In this document: piece by piece, positions 1 to 64,000 of the stretch
How positions within the stretch are numbered: position 1 is the stretch's first letter
Layout: every line of letters starts with the position of its first letter
NCBI RefSeq assembly: GCF_035084215.1
Contig: NC_090363.1
Coordinates: 9,300,001 to 9,364,000, forward strand
DNA length: 64,000 bases
From: Heptranchias perlo
Taxonomy: Eukaryota
Reading direction: 5' to 3'
The notes under the pieces: model-generated
Seen by the model: the letters and a program-made list of their open reading frames with translations, nothing else
Database searches by the model: none
Told to the model about the DNA's origin: nothing
Position numbers and translations under genes: made by a program

Positions 1-251
1 ACCCCACAGGAGATGAATGGGAGGGGGACACCCCTCACCTAAAAACAACGAACGTACAAAAATACATGATATGAAATTCATTCTGTTCCTGTTTATTATG
101 GGGTGGGATTTTGTGAGGCTCCACTCCAAGTGCAGAACTTCACTAGTGTGAGCAGAGGTCAGAAAATTGGGACCACAGTGTGCCGTCTCTGTTACGGCAC
201 TCGCTGTTAGTGAGGCTCCATATCAGAGCGGGCACTCACAAAATCATTCCC

Positions 252-902
252 TGTAAGAATATGGTTTAAAACATGCATCAAAAATAGAACGGCAAGGGCG
301 TGCATCTCTGAGGAAAATATCTTACAGGAACCCAAGAGGCTATTGAAAGAGTGCTGAGGCATTAGAATAGTGAAAAACAGTAAGTTTCACGAGACAGGGT
401 GTCCAAAGTTAGAATTACAATACTAAGGCCTGATAACGGTAAAAGGCTATGTAAACACTGAGACACACAACAATCCTTGGTGGTTTTTGGAGAGTCAGCA
501 CGGTAGGATGGTTTACAAACATGAGTTAAGACCAGTGGTGCTTATGTACAGAACAACACAGCTAAATAGTATAAAGATAGGGCATGCTCCCTCCCAAAAG
601 TTAGAGCTCTCAAGAGGGGACATGGCCACAGGCAGTCCGCGGTGGTCAGGTCTGATCTACCTGGATACATGGACAGCTCAGGTTGTATTGATTGTTTGTC
701 ATTAATGTAATCTGCAGACGGTTGTATTATAACTATACTAACTGGTGAATGTGATGTTGAAGACAGCTGCAATGCAATTCTGTTGTAAGTCAACCTACTA
801 ATCTTACTATTTTATAACCACTCAGGCTAGAATCAAGCGGAGGTTATTGTTGATGGATTAACAACCCATAGTTGCGACAGTACCGGGAGAAAGCTGCTAA
901 CA
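252..902 (+). mobile_element. LTR (5' LTR of a decayed LTR retroelement)
   Basis: Starts TG (tgtaagaatatggtttaaaac), ends CA, has TATAAA at 570-575, is followed by a PBS, and is homologous end-to-end to the solo LTR at ~35994-36587. Confidence 0.8.
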
Positions 903-904
903 AA

Positions 905-922
905 TAGCATCCCTGGGTGGCC
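905..922 (+). promoter_or_regulatory. Primer-binding site, tRNA-Asn-like
   Basis: TAGCATCCCTGGGTGGCC matches 15/18 of TGGCGTCCCTGGGTGGGC, the complement of the vertebrate tRNA-Asn(GTT) 3' end (recalled sequence). It lies 2 nt after the LTR end. Confidence 0.7.
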
Positions 923-1756
923 CCGAATCTTAAAGGTTTGAGGTAGCTAGTGTTGAGAGAACTGACTGTATTCTGACGAGAAGGGGAGGATGTGGTTCTG
1001 ACCAAGTGAGGTAGCCACATTTCAGACCTGTGGGAGGATAAACCATGGCGATTGCACCAATGGTTTATGCTCAACAGGAGAAGTCAAGGTGATGGTAATG
1101 CATGCCCTTGACATTATAGGAAAGAAATTGTGCAGAAGGACGAGGAGATAAAATAGGGACTTCTGTCAGACTTTGTACGAGGTAGAGACTAAGATGAAGA
1201 AATTTGTAAAGGGGAAAGAAATTGAAAAGGAGGAACAAAAAGAAAGATGGAGGGACCTTCACTACCCCAGGCTTGGGTGAGGACACAGACTGTGAGCTTG
1301 AGACTTTGAGTCAGTACAGAATAGGGTTAAGTCATAAACATCAGAATTTGAAATTTGGTTTAAGTAAAAAAAAAAGGGTAGTCTATGATGGAATCAAGAA
1401 GGGGAAAGGGAGAGGATCACAAACTACAGAATGTGTTCTTTTATTTGCAGTGTATTGGCTCTTTAAAAAGCCTGTCCTCATTTTGAGTGCTTTCTTTTCG
1501 CTGTGGCGGGCTACGGCCCCTTTTTAATGTTTGTTATGTGTTTTTCTCTGTTGTGTAATGCAGCAAAGATTTTGATTAGCTGTGAAAGCAGTTATTTCCA
1601 GTATTTTCACAGTTTTTGGAAAGGCACGTCTGGAAGAAGAACAAAACGAAAGGCAATGTAATTTACTGGGTTTTAATAAGAACGTGCTATATTGAGAGTT
1701 TCTCTGTTTTGTCTTGTGTTTAATTTCGATATTGCTGAATTAAAATTGGAGTTATT

Positions 1757-4755
1757 GGGGCCGATTTTCAGATGGCTGAGCGGCTGCGTTGGGGGCAGGG
1801 GGCTCCTAAAATGGCGGAATCCCAGAGCAGGTTCGGAGCCCGGCTCCAACTCGCTGACTTGTGGGTTCCCCAGTGACGCATTTGCGTGCACACAACTCCT
1901 GCATGTGGGACTCCCACCGACAATTAAAGCCAGCGGAATGCTGATTTAGATAGTTAGTCAGATAGTTGAGGTACTTGACAGACCTCATTGAGTGGAGATT
2001 TTGGCAGGGGTGCAATTTTGAAGGATCCTCAGCGTGTTTCCCGTGATGTAGGAAACACTCCCTGTTGGAGCAGACGTGTTTCAGCCAAAAGCCAGTGGGA
2101 GATGCAAAGGATTAATTGACAGTTGGGGGGAAAACCTCATTTATTGCAGCAGGACACTCTGTCACTTCAGACAAAGTTTTGGCTGCAACACCTTTGTCTT
2201 TTCACCCAAAGTTATTAATTTATACCCTAAACTCTGCTGTGCAAACACATTTACCTACTTTGCAGACCCCCTCAAACTCACACCATCAGGATGGGGGTGG
2301 GGGGCGCCATAGCTGCATTCATCACTTCATCCGAGGACGAGCAACATCACCGGCCTTGCCAGGCACGCCGTCCACCTCCGCCACGTGGAGCTACACAACA
2401 CAGTGCTGCGCCACAGGCACCTGCACAAAATAGTCGTGCAACTACACATACACCCACTGTAGAGTGATCCAATAAGTGGCATCATGGTGGGTGTTCATGG
2501 TGAACCTCGTGAAAGGGACTTATTACACAAGCCAGTCAAGAATGGCCAAGACGTGGCAGTAGTGGTGACAATAATAATATTTAATGTGACATTAACAAGA
2601 ATCAAATATAAATAAAAAAACATGACAAACCGTCAAACACCCTTGTGCATCCCCTTTGTGCTCACAAAACCTTATGACTACTCCTACGTGGTGCTTCCCC
2701 TGTGGCTGCAGCAGAGGTAGTGGCAGGTTGCTCTTGTTCATGCCCTGACCGATTAGATGCTTTGGGCCTACGCCCTCTGGGTTTCGGTGCCCGTGAGGGC
2801 CCCTCCAAAGACTGCTCCACCTGCACCTGTGCAGGAGCAGACTCGACCACCTGGAGAGGAGGCAGCATTGCGGGTACTGGTTGAGAGGGGGGCAACGGGT
2901 GAGACGTGGGAGCGCTTTGAGTGGCATCCCCACTTCCATGTCCCCTTTCACCATCATCCCTCCCCTGGGCCAGGCCCACATCACTCCTACCACTCTGCTG
3001 GACGACAGTTTGGAGGACATGTGTGAAGCCTTGTAAGGCCGGTGCCAGAGTATCTGCCTGCCTGTTTAAGGCGGCAGAATGTTGCTCACCTTGAGTCCGA
3101 AGGGCCGTTGTCAGGGCCTCAATAGACTCATTCGTGAGCCGTGCTTGAAGCACGATGGAGGCTAGCCTTTCCTCCATCGCAGACATTCTCGCACATACCC
3201 ACGACACTATCTCAGAGATGCCCTCACATCCCTGTGACAGTATCTCAGAGATTCCCTCCTGTATCTGTGCCATCAATCCACTCATGCAGGAGTTGGATTC
3301 CTCCATCCTCTGTGCGATTGTGGAGACTGTGCGTGGCACCTGTTCCAGCACCTCGCAAATGTGCTGCTGCCCCTCGATCATTCTCCTTTTCATGGATGGC
3401 CCCCCAGGGTCCAGCATCTGTGTCCAGCTGAGCAGAGCCTGGAGAAGAGTGCTCCCACCGACACAGACTCTCCACAGCTGCCCTTGCCACCAGTGTCTGC
3501 TCGTGCTCACATGTGTGTGGTGATTCACCATGTGCGACCCCAACTAAGTGAGGACGGGGCCCGCTGAGGTTTGTGTATCTGTGCTGGTGGATGGCTTGCT
3601 CAGATGTGATGGTGCCCCCTCAGAGGCCGGCAGCTCCTCTGAGGAATCGCCCTCCGCCGTCACAGCAGTCGCTGAAGGCCCCGTAAGAGAACAGAAGGCC
3701 ATATTAAGCATGCTGACAGATGTTGAGGTGCTGAAGATGGCAAGGCATGTTAACATCATTTGCTATTGTGAGTGCTGAATGTTAAAGTTCTGTCACGAGC
3801 CGTTTGTCGGGTGGCAGTCTCGGCGTCCCCGATGGACAGGCACTCGAGGGTGTGGCTTAGTTCCAGAGCCTCCTGCTCCGTGTCTGTGAGGACAACCAGA
3901 TGTTGCAGCCCCCCTCCGGTCTTCGCTCTCTCCCATGCATTCTGGGCTCCCTTCTCCTATAAAGGGAGAAAGTAGAGAGGTGTGAGTGAGGGATGGGTGA
4001 GGCTGACCGTGAAAGAGATGCATCAGACGGTGAGTATGAGACAGAGCCATGACATTGTATGAGGATTGGGTTGAGTGGTAGTGGTGGGATGAGTACTGGG
4101 GAGGTGAGTAAGTGCAGGTAAGTTGAGGATGAGGTTTGAGTGAGTGTGAGGAGTGATGTGATCGAGTAGTGTTGGCAGTACAGAATGAGTTGTGCGGTGG
4201 GGGCGGTGATGTGGAAGACGGAGTGTAGGGGAATGAGTAAGTGTACTCACTTTGGCTGACCTAGTTAGGTCATTGAAGCACTTCCTGCACTGGATCTAGG
4301 TGCAGGAGATGTTACTGCTGCTGGTGACCTCCTCTGCCACCTCGAGCCAGGCCTTCTTGGTGGCAGAGGCAGGCCACTTCCTCCCGTCCGCCGGGTAGAA
4401 AATCTCCCTCCTCCTCCTCACCCCATCCAGTAGGACCTGGAGTGAGGCATCAGTAAATCTGGGAGCAGCCTTTCCCCTGGTCTGCTCCATTGTACAATTT
4501 TGGTTGTTTGCTCCAGGAGCAGCATTGGAGGACTGCCCCTTTAAATAGGACTCCTCCAGCTGACAGCCTGTGATGCGGGTGCGCAGTCCGCCCGCTGCCC
4601 AGGTTGACGACGGGAAACCCGGATGCCACGGTAAGTGGCTTCAATTTACCCGCGATCGCGTGGGGAACGGACGGATTTTACTGGGCGGGTTACCCACGTG
4701 CCCAATCGCCCACCCCCCAACACCGTCATCCCTCCTCCCTGGTAATATCGGGGCC
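1757..4755. mobile_element. PIF/Harbinger DNA transposon, internally deleted (transposase lost)
   Basis: Imperfect TIRs GGGGCCGATTTT / (rc) GGCCCCGATATT, 3-bp TSD ATT on both sides (1754-1756, 4756-4758), and a Myb/SANT ORF on the - strand. Confidence 0.85.
2662..4490 (-). pseudogene. Harbinger Myb/SANT-like DNA-binding protein gene (disrupted)
   Basis: MEQTRGKAAPRFTDASLQVLLDGVRRRREIFYP...KKAWLEVAEEV...T*IQCRKCFNDLTRSAK|gtgagt (exon 4490-4251; TAG where Trp is expected). The downstream exon has a coiled-coil/Pro-rich C-terminus (ORF 3543-2662). Confidence 0.8.
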
Positions 4756-4860
4756 ATTGAGTTCAAATTGTGGAAACCAGACTTTTATTGTGGCCACAGT
4801 AAAATTCTGGTCCATATGAAAAGGTGGAAGTGTCAAATTCTGGACATGAGATCATCACAA

Positions 4861-5918
4861 TGAATATTGATCTGATTGGAGTTGTGTTGAGTATTGGTGA
4901 GCATGAATTGATCTGATTGGAGTTGTGTTGAGTATTGGTGAGCATGAATTGATCTGATTGGAGTTGTGTTGAGAATTGGTGAGTGTGAATTGATCTGATT
5001 GGAGTTGTGTTGAGAATTGGTGAGTGTGAATTGATCTGATTGGAGTTGTGTTGCGAAATGGTGAGTGTGAATTGATCTGATTGGAGTTGTGTTGAGAATT
5101 GGTGAGTGTGAATTGATCTGATTGGAGTTGTGTTGAGAATTGGTGAGTGTGAATTGATCTGATTGGAGTTGTGTTGAGTATTGGTGAGTGTGAATTGATC
5201 TGATTGGAGTTGTGTTGAGTATTGGTGAGTGTGAATTGATCTGATTGGAGTTGTGTTGAGTATTGGTGAGTGTGAATTGATCTGATTGGAGTTGTGTTGA
5301 GTATTGGTGAGTGTGAATTGATCTGATTGGAGTTGTGTTGAGTATTGGTGAGTGTGAATTGATCTGATTGGAGTTGTGTTGAGTGTTGGTGAGTGTGAAT
5401 TGATCTGATTGGAGTTGTGTTGAGTATTGGTGAGTGTGAATTGATCTGATTGGAGTTGTGTTGAGAATTGGTGAGCGTGAATTGATCTGATTGGAGTTGT
5501 GTTGAGTATTGGTGAGCATGAATTGATCTGATTGGAGTTGTGTTGAGTATTGGTGAGCATGAATTGATCTGATTGGAGTTGTGTTGAGTATTGGTGAGCA
5601 TGAATTGATCTGATTGGAGTTGTGTTGAGTATTGGTGAGTGTGAATTGATCTGATTGGAGTTGTGTTGAGTATTGGTGAGCGTGAATTGATCTGATTGGA
5701 GTTGTGTTGAGAATTGGTGAGCATGAATTGATCTGATTGGAGTTGTGTTGAGAATTGGTGAGCGTGAATTGATCTGATTGGAGTTGTGTTGAGAATTGGT
5801 GAGCGTGAATTGATCTGATTGGAGTTGTGTTGAGTATTGGTGAGTGTGAATTGATCTGACTGGAGTTGTGTTGAGAATTGGTGAGTGTGAATTGATCTGA
5901 CTGGAGTTGTGTTGAGTA
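4861..5918. repeat. 41-bp minisatellite, about 26 copies
   Basis: Unit ATTGATCTGATTGGAGTTGTGTTGAGTATTGGTGAGTGTGA; period measured 4866 to 4907. Confidence 0.97.
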
Positions 5919-6875
5919 TCATTGGGGCAGCATTGGACTCCGTTGCAGGTTGAGAGCTGTGAAGCCGACTTAATCGGGAAACCTTCAGTCACGTGAGATC
6001 CATCTCTTGCCATTGCGTCTCAAAGATCAAGGTCACCATTCTCCAAACCCTGAGATCCACTGTCTGAAAGAATCTAATGCAACAAATGTTATTTGCACTA
6101 GCAGTTCCAGTTTATAATGTGATGGTGAAATACAGATCTAATAATAATATGCAGCACATCATCATGGTTGTGGAACAAATTGGTAAAATGCAAACTTACG
6201 ACCGCCCGTATGTTTATCCCTTGTGGGTTTAAGGGCTTTTTTGTGCCCCCTTCTCGTACTTCCGAGGTCTGGGGTCTGTAATGTGGGTAGTTGGTTACAT
6301 TTACAATGAGCCTCTTTGGACAGAGGTGGCCTTCCCCTCAGAGCTGGAATGGTCCCACAGCAGTGCTGCGTCTCTGGGCTTGTTTCCTCAGCAATCTGGG
6401 TCTCCAGACTTACTCTTACTTGTGAAGGTCCCTGAGGGGACAATCTAGAGACCGCTCTGGAGCTGCTGTCATGAGGCTGAGCAGGGTCCTCGGAATGGTC
6501 TCCTGCTATCCCACTCGGAGAGCATTCCTAACGGAACCACTAAGGTCCCTAAACCCCAGAGGGAGAGTGCACCTGGCATCCTTGTAGCCCTCCGAGATGC
6601 TGCTCTAGGGAACTCAGAATCGGGTACTCATCGATCTCTCCATCCTTTCTCCCAAGCCCACTTGCTTCCAAGTGGAAAGCACTTGGTGGTCTGGAGGCCT
6701 CCTTGTAATGGGGGATGGATGCAAATGTTCCTGGATCTGCCACTGGCTCCAGGATGCACTGCATCGATGAGTAGCCCTGCCTGATGGTGCCACGGAAAAT
6801 GGAATTGGACTCAGCAACAGCCATAGCCATGTGCCTCACATTGTGTGAAGGAGGGTGCACAGCCTCTATTCTTTG

Positions 6876-7020
6876 TATTTGTTCTCAGAATGTGGGCGTC
6901 AATGGCAAGGCTGCATTTATTGCCTATCCCTAGCTGCCCTAAGAAGGCGGTGGTCGTGGACCTTCTCATTGAGCTGCTGCAGTCCTTGTGGTGATGGTGG
7001 TCCCACAATTGTGTTAGGTA
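6876..7020 (-). mobile_element. CR1/L2-clade LINE 3' end fragment (second family)
   Basis: Reverse complement of the 3' tail seen at 16330-16490. Confidence 0.75.
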
Positions 7021-7040
7021 GAATTGTGGGATTCTTTCTT

Positions 7041-7416
7041 NNNNNNNNNNNNNNNNNNNNNNNNNNNNNNNNNNNNNNNNNNNNNNNNNNNNNNNNNNNN
7101 NNNNNNNNNNNNNNNNNNNNNNNNNNNNNNNNNNNNNNNNNNNNNNNNNNNNNNNNNNNNNNNNNNNNNNNNNNNNNNNNNNNNNNNNNNNNNNNNNNNN
7201 NNNNNNNNNNNNNNNNNNNNNNNNNNNNNNNNNNNNNNNNNNNNNNNNNNNNNNNNNNNNNNNNNACCTTTCTNNNNNNNNNNNNNNNNNNNNNNNNNNN
7301 NNNNNNNNNNNNNNNNNNNNNNNNNNNNNNNNNNNNNNNNNNNNNNNNNNNNNNNNNNNNNNNNNNNNNNNNNNNNNNNNNNNNNNNNNNNNNNNNNNNN
7401 NNNNNNNNNNNNNNNN
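7041..7416. other. Assembly gap(s) (N runs 7041-7265 and 7274-7416) next to a (CTTT)n microsatellite
   Basis: N characters; CTTT/CT low-complexity sequence at 7417-7520. Confidence 0.99.
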
Positions 7417-7464
7417 TATTCCTTTCTTCCTCTCTCTTTATCTTTCCTTCTTTCGCTCTTTTGC

Positions 7465-7495
<31 letters not shown>

Positions 7496-8112
7496 CTCTC
7501 TTTCTCTCTTTCTTTCTTTTTATTTGGAGAGGTCCAGGTGATAGAGTAACAGCAGCTGTTAATTCCTTGCTCGCTGTGACACCCCACAGTGCAGTGCTGG
7601 AACACCTAGGACGTGCAGTGCACACTCACCTCTGTGGTTTTCTGATGGTAGTAATTAGCCTTGACATGGAGCTGCCATCGCACCTAACCTTGCTGCCATT
7701 GTCAGATCATTAAACCGTTTGCCACATTTGTAGGGATATCCTGCCAGTTAGAGATGTTTCATGTACTGACAATAAAACTTCCTTCCGAGTAGTTCTTGCA
7801 GCGCAGTTTGCAGTTTCTTTTAATCTCTAACCCCCAAAAATGTGTCCCTCCTCTGCCTTATCGCAATTAGGAGAGGCTCCAACTCACTGTCACCAAAATT
7901 GGTGGCTTTCCTTCTCCTCCTGTCCTCCTGCTTTGCTGCTGCCACTCCTTGGTTACTGACACCTCTTCCTGGTTACTGGCAGTTACCTTTACACGCAGTC
8001 TGTCTTTACATGACGATGCCCTGTGCCTCCCCTTCCCCCCATGACGTTTCCTGGCCTCGTCAGTCATTGCAGGTCTATTGCCGGCAGGATTCATAAAAGA
8101 AAGTCAGAAGGA

Positions 8113-8540
8113 AAGAAAGACTTGCATTTCTAAAGCACCTCAGGACCGTCCCAAAGCACTTCACAGCTAATGAAGTATTTTTGAAGTGTGGTCACTGTTG
8201 TAATGTAGGAAACACAGCAGCCAATTTGTACACAGCAAGGTCCCACAAACAGCAATGAGATAGTGACCGGATAATCCATTTTTAGCCACTTTGGTTGAGG
8301 AATAAATATTGGTCAGGACACTGGGGAGAACTCCGTTGCTCTTCTTCAACATAGTGGCTGGTGAAATCTTTCACGTCCTCCTGAAGGGGTAGACAGGACT
8401 CCTCATCTGAAAGGTAGCACCTCTGACAGTGCAGCACTCCCTCAATACTGCACTGGAAGTTTCAGCCTGGAGTGGGACTTGAACCCACAACCTTTTAGGC
8501 TTAGATGTGAGAGTGCTACCCACTGAGCCACGGTTGATAC
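8113..8540 (-). mobile_element. SacSINE1-like DeuSINE
   Basis: Reverse complement of the full copy at 27955-28420. Confidence 0.85.
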
Positions 8541-8679
8541 CTATATCACACTATGTCCTGTCGAGGGTCAGCGCCTGAGCATAAGGGCGGGACTTAAGTC
8601 ACGTCCTACCACACTTCCAGCGGTGGATGGTGGACATCCGAATATTGGGGGCCATGATACACCATCAGAACCGTCAGTC

Positions 8680-9410
8680 ACATAGAATCATAGAACCATA
8701 GACTCATAGAATCATACGGCACAGAAGGAGGCCATTTTGCCCATCGCGCCTGTGCTGGCTCTTTGAAAGAGCTATCCAATTAGTCCCACTCCTCTGCTCT
8801 TTCCCCATAGCCCTCCAGATTTTACCCCTGCAGGGATTTATCCAATTCCCTTTTGAAAGTTGTTATTGAATCTGCTTCCACCGCCCTTTCAGGCAGTGAA
8901 TTCCAGATCATAACAACTCGCTGTATAAACATTATTTCCCTCATGTCGCCTCTGGTTCTTTTGCCAATCGTCTTATGCCAGTGTCCGCTGGTTACCGACC
9001 GTTCTGCCACTGGAAACGGTTTCCCTTTATTTATTCTATCAAAACCCCTCATAATTTTGAACACCTCTATTAAATCTCCCCTTAACCTTCTCTGCTCCAA
9101 GGGAAACAATTCCAGGTCCAGGACATCAATATATATCAAAAAAAGCAGTGGTCCAAATACCGACCCTTGGGGGACACCACTGTATATTTCCCTCTAGTCC
9201 GAAAAACAACCCTTCACCGCTACTCTTTGCTTTCTGTCCCTTAGCCAATGACGTATCCACGCAGGCACTGCCCCTTTAATCCCATTGCTTCAGTGTTGTT
9301 TACAAGTCGATTATGTGGTATGTTATCAAATGCCTTTTGATAGTCCATATACACCACATCAACCACACTACCCTCATCCACCCTCTCTGTTATTTCATCA
9401 AAGAACCATC
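8680..9410 (-). mobile_element. CR1 LINE 3' fragment with internal deletion
   Basis: LEQRRLRGDLIEVFKIMRGFDR...QRVVMIWNSLPERAVEADS joined to the RT segment GVPQGSVFGPLLFLIYI; (catagaat)n tail. Confidence 0.92.
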
Positions 9411-9789
9411 AGCCACATAAGAACCATCATCGTGAGGTTCCACCCGTTTTGCGTCACAGCCCAAGTCGAATTTCAGGCCCTCTCAGTCTTAACGCAAGTG
9501 AGAACCCAACCCCTGAAAGCAGATCACAGGGAAGGAAAGGAAAAGAGGAACTTAACCTGAGAAACGAAAGAAGAAAGGTTTTCTGTGTGCGGTACCACAC
9601 GGGGTGCACTTAACAACTCAAAGGACGGGAGTTTATTCGGCATCTGTGGCCATGCCAGGCCGTCTGATGTGACGGTGCCCTGGTTACGTGTCGTGGAGAC
9701 GGCTGTTTCCAGGAACTGAGCCGGACGGTAAAATCAATACAGTGGCACCCCCTTCAGTGAGAAGGTTCATGGGCTGCTGACACCTGGGG

Positions 9790-10625
9790 TGAAGGGCAGT
9801 GGGCTGTGTGAGGAGGGCAGGGGGCTGTGTGAGGAGGGCAGGGGGCCGTGTGAGGAGGGCAGGGGGCTGTGTGAGGAGGGCAGGGGGCTGTGTGAGGAGG
9901 GCAGGGGGCCGTGTGAGGAGGGCAGGGGGCTGTGTGTGGAGGGCAGGGGGCCGTGTGAGGAGGGCGGGGGGCCGTGTGAGGAGGGCAGGGGGCCGTGTGA
10001 GGAGGGCGGGGGGCCGTGTGAGGAGGGCGGGGGGCTGTGTGAGGAGGGCAGGGGGCCGTGTGAGGAGGGCAGGGGGCTGTGTGTGGAGGGCAGGGGGCCG
10101 TGTGAGGAGGGCAGGGGGCCGTGTGAGGAGGGCAGGGGGCTGTGTGTGGAGGGCAGGGGGCCGTGTGTGGAGGGCAGGGGGCCGTGTGAGGAGGGCAGGG
10201 GGCCGTGTGAGGAGGGCAGGGGGCAGTGTGTGGAGGGCAGGGGGCCGTGTGTGGAGGGCGGGGGGCCGTGTGAGGAGGGCGGGGGGCCGTGTGAGGAGGG
10301 CGGGGGGCCGTGTGAGGAGGGCGGGGGGCCGTGTGAGGAGGGCGGGGGGCTGTGTGAGGAGGGCGGGGGGCCGTGTGAGGAGGGCGGGGGGCCGTGTGTG
10401 GAGGGCGGGGCGCCGTGTGTGGAGGGCGGGGGGCCGTGTGAGGAGGGCAGGGGGCCGTGTGAGGAGGGCGGGGCGCCGTGTGTGGAGGGCGGGGGGCCGT
10501 GTGAGGAGGGCGGGGGGCCGTGTGTGGAGGGCGGGGGGCCGTGTGAGGAGGGCGGGGGGCCGTGTGTGGAGGGCGGGGGGCCGTGTGAGGAGGGCGGGGG
10601 GCCGTGTGTGGAGGGCGGGGGCTGT
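9790..10625. repeat. 21-bp G-rich minisatellite, about 40 copies
   Basis: Unit GAGGGC(A/G)GGGGGCCGTGTG(A/T)G. Confidence 0.97.
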
Positions 10626-12085
10626 CTGTAGAGAGCAGGGACTGTCTGGTGCGGGCAGGGACTGTATGGTGCGGGCAGGGACTGTCTGGTGCGGGCAGGG
10701 ACTGTATGGTGCGGGCAGGGACTGTATGGTGCGGGCAGGGACTGTCTGGTGCGGGCAGGGACTGTATGGTGCGGGCAGGGACTGTATGGTGCGGGCAGGG
10801 ACTGTCTGGTGCGGGCAGGGACTGTCTGGTGCGGGCAGGGACTGTCTGGTGCGGGCAGGGACTGTCTGGTGCGGGCAGGGACTGTCTGTAGAGAGCAGGG
10901 ACTGTCTGGTGCGGGCAGGGACTGTATGGTGCGGGCAGGGACTGTCTGGTGTGGGCAGGGACTGTATGGTGCGGGCAGGGACTGTATGGTGCGGGCAGGG
11001 ATTGTCTGGTGCGGGCAGGGACTGTCTGGTGCGGGCAGGGACTGTATGGTGAGGGCAGGGACTGTCTGGTGCGGGCAGGGACTGTATGGTGCGGGCAGGG
11101 ACTGTCTGGTGCGGGCAGGGACTGTATGGTGCGGGCAGGGACTGTATGGTGAGGGCAGGGACTGTATGGTGCGGGCAGGGACTGTCTGGTGTGGGCAGGG
11201 ACTGTCTGGTGCGGGCAGGGACTGTATGGTGCGGGCAGGGACTGTCTGGTGCGGGCAGGGACTGTATGGTGCGGGCAGGGACTGTCTGGTGCGGGCAGGG
11301 ACTGTATGGTGCGGGCAGGGACTGTCTGGTGCGGGCAGGGACTGTCTGGTGCGGGCAGGGACTGTATGGTGCGGGCAGGGACTGTCTGGTGTGGGCAGGG
11401 ACTGTCTGGTGCGGGCAGGGACTGTATGGTGCGGGCAGGGACTGTATGGTGAGGGCAGGGACTGTCTGGTGCGGGCAGGGACTGTATGGTGCGGGCAGGG
11501 ACTGTCTGGTGCGGGCAGGGACTGTATGGTGCGGGCAGAGACTGTATGGTGAGGGCAGGGACTGTCTGGTGCGGGCAGGGACTGTATGGTGAGGGCAGGG
11601 ACTGTCTGGTGAGGGCAGGGACTGTCTGGTGCGGGCAGGGACTGTATGGTGAGGGCAGGGACTGTCTGGTGAGGGCAGGGACTGTCTGGTGCGGGCAGGG
11701 ACTGTCTGGTGCGGGCAGGGACTGTCTGGTGCGGGCAGGGACTGTATGGTGAGGGCAGGGACTGTCTGGTGAGGGCAGGGACTGTCTGGTGCGGGCAGGG
11801 ACTGTCTGGTGAGGGCAGGGACTGTATGGTGGGGGCAGGGACTGTCTGGTGAGGGCAGGGACTGTATGGTGGGGGCAGGGACTGTCTGGTGGGGGCAGGG
11901 ACTGTCTGGTGAGGGCAGGGACTGTATGGTGGGGGCAGGGACTGTCTGGTGAGGGTAGGGACTGTATGGTGGGGGCAGGGACTGTCTGGTGAGGGCAGGG
12001 ACTGTATGGTGGGGGCAGGGACTGTCTGGTGAGGGCAGGGACTGTATGGTGCGGGCAATGACTATCTGCTGCGGGCAGGGACTAT
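10626..12085. repeat. 20-bp G-rich minisatellite, about 73 copies
   Basis: Unit ACTGT(C/A)TGGTG(C/A/G)GGGCAGGG, in exact 20-bp register. Confidence 0.98.
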
Positions 12086-12454
12086 TCCTATTCAGGAATT
12101 TTTCTCGCTCGTCTCTGGAGAGCGGAGGTCAGTTTTAGAGAAGTTTCTCTCAGGACAGTTAATGGTTGGAATAAGTTCCTAGCTAAAGTTATACTGTGAC
12201 TAGTGATGTGAGAAAGTTGCCTGATGACTGTGGAGACTCCTGTTACACTACAGATCTCTCTTTCCCAGGCCAATTTTTAATATAAAGAGAGGGGGAAGGA
12301 GAGTGCACCTTCTCATAGCATTATAAAGATTCCAAACAAAGTTTTAATACTTGTCAGACTGCCTGACGTACCATCTGGTCGTGTTTAGAATGCGGTTTGA
12401 CAACGGACTGAAGCTACACTGAAGCCAGTGCATTCGCAGAGTGGCTTGAGAAAA

Positions 12455-12810
12455 CTTCTCAGGGGTTTTGATAGGGTAGATACGGAGAAATCAATTCCTC
12501 TGGTGGGGGAAATCAAGAACAAGGGGACATAATCTTAAAATTAGAGCCAGGCCATTCAGGCACAAAATCAGGATGCACTTTTTCACACCAAGGGTAGTGG
12601 AAATCTGGAACTCTGATCCCCCCGAAAGGCTGTGGATGATGGGGGTCAATTGGAGCTTTCAAGACTGAGATTGATTGATATTTGTTGGGTATCAAGGGAT
12701 TGTGGAACAAAGGCAGGAAAATGGAGTTGAGGTGCAGATCAGCCATGATCGAATTGAATGGTACAGTAGGCCCGAGGGGCTGAATGGCCTCCTCCTGTTC
12801 CTAATGTTAC
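12455..12810 (+). mobile_element. CR1 LINE 3' end
   Basis: aggggacataatcttaaaattagagccagg...gagggggctgaatggcctcctcctgttcct-type 3' end. Confidence 0.88.
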
Positions 12811-12857
12811 TTGGAGGTGACGTGACACCACTCGGCTCCAGTGCTTTCAGACATCAG

Positions 12858-13101
12858 GGGGGTGATTTTAACCCCCAAGAACGGGTGGGTTGGGGGCGGG
12901 CGGGAGTTGAAAATAGTTGTTTTTTTTGAGTCGCAACTGAAAAATTTTCGGACTTTCCATTCCCAGTGGGAAGCCTGGACTTTTCCTCACCGACGTTAAA
13001 CCTGGAAATAAAGCCGGGTTGCGGTCGCGACCCAAAAAACAACTGTTTTCAACTCCCACCCCCCCTCAACCCACCTGTTCTTGGGGGTTAAAATCACCCT
13101 C
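12858..13101 (+). mobile_element. About 245-bp Harbinger-type MITE with long TIRs
   Basis: TIR GGGGGTGATTTTAACCCCCAAGAACGGGTGGG...; TSD CAG on both sides; five copies in the window. Confidence 0.9.
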
Positions 13102-13179
13102 CAGGTCAGCTTTGTCCGTCAATGTGTGTTCTGGACTGTTTGGAGTCAGTGTGAAGATGCAGCACAACCAGAGCAAGGG

Positions 13180-13640
13180 ATATAGAATTACGTGGCGTTT
13201 ACACCACCAAAACAGGCCATTCGGCCCAACTGGTCTATGCTGGTGTTTATGCTCCACATGAGCCTCCTCCCAACCTACTTCATCTCACCCTATCAGTTTA
13301 CCCCGTTATTCCTTTTGCCCTCATGTGTTTATCATGCTTCCCCTTAAATGCATCTACGCTATTCACCTCAACTACTCCTTGTAGTAGCGAGTTCCACATT
13401 CTCACCACTCTCTGAGTTAAGTTTCTCCTGAATTCCTTATTGGATTTATTAGTGACTACCTTCTTTTTATGGCCCCTGGCCACAAGTGGAAACATCTTCT
13501 CTTATGTCTACCCTGTCAAACCCCGTCTTCATTTTAAAGATTTCTATCAGGTCACCCAACAGCCTTATCTTTTCTTGCGAAAAGAGCCCCAGCCTGTTCA
13601 GTCTTTCCTGATAGTTATAACCTCTCGGTTTTTGGTATCA
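13180..13640 (-). mobile_element. CR1 LINE 3' end
   Basis: MFPLV...FRRNLTQRVVRMWNSLLQGVVEVNSVDAFKGK. Confidence 0.88.
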
Positions 13641-14159
13641 TCGTTTGTATCAGGGCAGGTCGCACACGGTCTGCAAAATGAATGGCCCTCAAGTCAACTT
13701 GTCCCATCTCATGCTTTTCTTGGGTGTTTAAATTAAGTAAGATTGTACAGTGTAAGGCCTCGGGCTGTCGGTGGTTTACAGGAGCCGAACAGCCTGCCCA
13801 CGACCTTTGAGATGAATGGAGTGCATCATCTCCGAGGCTCAAGTGTCTGCTGCGAGGCGCGGGCGTGAGGTTGCCGCATCTGGGCTCCTCAGTCAGCTAT
13901 CTCACGGTGCCAAACCTCCTGCACTTGGGTTCTCAGAACTAGGAGACCCTATGAACCTCACACTAACATGTAATCAGCAGCTTAGTAATGTTAACATTTC
14001 CTATTGTACCAAAGGCCTTGTGTCTGCTGAAACCACAAGTAACAGCGCTAGGCTTCAGCTGTGAAGAAGGTTACATAGTGACTGAAAAGGTGATGGTTTC
14101 TGGACTGGAGGGGGCAGGGGAAAGAGAAAGAAAGAGAGAAAGAGAGAAGGAAAGAGAGA

Positions 14160-14415
14160 AAGACTTGCAGTTATAAGGCACCTCGCATGACCTCAGGTCG
14201 TCCCAAAGCGCTTTACAGCCAATTAAGTACTTTTGAAACGTAGCGACTGTTGTAATGTAGAAAACGGGGCAGCCAATTTGCACACAGCAAGATCCCACAA
14301 ACAGCAGTGTAATAATGACCAAATAATCTGTTTTTAGTGATGTTGGTTGAGGGATAAATATTGGCCAGGACACTGGGGAGAACTCCCCAGCTCTTCTTCG
14401 AATAGTACCATGGGA
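14160..14415 (-). mobile_element. SacSINE1-like DeuSINE, 3' part
   Basis: Matches the reverse complement of 28165-28420. Confidence 0.85.
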
Positions 14416-14520
14416 TTGATTCCTGGTCCCCAGTTGCTGCCATTCTGTGTTGCCCAGATACAGTAAAGATTTCATGCTCAGATCTCTGCCCTCGATTTTC
14501 CATCTACTGACATTAATAAT

Positions 14521-14738
14521 GGGGGGTGATTTTAACCCCCAAGAGCAAGTGGGTTGGGGGCGGGTGGGAGTTGAAAATAATTGTTTTTTGGGTCACAACT
14601 GCAAAATTTTCGGACTTTGCATTCCCAGTGGGAAGCCTGGACTTTTACGCGCCCAAGTTACACCCAGAAATAAAGCCGGGCTACGGTCGCGACCCAAAAA
14701 ACAATTATTTTCAACTCCCACCCGCCCCCAACCCACCA
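14521..14738 (+). mobile_element. MITE (same family as 12858), 3' TIR truncated
   Basis: Near-identical to 12858-13075. Confidence 0.88.
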
Positions 14739-15261
14739 ATGGGTGGGAAATAACAGGCAATGCACATGAGATTTTCTACTAAGGGGCTAGCTGCCTCCGA
14801 GGCCCTGGCAGTGAGGTGGGATCCCAAAGAATTCTTGCTCCTGTGTCTTTCTGAAACCCCCCGAATAAGGTGGGGGTGGGCACTGTGCCTTTAAGCCATG
14901 TTTATTTTATTCTTTGCTCCCTCCCTGCATAACAATCACCTCTCCACCCACTTAGAGAGTGGGCAGACACCCCACTGCCATTCACAATCCAATTACAACA
15001 GTTCATGCATGAGGTACAGAGTTTGAATGAGTGCAGTTCTTGCAGGGATGCAGTGCATGTAGGGATGCAGTGCATGTATAACTTGCCCACTAATCATCCT
15101 GTGACATGAATAGAGTTTCTGTCCCATTGCGTGTGTGGATTTTGTCTGTAGTTTGCTTGTGCAAATAAAGTTATCACATCCCTAAGGTGGACTCCAAGTG
15201 ATGTATTTTTTTTAAAAGTCTCTCTGGTGCTCAGGTCTGACTCAGAGCTAGAGAACTCTCC

Positions 15262-15447
15262 TTGACCCAGTTGTATAAAACACAGGTTAGATGCCATCTG
15301 GAGCACTGCATTCAGTTCTGGGCACGGCACCTCAGGAACGATATATTGGCTTTGGAGGAAGTGCAACATAGATTCACCAGAATGATACTGGGACTAAAAG
15401 GGTTAAATTATCAGGACAGGTTGCATAGACTAGGCTTGTATTCCCTA
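15262..15447 (+). mobile_element. CR1 ORF2 fragment
   Basis: LYKTQVRCHLEHCIQFWARHLRNDILALEEVQHRFTRMI. Confidence 0.85.
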
Positions 15448-17830
15448 GTGTGTGCATACGGTGGGTGTAGTGCATGCACAGGCTGCAGTGCATGCGTGGG
15501 ATGTAGTGTGAGCACAAGGTGCAGTACATGCAGGGGGTGCAGTGTACGTAGACAACACAAGATGAGCAATTTTGGAGGTAATCACAGGAGCAAACCTGTT
15601 TTCTCCTCACTCTGTGGGACGGCGAGTTAATGTATGTAGGTGGCAGAATTAATGTATGTGGTGCATTGCACCATATGCATGAACTACATGGGGTGCAATG
15701 ACTCCATAGGGTGAGATGCAAGCATGGGTGCATTGCAAGCAGAGAAGTTGTGCATGTATGGAGTGGAGTGCATGCATGGGGTGCAGTTCATGCATGAGGT
15801 ACAGAGTTTGAATGAGTGCAGTTCTTGCAGGGATGCAGTGCATGTAGGGATGCAGTGCATGTATACAGCAAAACTGTGGCTACAAGAGCAGGTCAGAGGC
15901 TGGATATTCTGCGGCGAGTGACTCACCTCCTGACTCCCCAAAGCCTTTCCACCATCTACAAGGCACAAGTCAGGAGTGTGATGGAATACTCTCCACTGGA
16001 TGAGTGCAGTTCCAACAACACTCAAGAAGCTCGACATCTTTCCAGGACAAAGCCGCCCACTTGATTGGCACCCCATCCACCACCCTAAACATACACTCCC
16101 TTCACCACTGTCGCACAGTGGCTGCAGTGTGTACCATCCACTGCAGCAATTCGCCAAGGCTTCTGCGACAGCACCTCCCAAACCCGCGACCTCTACCACC
16201 TAGAAGGACAAGGGCACAAGGGCAGCAGGTACATGGGAACAACACCACCTGCACATTCCCCTCCAAGTCACACACCATCCCGACTTGGAAATATATCGCC
16301 GTTCCTTCATCGTCACTGGGTCAAAATCCTGGAACTCCCTTCCTAAAAGCACTGTGGGAGAACCTTCACCACATGGACTGCAGCGGTTCAAGAAGGCGGC
16401 TCACCACCACCTTCTCAAGGGTAATTAGGGATGGGCAATAAATGCCGGCCTCGCCAGCAACGCCCACATCCCATGAACGAATAAAAAAAAGGAATTTGCA
16501 GTGAAGATAATCACCATAGCAAACCAGTTTACCCCCTACTCAGTGGCACAGTGGGGTGATGTATGTAGGAGGGGAATCAGTGCATGATTGGGATGCATGC
16601 ACGGTACCCCCTGCATGCACTGCATGGGTGCAGTGTGTGCCTGAGCTGAGATGCGTGCACGGGGTACAATGCAAGCAGGGATGTAGTGCATCCATGGAGT
16701 GTAGTACATGTATGAAATGAGGTATATGAATGGGGTGTGGTGCATGTATGGGAAATAATGTTTGCATGCGGTGCAGTATTTATATGGCACACAGTATTTG
16801 CCCAGGATGCATGGAGTACACTGCTTTTGCATGGGGTGCAGCGCATATGTGAGATTTAGTGTTTGTTTGGGGTGCAGTGCTTAGAGGCAGTGCCATGCAC
16901 GTATTTAAGTGCAGTGCATGGATGGGACATGAGTAGGTGCATGGAGAATTGGTGTGTGCACAGCAGCTCAGTGCCTTCATTGCAAGCTGCTGGTGCACCA
17001 ATAGCAGGTTGGTGGATTCACACTATGAATTCACACCACTGCCTGTTAATGCGATGTTTCAAGTGCCAAACAGCACATGTTAGCTCACACTTCAACGCAG
17101 TTCATATCTTATGTTAGAGACATTTCACAACTATGCTTGACTTTTGTCTGCGGTTAGGGCTTAGCAAAAGTTACAAGTTTATTTCAGAGGTCGGAATGTC
17201 TTGGTGGAGCCATGTCGCAGGCATCCCACATAGACGGCTATGCGGTCCTGGGGGCGAAACACAGCTCAGACAGACAGGACTGAAGACATTGGGCCCATCT
17301 CCTCGAACAACCTAAACTAACATGCTCCAAGAACCAAGCTTAGTGTCAAACACACTGGTCAACAGCGAAGGTTTATGGTGCTACATTAACGACATTATGA
17401 ACTTATGTGGGTGTTTTCTCTTCAATTTGTTTTCCATTTAATAACTTGTGGTAGATGGTCAAAGATACGATGATGCCAACAGCTCATGAAATGCCGTGCA
17501 GTGTGTGCGTGGGTTGAGATGCGTGCATGGGGTACAATGCAAGCAGGGACGTAGTGCATCCGTGGAGTGTAGTACATGCACGAGATGCGGTATATGAATG
17601 GGGTGCGGTGCATGCATGGGATACAATGTTTGCATGCGGTGCACTGTTTATATGGCACACAGTGTTTGCTCGGGATGCACGGAGTATATTGTTTTCGCAT
17701 GGGGTGCAGTGCATGTATGAGATCTGGTGCTTGTTTGGGGTGCAGTGCATAGAGGCGGTGCCATGCACGCATTTAAGTGCAGTGCACGGATGGGACATGA
17801 GTAGGTACATGGAGAATTGGTGGGTGCACA
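15448..17830. repeat. TGCA/CATG-rich degenerate repeat region with an about 340-bp direct duplication
   Basis: 16625-16965 resembles 17495-17832. An 80-bp piece at 15000-15080 recurs at 15786-15865. Confidence 0.75.
15866..16490 (+). mobile_element. CR1/L2-clade LINE 3' end (second family) with A tail
   Basis: KTVATRAGQRLDILRRVTHLLTPQSLSTIYKAQVRSVMEYSPL (RT C-terminus); ends catgaacgaataaaaaaaa. Confidence 0.88.
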
Positions 17831-18151
17831 GCAGGTCAGTACCTGCCCTTGCTTATCTCATAAAGGCCCCTTTTCACTGAATGACAATGTCCCTTTAATT
17901 GTAAGCAATACATTTTTCATGATAAAAAAGGCCATAGCTTTGCCTGAAATGAGTTGGCGGTGGGGGGGGAAGGTTGGAGGAGAATCTTGCTTCTTTTAAA
18001 GCGGCAGCGTCTCATGACGCATTTTGTCCTGTTTCCTGTTGCCACAGAAGGGGGCTATATGGCCTCCTTCTGTGCTGCAAACGTCCATTACTCTAAATAA
18101 TTTTTAAGAGTGAAAATAATTATCCCATCATTAGTATCTGACAAAGAAAGA

Positions 18152-18322
18152 AAGACTTACATTTATATAGCGCCTTTCACGATATCAGGACAGCCAATGA
18201 AGTACTTTTTTGAAGTGTAGCCACAGTTGTGATGTAGAAACGCGGCAGCCAACTTGCGCACAGCAAGATCCCACAAGTAGCAATGAGACCAGATCATCTA
18301 TTTTTTAGTGATGTTGGTTGAG
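18152..18322 (-). mobile_element. SacSINE1-like 3' fragment
   Basis: acttacatttatatagcgcctttcac...cagcaagatcccaca. Confidence 0.8.
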
Positions 18323-19529
18323 ACACACGTTCCTTTACACCTGGGCCACCCTTTCCCTCCCAAAGCGAGAGGCCTATTAACTCCCAGAAGATGCTACCCT
18401 CCTATCAAGGCTAAAGCCACCAGCATTTCCCATTCCTTCGTCACAGTCCCTCTCAATCACTCCATTGCCTTCTCCCAACGCTGCTGTCGCCTCTGTCGAA
18501 ATGGAAAACAGTGTTTGCCAATTATCTTTATTTGTGTGAATCTGTTGAACTCAGCGACCGAAAAAAAAGTGAAACCCATCAAGTGTTTACCCAGAACATA
18601 ACTAACTATTTTCACTTAAGAGCAGAGGCAATGCTGTTGATCAGAAATTATCACACTTGTGAATCTTTAATGGTTATGAATGATGTTGCAGCCAGATCTT
18701 GCTCGAGATAAGGGTCTTGGTTTCTCAAGTCTTGAAGCATGAAAAGAGAAGCCCATAGTGTGAAGCCATGACCTGTGAATATGCTTTGCATCTGCACAGA
18801 ACTTAACCACATGTAATTGTACAGAGTCAGTATTGATCAAGTGTGTTGTATAGATTTGTATTCAGAGTTTCCATATAGTGAGGGACCATGCCTCTGTGCA
18901 CGTCTTTCATTTCCCCTTAACTAGTAAGGGACCATTCCCCTACGCACATCTGTAATTATCAGTCATCCTTTATTTTAATTAATTTTTGGTGATATTGACT
19001 CTCATCTTTTCTTCAAGTATTTTTGGGTCCAGAACAAGCTAGATGGTTTGTTTTAAAGGAGGAATTAATAAGGCGCTTTGTCTTAAAGAGAAGACTTTAA
19101 AGTGAGAACGCTAGGTAACAAGGGAAGGTTGCAGTGTTGAGATGTGAGATGTACACTTTGACAGTAACGTATGTGTCGGATGAAACAGCTGGAGCAGCAC
19201 AGCAGGACTTAGCTGAACTAAAGGCAGGGGTCATAAGGCTACAGCACCTATAGGCTTCATTAATAAGTGTGTCGATTGGTGAGTTTAGCATCTGGAGTTG
19301 ATGAGGAGGCAAAATAAGTTCTATAAGCTCTTGGCACTGAAGTCCTGTGTTGGTAAGGGAACTCGTAAATGCATTCTGGAGAATGAGATAGCAGCAAAAG
19401 AGGTTGTTGTTTTCACACTCTTCCCTCGGATGATAGTGTGAAGTAGTGCAAGGGTTTGCAGGCTGATTAACAGTCTGACAGGATGGCGATGTTGTTTTTG
19501 TATTTTCCCACTCGTCCCTTGGAGAATAA

Positions 19530-19915
19530 CAAGAACAAGAACAACAACTTGCATTTATATAGCGCCTTTAACGTAGTAATTTATCCAAAGGAGCTTCACA
19601 GGAGCGATTATCAAACAAAATATAACACTGAGCCACATGAGGCGATATTAGAACAGGTGACCATAGCTTTGGTCAAAGAAATAGGTCTTAAAGGAGGCGA
19701 GAGAGTTAGAGAGGCGGAGAAGTTTAGGGAGGGAATTCCAGAGCTTAGGGCGTAGGCGGCTGAAGGCATGGCCGCCAATGTTGGAACGATTGTGGAGCCA
19801 ATGTAGGTCAGCGAGCACAGGGGCGATGGGTGAACGGGACTTGGTGCGAGTTAGGATACGGGCAGCAGAGTTTTGGATGAGCTCAAGTTTACGGAGGGTG
19901 CAAGGTGGAAGGCTG
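19530..19915 (-). mobile_element. L2-clade LINE 3' end
   Basis: acaacaacttgcatttatatagcgcc...gagggaattccagagcttaggg...gaaggcatggccgccaatg. The same family occurs on + at 23560-23812, 49205-49375 and 51705-51880. Confidence 0.8.
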
Positions 19916-20679
19916 GGTGAAGTAGTGAAAGGATTCTTCGCAGGCTGATTAACAATCCGACAGGCCGCGAAGTGAACGCTCCTTCCACAGCCATAATCAT
20001 CTTTATACCAGCCGATAGGGTGGTTAGTCCGATACAGAGGGTTTAAGGGCTCCCATAACCCATACGGTGATGGAGGGGCCGCCTACAGCCATCAGACACA
20101 AGTATCTCACTGCCAGGATTTAAAGCCAGAGCTCCGTTTTCTACTCAGATAGCAGTAACTGTGACTCATTAAATTAAGAATAGAAAAGGAAGGGGCCAAA
20201 CAAATAGTACACAAAGAGGAATAACTTAAACAACAGACCTAAGGAGACAATATACTGATCAGGTTGGAGACAGGAATGCAATTCAGATTTTAAGGACAAT
20301 GTGGTTAAGAAGCCCTTAAACCTCACAAGGTATGTTACCTGAAAAGGGACCAGAATGAATCCGTAATGCTTTTCCCTTAACTCATCATCAGGGAATTGCC
20401 TGGGGATTTACTGTCCACGTCTGGGAATTAAAAGATGTTTGAAATTTTGTTTGCTGGAACTGCCTTACATTAAATGGTCCAAGTTATATTAGCATTGACA
20501 CAACCAACCACCCGTCATAGGACCCGCACATGAGTGAATTAACGAGTTAACCTCTTCTTGCCAAAGTCATCAAAGCCAGGCATGAACTAAAGTTTCTTTA
20601 TTAACACTCTTACGATAATACAATTAACTGTATTTCTGACAGAATTAGTAAAACCAAGGTTCTAAAGGCAGTTCAAGAT

Positions 20680-20870
20680 AGTAGGTGCATGGGAGCACCA
20701 TCACCTCCAAGTTACATGCCATCCCAACTTGGACAGGTATATCGCCGTTCCTTCATCCCAGTACTCCCTACCTAACAGCACTGTGGGAGAACCATCACCA
20801 CACGGACTGCAGCGGTTCAAGAAGGCGGCTCGTCACCACCTTCTCAAGGGCAATTAGGGATGGGCAACGA
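20680..20870 (+). mobile_element. CR1/L2-clade LINE 3' fragment
   Basis: Homologous to 16225-16440. Confidence 0.82.
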
Positions 20871-21134
20871 ATGTTTGATAACTCAGCATCTACTTATTAC
20901 AAGTTGACATTACGCTCAATGTCCAAGACTGATATAAAGTTGGCAAGGTTAATTTGGGTTAGACTCCATGACAAGTTAGCAGCTTGACTAACAAATCTAT
21001 CAGACGTATTAAAGAGCTAGTTAGCTCAGCTTATCACTAATAAACTTGTAGCTTTACCAGTGAATCATGGATCTTTACTTCCAAATTCAGCCTCCCAGTT
21101 AATTGTGTTGTGGACCAGAAATTAAACGTGAGGC

Positions 21135-21400
21135 CTGCTCGGATAGACATCAAATATCCCATGACACAGTTTGAAGAAGAGCAGGGGAGTTCTCCCAGTG
21201 TCCTGGCCAACATTCATCCCTCAACCAATACCAACAAAAACAGATTAACTAGACAGTCATCTCATTGCTGTTTGTGAGACCTTGCTACCAACTTTGCCTA
21301 CATTACAACCGTGACTACACTTCTGCAATAACTCAATTGCTGCCCAGTCCTTTTGGACATCCTAAGGATGTGAAAGGCGCTATATAAATGCAAGTTCTTT
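21135..21400 (+). mobile_element. SacSINE1-like 3' half
   Basis: gaagaagagcaggggagttctcccagtgtcctggccaac...ggcgctatataaatgcaag. Confidence 0.82.
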
Positions 21401-21659
21401 CTTCTTACAGCAAAGCATTTTAACGTTAATTGGAACAGTTAGGGCCCCTGACAACATGGTAGATAGGATTAGAGACTGATACCCTCGCACTGTGCAGTAG
21501 AATGGGCAGAAGGCTAGTGGAGACTTGAATCAGGCTACTGATAGAAACACTCGATTAACTTCCTGTGTAGTCACACAGGAAGCATAGTGAACCCACATTA
21601 ACCTCCTGAAAAATAAAATAACGTTACACCATGTGCACATTGCTTTCTCTTCTGTTTTA

Positions 21660-22037
21660 AATTCATTTTCAGGATGTGGGCATCGCTGGCAAGGCTGGCA
21701 TTCGTTGCCCATCCCTTATTGCCCTTGAGAAGGTGGTGGTGAGCCGCCTTCTTGAACCGCTGCAGTCCGTGTGGTGATGGTGCTCCCACAGTGCTGTTAG
21801 GTAGGGAGTACTGGGATGAAGGAACGGCGATATACATGTCCAAGTTGGGATGGCGTGTAACTTGGAGGTGATGGTGCTCCCACAGTGCTGTTAGGTAGGG
21901 AGTACTGGGATGAAGGAACGGCGATATACATGTCCAAGTTGGGATGGCGTGTAACTTGGAGGTGATGGTGCTCCCATGCAACTACTGCCCTTGCCTTTCT
22001 AGGTGATGGAGGGGTTGGGAGATGCTGCCGAAGAAGC
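21660..22037 (-). mobile_element. CR1/L2-clade LINE 3' fragment with an about 103-bp internal tandem duplication
   Basis: The block ggtgatggtgctcccacagtgctg...gtaacttgga occurs twice (21773-21975). Confidence 0.85.
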
Positions 22038-22481
22038 AATTTAACTTAATTCTGGAACAGCGGTAAATGTGCATTTGGTCGAAATCACAATGAACACGGT
22101 GCGTACGTAAAACATCTTCACTGTAGTCAGGCATATTAACCCCTTGTTGACTGGGTCTAATTCTCTTGGTACGTGCAATACTGAACAGCACCTTGCCAAT
22201 CTTTCCGTTTTAATATTTTACTTTACCTGTGAATAGCTTTAGGCTGTAAGCAATAATCTAGCAGTGTGGTATTCTTCTGTTTCCTGAGGTGATGGCAGAA
22301 CACAGTGGCGGGCATCGCACATAATCCCTTTAGCGCGATTTAGGATTATCATTATACACCTGGCTCAGCTAATCCATATGCTGCAGAGAACAAATATGCA
22401 GATATCTGCTCAGACGGGACTTGTTCTCCTCGTGGAGCCTGCATCGTAACTGTGAAGGTTTTGGGAGATAAACTGAAACTA

Positions 22482-22850
22482 TCTTTAAGGTTATGAAAGG
22501 GTTCGATAGGGTAGACGTGGAGAAGATATTTCCACTTTTGGGGGAGACCAAAACTAGGGGCCATAAATATAAGTTAGCCAACAATAAATTCAATAGGGAA
22601 TTCAGGAGAAACTTTCTTACTTAGAGAGTGGTTAGAATGTGGAACTCGCTACCACAAGGAGTGGTTGAGGCGAATGGCATGGATGCATTTAAGGGAAAGC
22701 TAGATAAGCACATGAGGGAGAAAGGAATAGAAGGATATGCTGATAGGGTGAGATGAAGTAAGGGTGGGAGGATGCTTGTGTGGACCATAAATGCCGGCAT
22801 CGACCAGTTGGGCTTGCTCTGTTTCTATGCTGTAGACTTGATGTAAGTCT
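22482..22850 (+). mobile_element. CR1 LINE 3' end
   Basis: aaggttatgaaagggttcgatagggtagac...ttcaggagaaac...gttagaatgtggaactcgctacc. Confidence 0.88.
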
Positions 22851-22858
22851 ATGTAAAG

Positions 22859-23037
22859 AGGGCAATTTTAACCTAATTCACCCTTGTGGAAACTGATGGA
22901 TCGAATGCAACACTGGTTTCACGGCCTGCCCGAGTTTATTCTCCATTGTGGACAGCAATATTGGGTGGGGTGTAAAACTGGTATCCCAACCGATTCTGTG
23001 GAATTCCCACCCAGTGAGTTAGGTTAAAATTGCCTCC
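22859..23037. mobile_element. Small palindromic MITE
   Basis: GGGCAATTTTAACCTAA...TTAGGTTAAAATTGCC. Related short GGGG(T/A)AATTTT MITEs lie at ~28996-29157, 39813-39985, 40397-40950, 44704-44815, 45837-45970, 55707-55873, 55958-56083, 56437-56627 and 59029-59213. Confidence 0.75.
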
Positions 23038-24344
23038 ATAAGAGAGTTACCTTGTAGCTCAGCTATTCCTATGACTGCCTTTCTTCTCACTGGCAATGTT
23101 TTTGTTGCGCTTTTTTTAACATGTAGGTGTTTAAAAATTGAATTCACTTTTCTCCATTAAAAACCTCTGACCACCTGACTCACATTCCAGACTGTTTGAA
23201 ACCCAAAATCTATTGCATCAAGTCACAATCGGCTGTATTTCCACCTTTAGAAACTGCGGTGTCATTCTCACTATTTTCATTTTATTTTAACATAAAACTA
23301 ATTTGAGGAAAACTCATCGCTTCAGCTTTCCACTGGGTGAGTTCACTCCATAAGATTTCTTTGGTTCACCTGCTGAAATCGACACTGTCAAGACCTGCCT
23401 ACAGTAAAGCTTATTTTGTTCTTAAGTGGCTTCCCGTCCACTCAACCCCTGAGATAAAAGATAAGGATGTTAATACCAGCTCTAGAGAACAGGAAACTGC
23501 AAGGTGGTTAAACAGCACAATGAATCTGTACTGTCCAGTTCCCTGCCATGACCATTTCTCGATTTTCATCGCCCTACCATTGGCGGCCGTGCCTTCAGCC
23601 TTCTAGTCCCTAAGCTCTGGAATTCCCCTTCTAAACCTCTCCCGCTCTCTACCTCTCTTTCTCCTCCTTGAAAATGTTCCTTAAAACCTACCAAGCTTTT
23701 GGTCACCTGTCCTAATACCTCCTTAAGTGGCTCAGTGTCAAATTTTGTCTGATAATCGCCTTGGGGCGTTTCACTACGTTAAAGATGCTGTATAAATGCA
23801 AAATTTGTTGTTCTTCATGTTTGAAAGGCTGATTTATAGCTCTGGACCCACTAGAACTAAAGGATTTGTTCTGATAGACAGAAGCAGCCTCTGAGTTTTG
23901 AAATCAGAAACAAGGATTAAACTACAATTCATGTTTTAAAAATTGTGCGTGTTGTCTAACTGTGTAACATGTATTGAAATGTTTATTTAAATTCAAGTCC
24001 CCATGAGTGTAATGCAGCAAACCTTCTATAGGCCTTGAGGTTGGTGGTGTGGGGACTCAGTCTGTGTCTCAGTCCCACGCAAATTTTTCCCACTGACACT
24101 GAACCAGTGACATTTGCAGCAAAATTCACGTTGAACAGATACTCTAAAGAAAGGCATGTAGCTGCTCGATTGCAGAATTAACTCCAGCTCAGGACTGAGC
24201 ATGAATATTCCCTCATCATTTCAATTTCCTACAATACAAAACTGCCTCATCTTTCTCTGACAGCTCTTTAAATAACTGCAGCAGATTTTTCAAAAATGCC
24301 TGGTTGCCAGCTTTGGCATATCGTGAGCACCATCACCGGGATAT

Positions 24345-24700
24345 TCTACATAGAACGGCATGGAATCTACAGCACAGAAACAGGCCATTCGACCCAGCTG
24401 GTCTATGCCAGTGTTTAAACTCCACACGAGCCTCCTCCCACTTTAATTCCCTCCTCCCACCCTGCCCTCCGTATCCCTCTATTCCTTTCTCCCTCGTGTG
24501 AGCATCAGTGCAATCTGTTTCAACCTCTCCATAAGGCAGCGAGTTCCACAATCTCATCACTCTCTGTGCAAAGAAATTCCTCCTAAATGCTATATTTGAT
24601 CTGTTAGCTTATATTAATGCACCCTTGCTTCTGGACTCACCCACAAGTGGGAACAGTTTCTCTCCATCCACCCTATTGAACCCCTTCAGAATTTTAAAGC
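24345..24700 (-). mobile_element. CR1 LINE 3' end
   Basis: FKILKGFNRVDGEKLFPLVGES...LWNSLP. Confidence 0.85.
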
Positions 24701-24719
24701 GGAGGACCACTGACAGAAT

Positions 24720-26562
24720 GGGCGCTAAATTGGGCCGTGTAACGCCCGTTGTTTCGGCGCTACACGGTCTCTCCGACACGGTCGCACGTTTCCAGCCTGA
24801 CATGCACCAGACGCCATCTTGGTATAGGAGTCAGCACAGGTGCAGATAAGGAACGCTGGAATCATGTAAAGTAGGGAGAAAATGGTTACAATCAGTGTGC
24901 AACGCTGATTTTAAAGTGATAGACACCATTTTGGGACTTAACGCTCAACTCAACGCACAGTCTTAACCCCAATCATCTGAACGTGTCTTAGAGTGCCTGG
25001 AGGACCATGCAGGATTTACAGGTTAGTGGCTGGATAATTGCTTCTGGCTGCTGAGACATTTGTAACTGTTTTTGGAGGTCTCCTACACTTGAATACTAGG
25101 ACTAGGGGACATAGCCTAGCATTTAGAGCCAGGGCATGCAGGAGTGAAGTTAGGAAATGTTTCTACATGCAAAGCGTGGGAGACGTTTGGAACGCTCTTC
25201 TGCAAACGGCAATTGATGCTAGCTCACTTGTGAATGTTAAATCTGAGATTGATAGATTTCTGTGAACCAAGGGTATTAAGGCATATAGGGCTAAGGTGGG
25301 GTATATGGAGTTAGGTCACAGGTCCACCATGATCTCATTGAATGGTAGAACAGGGTCGAGGGGCTAAATGCCACTGCCACTTGCTGCCTCCTGATATGTG
25401 TCACCTTCTCCTGCAAGAAAACGGACGTGTGTCTGGGTGATGTGCCTCTCATGGTTGATTAGCTGCCAGTGTGTGTGGCCTGTGAGTTGTGGGTGGGCGG
25501 CTTGCAACAGTGGTAATGTGTAAGGGTGAGAGGAAGCATCAGATTGGAAGAGTTGAGTACTGATGGAAAGAGTTTATGGGTATGTGGGTGATGGGGGTGT
25601 AGTGTGTGGTGCAGTTGGTAGGAGACGCCACTTGACAGTTGACCTCACTCACCTTGACCACTCATGTCAAAGCATTGAACTTCTTCCTGCACTGCATCCA
25701 TGTTCATGATGCTGTGCGCCTGGCATTGACTTCATCCCCTGCTGCCTCCCACTGCCTTTTGGATATATGACTGGAGGGCCTCTTGCCCCCCACCCCCACC
25801 ACTGCGGATATAGAATGTCCCTCCTTCTGTCCACCTCTTGCACCAAGGTCTCTAGTGCAACAGCAGAGAACCTTGGTACACGCACACTTGCAGGAATACC
25901 AACTCAGATCGACAGATTGGTGAGGTCAGGCGTGCAGTTTGGAGGATGTGGGATTTAGTAGTGCGCAACCTTTATTCAATGTTTTAACATATCTCATCGG
26001 TATGTAAACATAGGGATGGGACCTGAATCTGTGTTTTACGTGTGCGATGTCTGATTTCTGTTCAGACTCCGTGCAGACAGTAGACTGTTATTTTCAGCAA
26101 ATAACAGGTACGATCTACCTTTAAGAAACATCCTGGGGGTGATTTTAACCCTCAAGAACGGGTGAGGTGGGGGCGGGTGGGAGTTGAAAATAGTTGTTTT
26201 TTTGGGTTTAGCGTCGGCGCGTAAAAGTACAGGCTTCCCACTGGGAATGCAAAGTCCGAAAATTTTACAGTTACGACCCAAAAGAAAATTATTTTCAACT
26301 CCCACCCGCCCCCAACCCACCCGTTCTCGGGGTTTAAAATCACCCCCCACTTACTTTAAGTGATTGGGCTCCCCCTGCTGGTGGAAAGTGTGAATTGCAT
26401 TGATACCAGGTGCAAGGCCTGGAATGGAACGCTGATTGTGGGTGAGCCCTTGGGCTGGCCGAAACTCGCATCCTGCCTGCGCAGGGTTCATTGGGCACGG
26501 GGTAATAGCGCATCACGCTACCCGCGCCCAAAAACGGCCCTTGTCCAATTTTTTTTTCTCCC
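24720..26562. mobile_element. Non-autonomous Harbinger element with a Myb/SANT remnant and an embedded CR1 fragment; contains a nested MITE (26135-26347)
   Basis: Ends GGGCGCTAAATTGG / CCAATTTTT..CTCCC. The - strand reads PRFSAVALETLVQEVDRRRDILYP...WMQCRKKFN. Two further copies lie at 52395-55685. Confidence 0.85.
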
Positions 26563-27339
26563 ACACTGTTTTCTGGCAGTTTTAAATTCCATTTGCACGG
26601 TCGGAGCTTTTAAATAGCAAAAAACCAGCCCGTGTTTTATACTGTATCATAACATTGCTAAATGGTTTTGAAAATAAGTTATCTTAGATATTAAACTTTA
26701 AATATTTAGGCTGGGATGTGGGATGGAGATTGGGATGCTGTTTAAAGTCATAGCCAGTGTGCTGGTTAAGGTTTTAGCCGGGATGCTGATTAAGGCTCTG
26801 GCTGGGATGTTCTTTGGCACTTCTGACTGGGACGTGTGTTGTGGATTCTTGCTGGGACACTGGTTGGAAGTACTGACTGGGATGGAGTTTCTGTCTGGGA
26901 TGTGGGATGGAGGTTCTGGCCAGGCTGTGGGCTGGATGTTTTAGTTGGGATATAGATTAGGCTGGATGCTCTTTAGGAGTTCTCACGGGGGATGTAGGTT
27001 TTGGATTCTTGCTGGGATACTGGTTAGGGGTTCTGGTTGGGATGTGAGATGAAGGTCTGGCTGACACATTGCTGAGATTTTCTGTGTGATTCTAATTCAG
27101 ATTCTGGAAATAGCTTGTTTGCCAGTTGGTGCCTATGATTTGGCAACATCTGGAAGGGCCAGACGCAGTATTTGCTGGAATATTTAATGACGACTATTTC
27201 AAAATTAGTTTTTAGAATCCATAAGATTAAGATATAGGAGATAGCAAATCCCCTCATCAAAAGTTATATTCAGCCAATCATGAGATGAAATACTCCAATA
27301 CTTGAGGTAGGGGCTGATTTTTCACAGAAAAGAAAGAAA

Positions 27340-27635
27340 GATTTATATAGTTCCTCTCTCAACCTCAGGACATCCTAAAGCGCTTTACAGCCAATGAAGT
27401 ACCTTTGCAGTGTAGTCATGGTGATAACGTAAGGAAACGTTGCAACCAATTTCCGCATGCAAAGTTCCACAAACAGCATTGAGATAAATGACTCATTAAG
27501 CTGCTCTTAGTGACACTGGATGAGGGATAAATGTTTGCCATGTGAACTCCCCCTGATCTTCTTCGAAATAATGCTGCAGGATCTTCTACATCCACCCGAG
27601 ACGGCAGGCGGGGCCTCGGTCTCATTCCAAAAGAC
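27340..27635 (-). mobile_element. SacSINE1-like fragment
   Basis: Reverse complement of the 3' two-thirds of 27955-28420. Confidence 0.75.
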
Positions 27636-27954
27636 AAGTAATGTGATTTGTTGGTCTGACTCCCGTACGGTCCCATTGAAAACAGTGCCCTTGCTGAGGG
27701 ATTTACAGAGGATCTGCGTGAGGTACAAGAGTAATGAGGTGATTGGGGTTTCCACACTGCACGAAGCAGTTGTACACAGGATGCAGCCTGTGGCTCTCGG
27801 TGCGGTATTCAGTGCAGCAAATGGAACGGCTGCAAGCGAAGCCTGCAGCATTCAGACACTGCACGCTAACAATGGGCTCTAAACTCCTTTTGGGAGGACT
27901 GTTTTAAATAGTTAACAGGGTATTTTAGTGCAGTGGTTATGTTACTGAACTCAT

Positions 27955-28420
27955 GGGAGGTGTCAGCCTTGGTTCAGTGTAGCAGTCTCGCCTCTAAGTC
28001 AAAAGGTTATGGGTTCAAGTCCCCACTCCGGAGACTTGAGCACAAATTCTATGCTGATGGTCCCAGTGCTGTACTGGGGGGAGTGCTGCACTGTTGGAGG
28101 TGCTGTCTTTCGGATGAGATGTTAAACCGAGGCCCCGTCTGCCCTCTTAGTTGGATGTAAAAGATCCCATTGCGCTATTTCGAAGAAGAGCAGGGGAGTT
28201 CTCCCCGGTGTCCTAGCCAACACTTATCCCTCAACCAACATCAGTAAAACAGATCATCTGGTCATCACATTGCTGTTTGTGGGAGCTTGCTGTGCACAAA
28301 TTGGCTGCCCTGGTTCCTACATTACAACAGTGACTACACTTCAAAAGTACTTCATTGGCTGTAAAGCGCTTTGGGACATATTGAGGTCATGAAAAGCACT
28401 GTATAAATGCAAGTCTTTCT
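27955..28420 (+). mobile_element. Full-length SacSINE1-like DeuSINE (tRNA head, Deu domain, LINE-derived tail), nested in another tRNA-SINE (27919-28655)
   Basis: Pol III A/B boxes (tggttcagtg..., gggttcaagtcc); Deu core gaggtgctgtctttcggatgagatgttaaaccgaggcccc...gtaaaagatccc; tail gtaaagcgctttggg...tataaatgcaagt. Confidence 0.88.
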
Positions 28421-29384
28421 GTAATCCTGAGAACGTGAGTTCAAATCCCACCATGGTGGTTTGAGAATTTTAATTCAGGTTAAAATGAAAAGCTGGTCTT
28501 CAGCAATAGTGCATTGTCATAAAAACCCAACTGATTCACTAATTCCATTTACCTGGTCTGGCCTAAATATGATTCCAGTCCCACACTAACATGGGTTGTA
28601 TCAAATCACAAAACACCACCGTTTAAGACAACTAGGGATCCCAAGAATGAGTAAAAGAGACCCTTCCTCAGATCTGAGATAGAAAAACAGATGGTACAGC
28701 ATTTATAAAGGAACAGAACAAGAGAAAAGGGGAGAGAGCGTACAACAACCAAGAGAAATAAAATGACCTGCAAAGTGGGGAATCCAACTGGTTGACTAAT
28801 TCTTCAGGGAAGGAAACCTGCCATCCTTGGCCTGTATGTGATCCCAGTCCCAACGTGGCTGACTCTTAAACACTCTCTAAAATGGCCCGGGGATGGAAAA
28901 TAAATGCCAGCCTTGCCAGTGACCCCCTTATCCTGAGATCTTTAAAAATAGGAACTCACCAGAAGTAATGCCTCGGAAAATCGTTGACAGTGTTTGGGGG
29001 TAATTTTAGCTTTGGGCGACGGTGTAAACTAAGTGCTATTGAATTGACCATCCATTATACAGCCCACTGGATTTCCCCTTTGATTGCCTTTAATGGAAAG
29101 GAAAACTAGCCGGCCAATCCAATATCACTCGTTTTACACAATGCCAACGTTACCCCTGTCTGCTATAATAGATTTACCTAAAATATTTGTCAGTGTAGAA
29201 CTTCAAATATTGAACAGAATGGTAACTGACCCCTGTCTGGTCCTCTCTCCCTTTCTGATCTGCTCCTTTTCCTTTACTGTGACATCTGAGTCACTGAGCT
29301 CTGTTACAGAAATGAACCTTCCCTTTTAAACCTTTCCCCTGACTTCCCTCCCCGACAGGTCTTAAACATCAAATAATGGGACCA

Positions 29385-30078
29385 AACGTGTGTCTCCTTA
29401 ACCAACGAGATTTAAGGACTGAGAAAGAAACTGGGGAACAATGGAAGAGGGTGAATTAGAGTCAGATCAGGTGCAGAAAGAGAACTAAAGAGAGGGAAAG
29501 AAAGACTGGATAAAAAGAAAAAAAAGAGACAGAATGGAAAAGTAAGAAAAAACAATGTAAAAATGTAAAATTTAACATTTTAAAACACTCCAACAACAAT
29601 TCATTATCTGAAGGAATGAGACTCCACAGTTTAAATTGGTCATTTTCTGGGTCAGAGAGGTTGATTGGCAGTCATTAACAATTATCATGTTGTTAAAAGG
29701 GTACTTGGACTATTAATTCATAGAATCATAGAATGGCTGCAGCACAGAAGGAGGCCATTCGGCCCATTGAGCCCTGTGCTGGCTCTTGGTAAGAGCAATC
29801 CAATTAGTCCCATTCCCCCACTCTTTCCCCATAGACTTAATTTTCTGTGGCAAATATAATGGGCAGTCAACATGCAAATCCAGCAAGTTCTAATAAGAAC
29901 GGGGAGGCTAAGGGCGAGATGCCGATTGTGTGAAGCAAATGGCAGAGCTGCTTAAATCGACCACTAAGTTCTGGTGATTCGCAACTCACACTGTATCTCT
30001 TAATCCCCTGAACTTGCTGGCCGATTTGCACATTGTGTGTTGTTCACACACCGATATTTTTTCAGTAAGTTCTGACCC
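29385..30078 (-). mobile_element. About 750-bp non-autonomous DNA transposon (GGGCCAGAATTT-TIR family), partial, with a small CR1 tail insert at ~29718-29835
   Basis: Reverse complement of the elements at 34667-35444 and 38417-39149. Confidence 0.7.
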
Positions 30079-30324
30079 TTATCCTTTGACTCTTATTGCA
30101 TGTTTTACTATGTCTATTGCCAACAACCCATTTTTTTTCCTGTGAAAGTTGAATCATTTTGCAAAAGCAACCACTTCTGTTTCCAAACTACCACTGTGGC
30201 TATTTTCTTCCTGGATATTGGTGCCTTTCATATTCTGACACATCTTACTAAATGCACAAAAAAAAATCCCCGGGAATGGCAACCTGGTAAATGACCGGAA
30301 ATCAGGTCACGAACTAGAAGAACG

Positions 30325-30752
30325 AACTTGCATTTATATAGCGCCTTACACAACCTCAGGTTGTCCCAAAGCACTTTACAACCAATGAAGTACTTTTGAA
30401 GTGTAGTCACTGTTGTAATGTAGGAAATGCAGCAGCCAATTTGCGCACAGCAAGATCCCACAAACAGCCATGAGAGAAATGACTAGATCTTCTGATTTTA
30501 GTGATGTTGGATGAGGGATAAATGTTGGCCAGGGCACATTTGCAATGTAGCTTGTACACAGCCAGCTGTGGCTTAGTCCATAGTACTCTTTTCTCTGATG
30601 TGTACAAGGTTGTGAGTTCAGTTCCCATTCCAGGTGATAAAATCTAAGCTGATACTCCCAGTGCAGTACTGAGGGAGTGCTGCACTATCGGAGGTGCCGC
30701 CTTTTGGATGAAAAGTTAAACAGAGGATGTAAAAGATCCCACGCCACTATTT
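30325..30752 (-). mobile_element. SacSINE1-like copy with inverted 5' half
   Basis: The 3' half is on - (30325-30537) and the 5' half on + (30560-30752); the two halves are complementary parts of one consensus. Confidence 0.75.
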
Positions 30753-31299
30753 CCAACTGCATTAGTGGTGGGAAATCTTTCAAAACTTACCCCTGCCTTC
30801 TCTTACCAGCTGTCCAGTCCAGGAGCTGAATGAAAGTTTACTTTACTCGATCTGGTCAACACAGCAGCAACTGAGAGCCGAAAATCAATCACAATAAAAA
30901 TGTTTTAAGTCCTACATGCACGCAAAAATAACTTAAGTTTTTTTCTTTCGAGGGAGCGTTTTATTTTAAGTCTTTGCTACGGCGCTGGTCTGCAGCATAA
31001 AGTTGCAGCACTGCACGCATGAAGATACATCAAGACGCTTTCATATGTGTCCTGGTCGGTATCTGTGGGATGAAGTAACTGAAGGCTCTCTGTCACACGT
31101 ATAGGAGCTGCCCAGTGCTGTGGTTTAGAGAGGGAGCTGAACCTACACGTAAATCAGCTGCACCGGTTTTCCGTTAGCATTGTCACTTCATTTAATTCTG
31201 ACACATTAATCTGCAAAATCTTTGTTAGCAAAAAAAAACGCGGCGCCAACGCTGAGCTGGTGCTATTTTTTTAAATCTTAAAACTTTGATTTCTGACAT

Positions 31300-31508
31300 A
31301 ATGCAAAGACTTTGTTCTGGCCACTTCCGTTGTAAACCCAGACACTGAATCACATGAGTAACTGTTCCTCTTTTCTTATTGAGTTCTCCTCGGCGTTATT
31401 CTTCACTGTGATAGCTGGTACCCCACGGCATTGAATGAGGTGACATTGTTTATTGAGGGCCGAGTCTCGGTGAAGCTGAGTTACGTGTAGCTCCCTCTCT
31501 TTACTGTG
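31300..31508 (+). promoter_or_regulatory. Putative proximal promoter/5'UTR of the Ig receptor gene
   Basis: Repeat-free sequence upstream of the leader ATG with an ETS-type motif CACTTCCG at 31322-31329. The assignment is positional only. Confidence 0.3.
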
Positions 31509-31596
31509 ATGTCGGAGCGCACTATGTACGGGAGAATAAATCCCTTTAAATTCACCAATATTTTCCTTTTCATCAGTTATTTTATTTCCCTCTCCG
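31509..31596 (+). CDS. Exon 1 (signal peptide) of a single-IgV ITIM-bearing CEACAM/HEPACAM-like receptor
   Basis: ATG at 31509 opens MSERTMYGRINPFKFTNIFLFISYFISLS, with a hydrophobic leader core. It ends in a phase-1 donor G|gtaagt at 31596/31597, the typical IgSF leader-exon arrangement, and the phase matches exon 2. Confidence 0.8.
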
Positions 31597-31714
31597 GTAA
31601 GTTTTTTTTTCTCCCCTTTCTCTTCTAGTATAAATGTAATTATATTTCTCAGTTCCCTTTGACTGTGTGACTGTTTTGTTGACTGTGTTTAATCAGGGCG
31701 GGGATCCCATCCAT

Positions 31715-34140
31715 CTTCAACTATCCGAATATAGACTGGGATAGTAATAGTGTAAAGGGCAAAGAGGGGAAAGAATTTCTGACGTGTATTCGGGATCCAG
31801 CCCAACGAGGAAGGTGGCGATGCTGGATCTGGTTCTGGAGATGAGGGGGGGGTCAAGTGCAGCAAGTGTCAGTGGGGGAGCATTTAGGGAACAGTGATCA
31901 TAATATCATTAGGTTTAGACTAGTTATGGAAAAGGACTAGGAGCAACCTAGAGTAATAATACTCAATTGGAGGAGGGCCAATTTCAGTGGGTTGAGAATG
32001 GATCTGGCCCGGGTAAATTGGAATCAAAGATTGGAAGACAAAACTGTGATCCAACACGGGCGGTCTTTAAAGAGGGGATGGTTTGGGTACAGTCTCGGTA
32101 CATTCCCATGAGAGGGAAAGGTAGGGCATCTAAAACCAAAGCTATCTGGATGCCGAAAGAGATAGAGAGTAAGATGAAGCAGAAAAATGGGGAGTATGAC
32201 AGATGTCTGGTTGATAATACAAGTGAGAACCAGGCTGAATATCGAAAGTACAGTGAAGAAGTGAAAAATGAAATAAGAGGGGCAAAGAGAGAGTATGAGA
32301 ATAGACTGGCGTCTAACATAAAAGGGAATCCAAAAGTCTTCTATAGGCATATAAATAATAAATGGGTAGTAAGAGGAGGGATGGGACCGTATTAGGCACC
32401 AAAAAGGAGATGGCAGAAGGCATGTCCGAGGTACTAAATTAATACTTTGCATCTGTCTTTACCAAAGAAGAAGATGCTGCTAAAGTCACAGTAAAAGAGA
32501 AGGTAGTTGAGATACTGGATGGGCCAAAAATTGATAAAGAGGAGGTACTAGAAATGCTGACTGTACTCTAAGTAGATAAGTCACCTGGTCCAGATGGGAT
32601 GAATCCTAGGTTGCTGAGGGATATAAGGGTGGAAATTGCAGAGGTGCTGGCCATAATCTTCCAATCTTCCTTAGATATGTGGGTAGTGCCAGAGGACTGG
32701 AGAATTGCAAATGTTACATCTTTGTTCAAAAAAGGGTGTAAAGATAAACCCGGCAACTACAGGCCAGTTAGTTTAACCTCGGTGGTGGGTAAACTTTTAG
32801 AAATGATAACCAGGGACAAAATTACTAGTCACTTGGACAAGTTTGGATTAATTAAAGAAAGCCAGCATGGATTTGGTAAAGGCAAATTGTGTTTAACTAA
32901 CTTGATTGAGGTTTTTGATGAGGTAATAGAGAGTGTTGATGAAGGCAATATGGTTGATGTTGTGAATATGGCCTTCCAAAAGGCAATTTATAAAGTGCAA
33001 CAAAATAGGCTTGTCAGCAAAATTGAAGCCCATGGACTAAAAGGCAGAATGGATACGAAATTGAGTAAGTGGCAGGAAAGAGAGAGTAGTGGTGAACGGT
33101 TGTTTTTCGGACTGGAGGGAGGTGTACAGTGGTGTTCCCCCGGGGCCGGTACTAGGACCACTGCTTTTTTTGATATATATTAATGACTTGGACTTGGATG
33201 TACAGGGCACAATTTCAAAATTTGCAGATGACACAAAACTTGGAAGTGTAGTAAACAGTTATAGACATCAAGAGGACATAGACAGACAGACTGGTAGAAT
33301 GGGAGGACACATGGCAGATGAAATTTAACGCGGAGAAATGCGAAGTGATACATTTTGGCAGGAAGAACGAGGAGAGGCAATATAAACTAAAGGGTACAAT
33401 TCTAAAGTGGGTGCAGGAACAGAGAGATTTGGGGGTATATGCGTACAAATCTTTGAAGGTGGCAGGGCAGGATGAGAAAGCAGTTAAAAAAGCATACGGG
33501 ATCCTGGGCTTTATAAATAGAGGCATAGAGTACAAGAGCAAGGAAGTCATATTGAACCTTTATAAAACACTGGTTCAACCACAACTGGAGTATTGTGTCC
33601 AATTCCGGGCACCACACTTTAGGAAGGATGTGAAGACCTTAGAGAGGGTGCAGAAAAGATTTACTAGAATGGTTCCAGAGGTGAGGGACTTCAGTTACGT
33701 GGGTAGACTGGAGAAGCTGGGGTTGTTCCAGTTAGAGCAGTAAAGTTGAGAGGAGATTTGATAGAAGTGTTCAAAATCATGATGGGTTTAGATAAAGTGA
33801 ATAAAGAGAAACTGTTCCCTTTGGCAGAAGGTTGGAGAACTAGAGGACACAGATTTAAGGTGACTGGCAAAGGAACCAAAGGCGATGTGAGGAAAAACTT
33901 TTTTACGCAGCGAGTTGTTATGATCTGGAATGCGCTGTCTGAAAGGGTGGTGGAAGCAGATTCAATCATGGCTTTCAAAAAGGAATTGGATAAACACTTG
34001 AAGGGAAAAAAATTGCAGGGCTATGGGAAAGAGTGGGGGAATGGGACTAACTGGATTACTCTTACAAAGAGCCGGCACGGGCTCGATGGGCCGAAAGGCC
34101 TCCTTCTGTGCTGTAACCATTCTGTGTTTCTATGATTCTA
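31715..34140 (+). mobile_element. 5'-truncated CR1 LINE (about 2.4 kb; end of endonuclease plus RT, disrupted) in intron 1
   Basis: FNYPNIDW, SDHNII, VPEDWRIANVTSLFKKG..PGNYRPVSLTSVVGK, QHGF.KGK.CLTNL, GVPPGPVLGPLLFLIYINDL, FADDTKL, LEYCVQF; stops and frameshifts; (attct)n tail. Confidence 0.97.
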
Positions 34141-34666
34141 TTCACTCACTGATCTAAAGTAAATGAAGCTGAACTCATCCCTGAGATCTTCAGTCTCATT
34201 CAGTCAGGCTTCTGTGAATAGGTAGAATCCCCATCACCATCTGCTGTTCAACACTGTGAGTTACCTGAACTCCCAACTGTAGCTGGGATTTATTAATGAA
34301 TTAACTGACCTCTCACAAGTCTTTATTCAATGGTTATTTAATTATTAATGTGTCAGATGTTCGTGTGTGTTTTATAAATTGGATTAATTAGAACAGTTGG
34401 ATCTGAGCATATAATCTAGCTTGTCACTTCAGTTCAGAACTGATGGAGCGCTACACTGTCGATATCCCTCTACCACTTCAATTAGAGTTAAATGATCCTG
34501 TGGAACTATTCAAAGAAGAGCAGGGAGTTCTCCAGTGTCCTGGCCAAAATTTATCCTTCAATTAATGCCTCTAGAACAGGCTAGATGGTCGTTTATCTCA
34601 TTTGCAGTGTGTAGCCAAATTAGCTGTGGTGTTTGCTACAGTTGTTATTTTTGAAGTGTAGTCGTT

Positions 34667-35444
34667 GGGCCAAAATTTGCTGTCAAAGTAACAGCAAGGC
34701 TAATAACACTCGCCGTTATTAATGGGTAAACGGTACAGCAACTTTAGGTGATGAGCAGATGCGTGGTTAAATGTGAATATCCAAAAGTCGCTATCCGAAT
34801 TGCCCTGCTCCACCGTTAACTTTGCAAAAACAGCATCTCACCCTTCGCTTCCCTGTTTTTTTTAAGAACTTGCTGTATTTTCCCATTAATTGCGCATTAA
34901 ACTCACCACAGAAAGTTAAGTCTTCCCGTTATAAGTGTAAGTATCCTTTTAATGACATGATAAATGCCAATCAACCTCTCTGGCACCAAAAATTAACTAC
35001 TATAAATGTGGAGTCTCATTCCTTCAGGTTTTGAATTTTTGGGGGAGATTTTGAAAATGTCCAATTTTAAATTTTAAATTGTTTTTTTCTTACTTTTCCT
35101 TTCTGTCTCTTTTCTCTCTCTCTCCTAATCCAATGTTTCTTTCCCTCTCTTTATTTCTCTTTCTGTATCTGATTTGATATTGAATTCACTCCCTTTAATT
35201 CACTCTCCTTCTCAGTCCTTCCGCTGTTTATTTCTCAATATTTAAATCTCACTGATTAAGAAGATACCCTGTTTTTTACCCTGTTCACTACGGTCCCAGA
35301 TGCACTGTTTCCCTTGTTGCCCTGTTACCAGCTCACACTTTCAGCAACTTTGTGGGCTAAATGTTTTTTGATCTGAAGCATGCAGGGGGCAAGTCTAATT
35401 AACGGCAGACGCCATTAGATGCCCTGCTACAGAAAATTCTGGCC
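34667..35444 (+). mobile_element. Non-autonomous Harbinger-like element, about 780 bp
   Basis: TIRs GGGCCAAAATTT / AAATTCTGGCCC; 3-bp flanks GTT/ATT; inserted in a SINE remnant. Confidence 0.8.
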
Positions 35445-35659
35445 CATTGTTGTTCCGCAGACAAAATGCTTTGGGATGCACTGAGGAAATACAACGTTTG
35501 GTATAAATGCAAGTTCTTATTTCCTAACTCTGTCCTGACGTTACAGGTGTTTTGTGATTACAAACTAACGGGATTTGGGCTGTCCTGAGGTTGTGAAAAG
35601 AGCTATATGAATGCAAATTCTTTTGTTTTTGAGTTAAATCACAACCTACCTTAAAAGCA

Positions 35660-36985
35660 GGGATTTGGGTGTCCACGTAAACAAATCACTAAAATCAAGT
35701 GCACAGGTACAAAAAGTAATCAAAAAAAGCTAATGGAATGTTGGCCTTTATCTCAAGGGAGGCTGGAACACAAAGGGGAGGAAGTTACGCTTCAGTTGTA
35801 TCGAGCCTTGGGTCAGACCCCATCTGGAGTATTGCCTTCAATTTTGGGCACTGCACCTCAGGAAGGATATGTTGGCCGTGGAGGGGTTATAGTGCAGATT
35901 CATCAGAATGATACTGGGACTTAAAGGGTTAACTTATGAGGCCAGTTTGCATGAGCTTGGTTTGTATTCCCTTGAGTTTAGACAGTTGAGGTGTGTAGGC
36001 GGGTTTTTCCGTTACTGTCGCAACAAAGGGTAGTTAGTCCTTCAACGAGAATTTCTGCGCAATTCAGGTCCGAGTGGTTATTCAACACCAAGTTTTAATA
36101 TTGACTTACTACAGTGTATTAATAAACTGTCTTCAGATTACATTAAATGACGAGCAATTAATACAACCTGGTTCCTGCGGACTCAGGATTGATCAGACTC
36201 GTCCTTCATAGGCTGCCTTTTGGCCATGGACTTCCAACTGTCCTGAGAGCTCTAACTTTTGGGAGGGAGCCTGCCCTATCTTTATAGTATTCAGCTGCTA
36301 TGTTCTGCACGTAAGCATCTCTTAGTTGTTGGTTATCCCACCAGGCTGACGCCACCTTAGCAACTCAAGATGAGCTGTTTCACGTAGCGTAACTAATTAC
36401 CTCAATCTTCATCTCTGTTTTGTAAACTGTTTGTTCCTCTCAGGAACGCGTAGGTCCTTGGTTACCACATCCCTTGTCTGGGTGCAGACTCTCTCATGTC
36501 CTCGCCCCCACCAGTATTGCTCTCTTGCCTGGATCCGATGTGAGACGGGAGACTTGACTGTGCTTGTTTTAAACCATATTCTTATCAGGGGTAATCTAAT
36601 CTAATCTAAACTGTGTTTAAAATGATAAAGTGATTCGAGAGGGTAGATACAGGGAAACTATTTCCTCTGGTGGGGACATCCAGAACAAAGAGGCACAATT
36701 TTAAAATTAGAGCGGGGCCATTCAGGAGTGAAATGAGAAAACACTTTATCACACAAAGGGTGGAGGAAATCTGAAATTCTCTTCCCCCAAAACACTGGGG
36801 ATGCTGGGTCAATTGAAATTTTCAATCATGAGATCAACAGATTTTTATTAAATAAGGGTAATGAGGGATATGGATCAAGGGCAGGTAAATGAAGTTGAAG
36901 TATAGATTTAGTAATGATTTAAATCGTAAGGTGGAACAGGCTCGAGGGACTAAATAGTCAACTCCTGTTGCTATGTTCCTATGTA
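35660..36985 (+). mobile_element. CR1 3' fragment interrupted by a solo LTR
   Basis: LQLYRAL..HLEYC..FWA; the CR1 sequence resumes at 36588 in register with the consensus. Confidence 0.88.
35994..36587 (-). mobile_element. Solo LTR related to 252-902
   Basis: The reverse complement begins tgataagaatatggtttaaaac, shares tataaagatagggc..ctcccaaaagttagagctctc and gttgcgacagta, and ends CA. Probable 4-bp TSD GGTG/GGGG. Confidence 0.8.
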
Positions 36986-37147
36986 CTCTGTCTGCTTTTA
37001 ATGTAACTATTAACCCTTTTATTTTAATGTTTCCACTGGACTATATTAAGAGTTTGCATGTTATACCATCAACTGTAATCTCTAGTTTATAATTGTTATT
37101 ACTGTAAACCAATGATTTGTGTGTGTAATGAACTTAAAGACTTAATG

Positions 37148-37335
37148 AACGGGGACCAGAGGGAATCTCCCCGCTGTATTTATAAAGTCAGTGTCAGAGA
37201 GAGAGATCAGAGGGGACCTTCCTGCTGTGTTTATAATGTCACTGATACACACAGAGAGACCAGAGAGAATCTTCCCATAGTGTTTATAATGTCACTGACA
37301 CAGAGAGAGACCTGAGGGAATCTTCCCACTGTCAC
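37148..37335. repeat. Degenerate about 55-bp tandem repeat (3-4 copies)
   Basis: gagagaccagagggaatcttccc..tgtgtttataatgtcactgac repeated. Confidence 0.75.
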
Positions 37336-37539
37336 AATTACAATGATCGGAGGGCTGAGTCTCCCAAATTTAGTAAGTCAGTTCTGTGAGCTGAAACTGA
37401 AATGTTGGGTTAACAAAAAGTAAAAAAAAACTGCAGATGCAGGAAACCTAAATCAATAGCAGAAAATGGTAGAGACATTCAGCAGGTCAGGCAGCATCTG
37501 TGGAGAGAACACAAGTCAATCGGCATCTTGGGTATAGAC

Positions 37540-37885
37540 GGCTAGGTAGTGTAGTGGTTGTGGTACTGGACTAGTAATCCAGGCGGCTTGGACTAATAAT
37601 TTAGAGAATGTGAGTTCGAATCCCACCTTGAGAGTTTGAATTTAGTTTAAAAAGCTGGTACCAGTAAAAGAGATTGTGAAGCTGTCGGATTGTGGTTAAA
37701 AACCCAACAGGTTCACTAATTCCCTTTACCCAATCTGGCCTATATGTGACTCCAGTCCCACACTAACATGGTTTACTCTTAACTGCCCTCTGAAGCCACT
37801 CGGTTGTATCAAACCTCAAACCACCAGGATTTTCTTTGGACAACTAGGGATGAGCAATAAATGGCTGCATCCTAAGAATTAGTAA
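37540..37885 (+). mobile_element. tRNA-derived SINE (second family)
   Basis: A box tagtgtagtggtt, B box gagttcgaatcc; its 3' tail (actagggatgagcaataaatg) is shared with the second LINE family. Confidence 0.78.
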
Positions 37886-38416
37886 AAATTGAAATATATT
37901 ACAGATGGTACAGCATTTAAAGAGGAACAGAACAAGGGAATGGGGAGAAAGTGCACAACCACACACAGGGAAATAAACAGAATGACCTGTAAAGTGATGG
38001 GTGATTTTGGCAGGAGACAAAAGGAGGTGTAATTAGAGAAATAAAAGCCATTCACAAGGCAGACTGGTTGTTGTTGAGTTTGTGCGATAGTGTAAAAAGG
38101 GTTATAGTGAGTCGGTGGCCCGCTTTACATCACTCCCGATTGACTTCAATGATAATAAAAATGGGGAGATATATAAAGGGACTGCTGACTCTCCAGCTCA
38201 CTGTTGCACAAAGTCAAGATCTACCCCTCTATGTCTTTGATTTCATTCATTCTGCTTCCTTTTGTCTCCTGCCTGTATCAGTTCTGCCATTAAACCATCT
38301 CCTGTTCCCCGCCTAAAGGTTTTACCGGTTTTATTTTTCCTGTATGTGGGTTATTGTCCGTTCCCCTCCCACTTTCCCTTGTTCTGTTCCTTTTTAATTG
38401 CTGTTCCATCTGTAAC

Positions 38417-39149
38417 GGGCCAGAATTTACTGTCAAAATATCGGTGAGGCTAACAGCACTCACTGCTATTTATGCACACATCGCACAGCAACTTCAGGCG
38501 AGGGGCAGATGCGTGGTTAAACGCGGAAATCCAGAAGTTGCTGTCTGAGATGTTTCTCGCTGTCTGACTCACCGTTTGAATCCATCGAACAGAGTGAGGT
38601 TCCTGTACTTGCATGGGAGATACAAACTAAACTCACAGAAAGTTAGGGCTCGTCTGTTTCAGTCTATTTCAGTCTCTTTTTAACGGCGTGGTAAGTCTTA
38701 ATTACTGCCAAACAACCTCTACCACTGAAAATTAACTCTTACAAGCGTGGAGTCTCATTCCTTCAACTTTTAATTGTTGGAGATCTAAAAGAAACAAATA
38801 TTTAAATTAACTTTTTAAAAAACTTTTTCTTTGTCTCTTTTTCTCTCTCTCTTTTAATCCATTTTTTTCCCCCTCTCTTTATTTCTGTGCCTGGTTTTGA
38901 TATTGAATTCACTGTTCTAACTTACACTTCAGACTCTGTGCTGTTCATTAACAGGCCTTCAATCTGATTGATTAAGGAGATACACAGTTGCTTGCCCTGT
39001 TCACACAGGTCCCAGATGCCCTGTAGAGGGCACCTCGCCTTTGCCATCTGGCATCTACAGCAACTCGCTGTGCAAAAGCTCATGGAAATTAATCGGGCGA
39101 AGGGAAGGCAGGCTCTGTTCCTTCACCGGCTTACAGTAAATTCTGGCCG
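38417..39149 (+). mobile_element. Non-autonomous Harbinger-like element, about 730 bp
   Basis: TIRs GGGCCAGAATTTACTG / CAGTAAATTCTGGCCG; flanks AAC/AAT. Confidence 0.8.
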
Positions 39150-39330
39150 AATATCTCCCTAAGGAATATCTGAAACGTCGACTGATTTTCGATATCTCCA
39201 CAGCCGCTGCCTGGGTGTCTCAGTCCTTCTCTGTTTTTTTCTTTCGGAAACGTCGGGTGACTTACTGATGGGAGAACATTGCATTATGTGATTACAAACT
39301 CATTTAACTTTTGTTTCTGTTTTGTTGCAG

Positions 39331-39729
39331 CCTCTGGAAGCCGAGTTACTGTGAGAGTCGATCAGAGTGAAGTGAATGGGACCGTGAACCAGTCTGTCCT
39401 CCTCCCCGTCTCCTACTCCTACTCCACGCTCACACTAAAATACTCCATTTTAACGATAAAGTGGTTTTTATTCCCCAGCGATACCCCATGCGCGACACTG
39501 ACCCGATTAAACTGCTCTCTAACCCCTGACAAATCCGGTTATAACTGTTCAGATCACCAGCAAGACGGTCCTGCCTACAAGCACCGAGTCCACATCTACC
39601 CGGAGAATGGATCTTTATTGCTGCGGGATTTGCAGTCCAATGACAGCGGCGTGTATGTGATATCTGTTTCTCGCGGTGGGGAAACGGCCAGTGAAGGAAA
39701 TGTGACATTAACAGTCTATCCAGAGACAG
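39331..39729 (+). CDS. Exon 2: IgV-like N domain without canonical cysteines
   Basis: Acceptor tttgttgcag|, donor G|gtagga, phase 1-1, 399 nt. Translation ASGSRVTVRVDQSEVNGTVNQSVLLPVSY...IKW...YKHRVHIYPENGSLLLRDLQSNDSGVYVISV...GNVTLTVYPET shows V-set hallmarks (C-strand W, NGSLLL, DSGxY, TLTV). Confidence 0.93.
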
Positions 39730-40136
39730 GTAGGAATTCACAGTCTGTCTATTTCACCCACGGGATACGTGGTACAATTATTTCAACGTGTAACTATCAG
39801 TATTGGGAAATGGGGTGGAAATTGGACGTGGCCGGGGACTTAAAACAGAAGGAATCGCGTTTGCCGATATTCAGTGATTCAGACAATAGGACTGAATATC
39901 GCGCGGTGCTTGTTACTGGCGACCGATGAGTTACCGCCTGTTTCGCTTCCCGGCCCGCGCCCAATTTCACCCCTATCGTGTTTATTTAATCGAATTGACC
40001 CCAATTTTCCAGGGTTTAACTATAAGTAATTCTACATTCGCGCCTGATAACCATGTCATTGCTGATAGGTTTACCGTTAAACCCTGGTCCTTTTGGCCCC
40101 AGATATTAGAATAATCCAAGTGTTTTTTTTTTGCAG

Positions 40137-40301
40137 CCAGTGAGTATTCTACTACCCCAAGTGTTTCAGGGTCAGCGGAAAACAGCACAACGGGCCCAGA
40201 CAAGTGGGAGAACACCCTGTATATCAATGTGTCCACTGCCGTGTGCCTCCTCATTATCATCATCACCTGCTTGTGCCTGTTGGTGATCAGGACACACAGA
40301 G
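40137..40301 (+). CDS. Exon 3: Ser/Thr stalk plus transmembrane helix
   Basis: Acceptor tttttttgcag|, donor G|gtaagt, phase 1-1, 165 nt. Encodes ASEYSTTPSVSGSAENSTTGPDKWENTLYINVSTAVCLLIIIITCLCLLVIRTHR (hydrophobic helix followed by basic stop-transfer residues). Confidence 0.92.
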
Positions 40302-40499
40302 GTAAGTGGCTGCTCTTGGTAATTAGAAGTTGCAACAGTTACAACAATTAGAAGTTACAACAAAAGTCCCTCTCCTGGCTCTGGTTAGTTTAATAGGGGC
40401 TAATTTTAACTTTGGTTGATGGTCTAAAATGGGCAATATCGATTTGGCCGTCTGTTATACCTACCCCGCCCAATTTTCACTGCTATTGAGTTGAATGGA

Positions 40500-41612
40500 A
40501 AAAGTGCAAACCCATCGTGCCCAGTAGTGTAAATCAATAGTTCACATCCAGCAGTCGTGCAAATCAGTGGTTCATGTCTATTTTAGAAGGGTTAAGATCT
40601 CCCCTAAACTAACAGATAGAAGACTATCTTACCAATGCCCTAAGTGTTCATTCGCCTAACATCTCAAAGGCTTCCCCTTCATTTCTTTAAGACTCACTCC
40701 CTCTACCTACAAGCCTGAGCTACAGCCCATCGATCTATCATTAAAATATCAGCTCACAGGGAAGGATATCAGCCAGGGGCCACTGGTGAAATGAGAGAGG
40801 CCACGTACTGCGCCAGGAGCGAATGCCCCACGGCAATCTGTTCACGTGTATTTGCTCCGGGCGGGAGCATGTAATGGGTGGCTAATTTGATATCGCCGGT
40901 TATCGTTATTGCTGGTTTTACACGATCGCCCACAGTTGAAATTACAACCTATAGTCAGAATGCCACAGAATGAACCAACTGGCGAGCGGCCATTCAGAGA
41001 TTGTGTTCAGCCCGTGGGGTGGGGAGTGAGTGTCGTTCAGTTTCTTCACGGCCCCGATCCTCCTCCCCGTCCTTCACTCCAACTTTAGATGATCATCTGG
41101 TATACGGTTGCTCTGGATGCCCTTGGTCTCCCTTCTCCCCATTGGTCCTGAGTGTTTCCAGGCAGGGTAGAGGGCTTCCCTTCCAAAATGCCGCCTATAA
41201 GGAATGGGGGGGGGGGAGGGTCAGGGTGATGGTCCGAGAGTGGATCGCTGTTGAACGGAGAATGCCCAGAGCTGATTGCCGTGGGGCTTTCGCTCCTGGC
41301 GCACTACATGGGCTCTCTCATTTCACCAGTGGCCCCTGGCTAATATCCTTCACTGTGAGCTGATATTTTAATGATAGATCGATGGGCTGTAGCTCGGGCT
41401 TGTAGGTAGAGGGAGTGAGTCTTAAAGAAATGAAGGGGAAGCCTTTGGGATGTTGGGCGAATGAACACTTAGGGCATTGGTAAGATAGTCTTCTATCTGT
41501 TAGTTTAGGGGAGATCTTAACTCTTCTAAAATAGACATGAACCATTGATTTGCACGACTACTGGATGTGAACTATTGATTTACACTACTGGGCATGATGG
41601 GTTTGCACTTTT
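40500..41612. repeat. 339-bp inverted repeat (arms 40500-40838 and 41274-41612, 435-bp spacer)
   Basis: The arms are reverse complements of equal length, with only scattered substitutions by eye. Confidence 0.95.
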
Positions 41613-41899
41613 ACAAGTTGTGTTACACTGCTACTGAAAATGATGGTGCAGAAGAATTACACCACCAAAGCTATTTGGTGGTGAACAGTAAGACACAATT
41701 ATGGCATTTCTGAATTAGTGCCAATTTTTGTGTGTGTTCAATTAAAATGTATGCTCAACAAATATTGGTAAATGAGGAACTGATTTTGTACCTAATTATG
41801 GAAATTCTTACAGTCTCACTTTGTTAGGTCGGACCGATTTTTAACCATTAACTGTCGGTGTAACCCCAGAGATTAGGGCTTGGTGCCTGTTGTAATTAT

Positions 41900-42205
41900 A
41901 GGGAATCAGGAACAAGGGAGCACAGTTTTAAAATTAGAGCTAGGCCATTTAAAAATGGAACCAAGAATCACTTTTTCACACAAGAGAGTGGAAGAAATCT
42001 GGAACTCTCTTCCCCAAAAGGCTGTGGATGCTGGGGGTCAATTGGAGCTTTCAAGACTGAGATCGATAGATTTTTGTTGGGTGAGGGTATCGAGGGATAT
42101 GGAGCAAAGGCGGGTAAATGGAGTTGAGGTGCAGATCAGCCATGATGTAATTGAAAGGCGGAACGGGCTCGAAGGGCTGAATGGCCTCCTCCTGTTCCTA
42201 TGTTA
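41900..42205 (+). mobile_element. CR1 3' end
   Basis: FSHKRVEEIWNSLPQKAVDAG; 3' UTR gggctgaatggcctcctcctgttcctatg. Confidence 0.88.
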
Positions 42206-42451
42206 CTAATTGATAACCAACCAATGCTATCCATGGCTGAAAGAAATTAAAATAAGTCCAATTACCGAATACAAAATTGGAACATACAGTGACCAATTAA
42301 AAAGTATTAACAGTGTCACACTGCAGGTGTGGCTGTCTGTTTCTGCCATCTCTTTATATAGGAGTGTCTTTATCACGTTGTAAATATCTTTTAAGTTTAA
42401 TCATACATGCGATGCAAGAAATTGTGTTCCTGTCTGAATGTTTTAATTCAG

Positions 42452-42531
42452 GTCGTCATCCACCCCGTGATTCAGTCGTCACAGAAACACCGTCTGCTCA
42501 GCCTGAAGGAACGAGGCAAGCCTTGGCTGAG
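42452..42531 (+). CDS. Exon 4: membrane-proximal cytoplasmic exon
   Basis: Acceptor ttttaattcag|, donor GAG|gtacga, 80 nt, phase 1 to 0. Encodes GRHPPRDSVVTETPSAQPEGTRQALAE and is required to bring exon 5 into the ITIM-encoding frame. Confidence 0.75.
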
Positions 42532-42635
42532 GTACGAGGGGAGTGGGTTAGCAGGGCTCGCGATTCTTTTCAAAAAAATAAGCACTATCAATTTTCACAA
42601 ATGTGATTCTTCCTCCCCGGGGCCTGATTCTCCGA

Positions 42636-42880
42636 GGGGGCGATTTTAACCCCCAAGAACGGGTGGGTTGGGGGCGGGTGGGAGTTGAAAATAATTGTTT
42701 TTTTTGGGTCGCAATTGCAAAATTTTCAAACTTTGCATTCCCAGTGGGAAGCCTGGACTTTTACCCACGACGTTAAACCCGGAAATAAAGCCGGGTTGTG
42801 GTTGCGATCCAAAAAACAACTATTTTCAACTCCCACCCGCCCCCCCAACCCACCTGTTCTTGGGGGTTAAAGTCACCCCC
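42636..42880 (+). mobile_element. MITE (12858 family)
   Basis: Full-length, long TIRs. Confidence 0.9.
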
Positions 42881-42999
42881 CTAATGTCTGACTTACTACA
42901 AAACAGTCCAGATAATATGAACAGATCCCAAAGCCTTTTTTCCCCCTGTTACCTGTACCAAGAGAATTCCCTGGTGAATTCCGAATTGAAATCTGGATG

Positions 43000-43365
43000 A
43001 GGGACTTCAGTGATGTGGAGAGACTAGAGAAGCTGGGAATGTAACCCCGCTATTCGAGAAAGGAGGGAGAGAGAAAACAGGGATCTACAGGCCAGTTAGC
43101 CTGACATCAGTCGACGGGAAAATGCTGGAATCCATTATTAAGGAAGTGGTAACAGGGCACTTAGAAAATCATAATATGATTAGGCAGAATCAACGTGGTT
43201 TTATGAAAGGGAAATCGTGTTTGACAAACCGATTAGAGTTTTTTGAGAATGTAACTAGCGGGGTAGATAAAGGGGAACCAGTGAATATAGTATATTTGGA
43301 TTTTCAAAAGGCATTCGATAAGGTGCCACGTAAAAGGTTGTTAAGCAAGATAAGGGCTCATGGGG
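43000..43365 (+). mobile_element. CR1 RT fragment
   Basis: QRGFMKGKSCLTNRLEFFENVTS.VDKGEPV.IVYLDFQKAFDKVP. Confidence 0.9.
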
Positions 43366-44219
43366 TGCTGTCTATATATATATAAATATAGCGAAACAAA
43401 GAATTATCAGTACAGTAGCCACTTTGCGGCTGATTGCCCATGGAAATGGCGAGGACAACTTGAACAAGTCGTAGCTTGGAGCATTGGGGTGGTGGGTCCT
43501 CTCTCATGGGCTTTTATTGGGAGTGCTGATCCAATATGTGAGAGGCAGATGCGACCTCACTTAGTACAGGTGAATTTGGAGTATGTCGTTGCAGGTTGCT
43601 TGTCACTTTACCGTCTCTTTTTCTTCTCTCCTGCACGGGCTGCCTCCAAAAGTCGCAACGGTTTTGGTGAATGATGATTCGGTTCCCTTATCCCATCTGC
43701 AGCGAGCTCCTCCCAGGATTCCGCATTGACGTCAAAACTTTTTAGGTTCCCTTATAATGATTGACCTGTCCCTCCAAGGGAATGTTTGTCCTATTTTAAC
43801 TGGGAGTAGAAGGGGGCACCAGGTTATCAGAGATCCTGAAGAGATAGCAAGACCGCTTCAACTGAGAGCAAATCAGCATGTCCTCAATCCCTGACAGGAC
43901 AGCTCCAGCCAGGACCTCACTGTTAGCAATCTTGTCTTGTCAGCTGAGGAGTGAGCAGGACAGTGGGATTGTTCTAGCAAAGAGCTGGCACAGGCGCAAT
44001 GGGCCGAATGGCCTCCTTCTGTTCCTATGTTCCTCCCGTGCGTAGACAGGCAAAAGCTGAGCCGTTTTGTACCCACTTGTCGGACAACTTTCCACATCAG
44101 AGCTTCTGAAAGATGAGACGTTAACTAAAACGGTAAACCTCCCTTTCCTCTTTTAGTTGCTGACTGACCCATTATGCATTTTCAACATTCTGTAAGCTTC
44201 CCTTTTCTGTTCCATACAG

Positions 44220-44366
44220 GGTCAGGAATTGGTCATCAATGGTGAGGTCACGTACTCATATCTGCATTGGTCTGGGCCCATAAACACACCAGCACCAGAA
44301 CCCGACACTAGCGAGGCACCGCCTATGAATATATATGCTTTTGTGCAGAAAGTGGAGCGAAAGTGA
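44220..44366 (+). CDS. Exon 5: terminal exon with ITIM (VTYSYL) and ITIM/ITSM-like (NIYAFV) motifs
   Basis: Acceptor ccttttctgttccatacag|, phase 0. Encodes GQELVINGEVTYSYLHWSGPINTPAPEPDTSEAPPMNIYAFVQKVERK*, with TGA at 44364-44366. Confidence 0.88.
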   Translation, partial: GQELVINGEVTYSYLHWSGPINTPAPEPDTSEAPPMNIYAFVQKVERK

Positions 44367-45049
44367 AGTGCCTGAGCTGAAGCATTCGACAGGGAACTGG
44401 ATCGACCTCCTGGTCCGGAAGGAAGAGGTGGACACCGGGTATCGAGGTGGGAGAAAGGCGAGAGCCCAGATGTGACGATCGGCCCCATTTGAACGGTTAG
44501 AGGCCGTGAAACCCGTGCACTTACACGGGGGCTGCAGTGAAAGGACACGTACCGCCCATGGGACACGCTGAGGTGCGATATAGCACCGGGCATGATCATG
44601 GGGTCCCGAGCCAGCCAGCGAGCGCCATTGGTTGGCTCCTCGGAATGTAGCCGTGGCGTCAGAGCCCCATCAGCTGCGAGTTCCTGACGTCCTTCAGAAT
44701 ATTGGGGGTGGATCTTGACTTTGCGCGATGGTGTAGAATGGGTGACAGAGAGTCGGCAGCCCATCTCACGTCACTCCCCATCTTTATTTCTATTGACTTT
44801 AAGATCTGCCCCTTGGAGCGCGCCAGAATCGCAGATTTAGCGGGTTCCAGATTTGGTCACACTTCTGTTTGAGAGGGGTGGGGAGGGGAGGGTGTGCAGG
44901 GGGGGGGGGGTCCACAATGGCTGTTTCCCAGCTCTCAGCGGCTGTGTTGAAGGCGCTTCTGGTTTTGTAAAAGTTTGAATCAACTTTATGACGTATTCTT
45001 TGTACAAAAGTTTACAGTCACTGCAGCCACAGAGGGAGAGTCGTAAAAA

Positions 45050-45770
45050 CATAAGAAATAGGAGCAGGAGTAGGCCATACGGCCCCTTGAGCCTGCTCCG
45101 TCATTCAATCTAATCATGGCTGATCTTCAACCTCAACTCCACTGTCCCGCCCGATCCCCATATTCCTTGATTCCCCTAGTCTAAAAATCTACCATCTCAG
45201 CCTTGAATATACTCGATGACTGAGCATCCACAGCCCTCTGGGGTAGAGAATTCCAAAGATTCACAACCCTCTGCGTGAAGAAATTCCCCCTCATCTCAGT
45301 CTTAAATGGCCGACCCCTTATCCTGAGAACATGCCCCCTTGTTCCAGACTTGCCTGCCAGAGGAAACAACTTCTCAGCATCTACCCTGTCAAGCCCCCTC
45401 AGAATCCTCTCATTCTTCTGAACTCCAGAGAGTATGGGCCCAATCTACTTAATCTCTCCTCATAGGACAACCCTCTCATCCCAGGAATCAATCTAGTGAA
45501 TCTTTGTTGCACCCCCCTCTAAGGCAAGTGTATCCTTCCTTAGATAAGGAGACCAAAACTGTACACAATACTCCAGGTGAGGTCTCACCAAAGCCCTGCA
45601 CAATAATAGCAAGACTTCCTTACTCTTGTACTCCAACCTCCTTGCAATAAAGGCCAACATACCATTTGCCTTCCTAATTGCTTGCTGTACCGGCATGCTA
45701 ATTTTTTGTGTCTTGTACCAGGATACCCAGATCTCTCTGAACACCAACATTTAATAGTTTCTCACCATTT
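45050..45770 (-). mobile_element. CR1 3' fragment
   Basis: KANGMLAFIARRLEYKSKEVLL..RALVRPHLEYCVQFWSPYLRKD; FFTQRVVNLWNSLP. Confidence 0.92.
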
Positions 45771-46949
45771 TTTTAAAAAAGTCTGTTTCATTCATTTGTT
45801 TTTGCTTTTGCAATTTCGGTCGTATTCAGTATCGATGGGGGTAATTTTAACTTTGGGCGATAGTGTAAAAAGGGCGATATTGGATCGGCTGCTTGTTCTC
45901 GCCCGAACTGACTTTCCATTGACTTCAGGAGCGACGGCCAATCCAACATTAGAGAAATTTAACCCTCCCACTCCACTGGGCTCTGGAGCAGGAGTTGGAT
46001 CTCAGAGCAAATGTGATTGAGTAAATGACCCTTCCTTATTCCTCCATTCTTGTGGAATTATAAAATATTGATCACCAGCACCAACTGTACTAATATTTTA
46101 CCTGATGATGATTACTTGATTGGATCTCTCTGTATTCTGTCTTGTGTCTGAATTGGCCCACTATTGTATGGAATAATGTATATAATAATGTAAAATCCAA
46201 CAGCAAATTCAGGAGAAACCTCTTTACCCAGAGAGTGGTTAGAGTGTGGAACTTGCTACCACAAGGAGTAGTTGAGGCAAATAGCACTGATGCATTTAAG
46301 GGGAAGCTAGATAAGCAGATGAGGGAGAAAGGAATAGAAGGATATACTGATAGGGTAAGATGAAGAGGGGTGGGAGGAGGCTCGTGTGGAGTATAGATGT
46401 GTTGGGCCGAATGGCCTGTTTCTATGCTGTAAAATTCTACGTAATATATCAGGGCTGGGTCTACGAGGATGTTTCCCTTCTGCTCCCTCCCTGCTACCCC
46501 CACCCCACCCTCCCCGCACCCATGTGAGGCTCATAACAAGGCTGAGAAGAAGCTTGGTAGATGCGTCAAGAACACAGACCGTGAAGATTAATTTTTCTTT
46601 AAAAGGAACCTATTTTGGTACGTGTCTGTGTGAGTCAGTGTTTGTTATTACCTTGTGTTACTGTAGAGCAGGAGAGTCCAACCCGTAAACACGGGATCTA
46701 TTGGAAATCCAGTCCATCCTACATTCCCGGGACAACCTGGAGGGTCTCCTGTCCATCCCAATCATCAACCGGTCCCTCTCCCAACCAAACCACCAGCACA
46801 TCCATCCCACATCACCAGCACTCCCTGCCTAAGAGACAGTTGGGAGTTATAGTTAAGGTCTTAGGGCAGTTTTCAGCTCTCTGCCCCTAATATTATCCCC
46901 TTCCCTTCGTTCGGTTCCATTTTTAAATGTTGTGCCCGTGTAATTTCTT

Positions 46950-47062
46950 ACAGTTCTGATGAGGACTCTACACCTGAAACATTAACTCCTCTGTTCGCCC
47001 CACAGGTGCAGACTGACGGCCCGAGCGTTTTCTGTTCTTGTTTCAGATTTCCAGCATTTGCC
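46950..47062 (+). mobile_element. Penelope-like pLTR remnant with a degenerate minimal hammerhead motif
   Basis: agttCTGATGAggactctacacctGAAAcattaact followed by ...cacaggtgcagactgac...gtttcagatttccagcattt. Reverse-complement copies at ~48897-49005 and ~51389-51493. Confidence 0.6.
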
Positions 47063-48359
47063 GTTTTTATTGCTTTCTGTTGATTTCCCGATCGTTTATT
47101 ACCCTGACAGTGTGCGGAACGGTGTCAAAAAGGGTTTCGTGCCCTGTGCTCCCTCTTTGTGACTGAGCACCTTTTGTCCTCGTGTGTTGCCCCAGGAAGC
47201 AGGCGTAGAGTTTAGATCCATATTCCCGTGGCTTTGACTCTGCCTCAAGCTGCTGAAACAATCCGATCTTTGTGTTCTGATTTCCACCGAAAGGACTAAA
47301 AACCAGGTCATCCTAAACCCCCAGGCCCACAATATTTACAGGAAAAGTGGCAAATGGCACTGGGTTCCCTGGGCTTCGAGGACTGGATTTCCAGGGGATC
47401 TCAGGTTGTAGGATGGACTGGATTACCAGGGGATCCTGGGCTGTAGGACGGACTGGATTACCAGGGGATCCTGGGCAGTAGGATGGATTGGTTAACCAGG
47501 GGATCCCAGAGTGTAGGATGGACTGGGTTATCAGGGGATCCTGGGCTGTACGATGGACTGGGTTACCAGGGGATCCCAGAGTGTAGGATGGACTGGATTA
47601 CTGCGGGGGGGGGGGGGGGAGATCCTGCGGCAGTCGGAAGGGCCGAATTTAAAGGGGTCCCATCCAAAGGAATGACATCAATACACAAATAGGTCTCTGT
47701 AACTCACCTAGTTTTTTTTTAAAAGCCTACCAAAATAATACATTGAAGATTAAATGATGTTTCTTTTTAAAAAAAAAATTAATCTCCCTGGTCCGAGTTC
47801 TTCAGGCATCTACCAAGCTTTTTTCTCAGCTTCATCATGAGCCTCACATGGGTGGGGGGGGAGGGGGGGAGGGATGAGGGAGGGAGCAGAAGGGAAACAT
47901 TCTCGTGGAGCTGGCCCTGATATATTACATAGAATTACATAGAATTTTACCTTACAGAAACAGGCCATTCGGCCCAACTGGCCTATGCCAGTGTTTATTC
48001 TCCACACGAGCCTCCTCCCAGGTTAAAATTAACCTCAAGGTTTTTTGAAAGACATTTTTCTGCAGTACAGCACGAGGAACTGGGAGCTTTCCCCAAATTG
48101 CCATCAGTTTTACTATTTAACTCTCAATTCTTCTCAATCAAATTGTGTTTAAGTATTTATTTGCCTCCAGTAATGGTGGTCTAAGAGTAACTGCAAATCC
48201 CCTCAAATCTCTGTCCCTCTCTCTCTCTGTCACCATCCTGCCCTCCAGATAGAATCTTCCTGGTTTGGCCCAATATTCCCAAATCACCCCTTCCCCTCCC
48301 CTGGAGTGAGAGGGCCCATTACTCTGCCTTCCCGTGGCCCAGCCCTTCAGTACTGGGAC

Positions 48360-48892
48360 GCCCTGATAATCCAGTCCATCCTACAGCCCGAGATCCTATG
48401 GTAATCCAGACCAATCCACAGCCCAGGACTCCATGGTAATCCAGTCCATCCTACACTCTGGGATCCCCTGGGAATCCAGTCCATCCTACACTCTGGGATC
48501 CCCTGGGAATCCAGTCCATCCTACACTCCGGGATCCCCTGGGAATCCAGTCCATCCTACACTCCGGGATCCCCTGGGAATCCAGTCCATCCTACACTCCG
48601 GGATCCCCTGGGAATCCAGTCCATCCTACACTCCGGGATCCCCTGGGAATCCAGTCCATCCTACACTCCGGGATCCCCTGGGAATCCAGTCCATCCTACA
48701 CTCCGGATCCCCTGGTAATCCAGTCCATCCTACACTCCGGGATCCCCTGGGAATCCAGTCCATCCTACACTCCGGGATCCCCTGGTAATCCAGTCCATCC
48801 TACACTCCGGGATCCCCTGGTAATCCAGTCCATCCTACACTCCGGGATCCCCTGGTAATCCAGTCCATCCTACACTCCGGGATCCCCTGGGA
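48360..48892. repeat. 35-bp minisatellite (also 50690-51060 on +, 47380-47600 on -)
   Basis: Unit GATCCCCTGG(G/T)AATCCAGTCCATCCTACACTCCGG; period 48481 to 48516. Confidence 0.96.
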
Positions 48893-51800
48893 ACCCAAAT
48901 GCTGGAAATCTGAAACAAGAACAGAAAACGCTCGGGCGGTCAGTCTGCACCTATGGGGTGAACAGAGGAGTTAATGTTTCAGGTGTGGAGTCCTCATCAG
49001 AACTGTAAGAAATTACAGGGGAACAACATTTAATAATGGAACTGTATTAAGGGAAGGGGATAATATTAGGGGCAGAGAGCTGCAAACTGCCCTAAGACCT
49101 TAACTATAACTCCCAACTGACTCTTCGGCAGGGAGTGCTGGTGATGTGGGATGGATGTGCCGGTGGTTTGATTGGGAGAGGGATGGGGACCCTCCTTCGG
49201 AACGTCTCCTTTAGGTCCGTCCTTAAAACCCAGCTCTTTAACCGAGCTTTGAGTCACCCCTCCTAATATCTCCTGCTTTGTCTCGGTGTCCATTTTTGTC
49301 TGATTAGGCCTCTGTGAAACGCCTTGGGATGTTTTCCTACATTAAAACGCTGTACAAACGCAAGTTGGTGTTGTTGATGGAGTCTGCGACAAGGTTTTTT
49401 TTTTGCATCTTTGGTTATTTTTGTGGACTTAATTCATTGGTTGAGCTTCTGCCCGTATGTGTGATGCACTGAAGGGGCAGCAGAGGGCAGTGCTGAGTCA
49501 CCAGCTGGAAGCTCGGAAGTTTTCTCCAAACGCTCAGCTTGTTGGGTTCTGTGTATCGAGCCATTGTAAATAAAGGTTGGCTGGGACTTTCCGTTTCAGC
49601 TCTCCTGATATACCCAGGATCAGATATCAGGAAATGCTGCACCTCTGAACTCATGGTTTTTCCCAACCATTCATTTTCAATGTATACTTGTAAACAAAGG
49701 CGACCAACAGATTGAGATACACTTATTATGGTCTCCTTGATTATAAATCTGTTGAGTCTTTGACCTGTTGAAGGAGAGCTGCAGAATCTTAGCAAAAGTG
49801 ACCTCTTGTAAGGATTTTGAAGGGCTGGGCCACGGGCCTCTCACTCCTGGGGATGGGGAGGTGGTGATTTAGGAATAGAAGGCAAGATTCTACCTGGAGG
49901 GCGGGAGAGATTGAGAAACAGATAGAGAGAGACATTGACAGAGAGAGATGGAGAGGGAAAGGGAGTGGGAGAGAAAGCGACAGAAGGGGATGTGCTGTTG
50001 CAGTTACTGCTTAGACCAATATTACAGACTGTCATTAAGTACTCTCCGTCCTACATTCATAACCATTTTGGAGTTTTGTCCTGAAGGAACTGTTATCCAG
50101 TGCTTGCATGGCCCTTCACACTGGAATGCGCTAAAATTTATAATAAACAACAATTTGTTAAACGGCGGAGGCAAATAAATACTTAAACACAATTTGATTA
50201 AGGGAAGAATTTAGAGTTAAATAGTAAAACTGATTTGGGCAATTTGCGGAAAGCTCCCAGTTCCTCATCCCATACTGCAGAAAAATATCTTTCAAAAAAT
50301 CTGGGGTTAATTTTAACCTGGGAGGAGTCTCGTGTGGAGAATAAACACCAGCATGGAGCAGTTGGGCCGAATGGCCTGTTTCTTTGCTGTAAAATTCTAT
50401 GTAGTTCCACGTCCTGTAGCAAGGCTGGCTCTCCGAGGCTGTTTCCTTTCTGCTCCCTCACTGCTTCCCCCCACCCATGTGAGGCTCATAATGAGGCTGA
50501 GAAGAAGCTTGGAAGTTGCCTGAAGAACTCGGAGCCTGAAGATTAATCTTTTTTTTTTAAAGGGACATAATTTATCCTGGTGTGTATTATTTTGGTAGGT
50601 TTTTTTGAAAAAACATCTGTGAGTCACGGAGCCCTGTTTGTGCATTGATATCATTTCTTTGCATTAATGATGTTCACTCTGCACTGTGGAAGCCCCTGGT
50701 AACACTGTCCATCTTACAACCTGGGACACCCTGGTAAAAAGGTCCACCCTACAGCCCGGGATCCCCTGGAAATCCAGTCCACCCTACAGCCCGGGATCCC
50801 CTGGAAATCCAGTCCACCCTACAGCCCGGGATCCCCTGGTAATCCAGTCCCTCCTACAGCCCGGGATCCCCTGGAAATCCAGTCCACCCTACAGCCCGGG
50901 ATCCCTGGGTAATCCAGTCCACCCCACAGCCCAGGATCCCCTGGTAATCCAGTCCCTCCTACAGCCCAGGATCCCCTGGTAATCCAGTCCCTCCTACAGC
51001 CCGGGATCCCCTAGCAATCCAGTCCCTCCTACAGCCCGGGATCCCCTGGAAATCCAGTTCTCGAAGTCCAGGGAACCCAGTGCCATTTGCCACTTTTCCT
51101 GTAAATATTGTGGGCCTGGGGGTTTGGGATGACCTGGTTTTTAGTCCTTTTGGTGGAAATCAGAACACAAAGATTGGATTGTTTCAGCAGCTTGAGACAG
51201 AGTCAAAGCCACGGGAATATGGATCTAAACTCTACGCCTGCTCTCTGAGGCTTCCTGGGGCAACACACGAGGACAAAAGGTGCTCAGTCACAAAGAGGGA
51301 GCACAGGGCACGAAACCCTTTTTGACACCGTTCCGCACACTGTCAGGGTAATAAACGATCGGGAAATCAACAGAAAGCAATAAAAACGGCTGGAAATCTG
51401 AAACAAGAACAGAAAACGCTCGGGCGGTCAGTCTGCACCTGTGGGGCGAACAGAGGAGTTAATGTTTCAGGTGTAGAGTCCTCATCAGAACTGTAAGAAA
51501 TTACAGGGAACAACATTTAAAAATGGAACCGAACGAAGGGAAGGGGATAATATTAGGGGCAGAGAGCTGAAAACTGCCTTAAGACCTTAACTAAAACTCC
51601 CATATGTCTCTTTGGCAGGGAGTGCTGGTGATGTGGGATGGATGTGCCGGTGGTTTGGTTGGGAGAGGGATCGGTTGATGCTTGGGATGGGTACCCTCCT
51701 TTGGAACGTTTCCTTTAGGTCCGTCTTTAAAACCCAGCTCTTTAACCAAGCTTTGAGTCACCCCTCCTAATATCTCCTGCTTTGTCTCGGTGTCCATTTT

Positions 51801-51989
51801 TGTCTGATTAGGCCTCTGTGAAACGCCTTGGAATGTTTTTCTACATTAAAACACTGTACAAACGCAAGTTGGTGTTGTTGATGGAGTCTGCGACAAGGTC
51901 CTACATGTTTTTGCACCTTTGGTTATTTTTTGGAGACTTTATTCAATTATCCTGTAATTGTAATGTACTGAGGGGGCAGTGCTGAGTCC

Positions 51990-52272
51990 CCTACTCTTTC
52001 CCCATAATCCTGTAAATTTTTCCTTTTCAACTATTTATCCAATTCCCTTTTGAAAGTTATTATTGAATCTGCTTCCACCGCCCTTTCAGGCAGCGCATTC
52101 CGGATCATAACAATTTTCTACGTAAAAACATTTCTCCTCATCTCCCCCTCTGTTTCTTTCACCTCTGATTATGAAAGATTTTGATATAGTACACAGGGAG
52201 AAACTGTTTCCAATGGCAACAGGGTCAGTAACCAGAGGACACAGATTTAAGATATTTGGTAGAAGAACCAAA
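51990..52272 (-). mobile_element. CR1 3' fragment with inverted 5' part
   Basis: The - strand part (51990-52160) and the + strand part (52168-52272) are consecutive pieces of the CR1 3' consensus. Confidence 0.75.
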
Positions 52273-52394
52273 TGGTGGCTTTGAAAGAAGGTGGAGGCAA
52301 ATAAATACTGAAATGCAAATTCATTAGGAAAAGAATTTAGTTCAATAATAAAACTGCTGGCAATTTGGGAAAGTTCCCAATTCCTCAGAACAGT

Positions 52395-55300
52395 GGGGGA
52401 AAAAATGGTTCAGGGTCCGTTCTGGGCGATGGTAGCGCGATGCGCTAACACCCCGTGCCCGACGGACCCTGGGCAGGCAAAATGCAAGTTTGGTCCCAAG
52501 GGAGCACTTACCTGCAATCTGCGTTCCTTTCCAGGTCTTGCATGTGGAATGTATGTAATTCGCACTTTCCACCACCAGAGGGAGCTCCACCTCTTAAAGG
52601 GAAGATGTTTCTTCGAAATCTCTTGAAGGTAGCTGGTACCTGTTATTTGCTGAAAATAACAGTCGACTGTCTGCATGGAGTCTGAACAGAGATCAGACAT
52701 CGCACACGTAAAACACAGATGCAGATCCCATCCCTATGTTTACACACTGATGAGTTATGTTAAAACATTGGGCGAAAAATTGGATAGGGCCTCTGTTTTT
52801 GGGCGGGAGTAGCACGATCCGCTATTACCCCACGTCCAATGGTCCCGGCGCAGGCAGGACAAGATTTTCGTCAGCCCTGAGGACTTACCTGCAATCTGCG
52901 TTGGAAATCAGCATTGAACGAGTATGCCGTGCAATTCTCACTTTCCACCAGCAGGGGGAAGCTTGAATCTCTTAAAAGTAGCTGGTACCTATTATTTTCT
53001 GAATATAACAGCCTGCTGCCTGCACGGAGTCTGAACGAAGATCAGACATCGCACACGTAAAGCACAGATACAGGTCCCATCCCTATGTTTACACACTGAT
53101 GAGTTACGTTAAAACATTGAATAAAGGTTGCGCACCACTAAATCCCTTATCCTCCAATCTGCATGCCAGACCTCACCAATCTGCTGATCTGGGACTCTGT
53201 GCACCATGGCTCTCTGCTGATGCACTAGAGGCCTTGGTGCAAGAGGAGAACAGAATGAGGGACATCGTATATCCGCGAGGGGAGGGGGGGAGCAAGAGGC
53301 CCTCCAGACATACACCCAAAAGGTTGTGGGAGGCAGTAGGGGATGAAGTCAATGCTGGGCGCACAGCATTATGAACATGGATGCAGAACAGGAAGAAGTT
53401 CAATGCTTTGACATGTGGGGTCAAGATGAATGAGGCCAACTGTCAAGTGGCGTCCCCTACCAACTGCACCACTAGCCGCATCCATTGCTCCACGCACTAA
53501 GCCCCCCAACACCCACCTACCAACAAACTCTTTCCATCTGTACTCAATCCTCTCACTCTTACACATTACCACCATTGCAAGCCGCCCAGCTACAACTCAC
53601 AGGCCACAAACACTGGCAGCTATTCAACCATGATAGGCACATCACCCAGACACACATCCCGCTTTCTTGCAGGAAAACCTGGCACAAATCAGGAGGCAGC
53701 AAGTGGCGGTGTCATTTTGCCCCTCGAGCCTGTTCCACCATTCGATCAGATCAGGGTGGACCTGTGACCGAACTCCATATACCCACCTTAGCACCATATC
53801 CCTTAATACCCTTGGTTCACAGAAATCTATCAATCTCAGATTTAGAATTCTCAATTGAGCTAGCATTAACTGCCGTCTGTAGAAGAGCGTTCCAAACGTC
53901 TCCCACCCTTCGCGTGTAGAAGCATTTCCTAACTTCACTCCTGCACATCCTGGCTTTAAATGTTAGGCTATGTCCCCGCGTCCTAGTATTCAAGTGTAGC
54001 AGACCTCCAAAAAAGATTACAAATGTCTCGGCAGCCAGAAGCAATAATCCAGCCAGTAACCTGTAAATCCTGCATGGTCCCTTTAAATAGCACCGGTCGG
54101 GGGTCCTCCAGACTCTCTAAGGCATGTTCAGATGGTCGGGGTTAAGACTGTGCGTTGAGTTGAGCGTTAAGTCCCAAAATGGTGTCTATCACTTTAAATC
54201 AGCATTGCACACTGAAGCCATTTTCTCCCTACTTTACATGATTCCAGCGTTCGTTATCTGCGCCTGCACTAACTCCCATACCAAGATGGCATCTGGCGCA
54301 CGTCAGACAGGAAACGTGCGTGCGCATCCAAGATGCCATCTTGGATGTCGAAGAGGCCATGTCGCGCCAAAACAACGGGCGCTACACGGCCCAATTTAGC
54401 GCCCAATGAATAAAGGTTGCGCACTACTAAATCCCACATCCTCCAATCTGCACACCAGACCTCACCAATCTGCCGATCTGAGTTGGTACCAGGCCTGCGA
54501 GAGAGCGTGTACCAAGGTTCTCTGCTGATGCACTCGAGACCTTGAGTGCAAGAGGTGGACAGAAGGAGGGACATCCTATATCCGCAGGGGGGCAAGAGGC
54601 CCTCCAGACATATACTCATAAGACAGAGGGAGACAGCAGAGGACAAATTCAATGCCAGGCGCACAGCATCATGAACATGGACGCAGTGCAGGAAGAAATT
54701 GAATGATTTCACATGAGTGGTCAAGGTGAGTGAGGTCAACTGTCAAGTGGCGTCTCCTACCAACTGCACCACACACTACACCCCCCATCACCCACATACC
54801 CATAAACTCTTTCCCTCAGATGCTTCCTCTCACCCTTACACATTACCACTGTTTCAAGCCGCCCACCCACAACTCACAGGCCACACACACTGGCAGCCAT
54901 TCAACCATGAGAGGCACATCACCCAGACACACGCCTCGCTTTCTTGCAGGAGAAGGTGGCGCACATCATGAGGCAGCAAGTGGCAGTGGCATTTAGCCCC
55001 TCGAGCCTGTTCCACCATTCAATGAGATCATGATGGACCTGTGACCGAACTCCATATACCCACCTTAGCCCCATATGCCTTAATACCCTTGGTTCACAGA
55101 AATCTATCAATCTTAGATTTGGAATTCTCAATTGAGCTAGCATCAACTGCCGTCTGGAGAAGAGCGTTCCAAACTTCTCCCACCCTTTGCGTGTAGAAGC
55201 ATTTCCTAACTTCACTCCTGTACGTCCTGGCTCTAAATGTTAGGCTATGTCCCCGTGTCCTAGTATTGAAGTCTAGGAGACCTCCAAAAACAGTTACAAA

Positions 55301-55685
55301 TGTCTCGGCAGCCAGAGGCAACAATCCAGCCACTAACCTGTAAATCCTGCATGGTCCCTTTAAATAGCGCTGGTGGGGGGTCCTCCAGGCACTCTAAGAC
55401 ATGTTCAGATGGTCGGGGTTAAGACTGTGCGTTGAGTTGAGCGTTAAGTCCCAAAATGGTGTCTGTCACTTTAAATCAGCGTTGCACACTGATTGAAGCT
55501 ATTTTCTCCCTACTTTACATGATTCCAGCGTTCGTTATCTGCGCCTGCGCTAACTCCTGTACCAAGATGGCATCTGGCGCGTGTCTCGCAGGAAACGTGC
55601 GTGCGCATCCAAGATGCCATCTTGGATGTCGAAGAGGCCGTGCAGCGCCGAAACAACGGGCGCTACACGGCCCAATTTAGCGCCA
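52395..55685. mobile_element. Non-autonomous Harbinger (outer copy) containing an inserted copy of the same family (52770-54404)
   Basis: Inner TIRs GGGCGAAAAATTGG / CCAATTTAGCGCCC are flanked by ATT/AAT inside the host motif aaaacATTgaataaagg. Both copies carry the Myb remnant and the CR1 piece. Confidence 0.88.
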
Positions 55686-56782
55686 GGTACCTTTAAAAAA
55701 AATCTTGGGGTGATTTTAATTTAACTCACACGATGGGAAACCCATGGGATCGGGTGGAGCCCTGGTTTTACACCCGCCCAATATTACTCTCCGTTAACTT
55801 CAATTTGTAAAACCAACATCGCACCCGATTGTGTCAGTTTCCCGACAGGCGGGTTAGGTTAAAATTGCCCCCCTTAAGTCGGGTCCATTTATCCCCACTT
55901 TCTAACCCCCTTTCACCAAAAGAGTAAACTTGTCCTTGATTCCCCGGGGTTAGGGAGGGGAGTAGATCTTGACTTTGTGCACTGGTGTACAACGGGTGAT
56001 AGCAAACCGACTGCCCGTTTTACGCCTCTCCTGATTTTTATTTCCATTGGAGTCAATCGGGAGAGATATAAAATTATCCCCCATTAGTTTTAATACACTA
56101 CTAAAGAATTTAGTAAACGATTAAAAAGAATTTATTGTTAATTACTTTGCTGGATACACTGCGGGTGAGAAGCCCGAGATCTCAAACACCAACACAACCA
56201 AGTTCAGATACATCGCACCAACTGTCAGACTGCTAAATAATGAAACATGAAGCAGACAGCAGGTGGTTGAGCAGCAATAAATAAAAGATGGATTCAGTGA
56301 AGATAAGAGGTGTAACTGACTGATGGGGATTTGCACAGTATGCAAAGTGTGGAACGAAACACTCTGAACTATTTGTCATCACCGTGACGAGGAATAATTC
56401 AGTTTGTGGCTGGGTGGTACAATTGACTGAATTGCTGGGGTGAAATTCGTCTACTTCAGCAGCACCAAACAAGCTCGTAGCGAATCGGCAGCCCATTTTA
56501 CACCACTCCACCATTTTACACCACGATTGTCTTTCCCATTGAAATCATCGGAAAAGAAAATAGGTCACCGTGTAAAACAGGCTGTAAATTCACCGTGAGC
56601 CCATTTCGCACGGACCAATTTCACCCTCCGCCCACCCCCGTTGTGTTCGCTCAGGTTAGGGCCTCATTTCCCTACAGCGTAACTACTGATAGAAGGCAAA
56701 GTCCTGGTAATTGTTAGCCGTAGCTCAGCTGCCTGAGTCAGGAGGTCATGGGTTCAAGCCTGGGCAGCTATTAAAAAGAAAG

Positions 56783-57240
56783 AACTTGCATTTATATACT
56801 GCCTTTCACAACCTCAGGATGTCCCAAAGCGCTTTACGGCTAATGAAATACCTTTTTGTTGAAGTGTAGTCACTGTTGTAATGTAGGAAACGCAGCAGCC
56901 AATTTGCGCACAGCAAGATCCCAAAAACAGCAATGTGATTGTGACCAGAGCATCTGTTTTTTTTTGGTGATATTGGTCGAGGAATAAACGTTGGCCTAGG
57001 ACACCAGGGAGAACTCCCCCCTGCTCTTCTTCATATAGTATCATGGGATTGTTCATATCAACCTCAGAGGGTAGAAGGGGCCTCAATTTAACATCTCATC
57101 CAAAAGACAGCACCTCTGACGGTGCTGCACTGGGAGGGTCAGCCTCGATTATGTGCTTAACGTCTCTGGAGCGAGGGCTTGAACCCACGACCACCTGACT
57201 CAGGGGCGAGAGAGCTGCCCACTGAGCTACGACTGACACT
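56783..57240 (-). mobile_element. SacSINE1-like DeuSINE, full length
   Basis: Reverse complement of 27955-28420; a short + strand SINE head precedes it at ~56712-56762. Confidence 0.87.
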
Positions 57241-57989
57241 GATGCAAACATACAGAACTGAAGAAAAGAGCATCATTTGAAAAGTAAACAGTAATAAACA
57301 GCATAGTTCTCCTGGTGACTACAAGGGCCGCCATTTGACATTTAAGCCTGATAAGCAGACTGTTGCATAAATGCAAATTCTTTTGTTGTCACGAGAGGCC
57401 CCGAAAGGGGTAATGTGTAAGATTGATGTTTCCTCTTTAGCACTGGGACCAGCTGGCCAAGGCAACATACTGCAGCAGCACTTCAAAACAAAACTCGAAA
57501 TCATTTCCTCAGATCCCACAACTGTAACAAACTGACATCCACTTAACATTTCTGGCTTCGAAGCTGACGATTCTTTCTATAAATATAACTGGACGTGCAG
57601 GAAGACAGATGGGATACTGCCGGCTTGAATAGCACCAGGCCGCAGCCTACTCCCACACTGCTCCTTCTTAAAGGGGCAACGCTGGCCCGGTTGATATAAT
57701 GCACAGCCTGGCGTGGTACTGAGCAGCACAGGCCAGTAGCGCCCCTGCTGGGATGGTAGAGTTGGCCTCAGTGCCCTTGAGCGAGGAAGGGAGCCATCCA
57801 GTGGTCTGCCTGTGTACAGATCTTGACCAATGACAGAACTAGGTGTGATGCCTCTCCCCCATGGTTCAGTATCTTGCTGACACTATCTGGGTTCATATAC
57901 ACAGGGTGGCTACTTGCTGGGATACAGGGATGGGTTCACTGAACTATGCGCCAGGATGCGGGGGAGGGGTGGACAGGAGAGAAGGGGTG

Positions 57990-58655
57990 GACAGAAGATC
58001 ATTAAAATGTCATGGACAGGTACAGAAAATAATCAAAACGGCTAATGGAATGCTGGCCTTTATATGTAGAGGACTAGAATACAAGGGGGTAGAAGTTATG
58101 CTACAGCTATACAAAGCCCTGGTTAGACCACACCTGGAGTACTGTGTTCAGTTCTGGGCACCACACCTTAGGAAGGACAGCAGTGTAGATTTACTAGAAA
58201 GATACCTGGACTCCAAGGATTAATTTACAAGAAGAGATTATACAAACTAGGGTAGTATTCCCTGGCATTTAGAAGATTAATGGGTGATTTGATAGAAATT
58301 TTCAAGGTATTGAGGTGAACTGAAAGGGTAGATAGAGAGAAACTATTTCCGCTGGTTGGGAGTCTAGGACTAGGGGACATAGACTAAAAATTAGAGCCAG
58401 GACTTTCAGGAGTGAAGTCAGGAAACACTTCTACACGCAAAGGGGGATAGAAGTTTGGAACTCTCTTCCCCAAATGGCAGTTGATGCTAGCTCGATTGTT
58501 AATTGTAAATCTGAGATTGATAGATTTTTGTTAACCAAAGGTATTAAGGGATATCGGGCTAAGGCGGGTGTACGGAGTTAGGTCACAGGTCAGCCATGAT
58601 CTCATTGAATGGCGGAACGGGCTCGAGGGCTACTCCTGTTCCTATGTTCCTATGT
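57990..58655 (+). mobile_element. CR1 3' fragment (same subfamily as the Harbinger cargo)
   Basis: ANGMLAFICRGLEYKGVEVMLQLYKALVRPHLEYCVQFWAPHLRKD; ctaggactaggggacatag...gagttaggtcacaggtcagccatgatc. Confidence 0.92.
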
Positions 58656-59519
58656 AACTAAGAATTGAAGGGGATAACATTTCCACAGAGCGTCCCTCTA
58701 AGGTACTTATCACATTGACAGCGTGACTAATAAACTGCCCATGGTATTGCTTGTGGTCACTCAATGGATAAAAGGTTTTTCCTACATACAGGAGGGCAAG
58801 GAGAGTTCAGAAACTGGCTCCACACCGTCGCCTACTGGCCGAAGCCTGAAATCACACCGTCACAGGCAACTGTTTGTAAACATTCTAAATGTTTACATAG
58901 GCAGTTTTAACATTAAATGTTACCTTAAAAGCACTCCTGTGAAAGGATGTTTTCCTAAGTGAAAGGCGCTATATAAATGCAAGTTGTTGACGACTAAAAA
59001 TTGCGACAACAGGAAGCCCATGTAAACACGGGGAAATTTTAACTTTCGGCGGCAGTGTAAAACGGACGATATTGGGTCAGCTGCCTGTTATAAACCTCGT
59101 CTGATTTTCCTTTCTATTGACTTCAACGGAAATGAAAATCGGGTGATGTGACAATGGGCGGCTGATCTGATATTGCCCGTTTTACACTGTCACCGAAAGA
59201 TACAATTATCCCCCTGTGTTTTTAATATATAGATGGATGTAGCAAGGTCATTCTTGCTGTTTCCCCGGCATGAGAACTTCATGAACACATCACAAAGTGC
59301 CTTCGCATACAATAAATTGCTGTGAAACACTGCCTTTCTTGTGATGTAAGCAAACACAGCAGCCGTCTTGAGAGCAGTAATGTCCCTCCAGCATCAATGA
59401 GGTGCCCAGTGCCTGATGGAATGCTTCTGCTGATTGAGGCCCCTCGGTGCTGACTGTATCTGGTGGTCAACCTGGCAGTTTCGTGGTTGAATTTTTGCAA
59501 TGGTCTGCTCAGAGATCCG

Positions 59520-59970
59520 GGCCTACCTCAAAGTTCCCTGATGAGGTGACCCTGCCCCTTTAACTGGTAAAAGTTGAGCCTGTCTGAAAGTTCATTTTTG
59601 AGGTGATACTGCCCCTTTAGCTGGTAAACGCAGGGCCTATCTGACAGCTCCCTAATGAGGTCACACTGCCCCTTTAACTGGTAAATGTGGGGCCTATCTG
59701 ACAGCTCCCTGATGAGATGACACTGCCCCTTTAACTGGTAAATGTGGGGCCTATCTGACAGTTCCCTTTTGAGGTGACACTGCCCCTTTAACTGGTAAAT
59801 GTGGGGCCTATCTGACAGCTCTCTTTTGAGGTGACACTGCCCCTTTAACTGGTAAATGTGGGGCCTATCTGACAGCTCTCTTTTGAGGTGACACTGCCCC
59901 TTTAACTGGTAAATGTGGGGCCTATCTGACAGCTCTCTTTTGAGGTGACACTGCCCCTTTAACTGGTAAA
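59520..59970. repeat. 57-bp tandem repeat, about 8 copies
   Basis: Unit GAGGTGACACTGCCCCTTTAACTGGTAAATGTGGGGCCTATCTGACAGCTCTCTTTT; period 59771 to 59828. Confidence 0.95.
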
Positions 59971-60221
59971 ACTGCTCTCATTCATTTTACAGAGATTCTA
60001 TCAACCCTGTTTTGATGAAGTCAGTAAATTCTAAAAAGGGGGGCGGGGTCACTGAGCAATGGCTGCCCCTTGTATCAGCCGCCGCATTCATGACTTCACC
60101 GGGTTAGGCTGTCGGATGGAGCTCAGTGGAAGCATCAACAGGGACAACTCTCAACTGTCTCCTAGTAACTGGTTAACAGGCCTTGGCAGAGGCCAGGGAT
60201 TAGCTCAAACCCCATCTGCCT

Positions 60222-60515
60222 TCGAGTGCTGTGAACAGCTCTGGTTTCCATATTATAGAAAGGATGTAGAGGCACCGGAGAGAGTGCAAAAAAGATTTAC
60301 TAGGGTGATACCAGAGCTGAGAGGATATGTTGAAACTATGGTCAAGTATCTCTTTATGCATTTCTACAGATATAACTATTAGGAAAGATTGAACAGGCTG
60401 GGGCTTTTTTCTCTAGAAAGAGAAGACTGAGGGGTGACCTCATCGAGGTCTTTAAAATTATGAAGGGGTTTGATAGGGTCGATGTAGAGAGGATGTTTCC
60501 CCTTGTGGGGTAGAC
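60222..60515 (+). mobile_element. CR1 fragment
   Basis: QLWFPYYRKDVEAPERVQKRFTRVIP; agaagactgaggggtgacctc. Confidence 0.85.
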
Positions 60516-61301
60516 CAATGACCGATCATCCCTCCCTTGACCCCCTTGCCCATGAATGCCCCCATGCCCCCTGGTGCCCCCATGCCCCCCAGTGCCCCCA
60601 TGCCTATCGGTGCCCCCATGCACATTGGAGCCCCTATGCCATCGATGCCCCCATGCCCCCCCCATGCCACCCATACAATCTAAGACTTACCCCTTCATGT
60701 CCTATTCCTTGCTCTGCTCCTGTCCGACTGAGACCAGCCTGTAAATCAGGCCGGTCAGTCCGACAAAAAAAAATAAAAGAGGTCTTTTACGTCAAAATCG
60801 TAAGGACATCCGGGAAACCCGCACTTCCGGGTTTCTCGTCCGCGATTCGACCCCTCTCCGCCCCCTTCCCGGCTCCGAGTCAAAACCCTGACCAACGTGT
60901 TTAATCGTCATTTAAGTATCACTCCCAGCTCCGAGCGTGGTACAGGCAGCGCAGACACAAGAACACGGACCTGCTCAACGCACAGATTGTACAAAGTGTT
61001 AACCCACTAATTCCAGCCACATACAACCTCAACATAGTGAGGGGGGGAGAGCAGCATCCTGCCACTCAAACCAACACGACTGGAAATGAACATCATGTGA
61101 TGGATCAGTCGTAACTGGGGTTACAGTTAGAGCGGGAAACTCACAGACTTTGGGGGCTGAAATTGCACGGGGGGGGCGGAGAGACGAAACCACAAACACC
61201 GATATTGAAGTCGGCGGGATTGAATATCGAGCCGGGTGTAGAATGGGCGAGTGATGTGATGCTGCCCATTTTGTGATCCCGCCCGTTTCCAATCTCACTC
61301 T

Positions 61302-61547
61302 CGGGGTGATTTTAACCCCCAAGAATGGGTGGGTTGGGGGCAGGTGGGAGTTGAAAATAATTGTTTTTTTGGGTCGCGGCCGCAACCCGGCTTTATTTCC
61401 GGGTGTAACTTGGGTGCGTAAAAGTACAGGCTTCCCACCGGGAATGCAAAATCCGAAAATTTTGCAGTTGCGACCCAAAAAAAACAATTATTTTCAACTC
61501 TCACCCGCCCCCCAACCCACCCGTTCTTGGGAGTTAAAATCACCCTC
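61302..61547 (-). mobile_element. MITE (12858 family)
   Basis: Full-length, opposite orientation. Confidence 0.9.
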
Positions 61548-61684
61548 CTTACAGTCTGCTTACCGGGTCTAAATGTAGAATTGCGTCCTTTGTAAGCTAC
61601 TTATTGGTCTTTATTTTTAAAATTACTGCTTCCCATTACTACAGTGAAGGGGGGATCTCCTCCTCCTGTTCCCTCTGGTGGGAG

Positions 61685-61975
61685 GGGGGACATAATCTTA
61701 AAATTAGAGCCAGGCCCTTCAGGAGCGAAATCAGGAGGCACTCCTTCACACAAAGGGTAGTGGAAATCTGGGACTCTCTCCCCCCCACCTCCGCAAAAAG
61801 GCTGTGGATACTGAGGGTCAATTGGAGCTTTCAGGACTGAGGTTGTTAGATTTTTGTTGGGTCTCTAGGGATATGGAGCAAAGGTGGGAAAATGGAGTTG
61901 AGGTGCAGGTCAGCCGGGATCTGATTGAATGGCGGAACAGGCCCGAGGGGCTGAATGGCCTCCTTTTGTTCCTGT
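61685..61975 (+). mobile_element. CR1 3' end
   Basis: GHNLKIRARPFRSEIRRHSFTQRVVEIWDSLP. Confidence 0.88.
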
Positions 61976-62245
61976 GTGTGCGTAATCTCTGCTAATGATT
62001 GCACTGCACCGTGTCAGAGGGCAGCACAGTCGCACCAAAAACCGTCCACCCCCAGAGCTCCCTGGCACAAAATAGAGGCCGAGTGTTTCCTTTGCAGTGA
62101 GTGAGAGTAACGTTGGGTCTCTCCTCCCCCCTCCCCCCACCTCTGCTCCCCTCCCCCCATCTCTCCTTCCCTCCTCCCGGCCCGCTCCAAAACTGCTCAC
62201 CAAGTCCTGGGAGTGGGATGCCCGGCTCCTGACTGTGGGTGGTGT

Positions 62246-62638
62246 TTGGGTTGCCAACCCTCCAGGATTGCCCTGGAGTCTCCAGGAATTAAAGACCAAT
62301 CTCCAGGACACTGCTGTGAGCAAAGCACCCTAGGGAGAAAAATCATAGGGGCGGTTAAAAATTGTGTTTATTTTTAAATTGTCTTTGAACGCTTTTGTTT
62401 ATTAGTTATAAAAATTTCGGACATGGGGAGAAAAGGCAGTTTGATTGACAGTCAAGAATCATCCAATCGGGTAATGAAGAGTCGTTTCGCTGTCCAATTG
62501 GCCGTTGGAAGGTGGTGCGCTGGGAGAATGGGCATGTCGGGCGACCAATAAGAGGAGTGTGGGGGCGGGGCAGCCGGAGGCGGGAGGGTCATGTGATGAC
62601 ACCTCCAGGAATATGTCCAACCAGAGTTGACAACCCTA
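62246..62638. mobile_element. hAT-family MITE
   Basis: TIRs T(T)GGGTTGCCAAC / GTTGACAACCCTA; 8-bp TSD GGTGGTGT / GCTGGTGT (7/8). Confidence 0.8.
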
Positions 62639-63039
62639 GCTGGTGTGTGAGGCAAAGCAGCAAAGGGGAATGCGGAGAGAATGCTTTTAACAGTAGGGAG
62701 TCTCGGTCTCACAATTAGCAAAACAAGCCTGGAAAGCAGGGTGGGCCTTGATTACAAGGAGGCGGAGCTTGGGATGACATCAGCGGGGAGGAGGCCCGGG
62801 CAATGAATATGAATATTATGGTATAGGCAGTAACAAAGACGGTACAGTATGTGCTGCAGGCAGGCCAACTCATCTCAACTGAATCACAAGGGAGTAAGAT
62901 TATGCTTCAGTTGTACAGAGCCTTGGTCAAATCCCATCTGGAGTACTGCCTTCAGTTCTGGGCACCGCACCTCAGAAAGGCCTTGGAGAGGGTGCAACAC
63001 AGATTCACCAGAATGACACTGGATTTGACGATCTCATGA

Positions 63040-63410
63040 CCTCCCAAAGCGCTTTACAGCCAATGAAGTACTTGTTTTTGAAGTGTAGTCACTGTTGTAA
63101 TGTAGAGAAACACCTCTACCAATTTGCGCACAGCAAGATCCCACAAACAGCAATGGCAATAATGATCAGATAATCTGATTTTTCGTGATGTTGGTTGAGG
63201 GATAAATATTGACCAGGACGCCGGGGAGAACTCCCCTGCTCTTCTTCGAAATAGCGGGCGTGGGATCTTTTACGTCCGCCTGAGAGGGCAGACGGGGCCT
63301 CGGTTTAACGTCTCATCCGAAAGACGGCACCTCCGACAATGCAGCACTCCCTCAGTACTGCATTGAAGTGTTGTCCTAGGTCATGTGCTCAGTCTCTGGA
63401 GTGGGACCCC
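63040..63410 (-). mobile_element. SacSINE1-like DeuSINE
   Basis: Well-preserved reverse complement of the Deu domain (gacggggcctcggtttaacgtctcatccgaaagacggcacctcc); preceded by a CR1 fragment at 62890-63020. Confidence 0.88.
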
Positions 63411-64000
63411 TCCCCCCACCCCCAGTTGACCACTCATCTGCCGCAGTTTGCAGCTTCTAGAGCAAGGCGGGCCGCCCTAGCTGCACCCCTGTGGCGCAGG
63501 CATCCGCCGGTGGCATTGAAATGAAGGGACTGCCCTCTGACCCCGTGAACTTTGGCGGGGTCGCCGATGAGGATCCCAGATTCATGCCTATGGGATCCCA
63601 ACGTTTATGCTGGGATATGTTGACGGTGAATTTATGGCCCCCTGGTGTGGACCTCGTACACCAAACCATCACTTGCGAACGTATTTGTGCCGTAATAGTG
63701 TCTCCCGATCGGCATTTCGGAAAACTTCTGCGGCAGATGAGATTCCAAAGTTCAGGAATTGTCGTGTGTGACGTCGGGTCAGGAGCAAGTTCTGGTTGAC
63801 GAGTCCCAGCGTTGAGAGGAATGTTGCACAACTTAAATCATGAATGACCCCCTCGACTATCAGTGAGATGTGCCATTATCTCCGTAGAGGGAGGTACATT
63901 CTTAGCTGTAGTAACATAATCATTACACCACTGTACCCGTTAATCTATTAGCTCCTTCAACGATATTCACCTTCTCCATATTTGAGAGTTCCCGGCTGCA

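What the first reader, a model, noticed from the sequence alone, without database searches (positions are those of the whole stretch)
31509..44366. Hidden 5-exon gene for a single-IgV inhibitory receptor (CEACAM/HEPACAM-like) in a probable shark genome
Seen: five exons with GT-AG sites and consistent phases (1,1,1,0) splice into an uninterrupted 292-aa ORF (leader, IgV, S/T stalk, TM, tail with two tyrosine motifs). The ORF track shows only parts of it. Intron 2 is only 407 bp, leaving no room for an IgC exon, so the ectodomain is one V domain. Known: a single IgV plus ITIM/ITSM tail is the design of checkpoint and paired receptors (PD-1, CD300a), while a Cys-less V domain marks CEACAM, CD2/SLAM, HEPACAM and VSTM5. 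Inference: this combination may be a lineage-specific inhibitory receptor of cartilaginous fish without a clear mammalian ortholog.
Basis: partly seen in the sequence, partly recalled or inferred. Interest (0 to 1): 0.85.

Follow-up and report, generated by a model that had tools for sequence, protein, structure and literature searches.

The report
Shark single-IgV ITIM receptor gene
This is a real, expressed shark gene for a small cell-surface receptor with one antibody-like domain and an inhibitory signalling tail; it is already an uncharacterised gene model in the public annotation and belongs to a shark and ray family of matched inhibitory and activating receptors.

Summary
The five-exon model is correct. 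Exon by exon it translates to all 292 residues of RefSeq XP_067830148.1, "hepatic and glial cell adhesion molecule-like" of Heptranchias perlo. The gene is therefore annotated already, not hidden. Spliced contigs from four runs of one sample show junctions 2/3, 3/4 and 4/5. Junction 1/2 was not tested with reads; it rests on homology and on the RefSeq model.

The protein has a leader, one V-set domain (Pfam E 1.4e-8), a stalk, a transmembrane helix and a tail. The tail holds one canonical ITIM (VTYSYL) and a conserved distal tyrosine (NIYAFV) 27 residues later. The V domain lacks the canonical disulphide but keeps another conserved cysteine pair.

Same-build models occur in at least 15 shark, ray and skate species. 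Four species also have a partner with an arginine in the membrane helix and a short tail. In three of them, V domains of the inhibitory and activating genes are 91-98% identical within a species but about 84-85% between sister taxa, so the V exons have been homogenised.

CEACAM1-L is the closest named analogue. Family membership is unsettled, and HEPACAM, SLAM/CD2 and PD-1 fit worse. This is a new member of a known kind, of moderate interest.

The parts
31509..31596 (+). Exon 1: ATG, 29 codons plus 1 base, leader peptide, donor GTAAGT, phase 1
   Evidence: Sequence. Identical to residues 1-29 of P0178. tblastn of the Heterodontus and Carcharodon proteins hits 31524-31598, 64% of 25 aa, E 0.002 and 0.001. 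A leader profile matches it at E 0.026, with the match ending at the donor. The junction to exon 2 was not tested with reads.
31597..39330 (+). Intron 1 (7734 nt), with a reverse-transcriptase fragment and a relic leader-like exon
   Evidence: RVT_1 at E 1.1e-7 on ORF 32599-33183. Leader-like stretch at 34820-34897.
34820..34897 (+). Leader-like relic (LCKNSISPFASLFFLRTCC...) with no ATG, preceded in frame by TAA; not part of the coding model
   Evidence: Best match in the window to the profile of six homologue leaders, E 7.9e-5 among 2592 six-frame fragments. Sequence.
39331..39729 (+). Exon 2 (399 nt): V-set Ig domain with 7 N-glycosylation sequons, no canonical B/F cysteines, and a Cys61/Cys72 pair
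   Evidence: Pfam V-set E 1.4e-8, 35.3 bits against a cut-off of 26. AF2 model with pLDDT 91.6 and V-type strand order. Column counts. Contigs cover it in all four runs.
39730..40136 (+). Intron 2 (407 nt), holding no Ig exon; also covered by unspliced contigs
   Evidence: Joint 39729/40137 in X1 and X2. Unspliced records 2, 11, 18 and 23.
40137..40301 (+). Exon 3 (165 nt): Ser/Thr-rich stalk, transmembrane helix (about 40232-40288, no charged residue), then RTHR
   Evidence: Sequence. Hydropathy maximum 2.7. Identical to residues 164-217 of P0178.
42452..42531 (+). Exon 4 (80 nt): membrane-proximal part of the tail
   Evidence: Sequence. Joints on both sides in spliced contigs, sides up to 80. 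Aligns with the same tail segment of homologues.
44220..44366 (+). Exon 5 coding part (48 codons plus TGA): ITIM VTYSYL at 44247-44264 (Tyr256) and distal NIYAFV at 44328-44345 (Tyr283)
   Evidence: Sequence. Both tyrosines are invariant in 11 of 11 inhibitory-type homologues. Spacing 27.
44367..44874 (+). 3' untranslated region, at least this long
   Evidence: X1 record 8 (763 letters) carries 474 letters beyond 44400. X2 record 12 carries 189.

Best explanation
The locus is a real, transcribed five-exon gene, most likely in the sevengill shark Heptranchias perlo. It encodes a 292-residue type I membrane protein: leader, one heavily glycosylated V-set domain, a short Ser/Thr stalk, an uncharged transmembrane helix, and an ~80-residue tail.

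It is the inhibitory-type member of an IgSF family found throughout sharks, rays and skates. In that family an ITIM-tailed gene is matched in some species by an activating-type gene. The activating-type gene has an arginine in the membrane helix and a short tail, and the V exons of the two genes are kept alike within a species.

Shown: the gene structure, three of the four splice junctions, the V-set fold, conservation of the motifs, and the paired pattern in other species.

Inferred: after the V domain binds a ligand, a Src-family kinase phosphorylates Tyr256 (ITIM) and Tyr283, and SH2 phosphatases of the SHP-1/SHP-2 type dock and damp activating signals. This is the way CEACAM1-L and other ITIM receptors work. 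The ligand is unknown.
For: - Exons equal P0178 (XP_067830148.1) residue for residue.
- Spliced GT..AG joints for junctions 2/3, 3/4 and 4/5.
- V-set domain by Pfam and a confident V-type model; the fold search returns IgV domains only.
- VTYSYL fits the ITIM consensus S/I/V/LxYxxI/V/L as quoted in PMC13278318, section 11.
- Both tail tyrosines are invariant in 11 of 11 aligned homologues. They lie 22-27 residues apart in 15 of the 16 models checked; the Amblyraja model gave no motif pair.
- Same-build models exist in 15 other elasmobranch species.
- Arg-in-TM, short-tail partners exist in Hemiscyllium, Chiloscyllium punctatum, Scyliorhinus canicula and Leucoraja.
- Within-species V identity between inhibitory and activating genes is 92.3, 97.7 and 91.3%. 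Between sister taxa it is 83.8-85.4%. The post-V parts are 90.2% (inhibitory to inhibitory), 90.2% (activating to activating) and 19.6% (inhibitory to activating).
- Ten of 11 exonic differences in the RNA contigs change the amino acid, and six cluster in the F-G loop.
Against: - No functional data of any kind exist.
- Read support comes from contigs of one sample and one study, called RNA only by guess, and possibly the individual that was assembled.
- The 2/3 joint has only 27 letters on its short side, and X4 shows no spliced joint.
- The exon 1 junction is untested by reads, and a better leader-profile match without an ATG lies at 34820.
- The distal motif NIYAFV fits neither ITIM nor ITSM. 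In the orthologues position +3 is A, P or S, so tandem-SH2 docking is uncertain.
- No activating partner lies in this 64-kb window, so pairing is not shown for this genome.
- The within-species V similarity rests on RefSeq protein models only. I had no DNA with which to test gene conversion.
Confidence: 0.72

Rival explanations
1. It is the elasmobranch CEACAM1 proper: a true member, or orthologue of the ancestor, of the CEACAM family in a minimal N-domain-only form.
For: - Among solved structures, CEACAM N domains dominate the sequence hits of this V domain. Only an LRIG1 Ig domain scores slightly better (4.7e-6). CEACAM8 scores 6e-6, CEACAM6 1e-5, CEA 1.8e-5 and CEACAM1 3.8e-4, while CD48 scores 0.048 and PD-1 does not appear at E<=1.
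- The canonical disulphide is absent.
- Human CEACAM1 has ITIMs VTYSTL and IIYSEV at Y459 and Y486, which is 27 apart. The distal tyrosine is 6 residues from the C-terminus, followed by KKQ (table in PMC7226588; passages in PMC8564729). Here the motifs are VTYSYL and NIYAFVQKVERK, 27 apart.
- A short tail exon whose length leaves remainder 2 on division by 3 (80 nt here) parallels the 53-bp CEACAM1 exon (PMC13278318, section 11).
- CEACAM1-like genes are said to exist in cartilaginous fish on the basis of little-skate ESTs (PMC3628338 and PMC4079198 passages).
- RefSeq names three relatives CEACAM3-like or CEACAM5-like.
Against: - The Hemiscyllium orthologue P0005 finds no CEACAM in the PDB at E<=0.01, only JAM-A.
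- The family profile scores JAML (1e-9) above CEACAM6 (2.8e-8).
- The fold search gives generic IgV hits such as VCBP3 and PD-L1, with no CEACAM among the rows shown.
- The tyrosine spacing is 27 in only 6 of the 15 models where a motif pair was found, and 22-25 in the rest.
- The activating partners use an Arg in the TM rather than an ITAM in the tail.
- The V domain's bird relatives include duck and chicken genes, where Zimmermann and Kammerer found no complete CEACAM gene.
- Synteny could not be tested.
Confidence: 0.35
2. It is a HEPACAM-family adhesion molecule, as the RefSeq name says.
For: The RefSeq name of P0178, and HECAM, HECA2 or HEPACAM-like names on 9 of the 120 rows. By recall, the HEPACAM V domain also lacks the canonical disulphide.
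Against: - These names are automatic.
- HEPACAM has an IgV plus an IgC2 domain and a long tail without an ITIM (recalled). Here there is no IgC exon, and the tail is an ITIM tail.
- Most family members are simply 'uncharacterized'.
Confidence: 0.05
3. It belongs to the CD2/SLAM family, whose V domains also lack the disulphide and whose tails carry tyrosine switch motifs.
For: - The nearest Atlas cluster carries Receptor_2B4 in 23% of its members.
- One of 43 aligned relatives matches Pfam Receptor_2B4.
- The bird relatives have two TxYxx[VI] motifs.
Against: - The only CD2/SLAM hit in the PDB is CD48 at E 0.048. None appears among the 60 rows shown of the 69 hits of the profile search at E<=0.01.
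- There is no IgC2 domain.
- The shark tails have an ITIM, not an ITSM.
Confidence: 0.06
4. The tyrosine motifs serve sorting or endocytosis (YxxΦ), or adhesion signalling, and the protein is an epithelial adhesion or pathogen-binding molecule rather than an immune inhibitory receptor.
For: - YSYL and YAFV also fit YxxΦ.
- CEACAM1 itself is epithelial and adhesive (abstract of PMC13278318).
- No tissue information is available because the runs are coded.
Against: - The full ITIM context (V/L/I at -2, L/I at +3) is kept in 15 of the 16 models checked.
- Arg-TM partners with matched V domains are the hallmark of immune paired receptors.
Confidence: 0.15

Closest known systems
[quoted passage not shown]
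   Same: - N-terminal V-type domain without the canonical disulphide.
- Best-scoring family of V domains among solved structures.
- Tail with VTYS.L, then a second tyrosine 27 residues on, close to a basic C-terminus.
- Phase-1 Ig exons.
- A short frameshifting tail exon.
- Family members that form inhibitory/activating pairs with V-exon homogenisation (PMC5112662 passages).
   Different: - No IgC2 domains.
- A conserved extra cysteine pair in a long C'-C'' hairpin.
- Leader not split one third onto the V exon.
- Two rather than three tail exons.
- The distal motif is not an ITIM or ITSM.
- Activating partners use a membrane arginine instead of an ITAM tail.
- Similarity is weak and not reproduced by an orthologue.
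- Synteny unknown.
Xenopus group 1 Ceacam paired receptors (ceacam301/303)
   Same: An ITIM receptor and an activating paralogue whose N exons are kept alike by gene conversion. The authors state that group 1 N domains are closest to cartilaginous and bony fish CEACAM N domains, at about 35% identity (PMC5112662 passages).
   Different: The Xenopus activating members carry ITAM-like tails.
HEPACAM / HEPACAM2
   Same: The automatic RefSeq name of this very protein. By recall, a V domain without the canonical disulphide.
   Different: HEPACAM has an added IgC2 domain and a long non-ITIM tail (recalled). Here there is one V domain and an ITIM tail.
Paired receptors with an adaptor-coupled activating member (KIR, LILR, SIRP, CD300 type)
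   Same: An ITIM-tailed inhibitory gene together with a short-tailed partner that has a basic residue in the membrane helix, and near-identical ectodomains.
   Different: The Ig domain lineage is unrelated. No adaptor has been shown for the shark partners.
PD-1 / CD300a design (single IgV plus tyrosine-motif tail)
   Same: The overall build: one V domain, a stalk, a TM helix and an inhibitory tail.
   Different: No sequence kinship: no PD-1 hit at E<=1. Those V domains keep the canonical disulphide (recalled).

Membership tests
CEACAM family | N-terminal IgV-like domain without the canonical B-F disulphide | tested here: met
   There is no Cys at either canonical column in 19 of 19 aligned family members. 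However, a different Cys pair (61/72) is conserved in 19 of 19; by recall, CEACAM N domains lack such a pair.
CEACAM family | Specific sequence kinship of the V domain to bona fide CEACAM N domains | tested here: inconclusive
   This gene's own V domain hits CEACAM8 at 6e-6 and CEACAM6 at 1e-5. The family profile scores JAML at 1e-9 and CEACAM6 at 2.8e-8. Orthologue P0005 hits no CEACAM at E<=0.01. The fold search is generic. No tree with reference sequences could be built.
CEACAM family | [quoted passage not shown] | tested here: not met
   Exon 1 encodes 29 leader residues, and exon 2 starts at (A)SGSRVTV, near the likely cleavage site. This is judged by reading; no signal-peptide predictor was run.
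CEACAM family (CEACAM1 type) | Last tail exon with an ITIM plus a second ITIM or ITSM | tested here: inconclusive
   VTYSYL is a canonical ITIM. NIYAFV has N at -2, so it is neither ITIM nor ITSM. The spacing of 27 equals that of human and mouse CEACAM1, but orthologues vary from 22 to 27.
CEACAM family (CEACAM1 type) | Long/short tail isoforms by skipping a frameshifting tail exon | tested here: inconclusive
   Exon 4 is 80 nt. By my reading, skipping it would give a stop after 8 codons of exon 5. No 40301/44220 joint appears.
CEACAM family | Locus syntenic with LIPE, TOMM40, BCL3 and other markers | not testable with these tools
   No other gene was recognised in the 64-kb window. No shark chromosome could be fetched.
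CEACAM family | Activating paralogues carry an ITAM or ITAM-like tail | tested here: not met
   The four activating-type homologues have an Arg in the TM helix. Their tails are 16-27 residues long, apart from an 85-residue tail without motifs in Scyliorhinus canicula.
HEPACAM family | IgV plus IgC2 ectodomain | tested here: not met
   Exon 2 is spliced straight to the stalk/TM exon, and the 407-nt intron holds no Ig exon.
CD2/SLAM family | V plus C2 ectodomain and ITSM (TxYxxV/I) tail | tested here: not met
   There is no C2 exon and no ITSM in the tail. The best CD2-family PDB hit is CD48 at E 0.048.
Paired inhibitory/activating immune receptors (functional class) | ITIM member and charged-TM member with near-identical ectodomains in one species | tested here: inconclusive
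   Met for homologues in Hemiscyllium, C. punctatum and S. canicula. No partner lies in this window, and the rest of this genome was not searchable.
V-set immunoglobulin superfamily | Match to the V-set profile above its curated cut-off, and a V-type fold | tested here: met
   PF07686 at 35.3 bits against a cut-off of 26. AF2 pLDDT 91.6 with strands A to G including C' and C''. Foldseek top hits are all IgV domains.

The most novel reading that the evidence does not exclude
The gene marks an undescribed, ancient IgSF family that may be the elasmobranch form of the ancestral CEACAM1-like inhibitory receptor. In this family, an ITIM receptor and an adaptor-coupled (Arg-TM) decoy have their ligand-binding V exons homogenised within each species. 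If so, pathogen-driven coevolution of paired receptors would date to the base of jawed vertebrates. The clustered, mostly amino-acid-changing variants in the F-G loop of this very gene would then be a trace of ongoing selection or gene conversion.
Probability: 0.3. Interest if true: 0.55.

Novelty: new member of a known kind. Interest (0 to 1): 0.35.

Why it matters
Printed evidence for CEACAM-like receptors in cartilaginous fish is thin. In what I read, it comes down to a few little-skate ESTs. My four literature searches found no description of this family.

This work adds three things. It gives a confirmed gene structure. It shows a family present in all major elasmobranch groups sampled. 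It also shows the signature of paired receptors: matched V domains on opposite signalling chassis.

Together these give comparative immunologists a concrete system for asking how old receptor/decoy arms races are. The gene itself, however, is an existing RefSeq model, and its design is a familiar one.

Tried and rejected
- **Exon 4 search.** A blind scan for exon 4 by splice signals gave 399 candidates and was useless. A filter on the polypyrimidine tract missed the true exon. It was found from the required length of 80 nt and the ORF.
- **Paralogues in the window.** tblastn with the exon peptides and with 11 homologues found no second V, TM or tail exon.
- **Contig start at 39330.** I considered using the start of a contig at 39330 as evidence for the exon 1 junction. 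I rejected it because the variant at 39360 explains the break equally well.
- **Tail-only protein search.** It reached only close sharks, 6 of 8 candidates, so it says nothing about CEACAM tails.
- **Atlas search.** It gave only generic V-set clusters.
- **Fold search.** It gave generic IgV hits.
- **Chicken relative.** P0012 finds nothing in the PDB at E<=0.001.
- **Earlier scan notes.** Searches by sequence and by words gave nothing relevant.
- **Not possible here.** Synteny was also not possible.
- **Supplements not seen.** Supplementary files were not opened for Chang 2013 (Fig. S2), Zimmermann and Kammerer 2016 (Additional file 1, tail alignments) or the 2026 preprint. They may hold cartilaginous-fish CEACAM sequences that bear on membership.
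- **Joined product not searched.** Each exon was searched separately.

Full report

Each has AG/GT borders, and the intron phases are 1,1,1,0. Intron 2 is 407 nt.

I searched and translated each exon separately and left out the joined step. Exon 2 is a V-set Ig domain: Pfam PF07686, E 1.4e-8, 35.3 bits against a cut-off of 26. Exons 3, 4 and 5 have no Pfam match above cut-off.

A database search with a homologue's V domain returned a 292-residue RefSeq protein, P0178. This is XP_067830148.1, "hepatic and glial cell adhesion molecule-like", from Heptranchias perlo. The five exon translations match its residues 1-29, 31-162, 164-217, 219-244 and 245-292 exactly. The three split codons give the missing A30, A163 and G218.

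The window most likely comes from that hexanchiform shark, and the gene is not hidden from annotation.

**2. Transcript evidence**

One search found four runs, X1-X4. They come from one sample and one study, are kept as contigs, and are labelled RNA only by guess. Laid on 39200-44400, they show three GT..AG joints:
- 39729/40137 in X1 and X2. The shorter side is 27 letters plus 3 ambiguous, which is under the tool's 31-letter rule.
- 40301/42452 in X1, X2 and X3, with sides of 26, 80 and 71.
- 42531/44220 in X1 and X2, side 80.

One 645-letter contig in X2 runs from the end of exon 2 through exons 3, 4 and 5 into the 3' UTR. X4 shows no spliced joint.

Unspliced contigs also cover intron 2 in all four runs. 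Two contigs read through the exon 2 acceptor into intron 1. Pre-mRNA, retained introns or some DNA are therefore present.

Exon 1 rests on three things:
- the RefSeq model;
- tblastn hits of the Heterodontus and Carcharodon proteins at 31524-31598 (64% of 25 residues, E 0.002 and 0.001);
- a weak leader-profile match that ends exactly at the donor (E 0.026).

**3. What the protein looks like**

The AlphaFold model of exon 2, built with a 43-row alignment, has pLDDT 91.6. It shows a V-type strand order with a long C'-C'' hairpin at residues 52-63 and 70-78.

In an alignment of 19 family members, neither canonical cysteine position holds a Cys (0 of 19 at each). Cys61 and Cys72 are present in 19 of 19, and they face each other across the predicted hairpin. 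Cys53 is unique to this gene. 'Cys-less' is therefore only half right.

The V domain carries seven N-glycosylation sequons, and the stalk/TM exon carries two more. The membrane helix has no charged residue.

The tail holds VTYSYL (Tyr256), which fits the ITIM consensus quoted in PMC13278318, section 11. It also holds NIYAFV (Tyr283), which fits neither ITIM nor ITSM because of the Asn at -2.

**4. The family**

A full HMMER scan of 1.84 billion representatives with exon 2 found 288 proteins at E<=1e-3, 87 at E<=1e-10 and 14 at E<=1e-30.

The closest are RefSeq models with the same build (leader, one V domain, stalk, TM, tail) and 256-320 residues. Nearly all are named 'uncharacterized'. They come from:
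- sharks: Hemiscyllium, two Chiloscyllium species, Stegostoma, two Scyliorhinus species, Mustelus, Carcharodon, Cetorhinus and Heterodontus;
- rays and skates: Pristis, Narcine, two Mobula species, Rhinoraja, Amblyraja, Leucoraja and Hemitrygon.

Exons 2-5 align collinearly with these models. Both tail tyrosines are invariant in 11 of 11 inhibitory-type sequences. Among 16 models checked, 15 have the ITIM followed 22-27 residues later by an (I/V)Y motif that lies 7-9 residues from the C-terminus. The Amblyraja model gave none. The spacing is 27 in 6 models, 25 in 1 and 22-23 in 8. Three ray and skate models carry the module twice, with an inner copy that lies 46-49 residues from the end.

**5. 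Paired receptors**

Four loci have an arginine in the membrane helix: Hemiscyllium LOC132832679, a C. punctatum 217-residue model, S. canicula LOC119976513 and Leucoraja LOC129716097. Their tails are short or lack motifs.

| Comparison | Identity |
|---|---|
| V domain, inhibitory vs activating, within Hemiscyllium | 92.3% |
| V domain, inhibitory vs activating, within C. punctatum | 97.7% |
| V domain, inhibitory vs activating, within S. canicula | 91.3% |
| V domain, same type, Hemiscyllium vs Chiloscyllium | 85.4% and 83.8% |
| V domain, S. canicula vs S. torazame | 84.1% |
| Post-V part, inhibitory vs inhibitory, Hemiscyllium vs C. punctatum | 90.2% |
| Post-V part, activating vs activating, Hemiscyllium vs C. 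punctatum | 90.2% |
| Post-V part, inhibitory vs activating, within Hemiscyllium | 19.6% |

In the Hemiscyllium/Chiloscyllium comparison the two gene types are therefore older than the species, yet their V domains have been kept alike within each species. This is the pattern described for CEACAM1/CEACAM3 and for Xenopus ceacam pairs (PMC5112662 passages). No such partner lies in this window.

**6. Which known family?**

*For CEACAM:*
- The gene's own V domain finds CEACAM8 (6e-6), CEACAM6 (1e-5), CEA and CEACAM1. These score ahead of TCR alpha and CD48 (0.048), and no PD-1 hit appears at E<=1.
- The tail resembles human CEACAM1-L, with VTYSTL and IIYSEV at Y459 and Y486 (27 apart) and a C-terminus of ...YSEVKKQ (table in PMC7226588; passages in PMC8564729).

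*Against, or neutral:*
- The Hemiscyllium orthologue finds only JAM-A.
- The family profile puts JAML first.
- Foldseek returns generic IgV domains.
- The leader split differs from that of CEACAM genes.
- The activating partners use a membrane arginine instead of an ITAM tail.
- The more distant relatives form a large set of bird, turtle and crocodilian models. After the first 27 rows, which are all elasmobranch, these rows are mostly 'uncharacterized'. Nine of the 120 rows are named HECAM, HECA2 or HEPACAM-like, none is named CEACAM, six carry no name, and none names a mammal.
- These relatives include duck and chicken genes, in which Zimmermann and Kammerer report no complete CEACAM gene (PMC13278318, section 11).
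- Three relatives elsewhere are auto-named CEACAM3-like or CEACAM5-like.

Synteny, the criterion those authors use, could not be tested. I therefore file the gene as CEACAM1-like in design, with membership undecided. HEPACAM fails because its IgV plus IgC2 build is absent here. CD2/SLAM fails because there is no C2 domain, no ITSM and only a weak CD48 hit.

**7. Mechanism**

Shown: a glycosylated single-V type I membrane protein with a conserved ITIM and a second conserved tyrosine.

Inferred from the established behaviour of ITIM receptors: ligand binding at the V domain leads to Src-family phosphorylation of Tyr256 (and perhaps Tyr283), recruitment of SHP-1/SHP-2-type phosphatases, and damping of activating signals. 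[quoted passage not shown] The Arg-TM partners would signal the opposite way through an adaptor.

In the RNA contigs, 10 of 11 exonic differences from the window change an amino acid. Six of them lie within 24 nt of the F-G loop, while the adjoining intron 2 shows one difference. This suggests a variable binding face, an allele or a conversion tract. With a single sample, I cannot tell which.

**8. Novelty and verdict**

The gene model already exists in RefSeq.

I found no description of this elasmobranch family in four full-text searches. What I read about cartilaginous-fish CEACAMs amounts to little-skate ESTs. I saw only passages, an outline and named sections of these papers, and no supplements.

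The gene is a new member of a known kind, the paired Ig-like receptors of CEACAM1-like design. Interest is moderate.

Noticed in passing
window 34820-34897 (+): A leader-like stretch (LCKNSISPFASLFFLRTCC...) in intron 1 is the window's best match to the family leader profile, E 7.9e-5. It has no ATG and follows an in-frame TAA. It is probably the relic first exon of a lost or converted paralogue.
   Followed up: partly
window 13186-13344 (+): A weaker leader-like match (QFTPLFLLPSCV, E 0.0086) lies far upstream. No V exon follows it in the window, and it may be chance.
   Followed up: no
window 39670-39693 (also 39360, 39393, 39540, 39562, 40197): RNA contigs differ from the window at 11 exonic places, and 10 of these change the amino acid. 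Six lie within 24 nt at the F-G loop (S143Y, R144S, G145S, S150R, E151K and one silent change). Intron 2 next to them shows one difference. This could be an allele, a paralogue or a conversion tract.
   Followed up: partly
window 39730-39929: Contigs in all four runs cover intron 2 unspliced. The frame stays open for 66 codons into the intron, so a retained-intron transcript would encode a soluble V-only protein.
   Followed up: no
window 32599-33183 and 43122-43385 (+): Reverse-transcriptase fragments (Pfam RVT_1, E 1e-7 and 8e-8) lie in introns 1 and 4. Bins 41984-42331, 42854-43375 and 43898-44071 have summed contig depths in the thousands to tens of thousands, which indicates high-copy repeats.
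   Followed up: partly
window 4866-5919, 9793-12083, 48361-48897, 50693-51058, 59519-59970: Long tandem arrays: 41 bp x 25.7 copies; G-rich units of 21 and 20 bp, x 40 and x 74 copies (GC about 0.70); 35 bp x 15 copies; 70/35 bp; and 57 bp x 8 copies.
   Followed up: no
window 7041-7265 and 7274-7416: Two runs of N (225 and 143 bases).
   Followed up: no
proteins P0172, P0166, P0013 (other sharks); P0153, P0183, P0185 (rays, skate): RefSeq isoform models in three sharks skip the stalk/TM exon, which would give TM-less products. Mobula and Rhinoraja models carry the ITIM-plus-distal-tyrosine module twice.
   Followed up: no
window 39489-39491 (Cys53 of the V domain): A third cysteine is unique to this gene: 1 of 19 family members has it, and the others have F, L or I. 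It would be unpaired if Cys61 and Cys72 bond with each other.
   Followed up: no
window 40301 / 44220: By my reading of the sequence, skipping the 80-nt exon 4 would shift the frame and end the protein 8 codons into exon 5, removing both tyrosine motifs. No such joint appeared in the contigs.
   Followed up: partly

Follow-up and report, generated by a model that had tools for sequence, protein, structure and literature searches.

The 147-bp exon at 44220-44366 (+) of the window, that is, of the whole 64,000-nucleotide stretch of Heptranchias perlo DNA analysed here, closes a five-exon gene for a receptor with a single IgV domain, probably the inhibitory partner in a paired-receptor family without a name, and the likeness of its cytoplasmic tail to that of CEACAM1 is probably a matter of convergence. 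The likeness itself is ordinary, because two-tyrosine tails with a spacing of 20-27 residues are the norm for inhibitory receptors; the interest lies in the family, which is apparently undescribed as well as unnamed. The parts of the gene are as follows (papers cited below as “in part” are cited from portions of their text).

31509..31596 (+): exon 1, start codon and signal peptide; 88 bp, phase 1 end, GTAAGT donor; placed by translation match and tblastn
39331..39729 (+): exon 2, IgV domain, with Cys91 and Cys102 in a long C'-C'' hairpin and seven N-glycosylation sequons; Pfam V-set, E 1.4e-8
40137..40301 (+): exon 3, Ser/Thr stalk and uncharged transmembrane helix; phase 1-1; joint 39729>40137 in 3/4 runs
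42452..42531 (+): exon 4, first cytoplasmic exon, without TEHKxS; 80 bp, phase 1-0; joint 40301>42452 in 4/4 runs
44220..44366 (+): exon 5, coding part, last exon of the cytoplasmic tail, carrying both tyrosine motifs and a TGA stop; 147 bp; joint 42531>44220 in 3/4 runs
44244..44270 (+): motif 1, E-V-T-Y256-S-Y-L-H-W, a strict ITIM with an aromatic residue at +5, judged by the orthologue motif counts
44325..44363 (+): motif 2, M-N-I-Y283-A-F-V-Q-K, a non-canonical site; orthologue pattern [IV]-Y-[AST]-x-[APSV]-[QRK]-[KR]
44367..44873 (+): likely 3' UTR, end not defined; contigs run on from the terminal exon to 44873, and the first AATAAA is at 45646

The gene structure is observed directly. 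The five exons translate into a 292-aa product that matches P0003 exactly, the Heptranchias perlo protein named “hepatic and glial cell adhesion molecule-like” (“HEPACAM-like”) by NCBI's automatic annotation, and three GT..AG splice joints are spanned by contigs from four runs, all of one sample, whose RNA status is our guess, none of them being recorded as RNA. The joint leading into the terminal exon, 42531>44220 (GT..AG), is among these; all three introns downstream of exon 2 lie within the stretch checked against the reads, and the exon 1-exon 2 junction lies outside it. Exon 4 ends in phase 0, and directly 5' of 44220 stands a pyrimidine-rich AG acceptor. An earlier note, made from the letters alone, had placed both motifs in a single phase-0 terminal exon; this is confirmed, and splicing into that exon is seen in the contigs. 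Since exon 3 is phase 1-1, skipping of the transmembrane exon would preserve the frame in this gene. P0007, P0014 and P0024 are annotated isoforms without a transmembrane segment in which the tail is retained.

The terminal exon translates as GQELVINGEVTYSYLHWSGPINTPAPEPDTSEAPPMNIYAFVQKVERK*, with its two tyrosines at residues 12 and 39, i.e., Y256 and Y283 of the protein, 27 residues apart; EVTYSYL, the second motif (MNIYAFV) and their spacing are thus as the earlier note had read them. When the 48 residues of the exon were shuffled 200,000 times, an ITIM followed by YxxI/L/V at a spacing of 18-35 appeared in 0.81% of the shuffles, and the same pair at exactly 27 in 0.045%; the 18-35 test was also passed by 3/638 pre-stop 48-codon segments of the window, the terminal exon included. 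From this rarity in shuffles and window segments alike, we take the motif pair to be real.

Both tyrosines are retained in all 13 shark and ray orthologues (species counted by name, Heptranchias perlo among them), at a spacing of 27 in five, 25 in one, 23 in six and 22 in one. Motif 1 is a strict ITIM in 11/13, with I/L/V at +3 in 13/13, W/L/F at +5 in 12/13, a hydrophobic residue at -2 in 11/13 and S/C at +1; its +2 position is L/Y/F/M in 12/13, most often Leu (9/13), with Tyr in Heptranchias perlo. The Val of EVTY is off the orthologue consensus, which is Leu. Motif 2 matches the strict ITIM or ITSM in 0/13: only Heptranchias perlo has I/L/V at +3 (Val), the other orthologues having Ala, Pro or Ser, and the constant features are instead I/V at -1, A/S/T at +1 and K/R at +5, each in 13/13. 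The description of the tail as “tandem ITIMs” was therefore overstated, motif 1 being an ITIM and motif 2 fitting neither an ITIM nor an ITSM in any orthologue, although the accompanying remark that motif 2 has N at -2, off the ITSM consensus, was correct. Conservation of the motifs in other sharks, proposed in the same place as a check, holds for the tyrosines and fails for the spacing of 27 and for a strict second motif. The Pro/Thr-rich linker is likewise present here (38% Pro+Thr) but is not conserved, ranging from 10 to 38% across the 13 orthologues, nor is the basic C-terminus of the Heptranchias perlo tail, two orthologues ending in ..DCS. In P0017 (Rhinoraja) and P0041 (Mobula hypostoma) the two-tyrosine module is tandemly duplicated, giving four tyrosines.

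The tetrapod members of the family, represented by 22 rows that are not independent because 16 are birds, have a strict ITSM first in 18/22 and an ITIM/ITSM second in 17/22, with a spacing of 20 in 21/22 and Leu at +2 of motif 1 in 1/22; the SLAM-type ITSM, TxYxxV/I, occurs at neither motif in the 13 sharks and rays. Because the tetrapod order is ITSM and then ITIM/ITSM at 20, the tail is conserved as a module and not at 27. Human ITIM-ITSM receptors have spacings of 18-35; of the 13 values, 8 fall within 22-27 and none equals 27 (PMC8631942, Supplementary file 4, with SLAMF5 omitted and SIRPa and SLAMF6 each entered once), so that 27 is a single point within the usual range.

The ectodomain has only three cysteines, 83, 91 and 102, and the canonical B-F cysteines are missing. 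In the structure model (pLDDT 88.6) two cysteines flank the long C'-C'' hairpin, and this pair, Cys91/Cys102 (C61/C72 of the domain), is invariant in 22/22 shark and bird rows; the model suggests that they form a disulfide. Cys83 (window 39489-39491), the third and probably unpaired ectodomain cysteine, is found only in Heptranchias perlo at that column (11 aligned rows). The best structural match is the V domain of amphioxus VCBP3 (Z 17.1, rmsd 2.4 over 124 residues), with a Z about 2 above the next family; here only the fold is alike, at 19% identity, and sharing a fold with a chitin-binding protein says nothing of function. CEACAM N domains were not among the fold-search matches listed, ESM Atlas gave generic V-set clusters only, and prediction of an IgV homodimer scored 0.00, which is evidence neither for nor against a dimer.

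Contigs of one sample differ from the window between 39360 and 39693, with 10 substitutions in the 399-bp IgV exon, 9/10 of them nonsynonymous; seven of the nonsynonymous ones fall on C'' and the F-G hairpin, and six variants are packed into 24 bp at the F-G hairpin. The ~2,500 covered non-coding bases have 2 differences (excess in the IgV exon, Fisher p 1e-7) and the 392 other coding bases, tail exon included, have 1 (p 0.011), both p values being optimistic because coverage is uneven and contigs lose variants. The excess of nonsynonymous over synonymous changes in the IgV exon is not significant (9/10, p 0.23). The variants represent either a divergent allele or a near-identical paralogue; tblastn found no second family IgV within the 64-kb window.

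The range of the family and its short-tailed paralogues are likewise a matter of direct observation. Named relatives are found in sharks, rays, chimaera, coelacanth, tarpon (distant), frogs, caecilian, newt, turtles, birds and platypus, and no therian mammal is among the matches with an assigned species. The 127 family rows (isoforms counted, loose tail/transmembrane filter) comprise 50 with two-tyrosine tails, 34 without the pair but with an Arg in the outer transmembrane segment, 13 others and 30 without a helix; the Arg filter is loose, P0080 among the 34 being a false call and 4/50 two-tyrosine rows also tripping it. In six same-species pairs (Hemiscyllium, Chiloscyllium punctatum, Scyliorhinus canicula, Mycteria, Alca and Theristicus), the IgV domains of Tyr-tailed paralogues and of short-tailed ones, most of which have a transmembrane Arg, are 87-98% identical, while between-species comparisons give 64-67% in 5/6 and, for two bamboo-shark relatives, 85%. 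Of the short-tailed partners, that of Mycteria has no transmembrane Arg, and that of S. canicula is annotated with a longer tail from which the tyrosine pair is absent. Two further same-species pairs have IgV identities of only 27% and 42%, and a duck pair at 80% may represent isoforms from a single gene model.

This near-identity of Tyr-tailed and short-tailed IgV domains within a species is the pattern of paired receptors: near-identical ectodomains with opposite tails occur in the relatives and not within the 64-kb window, where tblastn found no activating paralogue. Homogenisation restricted to the IgV domain, through concerted evolution, has been described for Xenopus ceacam pairs (PMC5112662, in part). 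In members from duck and frog-type species (P0031, P0034, P0050), the family IgV is present as three to six tandem copies and IgC is absent; the duck protein bears the automatic name CEACAM5-like. A more distant subfamily with two IgV domains is found in lizard, turtle and shearwater (P0135, P0156, P0158, P0261); P0135 and P0158 have a transmembrane Arg, and one lizard model of this type is fused to PRY/SPRY (TRIM10-like), which hints at MHC linkage.

We believe that the receptor would work as follows. A ligand on the C'C''FG face would cluster it, a Src-family kinase would then phosphorylate Y256 and Y283, and SHP-1/SHP-2 would dock chiefly at Y256, with its hydrophobic -2, Leu +3 and aromatic +5, Y283 being a weaker or different second site. 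The docked phosphatase would damp activating signals, including those from the short-tailed paralogues, which may signal through an ITAM adaptor via the transmembrane Arg. Such an Arg couples to FcR-gamma in LILRA/GPVI/NKp46-type receptors, and receptors coupled in this way have no ITAM of their own. These phosphatase and adaptor partners, of the receptor and of the paralogues alike, are predicted from motifs. Since the N-SH2 domain of SHP2 prefers hydrophobic residues at -2, +1, +3 and +5 (PMC8007070, in part), Y256 fits at -2, +3 and +5, with the polar +1 against it; in the PD-1 context, Ser at +1 failed to recruit SHP1 (PMC8631942, in part). Bivalent SHP docking in sharks is doubtful, because motif 2 is off-consensus in 13/13 and its K/R at +5 is unlike the SHP2 N-SH2 preference.

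In the main rival reading, an inhibitory receptor of FcgammaRIIB-like arrangement, Y256 would recruit SHIP and Y283 a partner with a single SH2 domain, Csk or a Crk/Abl-type adaptor. SHIP strongly favours Leu at +2 (PMC3418551, in part), the commonest residue there in the orthologues, and in mouse FcgammaRIIB a second tyrosine outside the ITIM stabilises SHIP through Grb2 (PMC6433993, in part); motif 2, E-T-I-Y-A in most sharks, resembles the EPIYA-type sites that bind Csk or serve as Abl substrates (PMC3561454, in part), and a spacing that drifts between 22 and 27 suits independent sites. We nevertheless regard this arrangement as unlikely: Heptranchias perlo itself has Tyr and not Leu at +2, the tetrapod members almost uniformly lack that Leu, the hydrophobic -2 and aromatic +5 are SHP features of which SHIP has no need (PMC3418551 and PMC8007070, both in part), and agreement with the Csk consensus beyond I-Y-A is presumed. 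Less probable still is an adhesion or trafficking molecule of the HEPACAM-like kind, in which the tyrosines are sorting signals (YxxL, di-leucine) with no immune-inhibitory role. The automatic annotation points that way, motif 1 is often YSLL, i.e., YxxL plus a di-leucine, and the di-leucine of the FcgammaRIIB ITIM drives endocytosis (PMC6433993, in part), but the conserved hydrophobic -2, the strict ITSM/ITIM pairs of tetrapods, the short-tailed paralogues with homogenised IgV domains and the variant-dense IgV exon are traits of immune receptors.

The last alternative is deep conservation, with the gene a receptor of the CEACAM lineage and its terminal exon derived from the same ancestor as cytoplasmic exon 3 of CEACAM1. 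The residues given for CEACAM1 in the earlier note are borne out (E490-V-T-Y493-S-T-L-N-F498 and I518-I-Y520-S-E-V-K-K-Q526; PMC8564729, in part); EVTYSxL agrees in 6/7 residues, and the aromatic +5 of motif 1 and the Lys +5 of motif 2 are common to both. In CEACAM1, too, both motifs lie in a single terminal exon (PMC2832619, in part), and CEACAM1/CEACAM6 N domains are the top three matches of a PDB profile search (E 3-6e-11). JAML, however, is nearly level (E 6e-11), the matches are confined to the generic D-G strands, and the Val in EVTY is a departure from the orthologues' Leu. The N-terminal IgV without a B-F disulfide, shared with CEACAM1, is not specific to CEACAMs because it is common to CD2/SLAM-type domains. 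CEACAM1 has three cytoplasmic exons (PMC2832619 and PMC13278318, both in part), lies at LIPE-BCL3 and, in mammals, carries TEHKxS in the first cytoplasmic exon (PMC2832619, PMC5112662 and PMC13278318, all in part); the shark gene has two cytoplasmic exons (80 + 147 bp), no TEHKxS, no IgC exons, and, across the orthologues, a last exon in which the second motif is non-canonical. The family IgV is also about 15 residues longer, with its C'-C'' Cys pair, and the family occurs in fowl, chicken and duck both carrying members; fowl are described as having no intact CEACAM genes (PMC13278318, in part).

Sharks and rays have, moreover, a separate CEACAM-like group, defined by automatic annotation labels, whose tails are mostly ITAM-like, the three inhibitory-type members all having a spacing of 24. 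In the IgV tree of 42 rows, 30 family rows separate from 12 CEACAM-like rows at 99/94; P0249, P0156, P0128 and P0054 had been left out after a long-branch warning in a 46-row tree, where a single mammalian CEACAM-type row was present, on a long branch whose placement was uncertain. On the side of the CEACAM lineage, uniting the shark orthologues with the shark CEACAM-like domains was not rejected by the AU test (p 0.108). Against it, these CEACAM-like rows score at most 47 bits on the query-family profile (166 for the query), BLASTP reaches the platypus family member P0126 at E 2e-16 over 146 aa and the shark CEACAM-like P0230 at only E 9e-7 over 48 aa with the tail unmatched, and in 9/9 species having both, the two kinds of gene lie on contigs of different listed size (one an unplaced scaffold). 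We therefore consider CEACAM1-lineage descent of the exon improbable. Of the two possibilities that the earlier note had left side by side, the evidence agrees with convergence on the usual two-tyrosine SH2-docking format, the likely source of the likeness, and agrees poorly with conservation of a CEACAM1 module; the mirror of CEACAM1-L, with its spacing of 27, is in large part a coincidence inside a common format and mostly particular to Heptranchias perlo. A distant common origin of the family and the CEACAM IgV types is likely, and orthology with CEACAM1 unlikely. In the CEACAM-like cluster (P0095, P0116, P0207-P0247) many tails have YENxP plus YxxL-x7-YxxL, and the few inhibitory-type ones have Pro at +3 of the first motif.

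Other known systems resemble the inhibitory receptor proposed here in part. PD-1, BTLA, G6b-B, VSTM4 and CD300LF also have one IgV domain, a stalk, a transmembrane helix and two tail tyrosines, 21-35 apart (PMC8631942, Supplementary file 4), but their IgV is of another type, the shark second motif lacks I/V/L at +3, and none of them is among the sequence relatives found. LILR/PIR, CHIR, CD300 and the Xenopus ceacam pairs likewise combine Tyr-tailed with short-tailed members whose ligand domains are near-identical in any one species, although their Ig domain differs from that of the shark family; the putative activating members of the family, which carry a transmembrane Arg but lack an ITAM, are in this unlike CEACAM pairs. 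SLAM/CD2 receptors have an N-terminal IgV without the canonical disulfide and give weak profile matches (E ~5e-5 to 2e-4), and tetrapod family tails begin TIYxxI/V as in SLAM, while the shark protein has neither an IgC2 domain nor an ITSM. HEPACAM and HEPACAM2 differ in having an IgV followed by IgC2 domain(s), the shark protein having a single V-set only. CD28X, of the CD28/PD-1 family, was considered because of its species distribution and rejected on motifs: the F strand of the shark IgV reads GVYVISV with no Cys, so that the YxC CDR3 motif of that family's definitions (PMC11599192, in part) is absent.

A literature search, from which subscription journals were mostly outside the scope, yielded no description of the family and no paper on the chicken member, LOC771657. 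If the family is truly undescribed, it adds an ancient paired-receptor system to the immune toolkit of jawed vertebrates; because a chicken member exists, its function is testable in chicken cells, and the automatic names “HEPACAM-like” and “CEACAM-like” given to its genes are not to be trusted. More tentatively, and with slightly less conviction than doubt, we suggest that this is an undescribed paired immune-receptor family that goes back to the earliest jawed vertebrates, and that therian mammals have lost it while sharks, rays, chimaera, coelacanth, amphibians, turtles, birds and platypus retain it; pathogens would have driven the diversification of its disulfide-stapled IgV face, and in sharks alone the second tyrosine would have been rewired so as to leave the ITIM/ITSM code. 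On the IgV tree, orthology between the shark and tetrapod clades is putative.

As to gene neighbourhood, the gull family member is merged in its gene model under TMLHE and the frog member is fused to a CRLF2/IL2RG-type domain, which together give a hint of where the family resides; the chicken and platypus members presumably lie on chromosomes 4 and 6. A neighbour gene in the window was sought by comparing 147/405 single-copy ORFs with Pfam, with three weak matches below the cut-off, none credible. Open frames at 2665-3543 and 4299-4640 (-), with no Pfam match above cut-off, resemble a Myb/SANT-type transposon accessory gene. Long tandem repeats with stop-free frames lie at 4763-6019, 9684-12128, 48370-48858 and 59528-59977, and about half of the window consists of sequence that recurs elsewhere in it, fragments resembling LINE reverse transcriptase being numerous.
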